Program-made: the position numbers and the translations under genes | Shown: positions 1-64,000 of the stretch, piece by piece | Numbering within the stretch: position 1 is the first letter of the stretch | Layout of the letters: each line of letters opens with the position of its first letter | Notes under the pieces: generated by a model | What the model was told of the DNA's origin: nothing | Databases searched by the model: none | What the model saw: the letters and a program-made list of their open reading frames with translations, nothing else | Source: Amphiscolops sp. MND2022 | Lineage: Eukaryota | DNA length: 64,000 nucleotides | Reading direction: 5' to 3' | Assembly (NCBI GenBank): GCA_964187785.1 | Contig: OZ076413.1 | Coordinates: 38,254,001 to 38,318,000 of the forward strand

Positions 1-83
1 ATTGGCTACCACTTTGCGGTAAGTCGGTTCCGCTAGGGTCTCATCTGCCATCACGAAGTGCAGTATGGAAAGGGTGGGGGTAT

Positions 84-3011
84 TCACTGCCATGCGCAAG
101 ACCTGAGTGGGTACCTTAGAGCCATGACCGCGCCAAAGATTGGCCAGACTATTGGGGCAATTAGGGGCATCAAGTCCTCTGTTTCTACCAGCATAAGGGT
201 TGCCATTTGTGAAGGAAACAGGAAGACAGGGAGCTGGTTTGGTTCTCTGTTAATGGCTGGGTTCTCATCGAGAGGATGCATGATACCCGCGACATTCACC
301 CATGTTGAGTAAATCCATGCTAGAGTAGCTTCGATGTTTAGTTCCAGTTGTCTTTTTAATCGTAGAGGACCCGCTGGGTCCAAGGCGTTCAAGATTGCTT
401 GTAACCAGTTCTTTTGGTTTTGGGAGAATACCAAGTAGCTGAAGAGTGGTAGATGTCCCTTGTCGAAGATTAGTTTTTGCAGAATCCCAGAGGGTCCTTT
501 ATACACTGTGTGCATTCCGACCGCCATTAAGTAAGCTAGAATTTCACTAATGGTGGCTTTTTGCATTGCCTCCTGGTATAACCGCGTCTGTTGATCATCA
601 AGATTAAATTCGGCTTGAACAAAACTCGGGAGCCAAAAGGGGGAAATGTTATAAAGAAACACAGGAAATGGGATTTCTAGTCGCAGGGCGACTTGATTTA
701 AGGTTTCATGTAGCGCTTTGTGCCAAGTTTGATAGGTATGGCTTGGTTCTACTTCATTTTGTCTTGCTAAGCTTCTTGTCATTACTGTCAAGAGCGTCAA
801 AGTGAGAGACGCCATATCAAGTTTAGCATCAGTAGATATTGCCGCCATGGGAAATACGGTGGTGTTGGTGCGTTCTGTTTTAACTTTTTCAGTTTCTTTA
901 AAAAGAGTTAGGAGCTCTTTGTGGAATTTTGGTTCATGTGTTTTTTCGTCGAGAGTGGACTCATCCTTTCTTTCAAACCAGAGGTTATCGATTAGGTGTT
1001 TTCTCTCGTTCTCGTTCGGGTCGAACACTTTGCGTACACCGTTTTCGTCTAGGGATCGGATAGACATCTGCATTCCGTAGTCGTACGCGGTTGCTTCGTC
1101 GACCATCAATTGTGAATTGCCTCGAAATCCTGTGAATGCCTGGATGGCTTTGGACACCTCTGCCAAAAAGGCTGGATACGACGCCTCGCAGGGGCGCCAC
1201 GTGGTTACGCTAATTCTTAAATTTGGAGCAACAATGTAGAAGTGGAGGTCTCTTGCATAAGCTGCTTCAAGCACTAAATATAAAAATTGTTGCAGTGCTC
1301 TTGGGAGATAAATGTACCCGGGGGGTGAGACGAAGACTGTTGCGGTGTTCGGTTTTTTGTTTTTCATTGTAGTAACAATGTAGGACATTGTTTCTATGTA
1401 GGCCGTGACTTCGTCGGTGACGAAGCCTTCGGTAAATCGATTGCTTTGTGTATCGAAATGTCGCAATGATCCTCGCAGGGCGAGGTGATCAATCACCTTC
1501 GAATACACCAAGACTGGTGGAAGAGGTATCGTTTCTGTCCCCGCTGGCGTGAATATTTTGTCTGTTACCTCTGCCATTTCATTGAGCGTTGTGCAAGGCA
1601 TATTCATTAGTCTAACGTCCATCAAGGTGTTATTGCTATTATACGATGACTTGATGGTTGAGTCAACGAAGAGAGCAATCCTAGTTTTCTGTAGCAAATC
1701 TTTTCCCATTGGTAGTAGGGTGATGGGGTTCCTCGCGTAGTTTTTTGACTGTAGGTGGTTCTCTCCGAATCTGCCGGGTCTCTGGCGAGCGAGTCGATCG
1801 TTGGTTGTTTGGAGCGGTTGTAAGTACGTGGAGTTGCTGTTCTGCAATTCTCTCCTGAGACGCTCGAACCATGGTGGGACTCCTCCATCATTGGCGAATA
1901 TTGGTGGCTTGACTGGTCGGTTGTAAACTACTCCAATGTTGGCCTTCTCTATAGTTCGCTGAGTGGTTTGGTCCCCTCTGCTGTTAGCGCTCGCAAATTT
2001 CTGTCTTGGGGGATTTTCTTCGTCAGGCATATTTGGTATTTCGCGTTGAAGACGCAGTGCGTCTCTCGCTGTAATATCCAACTGTTTCATTTCTGCCGCA
2101 GTTAGTAACTCTCTCGTGACTTTTTGTCTCCTGGCTTCTGGTTGGCTAGGGGACTGGGCTGGAGTTCCTCTGTTTGAGTTGGTTTGCCCGTCTTGCTCTC
2201 TAGCTCTCTTCATTGCATTTAACTTATCGCGGAGATCTATTGGAGCATTTCTATCCTTTCTTTCTTTCTTTTGCTCTTCTTTTTGCCGTTCATGTAGTTT
2301 TGGATCCTTTTGGAATCCTATTAGTTTGCTGGGTTCACTTTTGGCAGGTTGAGGGTTGGAGGTGGAAGGAGTTAATTCTTCGTATGAGTCTTGAAATGTG
2401 ACTTTTCTCGTTGGGCGAGTGTTGTTGGCTTCTTCTTGTGTCACTTGATTGCATTCGATGGGATTTGCTTTCACTCCTTGCACCCCTCCCCCCTGAAAGG
2501 CAGAAGGAAGCATAAAGGCAGGAGTAGAGAGAGTGGGAGGGTTGATGCCCACAGATGCCAGAGGCATAGGTGGTGTGAGGATTGGAGGTAGCATTTGAGG
2601 CAAAGTGCAGTTGAAGGTTGTAGTCTCGGGGGGTGGAAGCTGTATCATAGTTTGAGATGGGGCAGGCTGTGTTGGGTGGAAGATTGGCTGTATTGTTGGG
2701 CGAGAAATTCTGAACGATCGTTCTTGGTCCATAGGAGGCCTGTCCGGTTCTCCGTAGAGCATATGGGAGCGATGGTCGATCAGGTTATGAGTTAAATCGT
2801 AACCATGCCAAACATCATCGCGGAAGGTAGCGGAACGCTCAAGCGGTCCAATGCTACTTGTAATGGTCAATAAGACCTCTGGGTGCGTAGCTTGCGCTTG
2901 CATCTGCGCTACAATCATGGCAAAGCCAGTGATCATGGTGGGGGTGGCCCCATCTTGTAAAGCTTGCTGGACTAAGGCTAGTTGGTCGACTCGGCCATTA
3001 ACCTCGCCCAT
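84..3011 (-). CDS. Accessory ORF3 of the giant Gypsy (975 aa as read): P/T/Q-rich and basic N-terminus, SGNH-hydrolase-like central domain (~1135-1685), hydrophobic helical C-terminal domain
   Basis: Long open ORF starting at ATG. Motif order IALFVDS / VRLMNMPC / VLVYSKVID / TVFVSPP / RPCEASYPAFLAEVSKAI follows SGNH blocks by eye. Homology to the decayed copy at 25-39 kb supports coding status. Confidence 0.8.
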   Translation of the reverse strand: MGEVNGRVDQLALVQQALQDGATPTMITGFAMIVAQMQAQATHPEVLLTITSSIGPLERSATFRDDVWHGYDLTHNLIDHRSHMLYGEPDRPPMDQERSFRISRPTIQPIFHPTQPAPSQTMIQLPPPETTTFNCTLPQMLPPILTPPMPLASVGINPPTLSTPAFMLPSAFQGGGVQGVKANPIECNQVTQEEANNTRPTRKVTFQDSYEELTPSTSNPQPAKSEPSKLIGFQKDPKLHERQKEEQKKERKDRNAPIDLRDKLNAMKRAREQDGQTNSNRGTPAQSPSQPEARRQKVTRELLTAAEMKQLDITARDALRLQREIPNMPDEENPPRQKFASANSRGDQTTQRTIEKANIGVVYNRPVKPPIFANDGGVPPWFERLRRELQNSNSTYLQPLQTTNDRLARQRPGRFGENHLQSKNYARNPITLLPMGKDLLQKTRIALFVDSTIKSSYNSNNTLMDVRLMNMPCTTLNEMAEVTDKIFTPAGTETIPLPPVLVYSKVIDHLALRGSLRHFDTQSNRFTEGFVTDEVTAYIETMSYIVTTMKNKKPNTATVFVSPPGYIYLPRALQQFLYLVLEAAYARDLHFYIVAPNLRISVTTWRPCEASYPAFLAEVSKAIQAFTGFRGNSQLMVDEATAYDYGMQMSIRSLDENGVRKVFDPNENERKHLIDNLWFERKDESTLDEKTHEPKFHKELLTLFKETEKVKTERTNTTVFPMAAISTDAKLDMASLTLTLLTVMTRSLARQNEVEPSHTYQTWHKALHETLNQVALRLEIPFPVFLYNISPFWLPSFVQAEFNLDDQQTRLYQEAMQKATISEILAYLMAVGMHTVYKGPSGILQKLIFDKGHLPLFSYLVFSQNQKNWLQAILNALDPAGPLRLKRQLELNIEATLAWIYSTWVNVAGIMHPLDENPAINREPNQLPVFLFPSQMATLMLVETEDLMPLIAPIVWPIFGAVMALRYPLRSCAWQ

Positions 3012-3475
3012 TGATTGGAGAGTGTTAGAAGAAGGAATACGAGATTAGGGATTCTGTTGGCTATTGGGAGCAGGCATGCGATTACGCGATGAAGGATCCA
3101 TTGATAGCACAGATAGGGAATAAGTGGATATGGATGAAAGAGGGTGATGGTGTGATATAGGGAGGCTGCGCAAGGGCGAAGCAACAGGACAAAACTGAAA
3201 ATCAAGTGGCACATGAACAGGGTATATTAGAAGTGGTAAGAAAGGAAAACTAAAAGTTAAAACTTAAAATGACAGAGTGAGTGTTAAAAAGTTTAGTAGT
3301 TAGGTAGAGTGCAGTCGTTTAAAAAAAAGAAGACCTCTTACGGACTATTTTGTACGTATTAAGGAAGTTAACGAGAAAAATGGGGGTGGATTTTAGAAAA
3401 CAAAAAAAAGGAGGGCGGGCCTCTGGCCCTTTAAATCATGAAAACTCAATCTGTGGGGATGTCAAATGAAGAAAT

Positions 3476-4446
3476 TTATGCAATAGAAACGTAGACTCTA
3501 TCGTGGAGTACTATCTCAAGATTTGACCCGAAGAAGTGATCCCGGAGCGTGGCGTACCAAGTTGGAAGGAGATTGATCGATCGTTCGGGGTCATAGATGG
3601 GTATGTGGACTCGGGAAATTTGGTGTTGGTGGAGTTGATGCCGAAGGTGGTTGAGGCATGCGTGTAGGGTCTCATGTAGTAGTGGGTATTTGGTGGAGGC
3701 CGGGTGTATAGGAGGAAGATTTGATTGTACCAGGGTGCCGTGTGGGAGTACTGTAAGCAAGTGGCTGTGCCAACAGAAGGTTTTAGACGGAAGATAGTTT
3801 CTTGTCCATATTCGCGAATAATATATCGAATAGTTGCTGATTGGGATTGGAGGTCTGCAGGACAGCACAATACTAATGTGCCAGAGGCTTGCAGGATATC
3901 CGTGTCGGAGTAAGTTATCCATGACACGTGGCTTGGGCGAATCTTTGGTTGTGAGATGAGCCATTTTCCAGTTTCTTCTGCGTGATTCTCCGGGGGGTTC
4001 AACATCAAGTGTGCGAAAATTGATTTGCGATCGTTCCATATTGTACGACGTAGGGGGCGGTTGCCCATATGTACGCACGACCATCTGTGCATTACGGAGA
4101 GTGCTTCCAAGGGAGAAATAGGTATTTCGGGCGTGTACGTTAAGCGGTCGAGAATGCAAATTTTCGTTTGTCTGCAGAAAACAATGGCTATTAATTGTAG
4201 CCAATGTTGGCTCAAGAATTTGCCGCGGTAAATGTCAGCTAGATGAAAACATAAGGTGTCGTTCGACTCTACGAGGGTGCGTAGGTTTTCTAGGCTTAAC
4301 AATAATGTAGTTGGTGAGACTAATGATAAGTCGTCAAGGGAAGTGACTAGAAGCCACCATCCAGTGGATGGTTGATATACATCACCTGGTGGGGAAGTGA
4401 TGTGATATTTCTGCCATAGTTGGTTTGCGGTTATGCAGCGGATCAT
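3476..4446 (-). pseudogene. Accessory ORF2 of the giant Gypsy (~323 aa if repaired) with a C-terminal TARG1/OARD1/Poa1p-like macrodomain (~3495-3925); one frameshift near 3700-3704
   Basis: Joining ORF 3511..4446 (to IFLLYTR) to the frame of ORF 3476..4204 (ASTKYPLLHETLH...NLEIVLHD) gives ITYSDTDIL...LVLCCPADL...VG...IFLLYTR...LHACLNHL...ISRVHIP...FFGSNLEIVL. This is collinear with the OARD1 pattern. Confidence 0.72.
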
Positions 4447-4469
4447 TAGGGGGTTACTGTGGGTATTAT

Positions 4470-7154
4470 CTAATTCACCAAATGAAAACGAGGGGGTAGA
4501 GGGGAAATGATTGCTGCTAGCGTGAATTCAAGTCCACCTTTTTCATGAGAAGTCCACTCTTTGAAACGATAGGTTGGGCAATCAGAGGGGGAGAATCGGT
4601 GCATTTCCTTCAGGGTGGATTCCAAGGGTGGTATGGATTCAGATTCGGTACTGGTAAAAGTTTTTTCGATTGTTAAAATGATATGTCGGACGGTTGGTGT
4701 GATATTGGAATTATGTAATTTTGTTCGTACATTGAGGATTTTGTGTTGTGGGTGGTTCGCTGTTTGTGCTAAGAGGAACTCGCAGTCCGGAATCGCCGCT
4801 CCCCGGGCCAGTCGCTGTCTTGGGGTTTCTGTTGTGACTAGCTGGACGCAACTACAGTTACGAGAACCACAGGTTCCGCACTTATATTCCGGTGCTCTGT
4901 TGGTTCGGAGTTGGTAGCGTGGCGCTTGTCTAGAATTATCATCACGTTGGGGTGAATGAGCAGGGGATGAACTCTCTGGAATATGAGGAAGAGTCATGGC
5001 TCTGTCAAGCGTTCTGGGCGCGGTTCTAGAAGAAAATCTGGTTCTTGGGCCTCTCCTGTGCCGCGTGGTGGGTTTCCGGGAAGACGTGGTGGTTTTGCTT
5101 GATGATGTGGGTAGTTGGTTTCGGCAAGCAGGGGGTCTACCTCGAGGTCGACCTCTCCTTGTGGTGGTTGTAGGCGGTGGATTTGGATTCGCGATATGGT
5201 GGTCAGGTCCGTCATTGTTTTCCAGTGGCTCAGTGGCCTGAATTGGATCAGTCGGTTCGTTGGGGTGCGTTGTTTGTTGGTTAAACAAAGGAAAGTTGCT
5301 CAAGGTGTCTGTGAGCGAGGGGTTGGAGAGTAATGGAGCTGAAGTTCCTGAAGGTGATGGTATTAAACTTTCGATGAGCGTTGGTGGCAGTATTTCATCT
5401 TGGTCGGAAAATAATGGTTCTAGATCATGGACTTCGGGGAATACTACTTGGGAGGGAGGGGTCATGGGGGAAGGTTCTGCCGCTTCGGCTTCGGAGTCTG
5501 ATTCGGATGGGTAGTCGAATTGGCTGAATCTCCTGCGTGGGACCCCTTGTCCTAGGGCAGTTCGTGTTCGTGTTTGGATGGTACGAGGGGGGACCGGTGT
5601 CGTGGGTTCCATTTCGAACGACGCCTCTGGGAGCTGTTCTGGAAGAAAGGAGTCTCTAGAGATGTCGGAGGTGATTTCTTCGTTGGTGTCTTCCACGTAT
5701 GGATCAGCAATGATAGCTACATTTTGATCTAGTCCGAATGGTTGGTAAGTGGTCCAGTCCCAGGGGGCTGGTACATGTTTCTTTAGTCTTTCGTAGTGAA
5801 CTTTTTGACCTGTGTCGAGCACGTAGAGACGTCCATCTTGTAGTACATTGGTGACCTTGTGGGGTCCGCGCCAAGCGCGTATAAGCTTGCGAGTGCCGCC
5901 TTTGGGGATTATGTGACAAAATCCCCAGACAGCATCGCCTACGGCGTGCGCTTTTGCTTTGAGGTGACGATCAATTTTTAGTTTTTGTCGAAGTTGAGCT
6001 TGATGTGTATTTCTTCGAACTAATTCGTGGATTTCTTGTTGTCTGGCCAACAGGTGTTCAACAAACTCTTCTTTGGAATCAAAGCCTCGCGCTGCGAACT
6101 CTGGGTATATGAACGAGAGTGGTATCGATTTCTCTGCGCCATGATGGAGCATGGAGGGTGAGAACCCTGTAGTGGCATGTCTGGTGGAATTGTATGCGCC
6201 CAGAACTCCATCAATGTGTTCGTCCCAGTCTTGCATTCTGCGTGAGGTGTAGACTCGGAGGAGAGTGAGCAAAGTTCGATTCTGGCGCTCAACGAGTCCA
6301 TTTCCTCTGGGATGTGCTGGGGTAGACGTAACTTTGGTGACTTGAGAGGCTTTCATTAATTCCTGGGCGATTTCAGCGGTAAAGTTAGTTGGATTATCCG
6401 ATTGCATCCTTGCAGGAGTGCCATGCCTGGCAAACCATTTGTTCAGGATTATTTTTGCCGTGGTTTGTGCGTCATATTCGTTGTGAGCGCAGGGGACAGC
6501 TTCTGCAAATTTGGTAAAATGATCTTATATTACTAAGAGACCGGTGTTGCCCGAGTCGGTCTTGCAGAGTTTCAAATGATCGAACTGAACTAGGTCGTTG
6601 AAATTGCTACTATTAATGCTCTGCAGGGGGTAGCAAGGATTTCCCGCTGGGTGTTTTGCTTGTTGGCAAGTCAAGCATTGCTTGATGTGATTTACTACGT
6701 CCCTCTTGATTCCCGGCCAAGTGGGTCGTTCTTGTATTCATGCCAGCACTTTTCCTACGCCTTGATGTCCCGATTCATCGTGTGCTCTGTACAGGATTTC
6801 GTGTTGGAAAAGTTGCGGCATGACTATCATGCATGGGCGTACGTGCAGGGCACGTTGCTGGGGAACGTAATTGACACAGAGTATGTCATCAGGGTTCAAG
6901 AATAGCAGGTCTTTCTTTTGATGGTAGTATCGTTTGGCGAAGTCTTGTACTTCATCTGGGAACATAGGTTCTTCTAATGGCTCATTTCTCATGAGTTTCT
7001 TTAGTGCCAATAGGTGTACGTCTCTGTTCTGCGCCATGTGTAGGTCTCGGAGGCCATATTTGGTTAGATGGTGTTCGTGCAATTCGGTTTCAATGGTTCT
7101 CAGAATGTCAGCTTGTTTTTGACATTCGAGAGGCAGAGTCCCTAGGGTCGGGTC
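4470..7154 (-). pseudogene. pol: Giant Gypsy pol, 3' part: connection region, integrase and ~450-aa C-terminal tail
   Basis: ORFs 6738..7181 and 4470..6407 share one frame, interrupted by TGA (6738-6740) and TAA (6525-6527). Motifs are HDESGHQG...CLTCQ, VQFDH, QSDN, GNGLVER, W-GP; the tail carries RRGRPRGRPP. Confidence 0.93.
7027..7154. repeat. 128-bp host-element segment duplicated on both sides of the nested insertion (other copy 13117-13244)
   Basis: ttctgcgccatgtg...cctagggtc(g/a)ggtc is present at both positions with one substitution (7150 vs 13240). Confidence 0.95.
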
Positions 7155-7373
7155 TGAGACACAAGCATCGACATGTGTCAATCCAAAAAGTGTCTACGAT
7201 AAACCTTGGCGAACGATGTGACACAAAACTACCTGCCAATGATCTTATGTTCTGAAGTCATGTACTTACAAGATAGATACACATACGATGATAATGTACA
7301 GTTGCTTGATACAGTCTATGTTACTTTGAGTCATTCCATTTTAATTCACTCTTTGAACTTTTTCTGACTTACA
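7155..7373 (+). repeat. 5' LTR of the nested Gypsy (219 bp)
   Basis: TGAGAC...TTACA; matches 12879-13097 apart from one G/T difference (aaaaagtgtct vs aaaaagtttct). Confidence 0.97.
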
Positions 7374-7386
7374 TGGCGCAGTCAGC
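7374..7386 (+). promoter_or_regulatory. Primer-binding site, tRNA-Ser-like
   Basis: TGGCGCAGTCAGC directly after the LTR; resembles the TGGCGCAGTC tRNA-Ser PBS of several Gypsy elements. Confidence 0.8.
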
Positions 7387-7401
7387 AATCTGATCAAAAC
7401 A

Positions 7402-10400
7402 ATGGATAACAACAACACCAATCCGAGCCTAAATGAAGGTGAGCCGAATATATCGGAACGATCATCCAGAACAAACAACACTACAACATCGTCAGAACGG
7501 ATGGAGAAAACCAAATACAAAATTCCCATACTATCAGACAGGGAAACAGACCTCACCAAAATCAATCCTAAAATGTGGTGGGAGCAGATTTCGAAATACA
7601 TCCATTTGACATATAACCGAAATCTAGAAGAAATTACCGATGAAGGGACAGAATACATGGATCCCCACACAGTCTACCACATTAAAGGTGATGTTATCTG
7701 GGCACTTGGCCCAAAGGCCAAGCATGAAATCATGAGAGGCCAATGGGGCCGTGAACTGAAAGAAGTGAATCTTCCCGAATTACTAACCCTATTCAAGAAA
7801 ACTTTCCTCCCTGCAAGAAATGTTTTTCATAGCCGGGCACAGTTCTTTAACATGAAGCAAGAAGATAACGAAACACTCGATGAATACTGGAAGAGACTCG
7901 TTGACATCGAGAGAAAGTCCGACTTCGGCAACATCACAGCAGAGGAAATTATTACATACAAATTTGCATCAACAATAAAAGACAAAAAAGCCCGTGATAA
8001 ATTCATAAGAGGCCCCCTGAAATTACAACTCGTTCTCGACACGATAGAACTCGATAATTACAACCGAAAGTACGGGGATAAGAGGCCGAAAAGCAAAAAA
8101 GCCCGGAAAGATTCATCAAACAGCTCAACATCCACCGAACTGATCGGTCATACCAACCAGCCACGGAAACGCAAAACAAATTTTACCGAAAAGAAAAAAT
8201 TTTCAAACCGGGATTGCCGCTTTTGCGGAAAACCAAACTGGTCAATGGAACATATTTGCCCGGCACGGAAGGCCCAATGCAACAATTGTAAAAAGGTGGG
8301 ACATTTTGCCAAAGTATGCAAATCCAAGACCGTCAGCCGGATAAAAGAAATGGTTTCATCGGACAGCAGTACCGAACCATGGCCGGAAATTGATCACATT
8401 CAGTCCGTCAACGGTGTGAACCGTATCGACTTTTACAAAGCAATCCTATTGGTCCACGGCCAACCAATAGAATTCATCATTGATACAGGCTCACCCGTGA
8501 CCATCATACCTCCAATTATCACACCAAAAGACATAAAGAAAACGACAAAAACTTTTGTTGACGTGAATAAAAACCCCATCAAATTCAAAAGCGAGGCGAT
8601 GGTCGAAGTGAAAACGGAAAAAAGTAAACAGACACTACCTATCCTGATCACAGAGAACAAAAACACGCAACCACTGTTGGGATTAGACTGGCTGGACAAA
8701 TTGGAAATTGGATTACAAGGCAGCAAAAAGACAAATGTGATCCGCTATGTGGAAGAAGACGATAGACGAAAAAAAATTATCAGCGAACACGAAGACTTAT
8801 TCAAAAATAACCACACCATAAAAGACCTAACGATTGACATCCAGCTGAAGGAAGATGTAAAGCCCATACAACAAAAGGGACGACCAGTTCCCATACACTT
8901 TCAAAAAAATGTCCGAGATGAACTAGAGAAACTTATCAAATCGGGACACATCGAGAAAGCGGATGAAACCACAGAAATTTGCTTCATTTCCCCCGCCGTC
9001 ATTACCATCAAAAAGGACAAGTCGGTCAAAATTGCTCTGGATTCAAGAAAACTCAACGAGGCATGCATAAAGCGAAAAACAGCAATGCCAAACATGGAGG
9101 AATTAATCAGCAAAATCTCCGCTAAAATAACTAACGGCGAAGGCGAAATCTGGATGTCTAAGATAGACCTAGATTACGCCTATGGTCAGGCAAAATTGGC
9201 AAAAGAAGCAGCCAAACACTGTGTATTTTCAATTATTGGCGGAGACTTCACTGGTCATTATCGCTTCAAGAAAGGTTTTTATGGACTATCCGACATTCCA
9301 ACGGTATTCCAGGAACACATCGACAAGGTGCTAGAATTCAAAACCCCCGTCTGGCTAGATGACATCATCTGCGTGACGAATGGAAGCATTGATGATCATG
9401 AAAAAGAATTACGAGAAGTCCTAAAGAAATTGCAAAACGCCGGATACCGAGCCAGTGAAAAGAAAACGGAATTGTTCAAAAAAGAACTAACCTGGCTCGG
9501 CTACTTTATTAATCAGAATGGCGTAAAACCAATCAAGGACAAGACGGAGGCGATCACGAAATTAGCCGCACCGAAAAACGCGAAGGAGTTAAAATCCTTC
9601 CTTGGATCGATACAACACTTGTCCAAATTCATCAATAATTTGTCAAAGAAAACCGACCGAATGAGAAGATTACTCAAAAAGGATGTCAAATGGGAGTTGA
9701 CAGCAGAAATAGACGATGATTTTGAACAATTGAAGAAAGAAATTACGGAAGCCCCGTGTTTGGCCCACTTCGACCCAAAAAGGGATAACTATATCACAAC
9801 AGACGCTTGCAACACTGGACTGGGAGCGACCCTGTGGCAGAAGGAAGGTATAGTATTCAGGCCCATAGCTTTTGCCAGCAGATTTTTAACTGATTGCGAA
9901 AGAAAATACGCAATAAATGAACTAGAGCTTTTGGGAGCCTTATGGGGATTAGAGCACTTCCGATATTACGTTTACGGTAAAAGAGTTAATTTGCTAACAG
10001 ACCACCAGGCACTACAACCGTTACTGAAAAAGAATCGGGCACATAAACAATATAGCGCACGGTTGACTCGTTGGCTGGATAGATTGAGCCATTTCGATGT
10101 TAATATTCAATACACGGCCGGCAAAAACATTCCACTTACGGATTACTTAAGCCGTCATCCGATCGTACCGACCGAAATTGCCGAATTAGAAAACAAAGCG
10201 GACGGACAAAACGAAGCGGAAGCCGACGAAGAGTTGGTCGTTAACCAAATATACGTTCTGTTTGAATTCAATCGAGAGCGAGGAAGCATAAAGCGATTCA
10301 CCGAACAACTGAACGCGAGAGAAAATTCCGACCAATCACAGCGCGACAAAATTTCATGCGAACAGAACTCAAACACTCACTTGCTTAAAACTTCACCGCC

Positions 10401-12750
10401 GCCAGTTAACATTATCAATCGCGAATCATCAAATTCAAAAATGGACAAAGTCAACGGCATTGACATGAATTTTATCTTCAAGAAAAGGGGCCACTCCCCT
10501 GAAACCAAACGCCTGTGGATCGAGAGAAACCACCTACTAAAGCCGGATCGGACACGAATTGTCGGGAAAGGCAAGGAAAGTGAACGGATACAGGAGTATC
10601 GACCAAATCAGGACAGCAGAAAAAGGATCGCAGAGATCAACATCAAAATCTACAACCGCTTCTTCCGATACTGCGAAACACTCGAGACGACACCCCTGCT
10701 AGAATACCAGCAAAATAACAACGAATCTTGGCTGCAAAATAATCAATCAGATGGAGAAAGCGAGACCAGCCACATTAAACGAGACAAGTGCCCCACAAAT
10801 GTTTTAAAGAAATTCAAGAAGCACGAAACTGTAAACTTGATCCGACTTAAACAGACAGCAATAAAAAACACACTCAGCAGCGATCAAAAGCAAGGCACAG
10901 AAGAAGCCATCAAAAGAGCGGAAAAGGATTTCGCGCTAGATATTCCACTGCTTGTCGACGAAACAGCACGAGATATAAAAATGCTCAATGCAATCGCGGC
11001 CATCGAAAACCAACAACCGGATAGTATTTTCTATCCCTATCGCCCACACCGGTCACATCTGTCCACGAGATTTGGCCTACTGTTCTACAACGACAAGATA
11101 GTGATTCCGGAGAACATGCAGACAACGGTGATAGCCATGTTACATCACGGACATATATCGGCGGGAAAAATGGAAAAAGTAGCCGAAGCCTTCTGGTGGC
11201 CAGGAATGAACCGCGAAATCCACGAGAAAGCCGAATCCTGCCCAAGCTGTAGAGCCGCAGGTAAGAATCTTGTTACTCAAATTCCGTCCACGGAGAAAAA
11301 CAATTTAGATCTTTTAACGGAACCCAATCAAGAAATCCAATTGGATTTCGCCGGTCCAATCAAATCAAAAACACGCGGCGACGTATATATTTTAGTAGCA
11401 ATTGACCGTTTTAGCAAGTGGCCGACCGCACATATTTGCAAAAGCGCGGACACACGGACCGTCAAAAAATTTTTAACTAAATATTTTACGGACAACGGGA
11501 TACCACGGGTTATTCGAACCGATAACGGTAGCTGCTTTAAAAGCATCGAATTCAAACAATTCTGTAAAGATCAAAATATTAAACGTATACGGTGCACTCC
11601 AAACTTACATACCGGCACCGGTCTGGTCGAACGAACTATCCGGTCGATTAAATCACTTACACGAGCAAACATGGCAGACGGCTTAACCTTTGAAGATAGT
11701 GTCCAATTGGCGATAAGAACAATTAGACAAACGCCACACAGCAAATTGAAAATGACACCCTTCCAAATGCACTTAGGTAGAAAACCGCGCACCGCTCTGA
11801 TCAATTTAATAGACAAGCCGGAATGTCTACTCTCTAATTGGAAGAGAACGCTGACCAATTACGTTTTAGCCCAAACAACAGAACTACAGGTCGTCACTAT
11901 CAATGATGCAGGAGGAGAACTGGCCGACTACCTCGTGCTAAACGAATCAAAGAAAAAAGGACGTTCGGTAAGCCGGGATTTTAAAAACTACCAATTTTTT
12001 GAGAAGGAGAATAAACCGAATTCCATGAAATGTGGTTTTAAAACAAATAAGGTTTTAACAGCGGTAGCAGAAACAGGGCATACGGTAACTACCTCCGAAG
12101 GGAGGATAATACACAAAAAATTGGCATCAAAACCCCTGAAATTTCAGACATCACGAAAACCTGAAGAACAAAGACGGCCAACCAATAGATGCCGCAGATG
12201 CGGAAAATTCAGCAGTGGCGAATGGTGTGAGACGCACTTACGTCTCGAGGCGGCCAGGCAGGACAGTAACAACAACGAACCCAGTACCAGTCATACCACA
12301 ATTCCGACCATGCCGTCAAAGAAGCGACCATACAGCCGCGTGGTACTGTACGACTCCTTCAGCAACGATTCGGGACCGACAAATAATCAAGCCGATACGA
12401 CCACCTCAGAAGAGGAAGACACCGACGACATCACACTCAAGGACATGATCGGCCGAGAAGTCGAACGCATACGGTCGGAAACACCGATGCCGTCCTCCCC
12501 AATCGGCTGTAGCAAGGAGCTGATCCCGCCCGAAGATACAACACAACCGGACACATCCGGAACGCCAATCCGCAACCAAAGTACTTCCGGCATAGAGACC
12601 GCACCTCAGGATGTCACAGGTAAAATATGGCTAAAACAAAATGCTAACGGGGAAAATAACCCACTAGATTTAACCATAGAACCACGCAGATCCGAAAGGA
12701 TAAAAACTGCAAAAAGAATAGTTAAACTGGGCGGTGTTGAATATTTTTAA
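7402..12750 (+). CDS. gag-pol: Gag-Pol polyprotein, 1782 aa (two Zn knuckles, PR, RT, RNase H, extended linker, IN)
   Basis: CRFCGK...HIC and CNNCKKVGHFAKVC knuckles; IIDTGS; KIDLDYAY; WLDD; TTDAC; HHGH...CPSC; LDFAGP, RTDNG, GLVER. No internal stops. Confidence 0.97.
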   Translation: MDNNNTNPSLNEGEPNISERSSRTNNTTTSSERMEKTKYKIPILSDRETDLTKINPKMWWEQISKYIHLTYNRNLEEITDEGTEYMDPHTVYHIKGDVIWALGPKAKHEIMRGQWGRELKEVNLPELLTLFKKTFLPARNVFHSRAQFFNMKQEDNETLDEYWKRLVDIERKSDFGNITAEEIITYKFASTIKDKKARDKFIRGPLKLQLVLDTIELDNYNRKYGDKRPKSKKARKDSSNSSTSTELIGHTNQPRKRKTNFTEKKKFSNRDCRFCGKPNWSMEHICPARKAQCNNCKKVGHFAKVCKSKTVSRIKEMVSSDSSTEPWPEIDHIQSVNGVNRIDFYKAILLVHGQPIEFIIDTGSPVTIIPPIITPKDIKKTTKTFVDVNKNPIKFKSEAMVEVKTEKSKQTLPILITENKNTQPLLGLDWLDKLEIGLQGSKKTNVIRYVEEDDRRKKIISEHEDLFKNNHTIKDLTIDIQLKEDVKPIQQKGRPVPIHFQKNVRDELEKLIKSGHIEKADETTEICFISPAVITIKKDKSVKIALDSRKLNEACIKRKTAMPNMEELISKISAKITNGEGEIWMSKIDLDYAYGQAKLAKEAAKHCVFSIIGGDFTGHYRFKKGFYGLSDIPTVFQEHIDKVLEFKTPVWLDDIICVTNGSIDDHEKELREVLKKLQNAGYRASEKKTELFKKELTWLGYFINQNGVKPIKDKTEAITKLAAPKNAKELKSFLGSIQHLSKFINNLSKKTDRMRRLLKKDVKWELTAEIDDDFEQLKKEITEAPCLAHFDPKRDNYITTDACNTGLGATLWQKEGIVFRPIAFASRFLTDCERKYAINELELLGALWGLEHFRYYVYGKRVNLLTDHQALQPLLKKNRAHKQYSARLTRWLDRLSHFDVNIQYTAGKNIPLTDYLSRHPIVPTEIAELENKADGQNEAEADEELVVNQIYVLFEFNRERGSIKRFTEQLNARENSDQSQRDKISCEQNSNTHLLKTSPPPVNIINRESSNSKMDKVNGIDMNFIFKKRGHSPETKRLWIERNHLLKPDRTRIVGKGKESERIQEYRPNQDSRKRIAEINIKIYNRFFRYCETLETTPLLEYQQNNNESWLQNNQSDGESETSHIKRDKCPTNVLKKFKKHETVNLIRLKQTAIKNTLSSDQKQGTEEAIKRAEKDFALDIPLLVDETARDIKMLNAIAAIENQQPDSIFYPYRPHRSHLSTRFGLLFYNDKIVIPENMQTTVIAMLHHGHISAGKMEKVAEAFWWPGMNREIHEKAESCPSCRAAGKNLVTQIPSTEKNNLDLLTEPNQEIQLDFAGPIKSKTRGDVYILVAIDRFSKWPTAHICKSADTRTVKKFLTKYFTDNGIPRVIRTDNGSCFKSIEFKQFCKDQNIKRIRCTPNLHTGTGLVERTIRSIKSLTRANMADGLTFEDSVQLAIRTIRQTPHSKLKMTPFQMHLGRKPRTALINLIDKPECLLSNWKRTLTNYVLAQTTELQVVTINDAGGELADYLVLNESKKKGRSVSRDFKNYQFFEKENKPNSMKCGFKTNKVLTAVAETGHTVTTSEGRIIHKKLASKPLKFQTSRKPEEQRRPTNRCRRCGKFSSGEWCETHLRLEAARQDSNNNEPSTSHTTIPTMPSKKRPYSRVVLYDSFSNDSGPTNNQADTTTSEEEDTDDITLKDMIGREVERIRSETPMPSSPIGCSKELIPPEDTTQPDTSGTPIRNQSTSGIETAPQDVTGKIWLKQNANGENNPLDLTIEPRRSERIKTAKRIVKLGGVEYF

Positions 12751-12867
12751 CAGTGATCCATTTAGGAACTGAGTATACATTCACCACTCCGAGGAGATAC
12801 CCAATTACTCCTTTTCCCCGAATCAAGAACTACCCCCCTCAGCACGACTGGTTTCCCTGAACGCCAC

Positions 12868-12878
12868 GGAGGAGGGAA
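12868..12878 (+). promoter_or_regulatory. Polypurine tract of the nested Gypsy
   Basis: GGAGGAGGGAA immediately before the 3' LTR. Confidence 0.85.
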
Positions 12879-13097
12879 TGAGACACAAGCATCGACATGT
12901 GTCAATCCAAAAAGTTTCTACGATAAACCTTGGCGAACGATGTGACACAAAACTACCTGCCAATGATCTTATGTTCTGAAGTCATGTACTTACAAGATAG
13001 ATACACATACGATGATAATGTACAGTTGCTTGATACAGTCTATGTTACTTTGAGTCATTCCATTTTAATTCACTCTTTGAACTTTTTCTGACTTACA
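12879..13097 (+). repeat. 3' LTR of the nested Gypsy (219 bp)
   Basis: Direct repeat of 7155-7373. Confidence 0.97.
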
Positions 13098-13116
13098 TTC
13101 GAGAGGCATGTGTACG

Positions 13117-16100
13117 TTCTGCGCCATGTGTAGGTCTCGGAGGCCATATTTGGTTAGATGGTGTTCGTGCAATTCGGTTTCAATGGTTCTCAGAATGTCA
13201 GCTTGTTTTTGACATTCGAGAGGCAGAGTCCCTAGGGTCAGGTCAGGCTTTGTTGTGTCTATTCGTGCCGGAGGCACTCTTGTGGTTATGCTCAAGATTC
13301 GATTGGGTCGCTCATCCTCTTCCATAGTCGGTGTGGTTTCCCATTGAATTTCGGGATACCAGGGGATATCTCCTGTTGGTTCGTTAGGCTGATTGTTCTT
13401 TCGCTTCTTATGAAGGATGTATAGCAGAGGTAGTCGAGCTTTTGCTTCTGGGGGGAGTTCAGGGTGGTCTGGGATTAGGTGACCACGTTTGTCGATGTAT
13501 GGGACGGTGGGGAGTTCATCATAGTCTTTTTGTGACATGAAGTTAAATCCTTCGCTTACCTCTGGTAGCTTTTCAAGGATTTGTTCGCGAATAATGTAAT
13601 CGTTGGTGCGTTTGCTTAGTCCATCGACATTTCGGTGTTGCGTACGCGGTCTGTGAATTGTTTTGAAATGATATTGGTCTAGACGTGCGATCCAACGGCC
13701 AATCATGGCTTGGTCCATGGAGTAGGTTTTGAGCCATGAAAGAGCTTGGTTGTCTACGCGAAGCGTAAACTCTCGACCTGCTAGGTATGAGTGGAATTTC
13801 TCTACAAAGTAAAATACTGCATACATCTCCAGTTTGGGGGCGCCGTAGTTCAATTGGGTTTTGGTCAGTGATTTACTACCGTAAACTATTGGTCTCAGGA
13901 TAGTTTTGCCGTTGTTTTCTTGTTCTTGATGTAGAATACCCGCGATAGCTACCGTGCTGGCGTCTGTATCTAGCACGAACCGTCCTTGTTCGTTTGGTGC
14001 AGCCAAGGTGGTGGCATTGGACAAGGCTTGTTTCACTGAGTCGAAGGCTTCTTGATGTCTTTCCTCCCAGCAGAAGTGTTGATTCTTCTTTAGCAATTCC
14101 TGCATGGGTTGCACTTTGGAGGCGTGGAATGGGACAAAATCGCGATAGTAGTTAGCAAACCCTAAGAAGCTTTGGAGTTCTTCTTTGTTTCTTGGTGGCA
14201 ACCACTCTTGGATTTTGGTCACTGCTTCTGGGTCGGGCTTGATTCCATCGGCTGATACTATCCGTCCCAGATATTTGGTTTCTGTGAGCATGAAGTCGCA
14301 TTTTTCCGCTCGCATCTTAAAGCCTGCCTCCCTGAGACATTCAAATACTTCTTTAATCCTCATTATGTGGTCTTCAATTGTTTCAGTTGCAATCACTATG
14401 TCGTCGATGTAGGCCATGACGACACTTCCGTGTCTTTGTTGGATTTTTTGAAGTGCTTTTGTGATGGATCGTTGGAAGGTGGCGGATGCATTGCATAGCA
14501 CGAAGGGCATACGTCGCCATTCAAACAAACCCAATTCACAGGCAAATGCTGTTTTCCTTCTGTCGCGTTTCTTCAGTGGTATTTGCCAAAAGGCCCATGC
14601 TAGGTCGATGCTTGTGAAGATTTTTGCGTTACCTATCCTAGACAGACTTTCGTCTATTCTGGGAAGGGGGAAGGCGTCTTTTACTGTTACGTCATTTAGC
14701 GGTCTAAAGTCGCAACAGAAGCGAAGTTCACCTGTCTTCTTCTTCACCATTACTATTCCACTAGCCCAAGGCGAGTAGGAAGGTTGGATCGAGCCTAATG
14801 CTAAGAGGTTCCTCACTTCTTGGTTGGCTTTGGCGGCCTTGTCTGGTGACATTCGCCTTGCGCCCTCCCTGTGGGGGATAGCTTCTGATTCCAATTCAAT
14901 ACGATGTTTTGCTATTGTACACTTCCCTATGTCGGCCTTATGTTTCATAAAGAGGTCGTCGTACTCGTTTAAGACTTCTGCTAATTGATCTCTCGCTCCC
15001 TCTCCCCAAAAAGAAAGGCCGGAGGACAGATCTGGGCCTGGTATCGGTTTCAATAGGTTCGGGTCTGTTTGCGCGCGTTTTTCATTTTCCGAGATATCCT
15101 CTTCGGACAACTCAGTATATGATAAAAAGTTTTGTGCGAAAGAACTGAATTCACTGCTTGTATCGTCAAGATCAACAATATTAATATTATTAACTTGTTC
15201 TATCAGAGGCATAGAGGTTCTATCGGTTTGGTCGACCGGAATCGGTCTAAACTTAAAAACGGTAGGCTCTGCCTTGCCTAGGAGAGTTCGACTAGGAATT
15301 TGTAAGTTTTCAATGGCGGTTTTGTTTCTTACGGCCAAGTATATCGTGCCATCGTCTCCCACCGAAGTTAGGGTGTCTTCTGAAACAAAGGAACTTCGGT
15401 TGTACACCCCGCTGGGGCGTATCATTACATTACGGAAACGATATTCATTGGGATCTTGAGTGATGACTTGTGCTCTAACTAACTTGCGTTCGAAAGGTCC
15501 TAGTACAACTTTGTCGGTGGACACTACTAAGGAAGGTTCATGGTCACTAACCTCATGGATTGGTTTGAAATGGCGTGGAGTTTTTGGGTCCCTGATGGTG
15601 ACCCTCATGGCGGTCAAGTCCACGAGGACATTATAGGTGCGTAAGAAGTTGCGTCCTAACAGGAAGTCTTCAGCCCCTAAGTGATCAGCAATGACGATGA
15701 AGTTAGTCTTCAATGAGTGGCCGCCCAATTGGAAATTCACGTTTTCTGCCATGCCGACCGTCGTTATTGTTTTGCCGTTTGCTGCGTATAAGTGGATGTC
15801 GTATGGCATGAGGCTCAACGAATGGGCGGAAGCAATCTTTTGGTACGCTGCAAGGGAGAGGATAGAAACACCAGAACCCGTGTCAATCATACCATACAAG
15901 GGAATGGACTCTTGGAGGTTGTTGCCAAAGGCAACTACCAAAGAAGCTCGTTCGTCGATGCTAGCTTCCCCTTGAGTGTCTTGTACTCCAATGTTATAAC
16001 ACCTCAACTCCTGGCGACCTAAGTATAATCCCTGAGGGAAGTAACCTTCTACCACTACGATAGCGTCAAATTTCATGTCGACCCCGTCTACATTAATGGC

Positions 16101-16829
16101 TACCGGTACTGGGGAAATTGTTTTTACTTTCTGGATTGGGGCCAATTTTGTCTCGTCCTCTCGGGTGAAATGCGGTAGCGGTCGAGCTGCGATAGTATAC
16201 TTGAAAATTCTGCATAGCTCCTCTTTTAATTGCGCTAACGTCAATTCAGGACGTGTTTTTTGTTCAGACGAGAGAAGTAAGTGCATGGAAATGAGTGTCT
16301 CGGTGCAGTCGGGGGCGGGTGCTTCCAATGTGGTAAGCACTTGTTTTTCGCCGCAAGTAATGACAACAGGACGGGAAGGGCCTCCGGCCTCTGCTATCGA
16401 GATTACTCTGACTTGATCATCCTGTGATGCGCCTTCGAATTGATTGGTGTGCGGTGCATACCATGCTGCCCTTATTTGTTCTTCTTGTCTGGGATATTCT
16501 GGGGATATGCATTCCGATGCGGAATGTTCGGCACATCCATAATTGACACAGAAAGCTACAGTTCCTTGGATTGGTAGGGATGCTGGGTACACTTCGTTGT
16601 TCACTCCGTGGGGTTGTGATGGACAAGTCCATCCACCGGAGGGGTTGGTGTGACAAGAATTTACTTGTTGCTGTATCGGTTTCCGTGCACGGTCTTTGAG
16701 TGGGCAATCGATTACGAAGTGTGATGTGTCCCCACAATTGAAGCATGCTCTTTGGGGTTGTGGTCGGTAGGGTGCTGGTTGTTGTGGAGGTGGAATTTGT
16801 TGGGGTTGCGGTATCGGCGGTGGAATTGC
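13117..16829 (-). pseudogene. pol: Giant Gypsy gag-pol, middle part: Zn knuckles, degenerate plus intact aspartic protease, RT, RNase H; broken by the nested insertion
   Basis: The frame is open from 16829 and includes CFNCGDTSHFVIDC upstream of the listed ORF start. Also CVNYGCAEHSASEC, MIDTGSG (15884-15876), IDLAWAFWQ, AYIDD, LDTDAS, DGLSK. Confidence 0.95.
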
Positions 16830-18761
16830 CTAAGGCAATTTCGGTTGTTGATTCGGTTGTTGAGGCTGAGGGTGTTGAGGCTGGGGCATTTGGTAGTTGT
16901 CTGAGCGGTTAGAACCACGCATGCGCAGGTATTGTTGGACTGTGAAGCGAAGCGCTTCTACCGTTGGAGGTGCTTCAACGTATTGTTCTTGCGCATACAT
17001 TAAGGCGAGGTTCCTTTTGAGTTCAAAGTTGCGTACACCCTCGATGAATTTTTGCATTATCTCATATCTGCGAACGGTAACCTCTTCGTTGGGGTAGCCT
17101 TGACTGCGCAGGCCTTCGAGAGCATCGAGATATTGCATGTAGTCTTCTTCATTGCTTTGGTTGCGTGTACGGAACTGCTGCTGTATATGGATCTTGCTTG
17201 ATCCAGTTCCGAATCGTCGTGCCAGCAATGCAAAGACTTTTTCATCGGTGTCTCTTTCCGTTTCGGATTTGTTAGTGATGTAGTCACGGGCCTCATGTTC
17301 CAGGTACTCTATTATGGTCCAGGCCTTGTCGAGAGGAGTAGCTCTGGTGTGTGCCTTCTCTAAGTGGCGCTTCATCAGCATCATCCACCCGTCGGCGTTT
17401 CCGTCTTTGGTCCCTCGATATTTTGTGGGTTTATTCTTCGATTCTTTCGCCGCGAGTAACGGTTCCAAGCCTTTGGACATAGCAGTTGAGATCGCCTCCG
17501 CCAATGCTTGTCGTTGGCTAGTTCTTGGGGTGTCTGGCGTTGCTTTAGGCGATTCTGAAGGCTGTTCGATTTCGTCATTATTTTCTTCTAGGTTTCTTTT
17601 CGTTGTGGATTTGCGCTGTGTACTTGTGGCTACTGGCCGCGGGATCAAGTCTAGGTATGCTTGTTTGGGGGAATTTTCACTGACGTTCGTCCTAGCAGTA
17701 TGGTAATTTGATTCCCTTGTGGTCATACCGCTTGCGGGTGAGTAATAATCTCCCGTTGTTGATGCACCGCGAGCAAACGGATCAAATGAGATGCTGGTTA
17801 ATGGGTCCGTGCCCACGTCGCGGGACTCTGTTATCACTCTTGCCATTTTGTTAGTTCTTGGCAGGTCCCTTTTGTAGGTTGCGGGTGGTATCAGCTTCAA
17901 GGGTTTTGCTTGCTCGGCGTTGGACTGGGCCACCTTGCGGTAAGCAGTTTGCGTTGGGTTTGGTGCTGCGCTAGTGGAGGGGTATCCGTCTGAATTTGAG
18001 ATCATCGACGCCACTGGCATTACTTTTGTTTGAGTTGTTGCAGTTTGGGCTGCCATCGCTCTTACTCCAAGCGTCAAATCCTTCATCGTGGTCATCAAGT
18101 CTATCATTCTGGTGTTTGCGTCGGTTTCTCTACGCTGCATGAGATCTGACATCATTTTCATCCGTTCGTCTGCTTGACGGTCTCTCTCTTTCATCACGGC
18201 GGACATTTCGGCCATGCGCGTGTCTGCTATGCTTTCCCTCTGCTTTATTAAGTCGTTGAGAGAAGCCACGGATGCTTCCAGTCTCCCTTGGCTTTGACGC
18301 CCTTCGGCCTGTATTTCTAGCAGGCCTTTCCTCATTTCATCCATGTCTCTCATAATGACATCAACCCTTATTACATGCTCAGTATTTTCTCGTGACAATC
18401 GTGAATGTACTTGTGATAGCTGAGCCAGGCTGTTTCGAAATTCTTCCCTTACGGCTTGTGACTCTTTCGTGATTTTCGTAACGGTCGAGTCAGGGGCCGT
18501 TTCCATACTGGCTCTGGAACTAGGGGTATGATCTAATTTGTCCATTCGCCTTGGGGCAAGATCCAGGTTTCTAGATGGAGGTGTTCTAAAGAAATACCTC
18601 AATGGGTTATCTTCCGTTTGTGTTGGTTGATCGTCGTTTGGCTGGGCAGGTGCCGTAGATGGCCCTGTTTTTTGTGCGTATCCGCTTAGAAAGGGGTTCT
18701 GATCGTTTCGATTTGTGTTAATATCTGGTGCGTGGGAACCCAGCGGGTTCTTTTTAATCAA
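16830..18761 (-). pseudogene. gag: Giant Gypsy gag (coiled-coil region plus capsid-like domain), in frame with pol but separated by one TAG
   Basis: KYRGTKDGNADGW...EYLEHEA...LARRFG...FRTRNQSNEED...KFIEGV. The TAG at 16830-16832 lies in a Gln/Pro-rich tract, and the frame continues into the CCHC knuckle. Confidence 0.88.
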
Positions 18762-18828
18762 AGGAGTGCGGGGGCCGCCACAGGAGTTTGGTGATTACTA
18801 TTTTGTGATGCCGTTTCTTCGGCAGCAC

Positions 18829-19179
18829 TTATTTCATTTTGGGTTTTTTATTTGAGTTGGGCCATTCCTCTAGGCTATAGTCAGTGACTTCTAGAGGGGG
18901 CCACGCGTTACTTCGCGTAGTATTTCCTGTACTATCCACTGGATGAGTACTGTCAGGGGAAGCTTGCGACGAACCGAGCTGTTCTGCTGCGGTTGTCATC
19001 TCCGTGTTTTGATCTGTTCTGGGGATGTAGTCAGACATGAATTCTAAAAATATGTCTGTAATGGTAGGTTCAGGAGGACTGTTGGTAAGAGTCTCCCAAC
19101 TGGTTGCATCTCTTGCTATATTGCCAAATGGGTTGGTGGCATGGAAACTTTTGGGAGGGTTCCTGTTCATTCTGGTCAA
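18829..19179 (-). pseudogene. Probable frameshifted N-terminal extension of gag
   Basis: 116-aa S/T/P-rich ORF directly upstream of gag. It can be joined to gag through two frameshifts (A-run ~18845, then ~18763). Confidence 0.45.
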
Positions 19180-20036
19180 TTTTTAGCGTATGGGTTCTGG
19201 TTGTAAACAGAAAGGGGAGTTCTTGAATAAGGAATTTTTAATTTATTTGTCTCACCCTTCCCTCCCAAAAAAGGATGGAAGATGATTTTATGGTGGTTGT
19301 TGATTTTTCAAAAAAAAATTTTTTTGTATGTATGTGGTCGCTATAGGCAGGGAGCGACTACAGAATTGAGGTTAACTAAAAGGTTAGGACTAGCTTTGGT
19401 AAGAAGGCTAGTTTAATTCTAAATACTAATATTTAACTGAAAACTTCGTTTTGACTGTCCACTGAGTGGAGGGGAACAAAAGAAATTTTTTTTTGATTAT
19501 TTACGTTTTATTTACTAATTCACGTTGGAATAGGCAATGAATTGCCTATTGAGCTTTAATCAATATTGTGGGTGGCTGATTATTTGGATGAATGGTAGTG
19601 GTCAATATGCTTTAAGCGCAGTGCGCTCTTTCGGTTGGACGAACTTGTCACTCACTAAGTTTTCTCAATTTTCTGATTCGGGTACAGTGGAGTGGAGGAT
19701 TGGAAAAGGATTCGGGGATTGGTACGAAAGAAAGGGTTTAGTTAGGAAGGCTATTTGAATTAAAGTTGTTGAGCTAATGGGGATACTGTTTTACTTTTTT
19801 TAGAAAATTCGGTATTGGGGTGTCCAAAAATTTTTTTTTGTCAGTAGAGTGAGTTCTTTGGAGGCCGTGGGTTTTGGGAAAACTGCTATGGCAGTCGATG
19901 CGGCTCTATTGGGAGCGTGGGAAGTGCTCCTTGTTTTGTAGGGTTATTTTCGAGACCTTACATTGGTTGTTGGGGACTGGAAGGGGGCTGTTCTCTATTC
20001 AATTTTCACCAAATTAGCAAATTTGCTGTCAATCGG

Positions 20037-21616
20037 CACGTCTGAGAAGGGTGAAAATCACTTCCAGAGCTCGTAACGACTTGAAAATTTCACACCATAT
20101 ATTACATCAGCTGAATCGTGGGAAATTGAACGCCGATTGTACAGAAATTGACCCTGTGGGTGTTACGGTCACTTAGCAATGTTCATTGAAAAGTTGACTA
20201 TATCACGAAATTCGCAAAAAGTGGTCAAACTCGTCTTCTAGGTTTCCTAGCTACCTGAAATCTTGCATGTGAGCGTAACTTATGCCCATGTAACAGAAAA
20301 ACAGAGCGGCGAGGTGCCTAGATCAATTTCTAGCAATCTGAAGTGACAAAACCTTGATGTACCAGAGGTACCACTTTTTCGGGTCAAAAATCACAAAAAT
20401 GTCAATTTCTCAGCTTTGGCTAGTAGCCGGCTGCTCAAATTGCACAAATCGTCGTGATCTGGTGCCGTGCGCACGAAAATGCAAGAATTTTAGTGTTGGG
20501 ATACCTGCGAGGTATTGCACTATGCTCAACTAAAATTCAAATTTTTCGACATTTTCACACGATTTTTGAGCAAAACTGCGGCTAAGATTTCTCAATCACT
20601 AGTAATGCTAGCGCTACGAAAATTACACTACTAACGTAACTTTTTATGGTCTACACGCTGGTGCAATCCGTTTGAGGCTGCTCCTACTAGGAGAGATTTC
20701 GACTCGCGCTGGAAGCACTACTATATGGTTCCCAAAATGTCGCAAAAATAACGCGTTTTCGGCTATTTCTCGACAACCACTGGTTGGAATCACTCGCGGT
20801 TTTCTGCGTTTGTAACGTTAGGGTATATACTAACAGAAAATAAGCAAGCGAAACCTGGTAGGTTCCAAATAGGGTCTGTCAAAATTTTTCAAGTTGCACT
20901 TTTTACACTCTCGGAACAATACTGAAATAACGTGTTTTCACCAAGAAATTTTTATTTATCGGTTCTTGGGCGTTTGGGATTGTTCCAATAGTACTGTGGG
21001 AGAGTGTGACAACTTATTTTAAGGGGTTGGGGTTCGTTCAATTATTATTTTTGGTGTTATGTCGCTCAGGTCTATGGGGTCCTCTGCTCAGATCTATGTA
21101 TATCAAAAGAAACAAGTTATTAAAGTTTCAATTTCTATTGGGGAGCCTTAAAAAACAACTTGGTAGTAGTGTTTCGTGCTACCAAGTTGGGGAAAAAGAT
21201 TTTTGGGCTGATTCAGAAGCTTGGGAGCTAGTGTCCAAGGCTTAGCCCTCGTCAAGTTGGGTCAAAATGGCCAAATTTGACGATTTTTTAACAGAAATTG
21301 CTGAATTTTTCGCTATTTTTGGAAAAATGGCCCTGCAAAATTTTTTGTTCCTGACCCAGGGGGTCTGTTGGAACGTTTTTTAGTATTCCCACTGGCCTTA
21401 CTCTGTTTGATAAAATATTTATTTTCTAAATTGAAAATTTCGGTAATTGAGCTATAAATAACGTTATTTTCGAGGTTTTTGAGCTCAAATTTTTTAACAA
21501 CTGATCGGAATACCCTATGGGTATTTTTCTCAGTTAGTTATAATGGTGATAGGCCTGGGAATACTCTTTTTGGGCCGTTAAATTAAGAAAAAAGACGATT
21601 TCACCCGTCTGACGTG
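20037..21616. mobile_element. Possible non-autonomous DNA transposon with CAC...GTG termini inserted in the Gypsy leader
   Basis: Imperfect inverted ends CACGTCTGAGAAGGGTGAAAATC versus reverse complement CACGTCAGACGGGTGAAATC. Composition differs from the G/T-skewed flanks. No TSD found. Confidence 0.3.
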
Positions 21617-22021
21617 ATGTACTGCAATCACAGGGGCGTGGGAGGAGTGGTTGTGTAGGACATCACCACGTCATCACAGCTGGTGGGAACCTTCGGCGCT
21701 GGTCCTCTCTGTCCCCATACATTGCAAATTAGCTGAAAATAAGCTAGAAAACCCTTTAAAACACGTTCCGGATAGGCCGGAATAGCTTTTTTTATTAGGT
21801 TTTAGTGAGGAAAAAGGGGGTACACTGTTAAGAACGGTTAATTTCTCTAAGTAGACCTCAGAAACACGGGGAAAACGCAGGAATAACACTAGCACAAAGC
21901 CCAGAGGGCCAGAAAAATGCTATAAAAATAATCTAGGACCCTCCCGAAACGTTTTCCTAGGTCTGGACCCTTCGGGGCCGGAAAGCAGAAGTTGCTCCTA
22001 CCTGTACGCAATATGAAAAAT

Positions 22022-22039
22022 ATCCCTCTGTGGTCGCCA
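22022..22039 (-). promoter_or_regulatory. Primer-binding site of the giant Gypsy, tRNA-Arg-like
   Basis: The minus strand reads TGGCGACCACAGAGGGAT, complementary to a ...AUCCCUCUGUGGUCGCCA tRNA 3' end. Confidence 0.7.
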
Positions 22040-22055
22040 TAAAAACTATTCCAGA

Positions 22056-22769
22056 TGTAACGACCGGCTAGCGACGCACATCTAGGAAAAGGGACAATGC
22101 CTAGGATGCTTAAACAGGAGACCGTTGTCTTACTACATACCTAGACACTAGTTTTTGATCCCAAAATGGTCTCCAAGGGGGACTTTTCTAACGTCTAAGG
22201 AGGCTTCTCTAGTTAGAGCTCCGAAGCGACGCGCCGGCACTCTCAAAGTCCGGACACGCCCCACAAGCCTGTAAAAACATTCCTAAGGTTTCTAATGTAC
22301 TCCTGCGAGTTCCTACATGCTTCCGAGGTCAAAACAGTGATTTAGCTGGAAAACATAATATTTGGGAAATAAGATATAAAATGACCTAGAAGGTCAAACA
22401 TCTTCCAAATATCGAAGGGAATTATGAAGATAATAAGGAAAAACGGGGACAAACCCCAATTACTTTACAGTTTCAAGCCATAATTCGGAATATCCCTCTG
22501 GCAATCTTCATCTGAAATTGTTGAATTTCGTAAGAGATGACACAACTTCCCGATAATCGCCATTCTGACATTCCTCGATCTTCTTGCTCTTTCATCCTTT
22601 TCTGCTGTCTCTCCGGCACGTGTTCTCTTTCTTGCTCGCTCTCCGCGTGTTTTTTTTTCTTTCACACTTTTTGTACCTGTCAGGTCGGCCATCTTTTTTC
22701 TTCTATTTTGACATCGCACATTTCGAATTTTTCATCGAAATTTTGGTCATGCCGGTGGCAGACGTTACA
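22056..22769 (-). repeat. Putative 5' LTR of the giant Gypsy (~714 bp)
   Basis: Bounded by a 7-bp inverted repeat TGTAACG...CGTTACA, next to the PBS, with AT-rich intron-like DNA outside. The partner LTR is not in the window, so the boundaries are unconfirmed. Confidence 0.55.
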
Positions 22770-22860
22770 ATACGATAGAAAGAATTTGTTTAGAATAAAC
22801 TTTTCTCAAGCTGGATTTGATCGCAGTTACTGTTTTTTACCAAATACTTTCTGATTCTAG

Positions 22861-23103
22861 TTGCTGTTAACGAAGCAGTTCGCGGAATAAAAATTTATTC
22901 TGTATCTGGTCAAGAAGCATTCAATGGAGACCTGTCGACATTGCAATTCTCTCAAAAACACGTGGTCTCGAACACTATCGATGGAAATTTTTCGACTGAT
23001 CCGTTCTACTGCTTTGTCTCACAGCAAAGTGTGAATGGATGGGTGACTTTTAGTTTCGAATGGTCGATGGTCACACATGTTAAGTTTCTCAATGCAGAAG
23101 AGG
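22861..23103 (+). CDS. Host exon: N-terminal half of an F-type lectin / galactose-binding-like domain
   Basis: ttctag| acceptor, open frame ...NTIDGNFSTDPFYC...NGWVTFSF...VTHVKFLN, |gtgaga donor. Phase 1 at both ends, matching the next exon. Confidence 0.65.
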
Positions 23104-23278
23104 GTGAGAATACAAAACTGACCCTAAAGAACTCTTTATCTTTCGATGTGGTACTTGAGTCTGAAACAAGGCAACAAAGTTGCGGAATCATTGAATCAAC
23201 CAATCAATTTGAAAATGGATCCTTTGAATAATACTCACAAGAATTCTGGAAATTAAATTCTTTACAAAACAGAGACAA

Positions 23279-23351
23279 AACTGGTGAGTAGTTTGGGATG
23301 GTTTTGAAAAATTTGAAAACTTTCAAAAGCATCCCAAACTACTCACCAGTT
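23279..23351. repeat. Intronic near-perfect hairpin: 31-bp arms, 11-nt spacer, one mismatch
   Basis: 23279-23309 is the reverse complement of 23321-23351 apart from one position. Confidence 0.92.
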
Positions 23352-23670
23352 CTCTCTTTTTTGGTCTTATTGTCTCTTTTTTCGAAGTTATCTTTTAAAA
23401 AAGCACAACATTGATCAACAAATTTGGAAGATTTACGTCACTACACTGCCAAATGTGCGTCATGTCGAAAAGTCGGCGGATTTCGCTGAGATACTATAGA
23501 TCAAGTTTTCACTGTTTACGCTTTTTAGGAGTTTATGCGCAATTTAGGAGAGAACCTGAAGCCACTCAAATTTCGCACAGTAACAATTTTTTTTTCAAAT
23601 GTTGATTGAAACGTTGAAACGATAACAAAACACTGAAAAATGATTATGTTTCATGTTTATGCTATTTTAG

Positions 23671-23894
23671 GGAGCACCATAGAAGGACTTTCTGTTTTCG
23701 TATGTCAGTTTCCACCAACGAACAGGGGCTGTCGACCTTGTGGATTTGCCTCAAGTACTCAAGAAGAAAACTGGACTGTAGTCTACTGTACTGGTTGCAT
23801 GGTAGAGGGCAATTCGCTTGAAATTATACACCCCTACAACAACCTGAAGCTTTGCGAAGTCCAGATTTTTGGGAAACAGCTGGGTTATTTATAA
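23671..23894 (+). CDS. Host exon: C-terminal half of an F-type lectin-like domain
   Basis: ttttag| acceptor in phase 1. Reads IEGLSVFVC...C..C...VYC...GNSLEI...LKLCEVQIFG; LCEV(Q/E)(V/I)(F/Y)G is typical of FTP domains. Confidence 0.75.
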
Positions 23895-24284
23895 TCAAAC
23901 TGTTGAGTAACTGTGTTGTGTTATACGCGTAACCTGTGATTGAGGTCATGTAAATTTTAAAAACCTTCCAATACTACCTTTTTTGGAACCCACGCACCAA
24001 AAATGTTCATTTGATTTCTTTGCATTGACTTTATTATTACAACGCAAGATGCGCAGCTATACTCGTTTCACTCAAAATAGTAAATTCATCGTTTTTCAAC
24101 TAGTAGCAGTTTTCGGTCCACGAAAGTACTTGTGAACGCTCAGGAGCTTTAGTATACATTTTACGTTCCTGACGGACGTGTCTGGTTTTGGAGTGTGGCA
24201 GTTTCATGAATTTTTACAAAACCTTCTAATAAATTATCACAATTGCAACCTAATTTCGTTGCTCTTCAGCAACAGGTCCATGAG

Positions 24285-24503
24285 TTGTGAACAAAGTTCC
24301 GATCAAAGTTACATTACAACATAGAGCCTTCCAAAACGGAGCGGTACCCGCACCTGTGCGCCTAGAGGGCGAGCCAGTGGACGCATGGCATCCAGTGATC
24401 GAATTCTGCCGGATGGCAGGGCAAATCCCTGGCTACGCTTACCACATACTATTTGAAGAAGTTATTGTACATTATGTGCAGTTAACGAATTGTGTTCACG
24501 AAG
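24285..24503 (+). CDS. Putative further N-terminal-half exon of an F-type lectin-like domain
   Basis: Ends ...FEEVIVHYVQLTNCVHEG at a strong phase-1 |gtaagt donor, paralleling the 22861-23103 exon. The acceptor is weak or uncertain. Confidence 0.4.
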
Positions 24504-25175
24504 GTAAGTCAGCATTAAGGACTTAGTTTGAAACGTTCTGCTTTCAAAGATGATAGAAAGTCCTTTGTATATTTTTTCTATGGATGTGAAGTCAGTCCGT
24601 GAGGTTTAGACATTTCCGGGTTTCTCTTGGACGCCTGAACTAGACCTTTTTAAATCCGATAAATTTTACAAGATTTTCACTAAAATGCGCCGAAACAGTT
24701 ATCAGTTCATACACAATTTTCTCATCAACTTAAAATTAATTTAGTCGCGATAAAAATATAGATGTCAAATTTTGTCGAGGTGTATAGATTTGCTGAGTGG
24801 TGTATACTACTCAGTTTTCGAAACTTTCATAACACCCCCGGGTTGCCAACCCAGAGAAAGATGTTGCTCAGACCTGACCCCAGACTGATAAATGTCTGCA
24901 AACTAGGTTTTGCAGTGATCACTCGAGACTCTGCTCCGCTCCGGCAGCTACAGAACTAATGTAACATTCCTCCACCATGAAGCAACCGATATGTAACTGC
25001 CGTAGTTAGAGTAGAAGAGCTTGTCCACGGTAGATTCGTTGACTGGTATACGTTCAGTATTGGTTTTACACGGTAAGCTATCAAATACGCTCGAACTTTT
25101 CAGCAATGGTTGTTCAGATTTGCAAAGTACATTTTTCAGGTCTCTTGGGGCACCGTACCAGTTTACTAGGCTGGG

Positions 25176-25717
25176 CTACTGAGGTAGGTGACATGCTTTC
25201 TTGGTGCACTTATGCAACACTGCGAGAAGATTTTCTACCTGATGTAGAGCGGTCTTTATCGTAGCGTATTTCTTGGTCACAGCTATTGGCAACACTTCCG
25301 TAATCATCTCTTCATAACGAATAGGTTGCACTTGTTGCAGGTATGTGCAAATGAACGTAGTCTGGACCCGTACGGACAAAGGTTTCTTGGGTATCGTAAA
25401 AAGCTGATTGTGCTGAAGATTGGTGCTAGCACGGGTGCTAGCTCAGTGACCATGTCTTCAACTTCGGCTAACGTCATGTCGGCTAACTGCTGCGGCATGA
25501 GGAATACAGCCGTTACCCAAGGGAATTCCTTAGGACTACACACGGCCCACTCCAAAGATCAGTCCGAGACCAAGAGCACCCAGTGTTGGAGGGAGGCCCT
25601 CGCTCTGAAAACCTGGAAAGTGTAATCTTGGGCGTCAGGAATTGGAGCTGCCATTGAGCAAACACTAAAATGTATATAAATCTGAGATTCTGTCAGCCTG
25701 TGTCAACTCAGTCACCG
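25176..25717 (-). pseudogene. Decayed, diverged homolog of giant-Gypsy ORF3: C-terminal segment
   Basis: VFLMPQQLADMTLAEVEDMVTELAPVLAPIFSTISFLRYP aligns without gaps to ORF3 VFLFPSQMATLMLVETEDLMPLIAPIVWPIFGAVMALRYP. Confidence 0.85.
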
Positions 25718-26516
25718 CCCAGTGACACGAATCTTGGCACGCTTGCCAAGATGCATGGGTATGCTTGCCAAGATCTTGGCAAGATCTTGCCAAGATCTTA
25801 CCAAGGCTACCATGATCATGCAAGATCATGGCAAGGCTGACCATGCGTCTTACCAAGCGTACCAAGATTTTCCATGTATCTTACCAAGCTTTTCCATGTG
25901 TCTTGCCAAGCATACCAAGATTTTTCTATCCATCTTGCCAATCCAACCAGGATTTTTTCATGCGTTTTGCAAAGCATTCCAAGATTCAGTAATTAGAACC
26001 CGTTACCTCAATAGATCAGGTAATAGCATGATTTGCATAATTTTAAACAAATCATCGCTAGAAAAGTTGGTTTTCACACCGATATCGCAAACCCGCAAGT
26101 TGCAATAACTTGATTCGGAGTTTGCTTGGTATGATAAGTCATGTTAGTAGTAACAATGCCGTGCTCTCAAGTAACAAAACTCGGTCAATAGGTGCAGCGA
26201 ATTATTGAGCAAATTTTGGATAATTTTCAATTAAAAACTATTTTCAATCAATAAATATTATGTCCAAAGTTATTACAATGGCTAATTCAAAAATTGCAGA
26301 CGACAAAGAATTTTTGCGAAAAGAATAAATTATGCACAATTAATACCAGCTTACATGTCTTACCATGGTTATCTTGTCAAGATCTTGCCATGATCTTGCC
26401 ATGATCTTGGCAAGCGTTCCATGCATCATGTTTTTCCATGCGTCTTGGTAAGCCTACCATGCGTTTCCATGTTTTTCCAAGATCTTGGCAAGGCTACCAA
26501 GATTCGTGTCACTGGG
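25718..26516. mobile_element. Non-autonomous EnSpm/CMC-like DNA transposon (799 bp)
   Basis: 20-bp TIR CCCAGTGACACGAATCTTGG, 2-bp TSD (CG), and subterminal arrays of CAAGATCTTG motifs. Confidence 0.88.
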
Positions 26517-26866
26517 CGTCACTAGCGGTCCAACTACACATCTCTGCTGCCCAATAGCGAGGACGATTGCTAAAGCTTCGATCACAGTCATGTCAACGAA
26601 AGTATCCGTAAATTCAACAGTTTGATCATCGCTCAAAGTAACCGACCATCTGAGGACAAGACGGGTGACAATTGAGGATATGGGTATGGACAGCCTTCAA
26701 GCTACGTCTTTCATGGTCTTGGTACGGAACTAGCCGTACCACAGCCCATAAGATATGTTGCACGTGCTCACTTCCTCTGTCAACTCTAGGGTCTCTTGTG
26801 TCACAATAGCACGCTTTTCCAAAGACAACTGGATAATTCCGTATATCTTGCAAAACGGACATTGAG
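26517..26866 (-). pseudogene. Decayed ORF3 homolog: segment between the EnSpm-like element and the BEL element (copy at 44044-44393)
   Basis: LSDDQTVEFTDTFVDMTVIEALAIVLAIG...GP versus ORF3 LDDQQTRLYQEAMQKATISEILAYLMAVG...GP. Confidence 0.82.
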
Positions 26867-26871
26867 AATGG

Positions 26872-27118
26872 TGTTCACGCTAATATGACCTGAATGAACT
26901 TCATATTAAATACTACTTGAGTTTCTTCATGTATGACTTTCTAATTACTCTATGCCACGTTGCTTAACATGCTTGACTTCAATGAATAACCAATCATATT
27001 GCAATACGTAATTGTTCATGTGGCTTCTCATTCACTCATTTGTTTAGCGAGTCAAAGAAAACGTTTGGACTTGATTCAAACTTTCAATTTCTCTTTTTGC
27101 CACAATCGGCTCACAACA
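26872..27118 (+). repeat. BEL 5' LTR, copy 1
   Basis: TGTTC...CAACA; differs from 33592-33838 at five positions by my count. Confidence 0.96.
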
Positions 27119-27186
27119 CTTTTTGGTGCCGCGACCCGGGAAGCATTCTCGGAAATTCTTCAGCAGCTCTCTCGAACGACCAATTC

Positions 27187-30100
27187 ATGGCGGAGGAGGA
27201 GTTAACAGGCCAACAGGCACTGACAATGGCCGAACAAAAAGTTCGTCTCAGTCAACTCAAGAGAAGACGAGGTGGTCACAAATCGACTGTCACAAAACTT
27301 CTAGCTGACGCACAGGTTATTAGTCAAACCGGCTCTACAGATAGTGCCACAATCGATCGACTACAGCAAATTGTCGAACGAATTCGCCAGAAACAAAAGG
27401 ACATCGCAGCAATCAATGAGCGATTATTTGACATAATAGATTTGGTTGATCCAGATTCTATTGAGCAAGAAATGGAAGAAAATGAACGAGCTGCCGAGCT
27501 ACACGCTGAGGATTTGTGGAAGCTCGAAAAACTCATCGAAAACTTCACCAAGCCTCTCAAGCCGGTAATTCCTTTACAAACTACAAATTTATCTAGTCAA
27601 GCTACACCAAAGCGAGACAATGTCAAGCTCCCAAAACTAAACATACCTGACTTTGATGGTTGTTATAAGTCTTGGACTTCCTTTTGGGATCTATTTCAAA
27701 CGTCTGTGGACGCGAACAAGAGTTTGAGCAGAGCTGAAAAACTCAGTTACTTAAAATCTTTCTTGAAAGGTGAACCTGCTCGGATCACTTCAGCATTACA
27801 GATTACAGACGCTGATTATGACGTCGCATGCAAGGTACTACAGGAACGTTATAACAATGAACGATCAATTGTGAGAGCCCACACAGCAGCTTTATTGAAT
27901 TATCCTGCTCTTAAGCAAGAAAGTGCAGCTGCGCTCCGCAATTTACAGTGCAAAGTCAGTGAAAATCTGTTTGCGCTTGAAGCCAAGGGATTTTTTGAAA
28001 CTCGGAAGGATCCATTGGTACTCAATCTTGTAGCAGACAAGCATGATCATGAATCAAGCCGCCAGTGGGAACTCAGCCTCAGAGGCAACGACGTTCCAAC
28101 TCTCGATAAGCTGCTTACTTTCATTGATCACCGAGCAAGGGCACTTGAAATTCTACCTCGGAAGGAGAAACCCAGCATTACAGCAGCGTCACGACCCGCA
28201 GCAAGTGGCAAGCATATGAGCTACCATCAACAAGAACAGCCGTGTCCAGTGTGCAATGCGGGCGAACATCGCGATAAATTTTTAGCGATGACTTCAGAGC
28301 AAAGATACGCTGAAGTTTTGAGGTTGAAACTATGCGGGAATTGTCTGCAACCCGGTCATTTGAAAGCCAAATGTCCCAGCAAGCGCAACTGCAAAACATG
28401 TAACAGGCGTCATAATTCTCTATTACACAAAGAGAATACATCCAACACAGTGGGACATGCGCAGGTAATGCTCACTAATGATAATGTCCAAACCATTTTG
28501 GGGACTGTTGAGGTGTCTGAGCTTGGCAATGGGGGGAAATGGGTTCCAATGCGGGCCCTCTTAGATTCAGGATCCACCATTAACATGATCACGGAGCAAA
28601 CTACGACAACAATACGAGCAGTTGGACAAATGCACAGGTCCACATCTCAAAAGAGAGATCAACGTGCAATTACTGTGTAGACAATCTGCAACGGTGATTC
28701 CCACGAATCTAGCTGTGACCAAAACGATCACTGGTCTCTTACCAGCAACTAAAGTATGTTTGCCAGAGAATCAATTAACATGTTATAAAATGGCAGACCC
28801 TAATTTCGGAACTCCTGGTCCCATTGATCTCCTAATTGGTGCAAATCGTTATGATACAATCGTTCTCAGTGAACGAATCAAATTGCAAAACAGACTATTT
28901 TTGCGAAAAACTCTTTGTGGTTGGATGCTTTCTGGCTCACTATCTAGTCGTGTTAAAGGTGATCTTCAACGTTCCTTTCATGTAGCTATCGACCCATCAG
29001 TTAATCAATCTTCAGCTAATGATCCACTGAAAAGATTTCGAGAAATTGAGGATATCCCGAAGAAACGATTCCTAACACCGGAGGAAGAGCAGTGTGAGCA
29101 AATCTTCAAGGACACTACAAGGCGGTGTGCTGATGGCAGATTCTCAGTGTCTCTTCCCTTCAATCCTGAAGCTAAACCAGTCGGTGATAGTTTTCAGCAG
29201 GCCCAACGGCGTTTCTTGTCTCTTGAGAGGCGCCTAGAGAAGCAACCAATACTCAAGGAGCGATATTCCAAGTTCTTAAATGTATTCATTGATCTTGATC
29301 ATTTAGAGATCGTACCTGTGGATGAAATTGAAAAACCAGACAACGAGATGTTCTACTTGCCACACCATTGCGTTGAAAAGGAGCCAGCACAACGACAAAA
29401 GTGTGTGTGGTCTTCGACGCATCCGCCATTACCACTTCAGGCACATCTCTCAACGATATTCTGCTTACAGGTCCTCGACTTCAAGATGATCTTTTCGAAA
29501 TACTACTCAGATTTCGGTTTCATCGCATCGGACTCACAGCGGATGTAGAAAAAATGTACCAACAAATTGCTCTGAATTCACCTGACAAGGATTTCCATCG
29601 CATTTGGTGGCGAGAGCGAAAATCCGAATCACTCAAAACATACAGAATGACACGTGTAGCCTATGGGGTCAGATCTTCAGCGCATCACTCCACGCGGGCC
29701 CTTCAGGAGAAAGCTCATGTCGAGTATGATTCTCAAACAACGGCAGTGGTTCTGCGCGACTTTGCCGTAGACGACTTACTCACAGGAGCATCTAGTCTTG
29801 AAGACGCTCTTGAGCTCCAGAAAAGAATTACTACAGAGCTCAAAAAGACCGGGTTTAATCTCCGTAAATGGTCTTCAAGCAGTTCTGAATTCATGCACAG
29901 GTTGCCTGAAGCATTGCAAGAAGCACCCTCAGCTTATATTATTGAAGACAGGAATCATAGTATTAAAGTTCTAGGAATAAAATGGATTCCTCTCGGCGAT
30001 TACTTTTGCTTCACAACACGTGAATTTGAAGTTGACAACCCTACAAAACGTCAACTGTTGTCAAATATCGCCAAACTTTATGATCCTTTGGGGTGGTTAT

Positions 30101-32274
30101 CACCAGCAAAAATTAAATTCAAATTGCTAATCCAGGAGACATGGTTGGCTGGAGTTGGTTGGGATGAGGCCGTCGGAGACTCAATTGCTACGAAATGGCG
30201 CAGTGCCAAAGACATATTTAGCGATCTGGCTCAAATTAAACTTAACCGTTGTGTGCTACTCCCCGGAAAAATCGACACTACCGAGCTGCATGTATTTTGC
30301 GACGCGTCGGAACGTGCTTATGCTGCAGTAGTATACTCACGAATTCAAGACGATCTTGGCACCATCCGAGTTCAGCTCCTTTCGGCGAAATCCAAGGTTG
30401 CACCAATCAAAACAGTAAGCCTTCCACGGTTAGAATTGTGTGCAGCCGATCTGGGTGGTAAGCTAGTGACAATCTGCAAAGACGCACTGGAAAAGTTGGG
30501 TGTTCAAATTGATTCCATCCATGGTTGGACAGATTCCACAATTGTCTCGTCTTGGTTAGCATATTATCCATCGAATTGGTCAACCTTCGTTGGCAATCGA
30601 GATTCAAGCATTCAGAAGGCAATAGCCCCTGAGCAGTGGATGCACGTGGACTCGAGCAACAATCCTGCAGATTGCGCCTCTCGGGGTCTTCTGTCTCAAG
30701 AGTTGACAACTTTTCAGCTTTGGTGGGATGGACCAAGTTGGCTCACGACTGATCGCAACCAATGGCCACAGCAATCTGTCGTGCCCAAAATGATGCCACC
30801 TGAACGTCGAAAAAACAAAACAGTGGCGCTGGCAGTAGCCAGTCCTCCCGCCCCAGTGATTGATGTGGAGCGCTTTTCGCAGTGGAGAAGACTCATGGCG
30901 ACGACGAAAAGAATTGTCCTTCTGACAAGTAGAATCAAATCAAACGAAGAGTACTCAAAACTGGACGCCCACTTGAAGGCCCGTAACGTACTTTTGAAGC
31001 TTCATCAGCAGCATCTATTTGCGACCGAAATCAATCAAATCATCGGGCAAAGGCGCCATTCTTTGACAACGAAGATAACCTGCTCCGAGTTGGTGGCAGA
31101 TTATCGCAAAGCAATTACAATGAGGACATCAAATTTCCAATTATTGTCGCGGGAGATACCCATTTTGTAACCCTATTGATAAGGGATGCCCATCAAAACA
31201 CTCTGCATGGTGGACCGCAAGCAACGCTTTACAAACTCAGACAAGAAATTTGAATCACAGGTGGAGTCAAAACAGTGGCACGTATCATCAAGCAGTGCAT
31301 CACCTGTATACGCTTCAGCAAAAGCACCAACCAGCCTCAGATGGGCGACTTGCCAGCAGAGTGAATCTCCTCAACTAGAATTTTCACCAATGTCGGCCTG
31401 GACTTTGGTGGTCCAATACACATTAAGATCAGCAAAGCCAAGCTTGAGAAGGCCTACATTGCGCTCTCCATTTGCATGGCAACAAAGGCTATACACATAG
31501 AAGTTGTATCATCACTGACAACAGCAGCTTGCGTTGCAGCATTGCGCAGGTTCGTTGCACGACGAGGGCTCCCATCAGCTATCTTTTCCGACAATTGAGC
31601 AAATTTTATTGGTGCCAGAAGTGAGCTTTCAGCGCTTCAAAACATCCTAAACGACAAGTCGGCCAATTCTCTGACTCAGTTCTCCAACGCTAAAGGCACT
31701 GCATGGCTCATGATTCCACCCAGAGCACCGCACTTTGGAGGTCTATGGGAGGCCGGCATCAAGAAATGCAAAACGTTATTGCGCAAAATTGTTGGAGTTC
31801 AAACTTTAACCTTCAAGGCGCTTTCCACTGTGCTCACTCAAGTGGAAGCTGCTCTCAATTCACGCCCCATTAGCCCCATGTCTTCAGACCCGAATGCTTT
31901 GAACGTTTTGTCACCGGGACATTTCATCATTGGATCACCACTCGATGCATGGCCAGATGCAACTGATTCAAAGAACCTAACACTTAACCCTCAACAGCGT
32001 TGGAAGTTATTGCAGCAACTTTCACGAAGCAGAGTACCTTAACAACCTTCAACACAGAAGTAAATGGACAAAAGATGTGCCCAACTTCCAAGTTGGCGAT
32101 CTCGTCCTAGTTAAAGAGGACAACAATCCTCCACTTGTATGGCCACGCGCACGAATCACAAGGATCTTCGCAGGCAACGATGATGTCATTAGAGTGGTTC
32201 AATTGAGGACGGCAGCAGGAACCTACAATAGAACTGCCTCAAAATTGAGGCTTCTGAGTCCTACTGAAAACTGA
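27187..32274 (+). pseudogene. gag-pol: BEL gag-pol with multiple frameshifts and stops
   Basis: KLPKLNIPDFDG (DUF1759-like), CCHC knuckles, ALLDSGST, ADVEKMY, AVDD (from YVDD), FCDASERAYAA, PRLELCAA, GLDFGGP, GGLWEAGIK, DUF5641-like WPRARI. Confidence 0.96.
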
Positions 32275-32655
32275 AAATCGCAATCAGCAAAGTTGCTCTA
32301 AAATTGCAACAATCATCACCTCCTAGAGCTCAAATCGAAAAAAAACGCTACGTCATGACTTATCACGGACCTTATGGAAGCTCATGTATCCATTATTGAA
32401 GCCCTATAACTTACAAGCTTTATGGGCGAACACGGTTTATCATGCAATCTTGTTTTATCTTAAACAAATTTTTGTCGAATTATATTTATTACAGTCCTTC
32501 AAGCCAACTACTTTGGATGATTTATTCTACTCCTGCATACATGACTGGACTACCATGAATGAAACCAAACTCAATTGGCGTAATCTTCAATTGAAGTTCA
32601 TCAAATATCACAACAACAAATTAGCAAAAATCAAATTTGATTTCAAGCATACCCA

Positions 32656-33535
32656 TCACTTGCGGCCAAAGCGTTTCTTCCGAATGGACAGGCGATCACC
32701 CGTCCTGGGCTCTCCTCCTGGTCTGTACGAGCCCTTGCGACCACATTGCTCCCCGTCCATCTTGCACATGAACTTCTGACCCTTCAAATTGTTCTGCTGA
32801 AGTTTGTCCTCTTGTGGTAGGCAAGTGAAGGTTATCATGGACGTCACACCCAAAGACCACACTTGATGGGCGAAGCCCCACGGGATGTACACTGTGACTC
32901 CAGGAGTCTGCTCAAACCAGATGACATCGGTGGGCATCCTGTCCTTCACTTCTTGTGCCTATTTCAATCAGGGAGTAAGCAGTTTTCCTTGATTGAAGTC
33001 TCCTTCCAGCACGACGATTCTTTGCCAACCACCACAATTTTTCACCCTGTTGAAGCTGACTCATCACTGTCACTGCATTTGGACTTCCATCAAAGTGCCA
33101 CCCAGTGAAGGCGCAACCAGTGCTGAAGTATAATTGGGCATCATGCATTCTGTCGGGCGGCCGAACACAACGTTGGAGCAACTCGCAATAATCCTCGTCA
33201 TTTGAAGCAAGCACTGCAATTGGATAGCATTGCTTGATATATCGAGTATCAGGGTAATGCTGTGTCGATTCATTGGCAGTCCATTCAAATGCCTCACCCA
33301 ACTCTGTCACAGTCCGCGCTTCCTTGAAAATTCGCTCGGCATTCTCCTCTCGGTCACGCACCACCGGACTGACAATGGCTGTAGGCTCGTTTGGGCACAA
33401 TAGTACTTCTGCGACACTCTTGCAAGGAAGAACCTGATCTTCTCTCAATGACTCGTAACTATTCCGCAAGTACTGCTTTGCTGCCTCAAGACTGTTAAAC
33501 ATCCATCGATGTTGCCCCGATCTGGTATTCATCAT
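32656..33535 (-). pseudogene. JmjC-domain Fe(II)/2-oxoglutarate dioxygenase-like ORF (~292 aa if repaired), antisense inside the BEL element; one frameshift at ~32958
   Basis: FTGWHFDG, QGEKLWWL, then after a 1-nt frameshift EQTPGVTVYIPWGFAHQVWS. Ends in a basic tail, RKKRFGRK. Confidence 0.87.
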
Positions 33536-33591
33536 TCGTATCTGAAAGAAAAAAGAATTTGGGATATCACGAAATCCCAAGGCCGTCGGGA

Positions 33592-33838
33592 TGTTCACGC
33601 TAATATGACCTGAATGAACTTCATGTTAAATACTACTTGAATTTCTTCATGTATGACTTTCTAATTACTCTATGCCACGTTGCTTAACATGCTTGACTTC
33701 AATGAATAACCAATCATATTGCAATACGTAATTGTTCACGTGGCTTCTCATTCACTCATTTGTTTAGCGAGTCAAAGAAAACGTTTGGATTTAATTCAAA
33801 CTTTCAATTTCTCTTTTTGCCACAATCGGCTCACAACA
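33592..33838 (+). repeat. BEL 3' LTR, copy 1
   Basis: Direct repeat of 26872-27118, followed by the TSD AATGG. Confidence 0.96.
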
Positions 33839-33843
33839 AATGG

Positions 33844-35191
33844 TACGCTTCACTTCCCTGTTGACCTGGCATTCTGTACTGCTTCGCTTGTATCTTCGCA
33901 ATTCCTCGTGCGGTTCGGACATAGTGCGTGTTCCATATGGCGAGAACAAAAAATTGACATTTGCATTTCATGATCATAGTAAAGAACGTCCCCTAACGTC
34001 AGCTGGACGTTCCCTGTTGGCTCAGTGGACTCAAGGATACGGGATTTTGCCGCGAAGTATTCGGATGAGACAACGCAGTGCATTACGACGGGACTCGATG
34101 AAAACAGTGACAACCAGGAATCTGATGTAATCTTATGTGGATTCTTCATTTGTATTATACTACGTGTGTTTTCAAGAAGTGAGAAAAATGGAGTGAAACA
34201 CTTTCCTGGACACTTGAAATAAAACCTGTGAACCACCGAAGATTCGTTAAAATGTAAAAAGTCGCTTTGTTTCTTTGGTCTCTTGAAATTTTGTGTATTC
34301 TTCAACCCTGTAATGTGGACTCAGAAAAGCGTGTGAAGAATTCAGATAAAGGTTCAGGAATTGACAAAATACAGAAACAATTCACACATGCGTAGCTAGA
34401 TTATCAATAACATGAAAAATCACGCATCATTTTTCTGATTCCTTGAAAAATTCTTTTTCGCACTGCTAATATTTGTGAGTGAAATCTCTGCCAATTCGTT
34501 TGAAGTGCACATTTTCCTGAATTCTTAGAAACACATTTAGTTCGGTGCGGAACCCAACTTTTTCCAATACTTGAAGTTTGAAAAGCTACCACGATTGGCG
34601 CCGTAATGCCTCACATCACTTCTGACGAGTAGGAATGTGGCGACACAAAAGGTAAAATCTATCGTCCGCGCCTTGCACACTTCTGCTAGCTTGTAGAGGA
34701 ACTGCTGGAAGTCTTTATCACAATACATATATACCCACTGCAGGGAGAAACACAAAAATGGCTGTCGCGCCCACAAGACGCGACGAGTTTAATGTTTAAT
34801 CTATGGTAGCAATCACCTTTTAAATTGCCAAAAGTTACACTGGAACAAGTTGGGTAGTGTGGGCAGCAACTCCTCACAGGGCCATGGGTTCAATTACATT
34901 TGCCAACACCACCTTGTTAGGCGGTGGTTCTTTCAGCGAGCCCTCGAGCTCTGGTGAATCTATTATTCACCAGTATTTTGGCCATTTCACGACAGCGCGT
35001 GATCTCTGTCGTCGCATCTCAGGCCGGTAGGAAGAATCTACCATTACACAGTATCGCGCATGCTGTAGTCTATCTTTGGACAATGATAGGAACGATTTGA
35101 TCTCCGGAGCATACCAAGTGTGGTTTTCTCAAGTTTCCTTTCCCATCCTCTCAGGTTCGATTGTCACTGTTGCAGACAGTTGTCGACTACT
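33844..35191 (-). pseudogene. Decayed ORF3 homolog: SGNH-like segment (copy at ~51381-52728)
   Basis: Frameshifted blocks in the same order as ORF3: DRLQHARYCVMVDSS (vs DLLQKTRIALFVDST), PPNKVVLANVIEPMAL (vs PPVLVYSKVIDHLAL), QQFLYKLAEVCKAR (vs QQFLYLVLEAAYAR), YDHEMQMSI (vs YDYGMQMSI). Confidence 0.85.
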
Positions 35192-35193
35192 GT

Positions 35194-37601
35194 CCCAGTG
35201 ACACGAATCTTGGTAGCCTTGCCAAGATCTTGGAAAAACATGGAAACGCATGGTAGGCTTACCAAGACGCATGGAAAAACATGATGCATGCTACGCTTGG
35301 TAAGATCTTGGCAAGATCTTGGCAAGATCTTGACAAGCGTTCCATGTGGAAATGCTTGCCAAGATCATGGCAAGATCTTATCAAGATCTTGGCAAGCAAA
35401 TGATATGAAGATCTCTTCTTCAGAAAAACTGAAAAAAAACTTGTTTAACCCAATCTAATTGTCATTACATTTAGAAGAATTATGTTGCGCATATCAAATA
35501 TGATGGCAACATCTTAACAAGGCTAGAAGAACTAATTCTAAGTCAAAAAACGCAGTTTACGATCTACTCTAGGTATCGTTACACCTTGAACCAAAGTCAA
35601 TATGAATTAAGGATGTACCTAGAACGTTCCTAGAAACAAATCAGAGAGGGGAAGCTATAATTATCGCAAAGTTATTGGAACATTCAAGCTTTTTCCAGAT
35701 CAACACTACTGTTTTCGAGTATCGCAATTTTTGTTTTTTACGTAGTTTTTCATGTTTCATGTTTTGAAATGTTTCCAGGTACATGCGACAACTTCAGCAT
35801 TGTCCCCTGTAGTGCTTGAACTGCTCAGATCTCGAAGACTGCCATCATAACTCAACTCAACACAATTGTTTTTCGGGCTCTTGCAGATACTCTTCCATGT
35901 CGGGCGATGTTCGAGTTAAAAATGACAGTTTCGTTTGCATGCCTTTAGTATATGCTTGATATACATTCTGAGTGGCTGTTTTGGCGTGCTGTGAGAGTTT
36001 CGAAATGGTTTCGAAAGTTTCGAAATGAGAGTTTCTTTGCGCGCTCTGACGCTATTTTTGTTTTGGGATTGTGACAAGCAGATGCGCTGCCGATGATCGA
36101 TCCGGGTACTCGATGGCCTTCCAAGATGTTAAAATCTTTATGCTGGAAAATTTCCGTGGCGTTTTCAATAGGATTCTTTTTTGCTATAATGTGGCACTTA
36201 GTAATGTGGTATTCAAACGCTGGGCCGTGTTTTGAAGATGTTTTTTTTGTAAATTGTGTTCCTGCCCAATGGAACCCGTAGGCCTGGCAGTGCTAAAAAT
36301 GAGTCTTTGAAACCTTTGACTGGTTTGACTTTTTCTCGTTTGCAATTTTTTCATTGTTCTCTTTTGCTTTCTTCTCATTGCGAATGATTTGCTTCTCCAC
36401 TTTGTAGAAATTTTGGAAAATGTGTTCCTAACTTGAGAAAAACGTGCTTCGCAACGCTAGAGCGGAACATTCAAGCTTTTTCCAGATCAACACTACTCTT
36501 TTCGAGTATCGCCATTTTTTTATGTAGTTCTTCACAATTCATGTTTTCGAATGTTTCCAGGGACACGAAACAACTTATGCAGCCTCGTCGCCTGTGGTGA
36601 TTGGACTTCTCGGATCTCAGCGTCTTTCAGCAGTACTCATTATTTGTTGGATGGTAAGTTTCTCTCTTGTTTTTGAAGACGTTTTTTTGTAAATTGCGTT
36701 CCTGCCCAATGGAACCCGTAGGCCTGGCAGAGTCTTTGAAACCTTTGACTAGTTCGATTTTTTTCGTTTGCAAGTTTTTCATTGTTCTCTTTTGCTTTCT
36801 TTTCATTTCGAATGATTTGCTTCTCCACTTCGTAGAAAATTTGGAAAATGTGTTCCTAACTTGAGAAAAATGTACTTCGCAACGCTAGAGCGGAACATTC
36901 AAGCTTTTTCCAGATCAACCACTACTCTTTTCGAGTATCGCATTTTTTTATGTAGTTCTTCACAATTCATGTTTTGAAATGTTTCCAGGTACATGCGACA
37001 ACTTCAGCATCGTCCCCTGTAGTGCTTGAACTGCTCAGATCTCGAAGACTGCCATCAGAACTCATTCTTTGTTTAATGGATAATATATCTCCAGCTTTCG
37101 AAGTTTTGCAAATTGTGTTGCTGTCCGTGGAAGAAACAAACTCCATTTGTCAAACTTTCGCATGATTTTCCAATTTTCTTTGGTGCTGCAACTACAATAC
37201 TTACTGTTATAATATTTGAAAATCGAAACAATTAAATTTTGGTTATTCCAGTTTTCGAAAATATTCAATATAAAATCTCAAATGGCTCAAAAACACACGT
37301 AGAACGTATTAAGCTTTGCAAGTTACAACGAAAATCTTGGAATGCTTTGCAAAATGCATGAAAAAATCCTGGTTGGATTGGCAAGATGGATAGAAAAATC
37401 TTGGTATGCTTGGCAAGACACATGGAAAAGCTTGGTAAGATACATGGAAAATCTTGGTACGCTTGGTAAGACGCATGGTCAGCCTTGCCATGATCTTGCA
37501 TGATCATGGTAGCCTTGGTAAGATCTTGGCAAGATCTTGCCAAGATCTTGGCAAGCATACCCATGCATCTTGGCAAGCGTGCCAAGATTCGTGTCACTGG
37601 G
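35194..37601. mobile_element. Non-autonomous EnSpm/CMC-like element (2408 bp), same family as 25718-26516 but inverted and with a different interior
   Basis: Same 20-bp TIR, 2-bp TSD (GT), subterminal motif arrays, and internal repeats starting at 35677, 36464 and 36892. Confidence 0.88.
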
Positions 37602-37603
37602 GT

Positions 37604-38800
37604 GTCTGTTCCTCTTATGCCTGGCTACCTATCGGGACATAGCGGGGCACTTTCTTCCTGTCATACAGGCATCCCGAGGAGATCACAGGTGCGGCTTCCC
37701 AGACCCGTGCGAGTGCCGACTCACCAGGGACCCGGAGGCATTCTGTTACACTGGCTAACTTGGAGCTGTACGATCTCCGAGAAAGGATTACTCCTAGCTT
37801 GTCTATGATCAGTGGATGTCACTTATTTTGGGAGCATGAATCAGTACTGCCTCCCCCGGTGACATTCGCGGCTATGGTTCCCCCTGTTACCCTATCGGCT
37901 GTGCGCAGGGGGACCTATGGATACCAAGGACTTCATTTGTGCTGTACCGTTTTGTCGAAGGGGGACGACTGCTAAATCTGTCAATACTGTTAGGAGGTGG
38001 TTCCCTCTCATCCTTAGACGACGACCAACCCTTGAAAACCAATTAGAGGTGTTTGGGGGAGTGTTTCGGGAACGCGATGGTGTTACGGAGCCCTCGAGCT
38101 GCGACACCGGAGTGCGTACTGTGCCTTTTTGTAACAGGGTCTGAATAGCCGAGACTTGCTGAAAAAATGATTGAACAAACCTTTGCGATTCAGAGTAATT
38201 GGCAACAGTGTGCAGCGCTGCAATGACTGCTCAATGATTGGGCGATGTGACATGTTTGATGTAGGAGCATTCACCGGTGGTCATATCGACTGCCAATGCA
38301 GTAACTCACTGGTGGATAGTAAAATGCCGGTTGGGGCAAATGATGTGGCTGTTGTTGGATTGTACAAGGTGGTTGCGCAGAGAGGTGCCATGCGGAGAAG
38401 GATAGGTTCAACGCACAGAGAGAGTTCATGCTCCAGCACGATATTATTTGTGGGACGATACGACACAGAAGCGCGGTCGTCTAGGAAGTGATGTGTGAGA
38501 TCGTAGTTCACACATTTTTCCGGCATGCGAGTGACCTTGCATATCCTCCCACATTAGCGGTTATGGCGAGGACCATGAAAGTCAACCATGAGAGCAAGTT
38601 TGTTGGGCAAGGGCAGCAGTAATTCCGGTTACCGCCGCGGGAGAGATTACATGTCTTTCGTAAATTTTCATCCAAGAACTTAGCATGGGAGATTCGCTGC
38701 ACGCGTATCTGACCATAGGCTCTGGGTGTTTGAACCGAAGATGCAGACTGTGAAGCAGTCACCTGCTGTGTCACTTGGCATTGGCGAAGACTGCGTCAAA
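37604..38800 (-). pseudogene. Decayed ORF3 homolog: N-terminal segment (copy at ~55141-56336)
   Basis: NYDLTHHFLDDRAS (~38470-38510) versus ORF3 GYDLTHNLIDHRS, followed by a T/P/S-rich low-complexity region as in ORF3. Confidence 0.55.
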
Positions 38801-40859
38801 TCGCAAATACAATCAACTTGTCTAACAAGAGTGAAGCTGAGCTGGATTTCCACACTAGTCTTAGCAGGAGAATCCGTTCTAGCATGATGATGATAATTAA
38901 GTTGCAGAGATCTTTGAGAACGTCTTCAGATGTTCGTTGTAACCACCTCATGAAGTCCTCGGCTATCCAAGGAAACAATGCGTCGCTCTTATTAGCAAGA
39001 TGTGATGATTTTAAATGGGATTTTGGGCCAGGGAGGGATGTAGTTATGTACGGAATTCGCCTAATCGGGGACGTAGTGCAAGTATTTCATCCGCACCGCA
39101 CTCGCGCAAAATGTAGCGCAGGGCAGAAGAAATTGTCTCCAAGTCTGCAGTTCATCATATGGCAAGGTGCCTTCTGCCTGCAGAAAGTCGATCAACCGTG
39201 CGTGATGATATCAACAAGATTGCTCCAAAGCACGCCAGGACATTGAACTTCCCTTCCTGGCTCGTCGTACGCGGATGGCTGAATGGCCGCGCAATGTCCT
39301 CGTAGGACATCTAGGTCCTGCCGAACGGATCTTTGAAAGGTCTCATTGTCGATGTTGGAATTCGCCTAAATACCTAACGTCCCAAGAGCTGCTTTAGTAG
39401 GAAACACGGATGCGTGGAGATGTGGGAAAATTGGATTTTGATATTTATACCACCAAAACTTAGTGTTTCCGAATACCAAACCACCATATGATTACGTTGT
39501 CAGTTTTGGACGTCCGTAAACGTTCCAAACAACTATACAGATGGCAAGGATCCATCAACGCGTCCATATATAGCCAAAGTCAACTCCAGCATTTGATCAT
39601 AACTAGTCCTTTCCTTGAGCAGGACAAGAGGCCTTACCCAACAAGGAAGGTCACAATGTTTTTAGTTTCGCCTCGGCACAGACGTTTTCAGTACCCTACA
39701 ATCCTGTATAGATATTTCTGCCCGGATAAATAGCCGATGTACTGAGTGTCCTCAGTAGTACCACCTGAGAGCACTCCTTGGTGTCCAATCTCGAGTGTAC
39801 CCCGAGGCGTGTCGACTGTCATTGCGCAAACGCAATCACGCAACACAAAAGTCAGAGTGAGAAAAGTGTTTGCGGTTGCGCCTTGAGCTGTACTGGTGAG
39901 GACTTTCAGGATGGTCGGAAACAGAAAAAACTTTAGCTTCAGGCATCGAGGTCGTAGTCGTGTCCGAATTCGATATTTGCTGGTTTTGCTAGCAGTGGTC
40001 GGCGGCAGTCATCAAAACCGACCACGCGGGCAATCCCTTCTGCTACCACGCTGCTTGCTGGCCCTACTGGTGCGTTGAGAAAGAAGACTTCCACCTCTAC
40101 CTGTTTTGGGTATAGGTTGGGTACCAGGAGGTGTAAGGGGAGCTACAAGATCAGCCGCGCAGGTCAGGCTTTTGGCAGCGGCAAAATACTATTCAAATGT
40201 TGTCGGCACCGTCCGAGGCCGAATGGTTAATTTCTTCAACGAATCAGTTAAGGAAGGGTTGGCCAGGAAAGGAGCTGAGGTGCCGACAAGTGATGACAAA
40301 CTACCCTCGCCTTCAGATTTAATGGAGGTCAATACCAGACCTTGGGGACTCTGAAACTTGGTCGAGAATCTCAGCGTGGGTCAGAACTGCGTCCATCTCC
40401 TCCTTGTCACTGATCTTCGGAGTTGCATCATCGCCCGCATCGGACGGAGAGTTACCAACTTGATGGAACTGTAAGCGACTGCCACTCTTCCGGATGTGGG
40501 TGTGCAGGCATATTTCCCTCCAATGCCGTCTTCTCGAAGGCAATGATGCAATCGATGCCTCTGGGAACAATTGTCCAGTTTTACGCAAAGGTTGTATCCT
40601 GTCATTGCCTATTTCATCCACAGTGAACCCAGGATCCGCATCCATTTTACCACAATCTCGCCACTGTCGGTAGTGCAGCAAACTCTGTTTGCCTGAAGCG
40701 ATGTGGCTTCAACCGTTCAGAATAGAGTTTTTGTCCTGTATCTAAAAGGTGAAGACGTCCTTCTTACAAGGTATGAACCACTATGTGATCTATGTGAGGT
40801 CCACACCACGCCCTCGCCACGCCTCAGCTTGGGCGAACCTTTCTGAGGCACATCCAGCA

Positions 40860-41450
40860 GAATAGCCAAACCCGGTACGCACGCGCGGTCAACTTTTATT
40901 TCCAAAGGATGTGGTGCCGCGCCAATCAATGAATTTCTGCTATGTCAGAGGAATATTTTTTCGGCTCCTCTGGTCAACAAAAAACGTGAAAAAGCCGTTT
41001 CAAAAACAATTTACCCCCTGATCACCCTATCTAGGTGTTCCGATCACAGACCCGCATCCTCTGTGAACGAAACACGAGAAGCAAGGTTAACAAGGTGCGG
41101 TTCTGAGGTCAATCTAGATATGGTCGCTGCGTCATATTCCTTGTGGAAGGCCACAATGAAAAGAATTGCAGGGTGGGCTGCCCGATCGGAAGCGACATGA
41201 GTACAACGTTGTCTTCTAAGGGCACAGTATGCCCTCGCGGGCGGACGCACTTCCTCCTCGCAAACCCATGTGTTCCATCATTCCAAACATTACGCAGAAT
41301 AGCGGACCCGCGCAGTCTGATCTTGCCGTTTAATCCTTGGTCGGGCACTCCCGAGCAAAAAGGCACTTGTCCACAAAGAGAACATGCTTCCATGGGAACT
41401 CGAGCTTGACGTGCTGAAGCGAACCGTGCATTGGGTGCGCCCATAACCGA
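40860..41450 (-). pseudogene. Decayed homolog of giant-Gypsy ORF2, the macrodomain protein (copy at ~58396-58986)
   Basis: GSAILRNVWNDGTHGFAR (vs GNRPLRRTIWNDRKSIFAH), LMSLPIGQP (vs LISQPKIRP), AFSRFLLTRGAEKIF (vs ATIRYIIREYGQETIF), in the expected order upstream of the ORF3 homolog. Confidence 0.5.
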
Positions 41451-42757
41451 CACATTGCATTGCCCAAAAGTGGTGGTAGCACTCCCTGTGAGATGCCTCG
41501 TGGCTCTTTATTGGGTATAAATGGCGGAGGGTTGCTGCGCCTTCGGTCGCTTGCGCTGCAGTTAGCGCGTGGTGAAGCGCAACTATTCCACCGTTGGAGG
41601 CTCAGTGAGTTAAATCAACAGTTCCCGGCGCAATATATGGTCTCTTTAGCATCCGATTGCAATCAGTTTTAAACGGGCTAGTCATCAAAGTGAAGGCCTT
41701 TTCAGGATTATCCCTCAAAGACTCAAATTCGCCTTTAATGATAATATTTTCACACTCTGACTTTGCGTTTGTGACTATCCTGTCGATGATAATTGGGGTT
41801 CGTTACAAAGTAGTCACTGACCACCGTTACAATTTTTAAGAGCCTCTTTCAATTAGCATTAGTCTTTTTTATCATTTTGCAAAAATCATGAAGACAAAAG
41901 CCTGCGGTGTAACTAATGGATGATGGTCACCTTCCCACAAAATGAAAGAAATTTTCGATCTTCCCCAAGGTAATGAAATAGTTTTCTCAATCCAAATCCA
42001 TGCTATTGAATGTAATTTTGTTAAACTCGAATAGCAATGAAAGAAAACTAGATCAACTTTCAGCAAACGCATTGTAGAAAAGTTCTCATAAGGTTGTATA
42101 TGGGTTAAATATATAAGCCTCAAGCGAATGGTTCCAGTGACTGAATCAAAACCATTCTAATTGAAAGAAATATGTTTGCAATGAAAGGTCATAGTTTGTG
42201 CCGTGGTCATCCCTACTGTCTAGGGAGCTTGAAGAACCGTCCCTAGGACGGGGATGATGGTTGGAATTGACCGAATTTGGATTCGCAATGGTTTCTACCT
42301 TCGGTGTTCCCGCTTAGTCTACTGGACCTTGAGTCCACATTTGTCCCAAACCTTTTGTCCACCGGCTTTAATTCGAACGCGTTTCCTTTTACCTTGCTAG
42401 TTGACTGTATTACTCTAATTGCAAAATTCAGCACCGGTTTACATGACATCATAACTATAATTCAACTATTATGAAATAACAGAACTGAAATGAGTGTAAT
42501 CCTGAATAAATATGGCAAAGTTATGCTTAATGCAAATGAGTTTATAGTTTATGGGACCGGTGGTCTATCCAGCCTATAATGGCAAAACTTCTGGGGGAAT
42601 GGGTAGGTTGCTGTGTTCGTTGGGGACAATTTGGTACCTGTTCCCATCGTAGACGGCAGCCTGCGACAATTTAATTTCATGTGAATGTTTTTGAAACATC
42701 GATTGCACTTGAAAGAATCGTTTGACTTTATCACTTTCAATTAATCAATCATTTCAG

Positions 42758-43053
42758 GCTGTGAAAAACTGGAAGGAGCTCAAATTTCGGTTTGTTTGCA
42801 CAATGCAAAAAACTGCACAACGTGCGATTCTGTCGGAACAGCACCAAGAGGTGAACGTGTTACTGTCCTATGCCCTGAGAAACCGAAAGGAAAGTTTCTA
42901 CAAGTTGGACACATGTTAGGAGACGTGAAATACTGCAACATTCAAGTCTTTGGGGAGTTACCAGGAGTGTACGATAATACGGATTCTGGTGATTGTATTT
43001 CATCTTACAACTTTCTGACCGAGGCTACTTTGGTTGATAAACCTAACTGGTAG
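42758..43053 (+). CDS. Host exon: C-terminal half of an F-type lectin-like domain, terminal exon
   Basis: catttcag| acceptor in phase 1. Reads CEKLEGAQISVC...C..C...VLC...GKFLQV...YCNIQVFG, paralogous to 23671-23894. Confidence 0.65.
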
Positions 43054-43671
43054 AGCAGAAGATACTAGACGATTTTTTTTTTAAAAAAAAGAAAACGCTG
43101 AGAAAATTTGAGTTCTCAAAACTTCAACAAAACTGCTTCAAAAGACAGAAAATATGCAATTTAACCTTAGGAATTTTGACCTCAAAACAAAAACTACTGG
43201 TGTAACGAATAAAAATTTGAGATACTTTTGCTTTCATGTATAATAAAATTACGAAATGTTGCGCTTCGAAACTTTTCGTTTGTCAAATTGAGTGTCTTCA
43301 CGAAACCCAAGTGAATCTTAAATTTAAAACCTGTTTCATTTTAGATAATGACGTGCCGACTTCGACAGAATTCTACTTCACGGATGTTTGGCTCGGGACA
43401 TCTACCGAACAAACTTTTTTCAGATCATTTGTAGGAAAGTAACTTAAATCACAGCTACTATAACTTGAACTGTCCTTAATTGTTTTTACAACGAGTTTAT
43501 TTATATTCCCCTCCACGTTTGGATAATAAAAACCTTGATTCTGGTAGTTGAAATTGATTGCAAATATTAGAGTTAGACTGGAATGATGTGAAAGAGAACT
43601 TCTCTAACAATTCACTTTTTGTCTATACCAAAGAGGTCACAAGTTGTACTAAGTGTCAAAAACGTTTACGC

Positions 43672-44043
43672 TAGTAGTAACAATGCCGTGCTCTCAAGTA
43701 ACAAAACTCGGTCAATAGGTGTAGCGAATTATTGAGCAAATTTTGGATAATTTTCAATTAAAAACTCTTTTCAATCAATAAATATTATGTCCAAAGTTAT
43801 TACAATGGCTAATTCAAAAATTGCAGACGACAAAGAATTTTTGCGAAAAGAATAAATTATGCACAATTAATACCAGCTTACATGTCTTACCATGGTTATC
43901 TTGTCAAGATCTTGCCATGATCTTGCCATGATCTTGGCAAGCGTTCCATGCATCATGTTTTTCCATGCGTCTTGGTAAGCCTACCATGCGTTTCCATGTT
44001 TTTCCAAGATCTTGGCAAGGCTACCAAGATTCGTGTCACTGGG
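43672..44043. mobile_element. Orphan right half of the 799-bp EnSpm-like element, created by the duplication breakpoint
   Basis: Only the right TIR (...GTGTCACTGGG at 44043) is present; the sequence starts at the duplication junction. Confidence 0.9.
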
Positions 44044-44398
44044 CGTCACTAGCGGTCCAACTACACATCTCTGCTGCCCAATAGCGAGGACGATTGCTAA
44101 AGCTTCGATCACAGTCATGTCAACGAAAGTATCCGTAAATTCAACAGTTTGATCATCGCTCAAAGTAACCGACCATCTGAGGACAAGACGGGTGACAATT
44201 GAGGATATGGGTATGGACAGCCTTCAAGCTACGTCTTTCATGGTCTTGGTACGGAACTAGCCGTACCACAGCCCATAAGATATGTTGCACGTGCTCACTT
44301 CCTCTGTCAACTCTAGGGTCTCTTGTGTCACAATAGCACGCTTTTCCAAAGACAACTGGATAATTCCGTATATCTTGCAAAACGGACATTGAGAATGG

Positions 44399-47300
44399 TG
44401 TTCACGCTAATATGACCTGAATGAACTTCATATTAAATACTACTTGAGTTTCTTCATGTATGACTTTCTAATTACTCTATGCCACGTTGCTTAACATGCT
44501 TGACTTCAATGAATAACCAATCATATTGCAATACGTAATTGTTCACGTGGCTTCTCATTCACTCATTTGTTTAGCGAGTCAAAGAAAACGTTTGGACTTG
44601 ATTCAAACTTTCAATTTCTCTTTTTGCCACAATCGGCTCACAACACTTTTTGGTGCCGCGACCCGGGAAGCATTCTCGGAAATTCTTCAGCAGCTCTCTC
44701 GAACGACCAATTCATGGCGGAGGAGGAGTTAACAGGCCAACAGGCACTGACAATGGCCGAACAAAAAGTTCGTCTCAGTCAACTCAAGAGAAGACGAGGT
44801 GGTCACAAATCGACTGTCACAAAACTTCTAGCTGACGCACAGGTTATTAGTCAAACCGGCTCTACAGATAGTGCCACAATCGATCGACTACAGCAAATTG
44901 TCGAACGAATTCGCCAGAAACAAAAGGACATCGCAGCAATCAATGAGCGATTATTTGACATAATAGATTTGGTTGATCCAGATTCTATTGAGCAAGAAAT
45001 GGAAGAAAATGAACGAGCTGCCGAGCTACACGCTGAGGATTTGTGGAAGCTCGAAAAACTCATCGAAAACTTCACCAAGCCTCTCAAGCCGGTAATTCCT
45101 TTACAAACTACAAATTTATCTAGTCAAGCTACACCAAAGCGAGACAATGTCAAGCTCCCAAAACTAAACATACCTGACTTTGATGGTTGTTATAAGTCTT
45201 GGACTTCCTTTTGGGATCTATTTCAAACGTCTGTGGACGCGAACAAGAGTTTGAGCAGAGCTGAAAAACTCAGTTACTTAAAATCTTTCTTGAAAGGTGA
45301 ACCTGCTCGGATCACTTCAGCATTACAGATTACAGACGCTGATTATGACGTCGCATGCAAGGTACTACAGGAACGTTATAACAATGAACGATCAATTGTG
45401 AGAGCCCACACAGCAGCTTTATTGAATTATCCTGCTCTTAAGCAAGAAAGTGCAGCTGCGCTCCGCAATTTACAGTGCAAAGTCAGTGAAAATCTGTTTG
45501 CGCTTGAAGCCAAGGGATTTTTTGAAACTCGGAAGGATCAATTGGTACTCAATCTTGTAGCAGACAAGCATGATCATGAATCAAGCCGCCAGTGGGAACT
45601 CAGCCTCAGAGGCAACGACGTTCCAACTCTCGATAAGCTGCTTACTTTCATTGATCACCGAGCAAGGGCACTTGAAATTCTACCTCGGAAGGAGAAACCC
45701 AGCATTACAGCAGCGTCACGACCCGCAGCAAGTGGCAAGCATATGAGCTACCATCAACAAGAACAGCCGTGTCCAGTGTCCAATGCGGGCGAACATCGCG
45801 ATAAATTTTTAGCGATGACTTCAGAGCAAAGATACGCTGAAGTTTTGAGGTTGAAACTATGCGGGAATTGTCTGCAACCCGGTCATTTGAAAGCCAAATG
45901 TCCCAGCAAGCGCAACTGCAAAACATGTAACAGGCGTCATAATTCTCTATTACACAAAGAGAATACATCCAACACAGTGGGACATGCGCAGGTAATGCTC
46001 ACTAATGATAATGTCCAAACCATTTTGGGGACTGTTGAGGTGTCTGAGCTTGGCAATGGGGGGAAATGGGTTCCAATGCGGGCCCTCTTAGATTCAGGAT
46101 CCACCATTAACATGATCACGGAGCAAACTACGACAACAATACGAGCAGTTGGACAAATGCACAGGTCCACATCTCAAAAGAGAGATCAACGTGCAATTAC
46201 TGTGTAGACAATCTGCAACGGTGATTCCCACGAATCTAGCTGTGACCAAAACGATCACTGGTCTCTTACCAGCAACTAAAGTATGTTTGCCAGAGAATCA
46301 ATTAACATGTTATAAAATGGCAGACCCTAATTTCGGAACTCCTGGTCCCATTGATCTCCTAATTGGTGCAAATCGTTATGATACAATCGTTCTCAGTGAA
46401 CGAATCAAATTGCAAAACAGACTATTTTTGCGAAAAACTCTTTGTGGTTGGATGCTTTCTGGCTCACTATCTAGTCGTGTTAAAGGTGATCTTCAACGTT
46501 CCTTTCATGTAGCTATCGACCCATCAGTTAATCAATCTTCAGCTAATGATCCACTGAAAAGATTTCGAGAAATTGAGGAAATCCCGAAGAAACGATTCCT
46601 AACACCGGAGGAAGAGCAGTGTGAGCAAATCTTCAAGGACACTACAAGGCGGTGTGCTGATGGCAGATTCTCAGTGTCTCTTCCCTTCAATCCTGAAGCT
46701 AAACCAGTCGGTGATAGTTTTCAGCAGGCCCAACGGCGTTTCTTGTCTCTTGAGAGGCGCCTAGAGAAGCAACCAATACTCAAGGAGCGATATTCCAAGT
46801 TCTTAAATGTATTCATTGATCTTGATCATTTAGAGATCGTACCTGTGGATGAAATTGAAAAACCAGACAACGAGATGTTCTACTTGCCACACCATTGCGT
46901 TGAAAAGGAGCCAGCACAACGACAAAAGTGTGTGTGGTCTTCGACGCATCCGCCATTACCACTTCAGGCACATCTCTCAACGATATTCTGCTTACAGGTC
47001 CTCGACTTCAAGATGATCTTTTCGAAATACTACTCAGATTTCGGTTTCATCGCATCGGACTCACAGCGGATGTAGAAAAAATGTACCAACAAATTGCTCT
47101 GAATTCACCTGACAAGGATTTCCATCGCATTTGGTGGCGAGAGCGAAAATCCGAATCACTCAAAACATACAGAATGACACGTGTAGCCTATGGGGTCAGA
47201 TCTTCAGCGCATCACTCCACGCGGGCCCTTCAGGAGAAAGCTCATGTCGAGTATGATTCTCAAACAACGGCAGTGGTTCTGCGCGACTTTGCCGTAGACG

Positions 47301-50300
47301 ACTTACTCACAGGAGCATCTAGTCTTGAAGACGCTCTTGAGCTCCAGAAAAGAATTACTACAGAGCTCAAAAAGACCGGGTTTAATCTCCGTAAATGGTC
47401 TTCAAGCAGTTCTGAATTCATGCACAGGTTGCCTGAAGCATTGCAAGAAGCACCCTCAGCTTATATTATTGAAGACAGGAATCATAGTATTAAAGTTCTA
47501 GGAATAAAATGGATTCCTCTCGGCGATTACTTTTGCTTCACAACACGTGAATTTGAAGTTGACAACCCTACAAAACGTCAACTGTTGTCAAATATCGCCA
47601 AACTTTATGATCCTTTGGGGTGGTTATCACCAGCAAAAATTAAATTCAAATTGCTAATCCAGGAGACATGGTTGGCTGGAGTTGGTTGGGATGAGGCCGT
47701 CGGAGACTCAATTGCTACGAAATGGCGCAGTGCCAAAGACATATTTAGCGATCTGGCTCAAATTAAACTTAACCGTTGTGTGCTACTCCCCGGAAAAATC
47801 GACACTACCGAGCTGCATGTATTTTGCGACGCGTCGGAACGTGCTTATGCTGCAGTAGTATACTCACGAATTCAAGACGATCTTGGCACCATCCGAGTTC
47901 AGCTCCTTTCGGCGAAATCCAAGGTTGCACCAATCAAAACAGTAAGCCTTCCACGGTTAGAATTGTGTGCAGCCGATCTGGGTGGTAAGCTAGTGACAAT
48001 CTGCAAAGACGCACTGGAAAAGATGGGTGTTCAAATTGATTCCATCCATGGTTGGACAGATTCCACAATTGTCTCGTCTTGGTTAGCAGATTATCCATCG
48101 AATTGGTCAACCTTCGTTGGCAATCGAGATTCAAGCATTCAGAAGGCAATAGCCCCTGAGCAGTGGATGCACGTGGACTCGAGCAACAATCCTGCAGATT
48201 GCGCCTCTCGGGGTCTTCTGTCTCAAGAGTTGACAACTTTTCAGCTTTGGTGGGATGGACCAAGTTGGCTCACGACTGATCGCAACCAATGGCCACAGCA
48301 ATCTGTCGTGCCCAAAATGATGCCACCTGAACGTCGAAAAAACAAAACAGTGGCGCTGGCAGTAGCCAGTCCTCCCGCCCCAGTGATTGATGTGGAGCGC
48401 TTTTCGCAGTGGAGAAGACTCATGGCGACGACGAAAAGAATTGTCCTTCTGACAAGTAGAATCAAATCAAACGAAGAGTACTCAAAACTGGACGAGGTAA
48501 CAGCCCACTTGAAGGCCCGTAACGTACTTTTGAAGCTTCATCAGCAGCATCTATTTGCGACCGAAATCAATCAAATCATCGGGCAAAGGCGCCATTCTTT
48601 GACAACGAAGATAACCTGCTCCGAGTTGGTGGCAGATTATCGCAAAGCAATTACAATGAGGACATCAAATTTCCAATTATTGTCGCGGGAGATACCCATT
48701 TTGTAACCCTATTGATAAGGGATGCCCATCAAAACACTCTGCATGGTGGACCGCAAGCAACGCTTTACAAACTCAGACAAGAAATTTGAATCACAGGTGG
48801 AGTCAAAACAGTGGCACGTATCATCAAGCAGTGCATCACCTGTATACGCTTCAGCAAAAGCACCAACCAGCCTCAGATGGGCGACTTGCCAGCAGAGCGA
48901 ATCTCCTCAACTAGAGGATCTCCTCATCTCGGCCTGGACTTTGGTGGTCCAATACACATTAAGATCAGCAAAGCCAAGCTTGAGAAGGCCTACATTGCGC
49001 TCTCCATTTGCATGGCAACAAAGGCTATACACATAGAAGTTGTATCATCACTGACAACAGCAGCTTGCGTCGCAGCATTGCGCAGGTTCGTTGCACGACG
49101 AGGGCTCCCATCAGCTATCTTTTCCGACAATTGAGCAAATTTTATTGGTGCCAGAAGTGAGCTTTCAGCGCTTCAAAACATCCTAAACGACAAGTCGGCC
49201 AATTCTCTGACTCAGTTCTCCAACGCTAAAGGCACTGCATGGCTCATGATTCCACCCAGAGCACCGCACTTTGGAGGTCTATGGGAGGCCGGCATCAAGA
49301 AATGCAAAACGTTATTGCGCAAAATTGTTGGAGTTCAAACTTTAACCTTCGAGGCGCTTTCCACTGTGCTCACTCAAGTGGAAGCTGCTCTCAATTCACG
49401 CCCCATTAGCCCCATGTCTTCAGACCCGAATGCTTTGAACGTTTTGTCACCGGGACATTTCATCATTGGATCACCACTCGATGCATGGCCAGATGCAACT
49501 GATTCAAAGAACCTAACACTTAACCCTCAACAGCGTTGGAAGTTATTGCAGCAACTTTCACGAAGCAGAGTACCTTAACAACCTTCAACACAGAAGTAAA
49601 TGGACAAAAGATGTGCCCAACTTCCAAGTTGGCGATCTCGTCCTAGTTAAAGAGGACAACAATCCTCCACTTGTATGGCCACGCGCACGAATCACAAGGA
49701 TCTTCGCAGGCAACGATGATGTCATTAGAGTGGTTCAATTGAGGACGGCAGCAGGAACCTACAATAGACCTGCCTCAAAATTGAGGCTTCTGAGTCCTAC
49801 TGAAAACTGAAAATCGCAATCAGCAAAGTTGCTCTAAAATTGCAACAATCATCACCTCCTAGAGCTCAAATCGAAAAAAAAACGCTACGTCATGACTTAT
49901 CACGGACCTTATGGAAGCTCATGTATCCATTATTGAAGCCCTATAACTTACAAGCTTTATGGGCGAACACGGTTTATCATGCAATCTTGTTTTATCTTAA
50001 ACAAATTTTTGTCGAATTATATTTATTACAGTCCTTCAAGCCAACTACTTTGGATGATTTATTCTACTCCTGCATACATGACTGGACTACCATGAATGAA
50101 ACCAAACTCAATTGGCGTAATCTTCAATTGAAGTTCATCAAATATCACAACAACAAATTAGCAAAAATCAAATTTGATTTCAAGCATACCCATCACTTGC
50201 GGCCAAAGCGTTTCTTCCGAATGGACAGGCGATCACCCGTCCTGGGCTCTCCTCCTGGTCTGTACGAGCCCTTGCGACCACATTGCTCCCCGTCCATCTT

Positions 50301-51375
50301 GCACATGAACTTCTGACCCTTCAAATTGTTCTGCTGAAGTTTGTCCTCTTGTGGTAGGCAAGTGAAGGTTATCATGGACGTCACACCCAAAGACCACACT
50401 TGATGGGCGAAGCCCCACGGGATGTACACTGTGACTCCAGGAGTCTGCTCAAACCAGATGACATCGGTGGGCATCCTGTCCTTCACTTCTTGTGCCTATT
50501 TCAATCAGGGAGTAAGCAGTTTTCCTTGATTGAAGTCTCCTTCCAGCACGACGATTCTTTGCCAACCACCACAATTTTTCACCCTGTTGAAGCTGACTCA
50601 TCACTGTCACTGCATTTGGACTTCCATCAAAGTGCCACCCAGTGAAGGCGCAACCAGTGCTGAAGTATAATTGGGCATCATGCATTCTGTCGGGCGGCCG
50701 AACACAACGTTGGAGCAACTCGCAATAATCCTCGTCATTTGAAGCAAGCACTGCAATTGGATAGCATTGCTTGATATATCGAGTATCAGGGTAATGCTGT
50801 GTCGATTCATTGGCAGTCCATTCAAATGCCTCACCCAACTCTGTCACAGTCCGCGCTTCCTTGAAAATTCGCTCGGCATTCTCCTCTCGGTCACGCACCA
50901 CCGGACTGACAATGGCTGTAGGCTCGTTTGGGCACAATAGTACTTCTGCGACACTCTTGCAAGGAAGAACCTGATCTTCTCTCAATGACTCGTAACTATT
51001 CCGCAAGTACTGCTTTGCTGCCTCAAGACTGTTAAACATCCATCGATGTTGCCCCGATCTGGTATTCATCATTCGTATCTGAAAGAAAAAAGAATTTGGG
51101 ATATCACGAAATCCCAAGGCCGTCGGGATGTTCACGCTAATATGACCTGAATGAACTTCATGTTAAATACTACTTGAATTTCTTCATGTATGACTTTCTA
51201 ATTACTCTATGCCACGTTGCTTAACATGCTTGACTTCAATGAATAACCAATCATATTGCAATACGTAATTGTTCACGTGGCTTCTCATTCACTCATTTGT
51301 TTAGCGAGTCAAAGAAAACGTTTGGATTTAATTCAAACTTTCAATTTCTCTTTTTGCCACAATCGGCTCACAACA
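44399..51375 (+). mobile_element. BEL/Pao element, copy 2 (LTRs 44399-44645 and 51129-51375; gag-pol remnant 44714-49810)
   Basis: Duplicate of 26872-33838 with the same AATGG TSD. Confidence 0.96.
50193..51072 (-). pseudogene. JmjC-domain ORF, copy 2, with the same frameshift
   Basis: ORFs 50449..51135 and 50193..50486 translate identically to copy 1. Confidence 0.87.
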
Positions 51376-52730
51376 AATGGTACGCTTCACTTCCCTGTTG
51401 ACCTGGCATTCTGTACTGCTTCGCTTGTATCTTCGCAATTCCTCGTGCGGTTCGGACATAGTGCGTGTTCCATATGGCGAGAACAAAAAATTGACATTTG
51501 CATTTCATGATCATAGTAAAGAACGTCCCCTAACGTCAGCTGGACGTTCCCTGTTGGCTCAGTGGACTCAAGGATACGGGATTTTGCCGCGAAGTATTCG
51601 GATGAGACAACGCAGTGCATTACGACGGGACTCGATGAAAACAGTGACAACCAGGAATCTGATGTAATCTTATGTGGATTCTTCATTTGTATTATACTAC
51701 GTGTGTTTTCAAGAAGTGAGAAAAATGGAGTGAAACACTTTCCTGGACACTTGAAATAAAACCTGTGAACCACCGAAGATTCGTTAAAATGTAAAAAGTC
51801 GCTTTGTTTCTTTGGTCTCTTGAAATTTTGTGTATTCTTCAACCCTGTAATGTGGACTCAGAAAAGCGTGTGAAGAATTCAGATAAAGGTTCAGGAATTG
51901 ACAAAATACAGAAACAATTCACACATGCGTAGCTAGATTATCAATAACATGAAAAATCACGCATCATTTTTCTGATTCCTTGAAAAATTCTTTTTCGCAC
52001 TGCTAATATTTGTGAGTGAAATCTCTGCCAATTCGTTTGAAGTGCACATTTTCCTGAATTCTTAGAAACACATTTAGTTCGGTGCGGAACCCAACTTTTT
52101 CCAATACTTGAAGTTTGAAAAGCTACCACGATTGGCGCCGTAATGCCTCACATCACTTCTGACGAGTAGGAATGTGGCGACACAAAAGGTAAAATCTATC
52201 GTCCGCGCCTTGCACACTTCTGCTAGCTTGTAGAGGAACTGCTGGAAGTCTTTATCACAATACATATATACCCACTGCAGGGAGAAACACAAAAATGGCT
52301 GTCGCGCCCACAAGACGCGACGAGTTTAATGTTTAATCTATGGTAGCAATCACCTTTTAAATTGCCAAAAGTTACACTGGAACAAGTTGGGTAGTGTGGG
52401 CAGCAACTCCTCACAGGGCCATGGGTTCAATTACATTTGCCAACACCACCTTGTTAGGCGGTGGTTCTTTCAGCGAGCCCTCGAGCTCTGGTGAATCTAT
52501 TATTCACCAGTATTTTGGCCATTTCACGACAGCGCGTGATCTCTGTCGTCGCATCTCAGGCCGGTAGGAAGAATCTACCATTACACAGTATCGCGCATGC
52601 TATAGTCTATCTTTGGACAATGATAGGAACGATTTGATCTCCGGAGCATACCAAGTGTGGTTTTCTCAAGTTTCCTTTTCCATCCTCTCAGGTTCGATTG
52701 TCGCTGTTGCAGACAGTTGTCGACTACTGT

Positions 52731-55138
52731 CCCAGTGACACGAATCTTGGTAGCCTTGCCAAGATCTTGGAAAAACATGGAAACGCATGGTAGGCTTACC
52801 AAGACGCATGGAAAAACATGATGCATGCTACGCTTGGTAAGATCTTGGCAAGATCTTGGCAAGATCTTGACAAGCGTTCCATGTGGAAATGCTTGCCAAG
52901 ATCATGGCAAGATCTTATCAAGATCTTGGCAAGCAAATGATATGAAGATCTCTTCTTCAGAAAAACTGAAAAAAACTTGTTTAACCCAATCTAATTGTCA
53001 TTACATTTAGAAGAATTATGTTGCGCATATCAAATATGATGGCAACATCTTAACAAGGCTAGAAGAACTAATTCTAAGTCAAAAAACGCAGTTTACGATC
53101 TACTCTAGGTATCGTTACACCTTGAACCAAAGTCAATATGAATTAAGGATGTACCTAGAACGTTCCTAGAAACAAATCAGAGAGGGGAAGCTATAATTAT
53201 CGCAAAGTTATTGGAACATTCAAGCTTTTTCCAGATCAACACTACTGTTTTCGAGTATCGCAATTTTTGTTTTTTACGTAGTTTTTCATGTTTCATGTTT
53301 TGAAATGTTTCCAGGTACATGCGACAACTTCAGCATTGTCCCCTGTAGTGCTTGAACTGCTCAGATCTCGAAGACTGCCATCATAACTCAACTCAACACA
53401 ATTGTTTTTCGGGCTCTTGCAGATACTCTTCCATGTCGGGCGATGTTCGAGTTAAAAATGACAGTTTCGTTTGCATGCCTTTAGTAAATGCTTGATATAC
53501 ATTCTGAGTGGCTGTTTTGGCGTGCTGTGAGAGTTTCGAAATGGTTTCGAAAGTTTCGAAATGAGAGTTTCTTTGCGCGCTCTGACGCTATTTTTGTTTT
53601 GGGATTGTGACAAGCAGATGCGCTGCCGATGATCGATCCGGGTACTCGATGGCCTTCCAAGATGTTAAAATCTTTATGCTGGAAAATTTCCGTGGCGTTT
53701 TCAATAGGATTCTTGTTTGCTATAATGTGGCACTTAGTAATGTGGTATTCAAACGCTGGGCCGTGTTTTGAAGATGTTTTTTTTTGTAAATTGTGTTCCT
53801 GCCCAATGGAACCCGTAGGCCTGGCAGTGCTAAAAATGAGTCTTTGAAACCTTTGACTGGTTTGACTTTTTCTCGTTTGCAATTTTTTCATTGTTCTCTT
53901 TTGCTTTCTTCTCATTGCGAATGATTTGCTTCTCCACTTTGTAGAAATTTTGGAAAATGTGTTCCTAACTTGAGAAAAACGTGCTTCGCAACGCTAGAGC
54001 GGAACATTCAAGCTTTTTCCAGATCAACACTACTCTTTTCGAGTATCGCCATTTTTTTATGTAGTTCTTCACAATTCATGTTTTCGAATGTTTCCAGGGA
54101 CACGAAACAACTTATGCAGCCTCGTCGCCTGTGGTGATTGGACTTCTCGGATCTCAGCGTCTTTCAGCAGTACTCATTATTTGTTGGATGGTAAGTTTCT
54201 CTCTTGTTTTTGAAGACGTTTTTTTGTAAATTGCGTTCCTGCCCAATGGAACCCGTAGGCCTGGCAGAGTCTTTGAAACCTTTGACTAGTTCGATTTTTT
54301 TCGTTTGCAAGTTTTTCATTGTTCTCTTTTGCTTTCTTTTCATTTCGAATGATTTGCTTCTCCACTTCGTAGAAAATTTGGAAAATGTGTTCCTAACTTG
54401 AGAAAAATGTACTTCGCAACGCTAGAGCGGAACATTCAAGCTTTTTCCAGATCAACAACTACTCTTTTCGAGTATCGCATTTTTTTATGTAGTTCTTCAC
54501 AATTCATGTTTTGAAATGTTTCCAGGTACATGCGACAACTTCAGCATCGTCCCCTGTAGTGCTTGAACTGCTCAGATCTCGAAGACTGCCATCAGAACTC
54601 ATTCTTTGTTTAATGGATAATATATCTCCAGCTTTCGAAGATTTGCAAATTGTGTTGCTGTCCGTGGAAGAAACAAACTCCATTTGTCAAACTTTCGCAT
54701 GATTTTCCAATTTTCTTTGGTGCTGCAACTACAATACTTACTGTTATAATATTTGAAAATCGAAACAATTAAATTTTGGTTATTCCAGTTTTCGAAAATA
54801 TTCAATATAAAATCTCAAATGGCTCAAAAACACACGTAGAACGTATTAAGCTTTGCAAGTTACAACGAAAATCTTGGAATGCTTTGCAAAATGCATGAAA
54901 AAATCCTGGTTGGATTGGCAAGATGGATAGAAAAATCTTGGTATGCTTGGCAAGACACATGGAAAAGCTTGGTAAGATACATGGAAAATCTTGGTACGCT
55001 TGGTAAGACGCATGGTCAGCCTTGCCATGATCTTGCATGATCATGGTAGCCTTGGTAAGATCTTGGCAAGATCTTGCCAAGATCTTGGCAAGCATACCCA
55101 TGCATCTTGGCAAGCGTGCCAAGATTCGTGTCACTGGG
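52731..55138. mobile_element. EnSpm/CMC-like element, copy 2 of 35194-37601
   Basis: Same TIRs and GT TSD. Confidence 0.88.
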
Positions 55139-58100
55139 GTGTCTGTTCCTCTTATGCCTGGCTACCTATCGGGACATAGCGGGGCACTTTCTTCCTGTCA
55201 TACAGGCATCCCGAGGAGATCACAGGTGCGGCTTCCCAGACCCGTGCGAGTGCCGACTCACCAGGGACCCGGAGGCATTCTGTTACACTGGCTAACTTGG
55301 AGCTGTACGATCTCCGAGAAAGGATTACTCCTAGCTTGTCTATGATCAGTGGATGTCACTTATTTTGGGAGCATGAATCAGTACTGCCTCCCCCGGTGAC
55401 ATTCGCGGCTATGGTTCCCCCTGTTACCCTATCGGCTGTGCGCAGGGGGACCTATGGATACCAAGGACTTCATTTGTGCTGTACCGTTTTGTCGAAGGGG
55501 GACGACTGCTAAATCTGTCAATACTGTTAGGAGGTGGTTCCCTCTCATCCTTAGACGACGACCAACCCTTGAAAACCAATTAGAGGTGTTTGGGGGAGTG
55601 TTTCGGGAACGCGATGGTGTTACGGAGCCCTCGAGCTGCGACACCGGAGTGCGTACTGTGCCTTTTTGTAACAGGGTCTGAATAGCCGAGACTTGCTGAA
55701 AAAATGATTGAACAAACCTTTGCGATTCAGAGTAATTGGCAACAGTGTGCAGCGCTGCAATGACTGCTCAATGATTGGGCGATGTGACATGTTTGATGTA
55801 GGAGCATTCACCGGTGGTCATATCGACTGCCAATGCAGTAACTCACTGGTGGATAGTAAAATGCCGGTGGGGGCAAATGATGTGGCTGTTGTTGGATTGT
55901 ACAAGGTGGTTGCGCAGAGAGGTGCCATGCGGAGAAGGATAGGTTCAACGCACAGAGAGAGTTCATGCTCCAGCACGATATTATTTGTGGGACGATACGA
56001 CACAGAAGCGCGGTCGTCTAGGAAGTGATGTGTGAGATCGTAGTTCACACATTTTCCGGCATGCGAGTGACCTTGCATATCCTCCCACATTAGCGGTTAT
56101 GGCGAGGACCATGAAAGTCAACCATGAGAGCAAGTTTGTTGGGCAAGGGCAGCAGTAATTCCGGTTACCGCCGCGGGAGAGATTACATGTCTTTCGTAAA
56201 TTTTCATCCAAGAACTTAGCATGGGAGATTCGCTGCACGCGTATCTGACCATAGGCTCTGGGTGTTTGAACCGAAGATGCAGACTGTGAAGCAGTCACCT
56301 GCTGTGTCACTTGGCATTGGCGAAGACTGCGTCAAATCGCAAATACAATCAACTTGTCTAACAAGAGTGAAGCTGAGCTGGATTTCCACACTAGTCTTAG
56401 CAGGAGAATCCGTTCTAGCATGATGATGATAATTAAGTTGCAGAGATCTTTGAGAACGTCTTCAGATGTTCGTTGTAACCACCTCATGAAGTCCTCGGCT
56501 ATCCAAGGAAACAATGCGTCGCTCTTATTAGCAAGATGTGATGATTTTAAATGGGATTTTGGGCCAGGGAGGGATGTAGTTATGTACGGAATTCGCCTAA
56601 TCGGGGACGTAGTGCAAGTATTTCATCCGCACCGCACTCGCGCAAAATGTAGCGCAGGGCAGAAGAAATTGTCTCCAAGTCTGCAGTTCATCATATGGCA
56701 AGGTGCCTTCTGCCTGCAGAAAGTCGATCAACCGTGCGTGATGATATCAACAAGATTGCTCCAAAGCACGCCAGGACATTGAACTTCCCTTCCTGGCTCG
56801 TCGTACGCGGATGGCTGAATGGCCGCGCAATGTCCTCGTAGGACATCTAGGTCCTGCCGAACGGATCTTTGAAAGGTCTCATTGTCGATGTTGGAATTCG
56901 CCTAAATACCTAACGTCCCAAGAGCTGCTTTAGTAGGAAACACGGATGCGTGGAGATGTGGGAAAATTGGATTTTGATATTTATACCACCAAAACTTAGT
57001 GTTTCCGAATACCAAACCACCATATGATTACGTTGTCAGTTTTGGACGTCCGTAAACGTTCCAAACAACTATACAGATGGCAAGGATCCATCAACGCGTC
57101 CATATATAGCCAAAGTCAACTCCAGCATTTGATCATAACTAGTCCTTTCCTTGAGCAGGACAAGAGGCCTTACCCAACAAGGAAGGTCACAATGTTTTTA
57201 GTTTCGCCTCGGCACAGACGTTTTCAGTACCCTACAATCCTGTATAGATATTTCTGCCCGGATAAATAGCCGATGTACTGAGTGTCCTCAGTAGTACCAC
57301 CTGAGAGCACTCCTTGGTGTCCAATCTCGAGTGTACCCCGAGGCGTGTCGACTGTCATTGCGCAAACGCAATCACGCAACACAAAAGTCAGAGTGAGAAA
57401 AGTGTTTGCGGTTGCGCCTTGAGCTGTACTGGTGAGGACTTTCAGGATGGTCGGAAACAGAAAAAACTTTAGCTTCAGGCATCGAGGTCGTAGTCGTGTC
57501 CGAATTCGATATTTGCTGGTTTTGCTAGCAGTGGTCGGCGGCAGTCATCAAAACCGACCACGCGGGCAATCCCTTCTGCTACCACGCTGCTTGCTGGCCC
57601 TACTGGTGCGTTGAGAAAGAAGACTTCCACCTCTACCTGTTTTGGGTATAGGTTGGGTACCAGGAGGTGTAAGGGGAGCTACAAGATCAGCCGCGCAGGT
57701 CAGGCTTTTGGCAGCGGCAAAATACTATTCAAATGTTGTCGGCACCGTCCGAGGCCGAATGGTTAATTTCTTCAACGAATCAGTTAAGGAAGGGTTGGCC
57801 AGGAAAGGAGCTGAGGTGCCGACAAGTGATGACAAACTACCCTCGCCTTCAGATTTAATGGAGGTCAATACCAGACCTTGGGGACTCTGAAACTTGGTCG
57901 AGAATCTCAGCGTGGGTCAGAACTGCGTCCATCTCCTCCTTGTCACTGATCTTCGGAGTTGCATCATCGCCCGCATCGGACGGAGAGTAACCAACTTGAT
58001 GGAACTGTAAGCGACTGCCACTCTTCCGGATGTGGGTGTGCAGGCATATTTCCCTCCAATGCCGTCTTCTCGAAGGCAATGATGCAATCGATGCCTCTGG

Positions 58101-60293
58101 GAACAATTGTCCAGTTTTACGCAAAGGTTGTATCCTGTCATTGCCTATTTCATCCACAGTGAACCCAGGATCCGCATCCATTTTACCACAATCTCGCCAC
58201 TGTCGGTAGTGCAGCAAACTCTGTTTGCCTGAAGCGATGTGGCTTCAACCGTTCAGAATAGAGTTTTTGTCCTGTATCTAAAAGGTGAAGACGTCCTTCT
58301 TACAAGGTATGAACCACTATGTGAGCTATGTGAGGTCCACACCACGCCCTCGCCACGCCTCAGCTTGGGCGAACCTTTCTGAGGCACATCCAGCAGAATA
58401 GCCAAACCCGGTACGCACGCGCGGTCAACTTTTATTTCCAAAGGATGTGGTGCCGCGCCAATCAATGAATTTCTGCTATGTCAGAGGAATATTTTTTCGG
58501 CTCCTCTGGTCAACAAAAAACGTGAAAAAGCCGTCTGAAAAACAATTTACCCCCTGATCACCCTATCTAGGTGTTCCGATCACAGACCCGCATCCTCTGT
58601 GAACGAAACACGAGAAGCAAGGTTAACAAGGTGCGGTTCTGAGGTCAATCTAGATATGGTCGCTGCGTCATATTCCTTGTGGAAGGCCACAATGAAAAGA
58701 ATTGCAGGGTGGGCTGCCCGATCGGAAGCGACATGAGTACAACGTTGTCTTCTAAGGGCACAGTATGCCCTCGCGGGCGGACGCACTTCCTCCTCGCAAA
58801 CCCATGTGTTCCATCATTCCAAACATTACGCAGAATAGCGGACCCGCGCAGTCTGATCTTGCCGTTTAATCCTTGGTCGGGCACTCCCGAGCAAAAAGGC
58901 ACTTGTCCACAAAGAGAACATGCTTCCATGGGAACTCGAGCTTGACGTGCTGAAGCGAACCGTGCATTGGGTGCGCCCATAACCGACACATTGCATTGCC
59001 CAAAAGTGGTGGTAGCACTCCCTGTGAGATGCCTCGTGGCTCTTTATTGGGTATAAATGGCGGAGGGTTGCTGCGCCTTCGGTCGCTTGCGCTGCAGTTA
59101 GCGCGTGGTGAAGCGCAACTATTCCACCGTTGGAGGCTCAGTGAGTTAAATCAACAGTTCCCGGCGCAATATATGGTCTCTTTAGCATCCGATTGCAATC
59201 AGTTTTAAACGGGCTAGTCATCAAAGTGAAGGCCTTTTCAGGATTATCCCTCAAAGACTCAAATTCGCCTTTAATGATAATATTTTCACACTCTGACTTT
59301 GCGTTTGTGACTATCCTGTCGATGATAATTGGGGTTCGTTACAAAGTAGTCACTGACCACCGTTACAATTTTTAAGAGCCTCTTTCAATTAGCATTAGTC
59401 TTTTTTATCATTTTGCAAAAATCATGAAGACAAAAGCCTGCGGTGTAACTAATGGATGATGGTCACCTTCCCACAAAATGAAAGAAATTTTCGATCTTCC
59501 CCAAGGTAATGAAATAGTTTTCTCAATCCAAATCCATGCTATTGAATGTAATTTTGTTAAACTCGAATAGCAATGAAAGAAAACTAGATCAACTTTCAGC
59601 AAACGCATTGTAGAAAAGTTCTCATAAGGTTGTATATGGGTTAAATATATAAGCCTCAAGCGAATGGTTCCAGTGACTGAATCAAAACCATTCTAATTGA
59701 AAGAAATATGTTTGCAATGAAAGGTCATAGTTTGTGCCGTGGTCATCCCTACTGTCTAGGGAGCTTGAAGAACCGTCCCTAGGACGGGGATGATGGTTGG
59801 AATTGACCGAATTTGGATTCGCAATGGTTTCTACCTTCGGTGTTCCCGCTTAGTCTACTGGACCTTGAGTCCACATTTGTCCCAAACCTTTTGTCCACCG
59901 GCTTTAATTCGAACGCGTTTCCTTTTACCTTGCTAGTTGACTGTATTACTCTAATTGCAAAATTCAGCACCGGTTTACATGACATCATAACTATAATTCA
60001 ACTATTATGAAATAACAGAACTGAAATGAGTGTAATCCTGAATAAATATGGCAAAGTTATGCTTAATGCAAATGAGTTTATAGTTTATGGGACCGGTGGT
60101 CTATCCAGCCTATAATGGCAAAACTTCTGGGGGAATGGGTAGGTTGCTGTGTTCGTTGGGGACAATTTGGTACCTGTTCCCATCGTAGACGGCAGCCTGC
60201 GACAATTTAATTTCATGTGAATGTTTTTGAAACATCGATTGCACTTGAAAGAATCGTTTGACTTTATCACTTTCAATTAATCAATCATTTCAG

Positions 60294-60589
60294 GCTGTGA
60301 AAAACTGGAAGGAGCTCAAATTTCGGTTTGTTTGCACAATGCAAAAAACTGCACAACGTGCGATTCTGTCGGAACAGCACCAAGAGGTGAACGTGTTACT
60401 CTCCTATGCCCTGAGAAACCGAAAGGAAAGTTTCTACAAGTTGGACACATGTTAGGAGACGTGAAATACTGCAACATTCAAGTCTTTGGGGAGTTACCAG
60501 GAGTGTACGATAATACGGATTCTGGTGATTGTATTTCATCTTACAACTTTCTGACCGAGGCTACTTTGGTTGATAAACCTAACTGGTAG
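60294..60589 (+). CDS. Duplicate of the F-type lectin-like exon 42758-43053
   Basis: Same acceptor and frame; one V/L difference. Confidence 0.62.
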
Positions 60590-63500
60590 AGCAGAAGATA
60601 CTAGACGATTTTTTTAAAAAAAAAGAAAACGGTGAGAAAATTTGAGTTCTCAAAACTTCAACAAAACTGCTTCAAAAGACAGAAAATATGCAATTTAACC
60701 TTAGGAATTTTGACCTCAAAACAAAAACTACTGGTGTAACGAATAAAAATTTGAGATACTTTTGCTTTCATGTATAATAAAATTACGAAATGTTGCGCTT
60801 CGAAACTTTTCGTTTGTCAAATTGAGTGTCTTCACGAAACCCAAGTGAATCTTAAATTTAAAACCTGTTTCATTTTAGATAATGACGTGCCGACTTCGAC
60901 AGAATTCTACTTCACGGATGTTTGGCTCGGGACATCTACCGAACAAACTTTTTTCAGATCATTTGTAGGAAAGTAACTTAAATCACAGCTACTATAACTT
61001 GAACTGTCCTTAATTGTTTTTACAACGAGTTTATTTATATTCCCCTCCACGTTTGGATAATAAAAACCTTGATTCTGGTAGTTGAAATTGATTGCAAATA
61101 TTAGAGTTAGACTGGAATGATGTGAAAGAGAACTTCTCTAACAATTCACTTTTTGTCTATACCAAAGAGGTCACAAGTTGGACTAAGTGTCAAAAACGTT
61201 TACGCTCCACTCTGATTGCAAAATTGAAGAGGTGTAATATTTGTACACGGGTGTACACGGGTAATTTTTGTATACTGTTTCAACAGAAAATTTCAGAGGG
61301 TGGACCATTCATAACAAAAGCGCGAATCTGTGATAACTTCCGGAAACTTTTTGTTCAAAAAAGTTGCACAGTGCCAAAATTACCCAAAAATGTAACTCTT
61401 TAGGCTCAAAAAACGCTACGAAAACTTTCAAAAATAGTCGCCATGTTCTGAAAACCTCAAATTTAGTCGCGGGGCTCGAATGCACGTTTACGGATGGAAA
61501 CTCACTCACCACACAAAGAAACTTGCCTTAACTTTCAGGCCAAGTGTATAAAACTTTGCAGCGATTCTAATAGCTAGTGGCGAAAAATGCTGCCAGAAAA
61601 ACAGTATGCTGACATATATTAAAATGAAAACGAAAATGACAACAGGCACAATGACAATGCGGTATTTATTGTATACTGTTACAAAGAAATCGAACTCTAT
61701 CAAACATCAATAAACCGAATATGACCTCAACGAAAAATTACTCCATCGGAAAACTATTTCATGCACAGAGTGTTATACAGTATTCACACCATTTTCACCG
61801 TGGTATGGAATTACTATAGTTTAATTTGAATAGGTAAACAAGCCATGACCGGCCCAAGTGGGCACCATATCTAAGGCTCAAAAATAGCAAAAGGACTTCA
61901 AAGTGGCAAAGTATTTTCTTTTACAGTACTCAAAAAACCCTACAGTTGGAGCGCTAAAAGGGAGGTCCCCCGGCGCGCTAAAAGGGAGGTTCCTTTTCAG
62001 ATTTTTCAAAATCTATTGTTGCAAAACATCCAAAAATTGAAGGAGGGACCCTTTGGGGAAACTTTTTTCAGAAAAATGGTCTCACAATGCCGAAAATAAT
62101 TGAAAGGGTTACCCTCAAGTCTCTCCCGGTATTGTATGTTACGCGGAAAAAGCGGAAAAACCTTTTTTGTTCAGTTCGCTAGGCCAAATGATTCAATTTG
62201 AGATCATAAAATTTTGTAGAACATCTGACTATTTTGAAAAAAAATTTAAAAAGAGTCACTATAATAGCCGCGTTTCACTTCATGAAGCGCCGACTAAAAA
62301 TGGAACTTGAGTGAAAAGGTGTACGTGGCATTCTAGGTGAGAGGGTTGCCAGAGTGAGTTAATCGTATTGCGGATTCTAACGAAATAATTACGACACGTA
62401 AAGACGACGTTATCGAACGTAAAAAAAACATTCACCTAGAGCCGATTAAAATCAAAAACACTGAATGTAACCGTGAAAAAATACGAGCCTGACAAACGTT
62501 TTTGTTTGTGTTTCACACAATGAAAGTTTCTCATCTTTGCGTGCTGGAAAGTAAAACAAAACAGAGGGAGTCGTTTGTTATGAGATTGCAGACGGGATAA
62601 AATGAAATGCGATCATAATTATGTGCTTTCATCTACTAACCTCAAAATGAAAGAGCTTTTTATGAAATACCAATTTTTGATGAGTGAATACTATGAATAA
62701 GGCCCCATTATGTTACCTTCGATTGTGTTATAGACAACTGAAACGATCAATTCAACCATGAACTGAACTACCAAAAAACACACTTCTTATTAACACCAGT
62801 TTTTTACATAGAGTAACATCAAAATGCGACATGAAAATTGTGAAAATTAACATGACAACTTCTGGTAATAAACAGATGTCTGGTTTGTTTTTGGATTGCA
62901 AAAACGACAATTTTTTAAAGAAATAATCTCTGAATGTGTTTGAAAGCGTTGATAAATGAAGTGCCGGACTCTTTTTAGTTTCATCACAATGCAAACTCGG
63001 AACTGATGGTATACGAATCTAAAAGAATTGGAGATACATTGTGAAACACTTACATTGTGAAAATAGGAACAAAAAGGACAGATGGCGGCATTCTAAACTG
63101 TAACAAAACGGAAGAAACTTCCGCCTAAGGTTCAAAAAAGCCTAATTGTTGTGATAAACTTAAAAAATAAGTCATCCATTGCACACCCGGAGTCCTATCT
63201 TTTTAGGCTATTTTCTGAAAGTCCTGCATGCATCATTTTGGGCAACCTCCACGGAGGGTTTTAATGGCCGGTACTGAATGCTGCGGAGTCTCCCTATCGA
63301 GTGAAAGTCTAGTTTTGGGTTTGCTCTTGTTTCACCATCCGAGTGGAAGTGACTGGCTCTGGGCGTGCTCAACTTATGGGAATTATAAAATAAAATAGAG
63401 TCCTAGACTGATTTTTAGTTTTCTTTGGAGTTTTTTTTGGTAAGCAGTGATCAATACTTTGGCTTCGTTTTGCTGGCTTCGATAAACCCCAGGAGGAGTT

Positions 63501-64000
63501 TACTTTCTTTGTCCTCACTTTTGTTTTCCGCATTTTCCGCACTTTTGTTTTCCGCGTTTTTTTATGAATAAAAGAGCCCGACTATTACAGTCACTCGTTT
63601 TTTTCTTTTTTTAAAGACAAACTCGAAGCGACGAACGTTAACATTCAGTATCTTCAACTAAAAGAAACTAAACGAATACCCCGCAAACGCATCTAAGTTA
63701 TTCCAAAGGGTCCCCCCTTTGGTTTTTTACTTTTTTTATTTTCTCCTACGTACTCTTGAAGTATTGTGCTAAGAAAAATACCCCGAGATGTCGCAAAATT
63801 CTGGTTGCTGAGTAGTTTATTCAAAGTGTTTCCGGCACAACTCGACCTGATGAGACCTGGACAACACAAACACCAGAGACTTGTACGTTGAATTTGAGTT
63901 TTAGAGCAGAGTAAAGATGTTCATTTCTTAGTGCTCGAGTAAATAATGATTACCGAACCGGTTAGCGACATACAGAAGTTAAAACTTTCACACGACGATT

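Follow-up and report, generated by a model that had tools for sequence, protein, structure and literature searches.

Does the third ORF of this Gypsy element, behind the pol gene, encode an SGNH hydrolase, and if its catalytic residues are gone, what might the domain be kept for? We analysed a window of 64 kb (the whole stretch of DNA under study), for which a sequence-only reading had proposed that an accessory Gypsy ORF carries an SGNH-hydrolase-like domain lacking the catalytic His.

The Gypsy element and its third ORF

Pfam matches on the window ORFs give the gene order gag, then PR-RT-RH-IN, which defines Ty3/Gypsy elements. ORF3 is the third ORF, downstream of pol, i.e. in the env position. 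The features that we use below are the following.

1-3101 (-): ORF3 pseudogene, whole, continuing past the window end
1128-1688 (-): SGNH/GDSL-fold core, aa 453-639 of P0001 (AlphaFold model and structural alignments)
1736-1116 (-): structural match wider than the core, aa 437-643, with the N-terminal helices common to PAF-AH-like SGNH proteins
1656-1664 (-): block I, D461-S462-T463, with S462 at the putative nucleophile position (conservation and end-anchored register)
1593-1595 (-): block II, position 484, putative oxyanion Gly site (mapped from motif spacing)
1485-1499 (-): block III, N-x-x-D-H in the family (conservation; DSSP of the model)
1191-1196 (-): block V, R617-P618, with Arg at the putative catalytic-His position (conservation and register)
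3102-3475 (-): non-coding spacer between pol and ORF3, sense strand pyrimidine-rich (sequence)
3476-4503 (-): Pol C-terminal extension (P0370 and P0392), with two frame breaks here and in frame in intact relatives
4485-7172 (-): integrase part of the host pol (Pfam rve; 94.5% to P0370)
16829-13065 (-): PR-RT-RH part of pol (Pfam RVT_1, RT_RNaseH, aspartyl protease)
18794-16830 (-): gag (Pfam zf-CCHC among the window-ORF matches)
25131-38508 (-): decayed ORF3 of another subfamily, in a second element (family-profile matches)
35140-33955 (-): SGNH part of the decayed ORF3 (family profile)
39148-39059 (-): Pol C-terminal remnant, before the decayed ORF3
41105-40701 (-): integrase remnant, before the decayed ORF3

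The SGNH domain lies in P0001 (3044-84 on the minus strand, 986 aa from stop to stop), which also holds the motifs FVDS, SKVID and WRP where the sequence-only reading had placed them. The window copy is a pseudogene: a stop (3047-3045) comes soon after its ATG at 3101, and the frame is broken near 111-105. ORF3 reaches ~1,140-1,440 aa in long relatives and consists of a conserved N-terminal domain of ~90 aa, a low-complexity linker of ~300 aa, the SGNH domain, a helical domain and a hydrophobic stretch at aa 958-976.

That ORF3 belongs to the element, as had been claimed, is supported by several observations. It is intronless and on the element's strand, there are chimeras joining RT to ORF3 (P0025) and IN to ORF3 (P0127), and the order IN, Pol tail, ORF3 recurs in the second element. 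P0392 is collinear with the host pol across a nested insertion. From its sequence, the spacer upstream of ORF3 may possibly hold a splice acceptor or an internal promoter. The Pol C-terminal extension matches an ESM Atlas cluster at 0.88, of which 15% is PF01661; Pfam, PDB sequences and PHROGs give no macrodomain support. We treat a macrodomain-like tail as a lead only.

The decayed homologue that had been noted at 33.8-35.2 kb is real and keeps VDS (~35041-35033), but it belongs to this second element. The family profile matches 35140-35015 at E 6e-9, plus three pieces reaching 33955, in an ORF3 split by a BEL element (26872-33838, 5-bp TSD) and by inverted-repeat insertions. Because 26145-43672 is duplicated at 99.7%, the decayed homologue is also found at ~52.7-51.5 kb.

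The SGNH fold and its altered catalytic site

The AlphaFold model of the domain (pLDDT 84.4, pTM 0.84) was compared with 48,161 chains by VIA-align, and 59 of them had Z of at least 8. The best matches were GDSL/SGNH proteins, with Z 8.5-11.9 over 145-190 residues at 7-17% identity, including the GDSL lipase 3p94 (Z 11.9, rmsd 3.8, 177 aligned), PAF-AH 1bwp (Z 11.7) and TesA (1IVN; Z 10.9, rmsd 3.0, 155 aligned). Foldseek with the same model gave a best E of 6e-4. PAF-acetylhydrolase Ib alpha and the bacterial GDSL_2 lipases (1BWP, 3P94, 1IVN) are thus the best structural matches (Z 10.9-12.0), and the N-terminal helices are matched as well in PAF-AH and 3P94; unlike ORF3, these are active cellular enzymes that are not mobile, at 10-14% identity. 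The SGNH-like domain proposed from the sequence is confirmed as a predicted flavodoxin-like SGNH hydrolase-like fold, with five parallel strands in a sheet flanked by helices, the support coming from structure. The outcome that would have refuted the sequence-only reading, a predicted structure of another fold, did not occur.

Sequence searches were silent. Pfam on the window ORFs gave no PF13472 (Lipase_GDSL_2) match for the domain at the curated cut-off of 32.9 bits, and a single member of a 67-sequence alignment matched this profile, below the cut-off (E 0.27). There was no significant SGNH match in PDB sequences, ESM Atlas, PHROGs or NCBIfam, and an hhalign comparison with 55 GDSL_2 proteins from bacteria scored 13.4 (E 0.26), within the range of 20 controls (9.7-16.8). 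Of the suggested comparisons with PF13472, the LINE esterase and OSK, the last two returned structural matches (ZfL2-1 by Foldseek, OSK by VIA-align at Z 8.5) but the first had none by sequence. PPR-repeat matches in the PDB sequence search were rejected as summed sub-threshold repeats. No related loci were found in the JGI metagenomes and IMG/VR.

We then used a family alignment of 135 sequences in eight subfamilies, 20-53% identical, with counts over non-gap rows; most rows are probably copies that share a single genome or come from a few, and five of the eight subfamilies have only one or two sequences. The register was obtained by counting from where each structural alignment begins and ends, on the assumption that it has no gaps. 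The catalytic Ser of the solved chains then falls on S462 (codon 1661-1659, minus strand, as for all codons here) in 7 of 14 and is missed in the other 7, while the catalytic His falls on R617 (1196-1194) in 7 of 14 and within 617-620 in all 14. No His is present at these four positions.

Block I keeps its D-S across the family, as had been seen in the window copy (D in 118 and S in 120 of 122 sequences). The loss of the block V His, also proposed from the sequence, is general: Arg occupies this site in 129 of 134 sequences and in all eight subfamilies, against a single His, and the catalytic-acid site has Asp in only 6 of 135. A block V matrix was built from 55 real SGNH proteins, whose true sites score at least 5.3 bits and mostly above 15 bits; the top three windows of each of ten family proteins contained no His-containing site above 6.5 bits. 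The oxyanion Gly of block II, a site mapped by spacing, is found in 2 of 132 sequences, from one of the eight subfamilies, and is replaced elsewhere by C, L or H; the most divergent subfamily alone retains it, as P-G-S-T. In block III the family pattern is N-[VLFM]-[ILMFV]-D-[HDY], with N in 131/135, D519 (1490-1488) in 132/135 and H520 in 129/134 (six of eight subfamilies), and the helix of the model starts at 517 (DSSP). The description of this block as G-x-N-D altered to SKVID was right in that the block differs, but its Lys (K516, 1499-1497) is private to the dead copy, since K occurs in 2 of 135 sequences and N in 131; the family has N-x-x-D. No subfamily has a majority Asn at 518-520 that could be the oxyanion Asn, in a register uncertain by one or two residues. 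The subfamily of P0360 and P0364 has Asp at 520, yet retains S, N, D and R, and the single Tyr at 520, in a one-member cluster, could be decay.

Judging from conservation and the modelled register, the catalytic His and Asp and the oxyanion Gly and Asn are lost, with Ser retained and Arg conserved at the His site. The loss of the His is a family trait rather than decay, because Ser and Arg are nearly invariant across 135 relatives from eight subfamilies. In four of seven pairwise comparisons the SGNH region was the best conserved region, and it came second in the remaining three. The H282S mutation abolishes hydrolysis by the ZfL2-1 esterase (PMC3905857), and among 30 representative SGNH structures the His is retained in all except OSK (PMC10792757 Table 2). 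The pattern of a kept Ser with His replaced by Arg is absent from the 12 class/group combinations of that survey (PMC10792757).

Binding or catalysis

Because the key catalytic His is replaced by a conserved Arg, the domain probably binds rather than cuts. The explanation that we hold to be probable is the capture of an SGNH esterase fold that lost catalysis early in the history of this Gypsy family, and became a non-catalytic binding or scaffold module. The accessory protein that holds the domain would be large and soluble, with its ORF in the place of env, and is presumably made from its own subgenomic message. Its remodelled pocket, with the S462 hydroxyl and the R617 guanidinium, could grip an anionic group without turnover, be it a phosphate, the carboxylate of an acyl group or an acidic residue on a protein partner. 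In this way ORF3 may couple the RNP or virus-like particle of the element to some site in the cell while it is assembled or transported. In our judgement a protein partner is the leading candidate ligand, itself short of an even chance, a lipid or acyl group comes second and RNA third. By analogy with PAF-AH, we also considered a mimic that would bind LIS1. The near-invariant S462 and the H520 found in 129 of 134 sequences tell against a non-catalytic module, as a rebuilt catalytic site predicts them equally.

One sub-case of this explanation, to which we give a low probability, is that the domain acts like ZfL2-1 in targeting membranes, or like OSK in binding RNA, and provides an env-independent membrane association. 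Liposome binding by ZfL2-1 persists after active-site mutation (PMC3905857), ORF3 is in the env position, OSK is matched at Z 8.5, and all eight proteins scanned have the hydrophobic stretch seen at aa 958-976, with a mean hydropathy of 1.6-2.1. This stretch, however, is not part of the SGNH domain and contains two prolines. OSK ranked 48th, under ordinary bacterial GDSL enzymes, and 4c1b is absent from the top 50 VIA rows. The ZfL2-1 esterase binds liposomes mostly via surface charge (pI 10.8; PMC3905857), and the OSK surface is largely positive or hydrophobic (bioRxiv 2025.05.02.651258). The SGNH domain here has a net charge of -2 to +3 and a pI of 6.1-9.0 in the nine sequences examined, a bulk figure that leaves room for a local basic patch; such near-neutral charge counts against either binding mode. 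Rodriguez et al. do not regard GDSL ORF3s without TM or coiled-coil as env-like (PMC5408684). In the first 700 residues, seven of the eight proteins have no 19-mer above 1.6; the exception, P0038, lacks the start of the protein and has its peak only after the SGNH domain. With no N-terminal hydrophobic 19-mer in this hydropathy scan, a signal peptide is not evident.

It is unlikely, in our view, that ORF3 still works as an enzyme through a rebuilt site, in which S462 would be the nucleophile, activated by H520 or by the substrate, and R617 an oxyanion or phosphate anchor. Such a site would account for the conservation of all four residues (S462 120/122, D519 132/135, H520 129/134, R617 129/134); block III adjoins the Ser in SGNH proteins (PMC10792757), and permuted and chimeric SGNH triads are known. 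Yet P0360 and P0364 dispense with H520 while keeping the other residues, and the helix from 517 would fit N516 as a cap and D519 as a structural Asp, in which case H520 would not occupy the oxyanion position. Retention of the Ser can be explained without catalysis, because D-S-T is also a structural Asx motif. An equally unlikely variant is a new chemistry using the Ser, the Arg at the His position and the Asp-His of block III, by which covalent acyl or phosphoryl capture, or a lipid or nucleotide clamp, would dock the particle on membranes instead of env. If true, it would be a third route for LTR elements within or between cells, beside env and Gag-driven spread.

We consider it very unlikely that a generic flavodoxin-like alpha/beta domain without SGNH ancestry resembles these enzymes by analogy. 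The silence of Pfam, PDB-sequence, Atlas, PHROGs, NCBIfam and hhalign searches, the modest Foldseek E-value and the low identity would fit this idea, but the top VIA rows of all chains scanned are GDSL/SGNH proteins, D-S aligns with G-D-S and R-P with H-P, the most divergent subfamily keeps P-G-S-T in block II, and one alignment member touches Lipase_GDSL_2. Least credible of all is a host gene or independent insertion beside the Gypsy element: no LTRs of the host element were located in the 64-kb window, its 3' end lying beyond, but the clusters of 342, 240, 237 and 172 members, the chimeras, the gene order repeated in a second subfamily and the intronless ORF on the element's strand all speak against it.

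Known relatives and the rest of ORF3

The finding is less surprising because GDSL esterase ORF3s of LTR retrotransposons have already been published, in Vesta of bdelloid rotifers (PMC5408684). By features, Vesta resembles the element here in having an SGNH fold in a third ORF after pol, in env's place. As described there, the ORF3s of Vesta are short (1.3-kb clones) and retain the invariant catalytic residues, whereas the ORF3 here is far longer, comprises several domains, carries Arg in place of the His and goes unrecognised by Pfam. The same source describes the GDSL derivatives of Athena-L, also transposon-borne SGNH-fold ORFs without catalytic residues, but from another retroelement class (Penelope-like elements) and grouped with PC-esterases. 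The ZfL2-1 ORF1p esterase (CR1/L2, RTEX; 4C1B), another accessory protein of a retrotransposon with an SGNH fold, ranked 18th in Foldseek (E 0.011). It differs in being active, with the full S-G-N-D-H set and pI 10.8, in a non-LTR ORF1 upstream of pol (PMC3905857). Of its H191/S228 pair, the family conserves no His in the place of H191, and has Ser at the S228-like site in 126 of 135 sequences but as the majority in only four of the eight subfamilies. Oskar OSK (5A4A; Z 8.5, rmsd 4.1, 157 aligned) is likewise a dead SGNH fold behind a disordered linker, and in the preferred register both have a hydrophobic residue where the oxyanion Asn would be. OSK has Asp for the nucleophile Ser and keeps the block II Gly (G-D-D / S-G-L; PMC10792757 Table 2), in contrast to the family here, which keeps the Ser, has lost the Gly, has Arg at the His site and shows no LOTUS match.

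A disabled, long-conserved form of the esterase in an LTR-element ORF3 was not found in the literature searched. SGNH esterases have been captured repeatedly by several retroelement classes, and the question is whether they bring chemistry or only a binding surface; we favour the latter because the fold was kept through divergence down to 20-35% identity while the catalytic base was discarded. The family offers a natural control for the lipid model of ZfL2-1, of a value limited by its narrow known range. It also illustrates how captured enzyme folds, missed by sequence searches, can lie within the large 'unknown' ORF3s of LTR elements.

The N-terminal domain, for which neither PDB sequences nor Pfam (including LOTUS) gave a match, carries the conserved motif W-x-G-[YH]-D-L-T-H, with D-[LI]-T-H in 52 of 54 matches. 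We rejected this motif as a block V supplied in trans: it falls outside the top three matrix windows in nine of ten proteins and scores -3.6 in the tenth, and it reads D-L-V-E in the most divergent subfamily. For the post-SGNH region (P0026), a structure search returned nothing above Z 4.5 or below E 0.46, which is no evidence for a new fold because the search used the region as a whole. Its model has an overall pLDDT of 55, with residues 101-260 at 66-95.

A third ORF downstream of Gypsy pol

The putative SGNH domain is carried by a 986-codon minus-strand open frame (window 3044-84; conceptual product P0001, whose residue numbers we use). This frame belongs to ORF3, the third ORF downstream of a Gypsy pol. 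The sequence-only reading had placed the domain in a Gypsy accessory ORF, and the order of the element on the minus strand bears this out:

18794-16830 (-), gag
16829-13065 (-), PR-RT-RH
7172-4485 (-), integrase
4503-3476 (-), Pol tail
374-bp spacer between Pol tail and ORF3 (-)
3101 (-), ATG start of ORF3

The window copy of ORF3 is dead (stop at 3047-3045, frame break near 111-105), the host Pol copy has two further breaks, and no LTRs of the host element were found within the window. Two database chimeras have ORF3 fused to RT (P0025, 82% to the window pol) or to integrase (P0127).

Two word-seeded searches returned 35 and 119 relatives, all ENA proteins without names. HMMER, run in full against 1.84 billion representative sequences, yielded 609 matches at E ≤ 0.001, with the best 150 listed. 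Long relatives have about 1,140-1,440 aa. Four clusters are large (342, 240, 237 and 172 members), as a repeated element would give. Relatives occur both on long contigs and on short ones (0.8-14 kb), a hint that several hosts may be involved. The BEL element in the window suggests that the host is an animal.

ORF3 consists of a conserved N-terminal domain of about 90 aa, a low-complexity linker, the SGNH domain and a helical domain; it also has an acidic tail and, internally, a single hydrophobic stretch. The N-terminal domain (about 3000-2730, minus strand) has a W-x-G-[YH]-D-L-T-H motif (52/54 matches) and gave no known match in searches. The region after the SGNH domain (about 830-250, minus strand) contains a predicted all-helical domain (modelled at pLDDT 66-95 in residues 101-260 of the related protein P0026), and a search with the whole region gave no structural match. 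Upstream, the Pol extension (4503-3476, minus strand) adds some 340 aa at the Pol end, in frame with the integrase in the intact relatives P0370 and P0392. By eye we take it to resemble two tandem TARG1/OARD1-type macrodomains; the one tool to support this lead was the Atlas (0.88, cluster with 15% PF01661). The Pol linker between integrase and Pol tail (about 5500-5000, minus strand) contains an Arg-rich RRGRPRGRP stretch, presumably AT-hook-like, and a C-x2-C-x4-C-x-C motif invariant in 14 aligned relatives.

Predicted fold and active-site residues

Sequence methods fail to recognise the domain. It had no match in Pfam, a single PDB sequence match (E 0.21) and no usable match in the ESM Atlas. 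Its profile-profile score against 55 bacterial GDSL_2 proteins (13.4, E 0.26) fell inside the range of 20 reversed or shuffled controls (9.7-16.8), so that the case for SGNH is made by the modelled structure. The AlphaFold2 model of residues 430-700 (alignment of 67 rows) has alternating strands and helices (pLDDT 84.4, pTM 0.84) and matches SGNH proteins, as had been proposed. GDSL/SGNH esterases dominate the Foldseek list, with a best E of only 6e-4 and the ZfL2-1 esterase (4c1b) at rank 18. VIA-align placed 59 of 48,161 chains at Z 8 or more, among them GDSL lipase 3p94 (Z 11.9, rmsd 3.8, 177 aligned), PAF-AH (Z 11.7) and Oskar OSK (Z 8.5, rank 48). TesA gave Z 10.9 (rmsd 3.0, 155 aligned), and a viral library returned mostly SGNH domains.

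The three motifs named from sequence are all present in P0001:

1661-1659 (-), S462 of F-V-D-S
1499-1497 and 1490-1488 (-), K516 and D519 of S-K-V-I-D
1196-1194 (-), R617 of W-R-P

We set the active-site register by counting from the first and last aligned residues only, which assumes gap-free ends; the positions of Ser and His in the reference chains are those tabulated in PMC10792757 (Table 2; 14 chains common to both sets). The catalytic Ser fell on S462 in 7/14 chains, those missing it being mostly chains with long N-terminal extensions. The catalytic His fell on R617 in 7/14 and within 617-620, a stretch without His, in all 14.

Residues were counted in 135 sequences covering at least 170 positions, from 262 of 369 proteins matching the domain profile (127 shorter fragments excluded). 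They form eight subfamilies (63, 49, 15, 2, 2, 2, 1 and 1 members) at 20-53% identity. D461 and S462 (block I, with Ser at the nucleophile position) are found in 118 and 120 of 122 rows, and D-S is the majority in all seven subfamilies covering the block. The block II Gly occurs in just 2/132 rows, and Asp at the block V acid position in 6/135. N516 (131/135, Lys in two), D519 (132/135) and R617 (129/134, His in one) are each the majority residue in 8/8 subfamilies. A block V matrix built from 55 true sites found a comparable His-containing site in none of 10 family proteins; its top window overall (9.2 bits, in the tail of the related protein P0344) is His-less. Since the Arg is conserved and the relatives have no block V His site, loss of the catalytic His, first noted from sequence, is ancestral to the family, and the Arg at its site is under selection. 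In the model a helix starts at residue 517. This fits the earlier mapping of block III (residue 516 at the Gly position, a hydrophobic residue in place of the oxyanion Asn, D519 as the structural Asp), with N516 as a putative helix cap; this register is uncertain because the spacing from the preceding Pro permits a one-residue shift. Conservation, like fold, residue loss and position of the domain, was computed, and in seven pairwise comparisons of ORF3 the SGNH region ranked first in four and second in three.

A putative binding module

Related cases are described in the literature. Rotifer Vesta LTR elements have GDSL ORF3s with intact catalytic residues, and Athena-L has GDSL derivatives lacking them (PMC5408684). 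The ZfL2-1 esterase is active; mutation of its His abolishes hydrolysis, and liposome binding, which depends on surface charge, remains (PMC3905857). For dead SGNH proteins, the same source points to the PAF-AH homologs of insects and to Oskar. Among 30 SGNH structures tabulated in PMC10792757, OSK alone lacks the His, and it lacks the Ser too; its RNA binding is summarised in bioRxiv 2025.05.02.651258. The domain described here belongs to none of the active GDSL, ORF1p-esterase or OSK families, and would work like a dead binding module with an SGNH fold. Full-text searches, covering few subscription journals or Repbase reports, found no title or abstract on a catalytically dead SGNH ORF3 in a Gypsy element.

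The domain is probably a pseudo-esterase, while its ligand, expression and role are inferred. Fold and pocket would be retained and catalysis lost, Ser and Arg would grip an anionic group, whether it belongs to a protein, a lipid or an RNA, and ORF3 would serve as an adaptor for the RNP or particle of the element. The sequence-only interpretation stands in part, for the fold, the His loss and the accessory ORF; its membrane- or RNA-binding version, a sub-case of the pseudo-esterase so that their likelihoods overlap, seems unlikely. The domain is near neutral in 9/9 sequences (net -2 to +3, pI 6.1-9.0), which makes the charge-driven membrane mode of ZfL2-1 and OSK-like RNA binding less likely, though a local patch would still be compatible. 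Slightly less probable again is an enzyme with an active site rebuilt from Ser and His520, a residue found in 129/134 rows and the majority in 6/8 subfamilies; of the other two, one has Asp and the other, with a single member, Tyr.

A second ORF3 and other insertions

The decayed homolog previously noticed at 33.8-35.2 kb is indeed homologous, and is more exactly part of a second, decayed ORF3 (38508 to 25131) from a different subfamily. Remnants of integrase and Pol tail lie ahead of it, arranged as in the host element, and a BEL element flanked by a 5-bp TSD splits it. Insertions in the window include:

26872-33838 (+), BEL/Pao element in the second ORF3, 247-bp LTRs, 5-bp TSD
25718-25986, 26373-26516, 35194-35397 and 37333-37601, short MITE-like inverted-repeat elements in the decayed ORF3
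7155-13098 (+), nested Gypsy splitting the host pol, 220-bp LTRs (99.5% identity)

The BEL/Pao element carries an antisense 237-aa frame (33625-32912) with a T-x-W-H-F-D motif, which we take to look JmjC/cupin-like; it had no Pfam match. CTTGCCAAG-type units are abundant among the MITE-like elements. The nested Gypsy is flanked by a duplication of about 130 bp of host pol (7026-7154 and 13116-13244, 99%), with no simple short TSD. A segment of 17.5 kb occurs twice, head to tail (26145-43672 and 43672-61206, 99.7% identity); either it was recently duplicated in tandem or the second copy is an artefact of the assembly.

Follow-up and report, generated by a model that had tools for sequence, protein, structure and literature searches.

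Organization of the element and its antisense ORF

We analysed a 64,000-nucleotide window of DNA from Amphiscolops sp. MND2022 (GCA_964187785.1, contig OZ076413.1, positions 38,254,001 to 38,318,000) and found at 26872-33838 a BEL/Pao LTR retrotransposon that carries a JmjC-like ORF on the minus strand between pol and the 3′ LTR. The two LTRs, at 26872-27118 and 33592-33838, are 247 bp long, run TGT..ACA and differ at 5 of 247 positions (98% identity). They are flanked by a 5-bp target-site duplication (TSD), AATGG, at 26867-26871 and 33839-33843. A primer-binding-site-like stretch starting TGG lies at 27124-27141, 5 nt after the 5′ LTR, but the matching tRNA was not identified. Rfam and tRNA scans of the window and of four loci found nothing.

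The gag-pol region (27190-32274, plus strand) is of the BEL/Pao type, with precomputed Pfam hits on this same DNA to a DUF1759 gag, a Pao_retrotransp pol (PF05380), an integrase and a DUF5641 region. It is decayed and split into at least 6 open pieces, and against the most intact copy (L004, another copy of the family) it shows 3 in-frame stops and 33 gapped codons. A search with pol returned thousands of PF05380 proteins, of which the closest named hits are arthropod BEL/Pao polyproteins (arachnid and insect) at about 40% identity.

The JmjC gene is represented by two minus-strand ORFs, 32912-33598 (228 aa from a GTG inside the LTR edge; the first ATG is at 33535, 56 nt inside the 3′ LTR edge) and 32656-32949 (97 aa). 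The N-terminal part (32965-33537, start MMNTRSG..) contains TGWHFD, with the 2-oxoglutarate (2OG)-binding Thr and the HxD iron ligands, and GEKLWW, with the 2OG-binding Lys. It is identical to the protein P0005 and 98% identical to P0001, and its start is conserved in the relatives P0057 and L009. The C-terminal part (32656-32958) contains the third iron ligand (..GFAHQV..), a C-terminal helix and the basic RKKRFGRK tail. The motifs listed in the earlier note, including PGVTVYIPWGFAHQV, are all present, but its statement that the ORF has only one frameshift needs correction. Besides a 1-nt length difference within 32962-32964, the window copy has an adjacent stop codon at 32961-32959 in the frame that the intact copies use, and the window copy is a pseudogene. 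The stop is shared with the tandem duplicate described below but is absent from the allelic haplotig L001, which has the length difference only; both lesions are absent from L002, L003 and L004, further copies of the family.

The spacer between the pol stop and the JmjC stop (32275-32655) is the likely 3′ UTR of the JmjC gene and has two AATAAA hexamers on the minus strand, at 32526-32521 and 32490-32485. These lie 130 and 166 nt downstream of the stop in all three independent copies, and their role as poly(A) signals is inferred. A 54-nt leader (33538-33591) separates the JmjC ATG from the LTR and contains a purine-rich tract (33544-33557) on the sense strand of the element, the function of which is inferred. 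On the antisense strand of the 3′ LTR, a TATA-like TATTTAA (33632-33626) lies 97 nt upstream of the JmjC ATG and is followed by an initiator-like TCATATT (33608-33602). A promoter role is again only inferred, and both the TATA-like and AATAAA motifs could be due to chance, such promoter-like motifs being common in AT-rich DNA.

The window contains a second copy of the whole element at 44399-51375, with the JmjC remnant at 50196-51081 on the minus strand. Because it is 99.6% identical and has the same flanks and TSD, we attribute it to a 17.5-kb tandem segmental duplication, not to a new insertion; the duplication is absent from haplotig L001.

Distribution and conservation of the cargo gene

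To determine whether the ORF belongs to the element family, we searched for further copies and homologs. Three independent insertions in assembly ERZ25074608 have different TSDs (AATGG, ACGAT and TCTTG) and the same layout. All 6 copies examined of the window element's family (family A), representing these 3 independent loci, carry the ORF, and one of them, L002, has an intact 291-codon ORF. Only this one of the three independent insertions keeps an open frame. A word-indexed homology search found only the near-identical cluster, and just 3 proteins with the family alignment, whereas an exhaustive phmmer search exposed the wider family, with 28 representative homologs at E<=1e-3. Most homolog clusters are multi-copy on different large contigs. 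A search for related loci found nothing in viral contigs and only three spurious 31-residue matches in JGI metagenomes.

Distant homologs (20-45% identity) occupy the same antisense position in a second BEL/Pao family from other assemblies (family C, loci L011/L012), the pol of which is 50% identical and the TSD of which is AAGCT. They also occur in a Ty3/gypsy-like lineage found in two assemblies, represented by the elements L010 (TSD CATT) and L013 (TSD AAGGG), in which the gene is not next to an LTR. Two further homologs (a paralogue in L007 and a relic in L009) have no recognisable pol within 10 kb. In family C, a 56-nt GT..AG intron restores the conserved PG|EAIYLP..GH motif, and six distinct cluster members end in the same read-through. 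Such an intron can survive retrotransposition only if the gene is antisense to the genomic RNA and is expressed as its own spliced mRNA.

The catalytic residues are almost invariant across about 70 relatives (H 56/58, D 57/58, K 56/57, T/S 56/58 and the second H 34/38) and are conserved over 55-80% sequence divergence. Basic tails (at least 9 K/R in the last 35 residues) occur in 13 of 18 sequences of 240 aa or more. By contrast, within-family dN/dS values neither support nor refute selection: they were 0.50-0.86 for JmjC, 0.56-0.86 for pol and 0.35-0.47 for gag, the copies being only 3-4% diverged, with much of that representing post-insertion decay. The evidence for constraint comes from the deep conservation. 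The JmjC tree is a star with long branches and does not show whether the BEL and gypsy-like cargo share one capture.

Similarity to JmjC oxygenases

Because Pfam and PDB sequence searches with the two broken window pieces alone gave only a weak JmjC hit (E=0.047, 14.6 bits, for the C-terminal piece) and cupin-type phosphoglucose isomerase hits, we turned to the natural intact paralogue P0002. For this protein, Pfam PF02373 covers 1-109 of 114 profile positions at E=5.4e-4, although the score of 20.8 bits is below the gathering cut-off of 24 bits. Overall, 13 of 16 family members hit PF02373, with a best E-value of 3.6e-7, and no domain other than JmjC/cupin was found by Pfam in any of the 16. 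In a profile search of PDB, the family matched PHF8 (1.5e-7), ceKDM7A (3e-7), KDM7A (1e-5), JMJD6 (4e-5) and KDM2A (3e-4), with the Thr, HxD, Lys and His residues aligned; the T of TGWHFD and the K of GEKLWW align with those of YTDFHID and GEKIFY in PHF8. The AF2 model of P0002 (pLDDT 83.9, pTM 0.80) has a predicted JmjC double-stranded beta-helix fold, and all 50 listed top PDB Foldseek hits are JmjC or related oxygenases, at probability 1.00 and TM about 0.5.

The top 7 PDB profile hits are PHF8, ceKDM7A and KDM7A, followed by KDM2A, but the margin over JMJD6 is only about 2 orders of magnitude in E-value. The structural alignments with the KDM7/PHF8/KDM2 demethylases show only about 10-18% identity, and the protein of about 290 aa lacks the reader or targeting modules (PHD, CXXC, F-box/LRR, Tudor, chromo) of the known KDM2/7 enzymes. 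The JmjC-only hydroxylases JMJD6, JMJD5/KDM8, TYW5, FIH, JMJD7 and B. subtilis YxbC are small single-domain proteins with the same fold, Thr/Lys 2OG binding and similar Foldseek scores. JMJD6 and YxbC are significant sequence hits, but the profile scores of this group are lower than those of the KDM7 group, and no specific subfamily signature was shown. Foldseek hits in a viral library include JmjC proteins of giant viruses; virus-encoded 2OG oxygenases, including those of Leptopilina boulardi filamentous virus and the AlkB domains of plant RNA virus replicases, share the fold class but are not retroelement proteins and show no close sequence relationship.

Interpretation and possible function

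Taken together, the window holds a decayed copy of a BEL/Pao family whose members carry an antisense accessory gene for a protein of about 290 aa, consisting of a single JmjC-type Fe(II)/2OG oxygenase domain followed by a disordered basic tail that looks like a nuclear localisation signal. The structural reading of the earlier note, an LTR retrotransposon with an antisense JmjC dioxygenase gene between pol and the 3′ LTR, is supported, and we consider it very likely that the gene is element-borne cargo, which was copied with the element in several independent transpositions. It is probable that the protein is or was functional for the element. We infer that the gene is transcribed from its own promoter as an mRNA of about 1.1 kb, for which the evidence is indirect: the retained intron, the TATA-like and AATAAA motifs, and homologs that sit as complete ORFs on contigs of 1.0-1.8 kb. 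In the BEL families the promoter would lie in or next to the antisense 3′ LTR, but the antisense LTR promoter inferred in the earlier note cannot be the general rule given the gypsy-like relatives. We further infer that the protein enters the nucleus and acts as a KDM7/PHF8/KDM2-like methyl-lysine demethylase that removes repressive histone marks laid on the element. In the absence of expression, localisation or activity data this counter-silencing role, also proposed in the earlier note as one possibility, is the leading inference but taken alone is less likely than not, and we assign the explanation as a whole a probability of roughly 0.5.

The closest alternative, which we consider less likely, is that the protein is a hydroxylase that modifies a host factor, Gag, integrase or an RNA to help replication, nuclear import or evasion of a restriction factor. 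Single-domain JmjC proteins of this size are usually protein or RNA hydroxylases, the Thr/Lys pattern is shared with them, and fold scores do not separate the two groups. However, the best profile matches are consistently to the KDM7/PHF8 subfamily, with a ..AHxVLS.. motif resembling ..IHAVLT.. of PHF8, and the conserved nuclear-type basic tail fits a chromatin role, although JMJD6 is nuclear too. It appears improbable that the unit acts mainly as an antisense RNA, through dsRNA/siRNA or transcriptional interference, or that the protein dampens or targets the element for self-restraint or host benefit. Antisense transcripts are known for LTR elements, antisense ORFs in plant elements have no assigned function (PMC7264820), and the JmjC mRNA would be fully complementary to the genomic RNA. 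Yet an RNA-only role explains neither the conservation of five catalytic residues and an open frame of about 290 codons at 20-45% identity across families nor the retained intron that preserves the reading frame.

A passenger origin, in which a host JmjC fragment was transduced once and is now decaying, or in which the ORF belongs to a nested transposon, would fit the broken window copy, the stops or frameshifts in two of the three independent family A insertions and a within-family dN/dS close to that of decaying pol. This is very unlikely and already largely refuted because position and orientation are kept in BEL families with pol only 50% identical and in the gypsy-like lineage, intact ORFs exist in several clusters (P0002, P0057, P0058, P0062, P0027, P0028 and P0031), no repeats or TSD bound the ORF inside the element, and our homology searches found no non-element paralogue closer than the element copies. 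We likewise rejected a chance ORF and a host gene flanked by chance by LTRs.

Antisense ORFs between pol and the 3′ LTR are known from plant and fungal LTR retrotransposons (maize Grande gene23, rice RIRE2, Silene Retand and PvRetro13; PMC7264820). They have the same position and orientation, are present in most copies of a family and have their own promoter, and Grande gene23 encodes a nuclear protein. Those ORFs have no recognisable similarity to known proteins and occur in plant Ty3/gypsy lineages, whereas here the ORF is a recognisable enzyme, the hosts are animals and the carriers are BEL/Pao and a gypsy-like lineage. The retroviral genes HTLV-1 HBZ and HIV-1 ASP are likewise minus-strand genes starting close to or in the 3′ LTR, with spliced forms and nuclear regulators as products (PMC7264820); HBZ, of exogenous vertebrate retroviruses, is a bZIP factor and not an enzyme. 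The logic of a mobile element acquiring host chromatin machinery is known from DNMTs in dinoflagellate and charophyte retrotransposons (PMC5890265), MBD in arthropod Copia (PMC6673714) and chromodomain, PHD and SET fusions (bioRxiv 10.1101/2021.11.30.470311). Most of these are in-frame fusions in the sense polyprotein, in contrast to the separate antisense gene found here, and none of the papers we could search mentions a JmjC domain in an LTR element.

It is possible, though doubtful on present evidence, that LTR retrotransposons of two superfamilies maintain a dedicated nuclear JmjC histone demethylase, expressed from its own antisense transcription unit, against silencing based on H3K9, H3K27 or H4K20 methylation. 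This would be the first enzyme assigned to an antisense accessory gene of an LTR retrotransposon and the first element-encoded eraser of histone marks. Hosts silence transposable elements largely by histone methylation, and elements are known to borrow readers (chromodomains, PHD, MBD) and writers (DNMT, SET), but an element-encoded eraser of the JmjC class has not, as far as we could find, been described. The antisense ORFs of LTR retrotransposons have been an open problem for decades because none resembled a known protein, whereas here one is a recognisable enzyme with natural intact copies. The retained intron also shows why such cargo must be antisense, because only in that orientation can a gene keep its own promoter, intron and poly(A) signal through reverse transcription. 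If the protein is an active demethylase, it would be a new kind of move in the host-transposon arms race and a compact, naturally minimal JmjC enzyme; if it is a hydroxylase, it would point to an unknown host or element target that matters for retrotransposition.

Organization of the element and its antisense ORFs

Positions 26872-27118 and 33592-33838 of the window are a pair of 247-bp direct repeats that start with TGT, end with ACA and differ at 5 positions, and the pentamer AATGG flanks both outer edges. Between these LTRs, the plus strand carries a broken gag-pol. This very DNA was recovered as loci L005/L006 of the ENA assembly ERZ25074608 (contig ctg185617, 600,073 bp), and its precomputed Pfam hits are DUF1759 (BEL/Pao gag) and Pao_retrotransp, whereas better-preserved copies add Integrase_H2C2 and DUF5641. 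The element is a BEL/Pao LTR retrotransposon of 6,967 bp, and its nearest named pol relatives are arthropod BEL/Pao polyproteins at about 40% identity.

Two ORFs lie on the minus strand between the end of pol (32274) and the 3′ LTR. One runs 32912-33598 (228 aa from an upstream GTG, with the first ATG at 33535, 56 nt from the LTR edge) and the other runs 32656-32949 (97 aa). They contain the motifs TGWHFD, GEKLWW, PGVTVYIPWGFAHQV and a terminal RKKRFGRK, as the earlier note had listed. Aligning all copies showed that the window copy is broken by a 1-nt length difference from the intact copies within 32962-32964 and, immediately beside it, by a stop codon (32961-32959) in the frame that the intact copies use. 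The allelic haplotig (locus L001, contig ctg185604) has only the length difference. The claim in the earlier note that the ORF has only one frameshift therefore slightly understates the damage, but the rest of that observation is confirmed.

The window contains a second copy of the element (44399-51375), which is not a new insertion but part of a 17.5-kb tandem segmental duplication (26145-43672 and 43672-61206) at 99.7% identity. The alternative haplotig L001 has a single copy, and the duplication is therefore either haplotype-specific or an assembly artefact. For reasons that we cannot explain, the two alleles of the element (26872-33838 in the window and 9695-16562 in L001) differ by 1.4-1.6% in gag-pol, with a dN/dS of about 1, but the flanking DNA of the same haplotigs differs by only 0.5-0.65%; gene conversion between copies is one possibility. 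Downstream of the element, two tandem units of about 430 bp at 86-87% identity were found at 36230-37083, with their duplicate at 53766-54641. Elsewhere in the window, an apparently intact 1782-aa Ty3/gypsy gag-pol ORF (gag, RVP, RVT_1, RNase H and integrase; 7402-12750, plus strand) sits between minus-strand pieces of another gypsy-like element (84-6407 and 13065-18761), namely PR-RT-RH at 13065-16604, an integrase-like ORF at 4470-6407 and a 975-aa ORF with no Pfam hit at 84-3011. This arrangement looks like a nested insertion, and none of these carries a JmjC gene.

Similarity of the antisense gene product to JmjC oxygenases

Pfam and PDB searches with the broken window pieces alone gave almost nothing. 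However, the same assembly holds a naturally intact 291-codon copy (locus L002), of which the protein P0002 covers 281 aa. P0002 matched Pfam JmjC over 109 of 114 profile positions at E=5.4e-4, just under the gathering score. An exhaustive phmmer search of 1.84 billion representatives found 28 relatives at 20-45% identity, and of 16 aligned members, 13 hit Pfam JmjC with a best E of 3.6e-7. A profile of the family hit solved structures of PHF8 (1.5e-7), C. elegans KDM7A (3e-7), human KDM7A (1e-5), JMJD6 (4e-5) and KDM2A (3e-4), with the 2OG-binding Thr and Lys and the HxD...H iron triad aligned.

An AlphaFold model of P0002 (pLDDT 83.9, pTM 0.80) predicted a double-stranded beta-helix core, a C-terminal helix and a disordered basic tail, and every top Foldseek hit of this model in the PDB is a JmjC enzyme (KDM7A, TYW5, KDM2A, PHF8, JMJD6, JMJD5, FIH and YxbC). 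Across about 70 family sequences, the five catalytic positions are kept in 34/38 to 57/58 of the sequences that cover them, and 13 of 18 sequences of 240 aa or more end in a lysine/arginine-rich tail. No family member carries a name in any source database.

Occurrence of the gene in other copies and other element families

To determine whether the gene is cargo of the element or an accident, we compared the copies of the window's BEL/Pao family (family A) in ERZ25074608. The element occurs at three independent loci with different 5-bp duplications, which are AATGG (the window, its tandem duplicate and haplotig L001), ACGAT (L002) and TCTTG (L003/L004, which are allelic), and every copy has the JmjC gene in the same place and orientation. 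Of the family A copies, only L002 keeps the frame open, whereas L003 has one stop and L004 has two stops and a 4-nt insertion. L004 also has about 357 extra bases in the gag region compared with its allele L003, and two very long plus-strand ORFs with no Pfam hit (more than 970 aa and 1426 aa; L004 1-6718) lie upstream of its copy of the element. Pairwise dN/dS of the JmjC frame among independent copies was 0.50-0.86, compared with 0.56-0.86 for pol and 0.35-0.47 for gag. The copies differ by only 3-4% and their LTR pairs by 1-2.5%; much of the divergence is therefore post-insertion decay, and the test cannot discriminate.

The main result is the wider distribution of the gene. Distant homologs sit in the same antisense position in other elements. 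The homolog P0042, which has about 30% identity to P0002 and belongs to a 90%-identity cluster of 19 sequences on many large contigs, lies antisense, about 94 nt inside the 3′ LTR of a BEL/Pao element (family C) in the assemblies ERZ25878734 and ERZ25071366. That element has LTRs of about 220 bp and the target-site duplication (TSD) AAGCT, and its pol is 50% identical and its gag 37% identical to family A. In addition, a BEL pol 49% identical to family A (P0075) and a JmjC protein of a further homolog cluster, that of P0019 (P0065), are both recorded on a contig of exactly 377,359 bp, which is probably a third BEL family with JmjC cargo.

The homologs P0010 (same genome as the window) and P0027 (assembly ERZ26859043) lie antisense just downstream of a pol with Ty3/gypsy-type Pfam signatures (RVT_1, RT_RNaseH, RT_RNaseH_2, Integrase_H2C2 and rve) and no Pao domain. 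These gypsy-like elements are 11.7-12.8 kb, LTR-bounded and TSD-flanked (CATT and AAGGG), and they are related to each other (RT 64% and integrase 48% identical). Each carries three further sense-strand ORFs after the JmjC gene (7077-9738, minus strand, in locus L010 and 6090-8683, minus strand, in locus L013), which are homologous between the two assemblies (36-55% identity) and have no Pfam hits. The largest have a single hydrophobic segment towards the C-terminus, many cysteines and N-glycosylation motifs, so they may be env-like.

Two homologs could not be placed in an element. The JmjC paralog P0012 (within locus L007, 1-9645), which is 44% identical to the gypsy-borne P0010, exists in 5 near-identical copies on short, low-coverage repeat contigs of 9-14 kb at about 18x coverage. 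No recognisable pol is present; there is a 77%-identical 99-bp direct repeat 6.76 kb apart, and a neighbouring ORF has a very weak SET-domain hit (E=0.048). The other is a relic of a family-A-like JmjC gene in ERZ26859043 (locus L009, 10001-10863), which has the iron-ligand His replaced by Tyr, an in-frame stop and a frameshift. No pol lies within 10 kb of this relic, which is next to a 3-copy tandem repeat of 1.58 kb (11471-16235) and a host HMG-CoA synthase exon. The JmjC tree is too poorly resolved to distinguish one capture from several or from exchange between elements. Overall, the cargo is retained across families whose pol has diverged by half, and it occurs in two LTR superfamilies.

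Indications of expression and possible function

In family C, the coding sequence is interrupted after ..VHVQKPG by 56 nt that begin with GTAAT and end with a pyrimidine-rich tract and CAG. Removing them joins PG to EAIYLP...GH, which reproduces the conserved PGxxxYxPxxx(A/G)H motif of the family with exact spacing and keeps the frame open to a basic tail. Six distinct cluster members from different contigs end with the same read-through into this stretch, and a canonical short intron is the simplest reading. An intron can persist in a retroelement only if it lies on the strand opposite to the genomic RNA, which explains the orientation and implies a separately transcribed, spliced mRNA. In family A, the antisense 3′ LTR has a TATA-like TATTTAA 97 nt upstream of the ATG, followed by an initiator-like motif, and two AATAAA hexamers lie 130 and 166 nt after the stop. 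These motifs fit an mRNA of about 1.1 kb but could be chance. Many homologs occur as complete ORFs on contigs of 1.0-1.8 kb from read-archive assemblies, which is the size expected for such a transcript, although we could not establish whether those runs are RNA.

Antisense additional ORFs between pol and the 3′ LTR are well known in plant elements (Grande, RIRE2 and Retand), but none resembles a known protein (PMC7264820), and HTLV-1 HBZ is the retroviral precedent for a 3′-LTR-driven antisense gene. Elements are also known to have captured DNMTs (PMC5890265), an MBD (PMC6673714) and chromo, PHD and SET domains (bioRxiv 10.1101/2021.11.30.470311). Antisense accessory ORFs and captured chromatin genes are thus both known, whereas full-text literature searches turned up no JmjC gene in an LTR retrotransposon.

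The window copy itself is a dead copy, and the interest lies in the family, in which a retrotransposon-borne, antisense, single-domain JmjC oxygenase gene with a complete catalytic set and a basic tail is maintained in several element lineages. RNA-only or passenger explanations fit the deep conservation of catalytic residues and the frame-preserving intron poorly. The main alternative to a demethylase is a protein or RNA hydroxylase of the JMJD6, JMJD5, FIH or TYW5 kind, which is favoured by the small size and the absence of any reader domain, and the fold scores cannot separate the two possibilities. We infer that the protein is nuclear and uses Fe(II) and 2OG. Its sequence is closest to the KDM7/PHF8/KDM2 group, whose members remove H3K9me2/1, H3K27me2, H3K36me2 or H4K20me1, and animal hosts silence elements by histone methylation. 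The leading, still tentative hypothesis is therefore that these elements encode a counter-silencing demethylase acting on the element's own chromatin or more widely.
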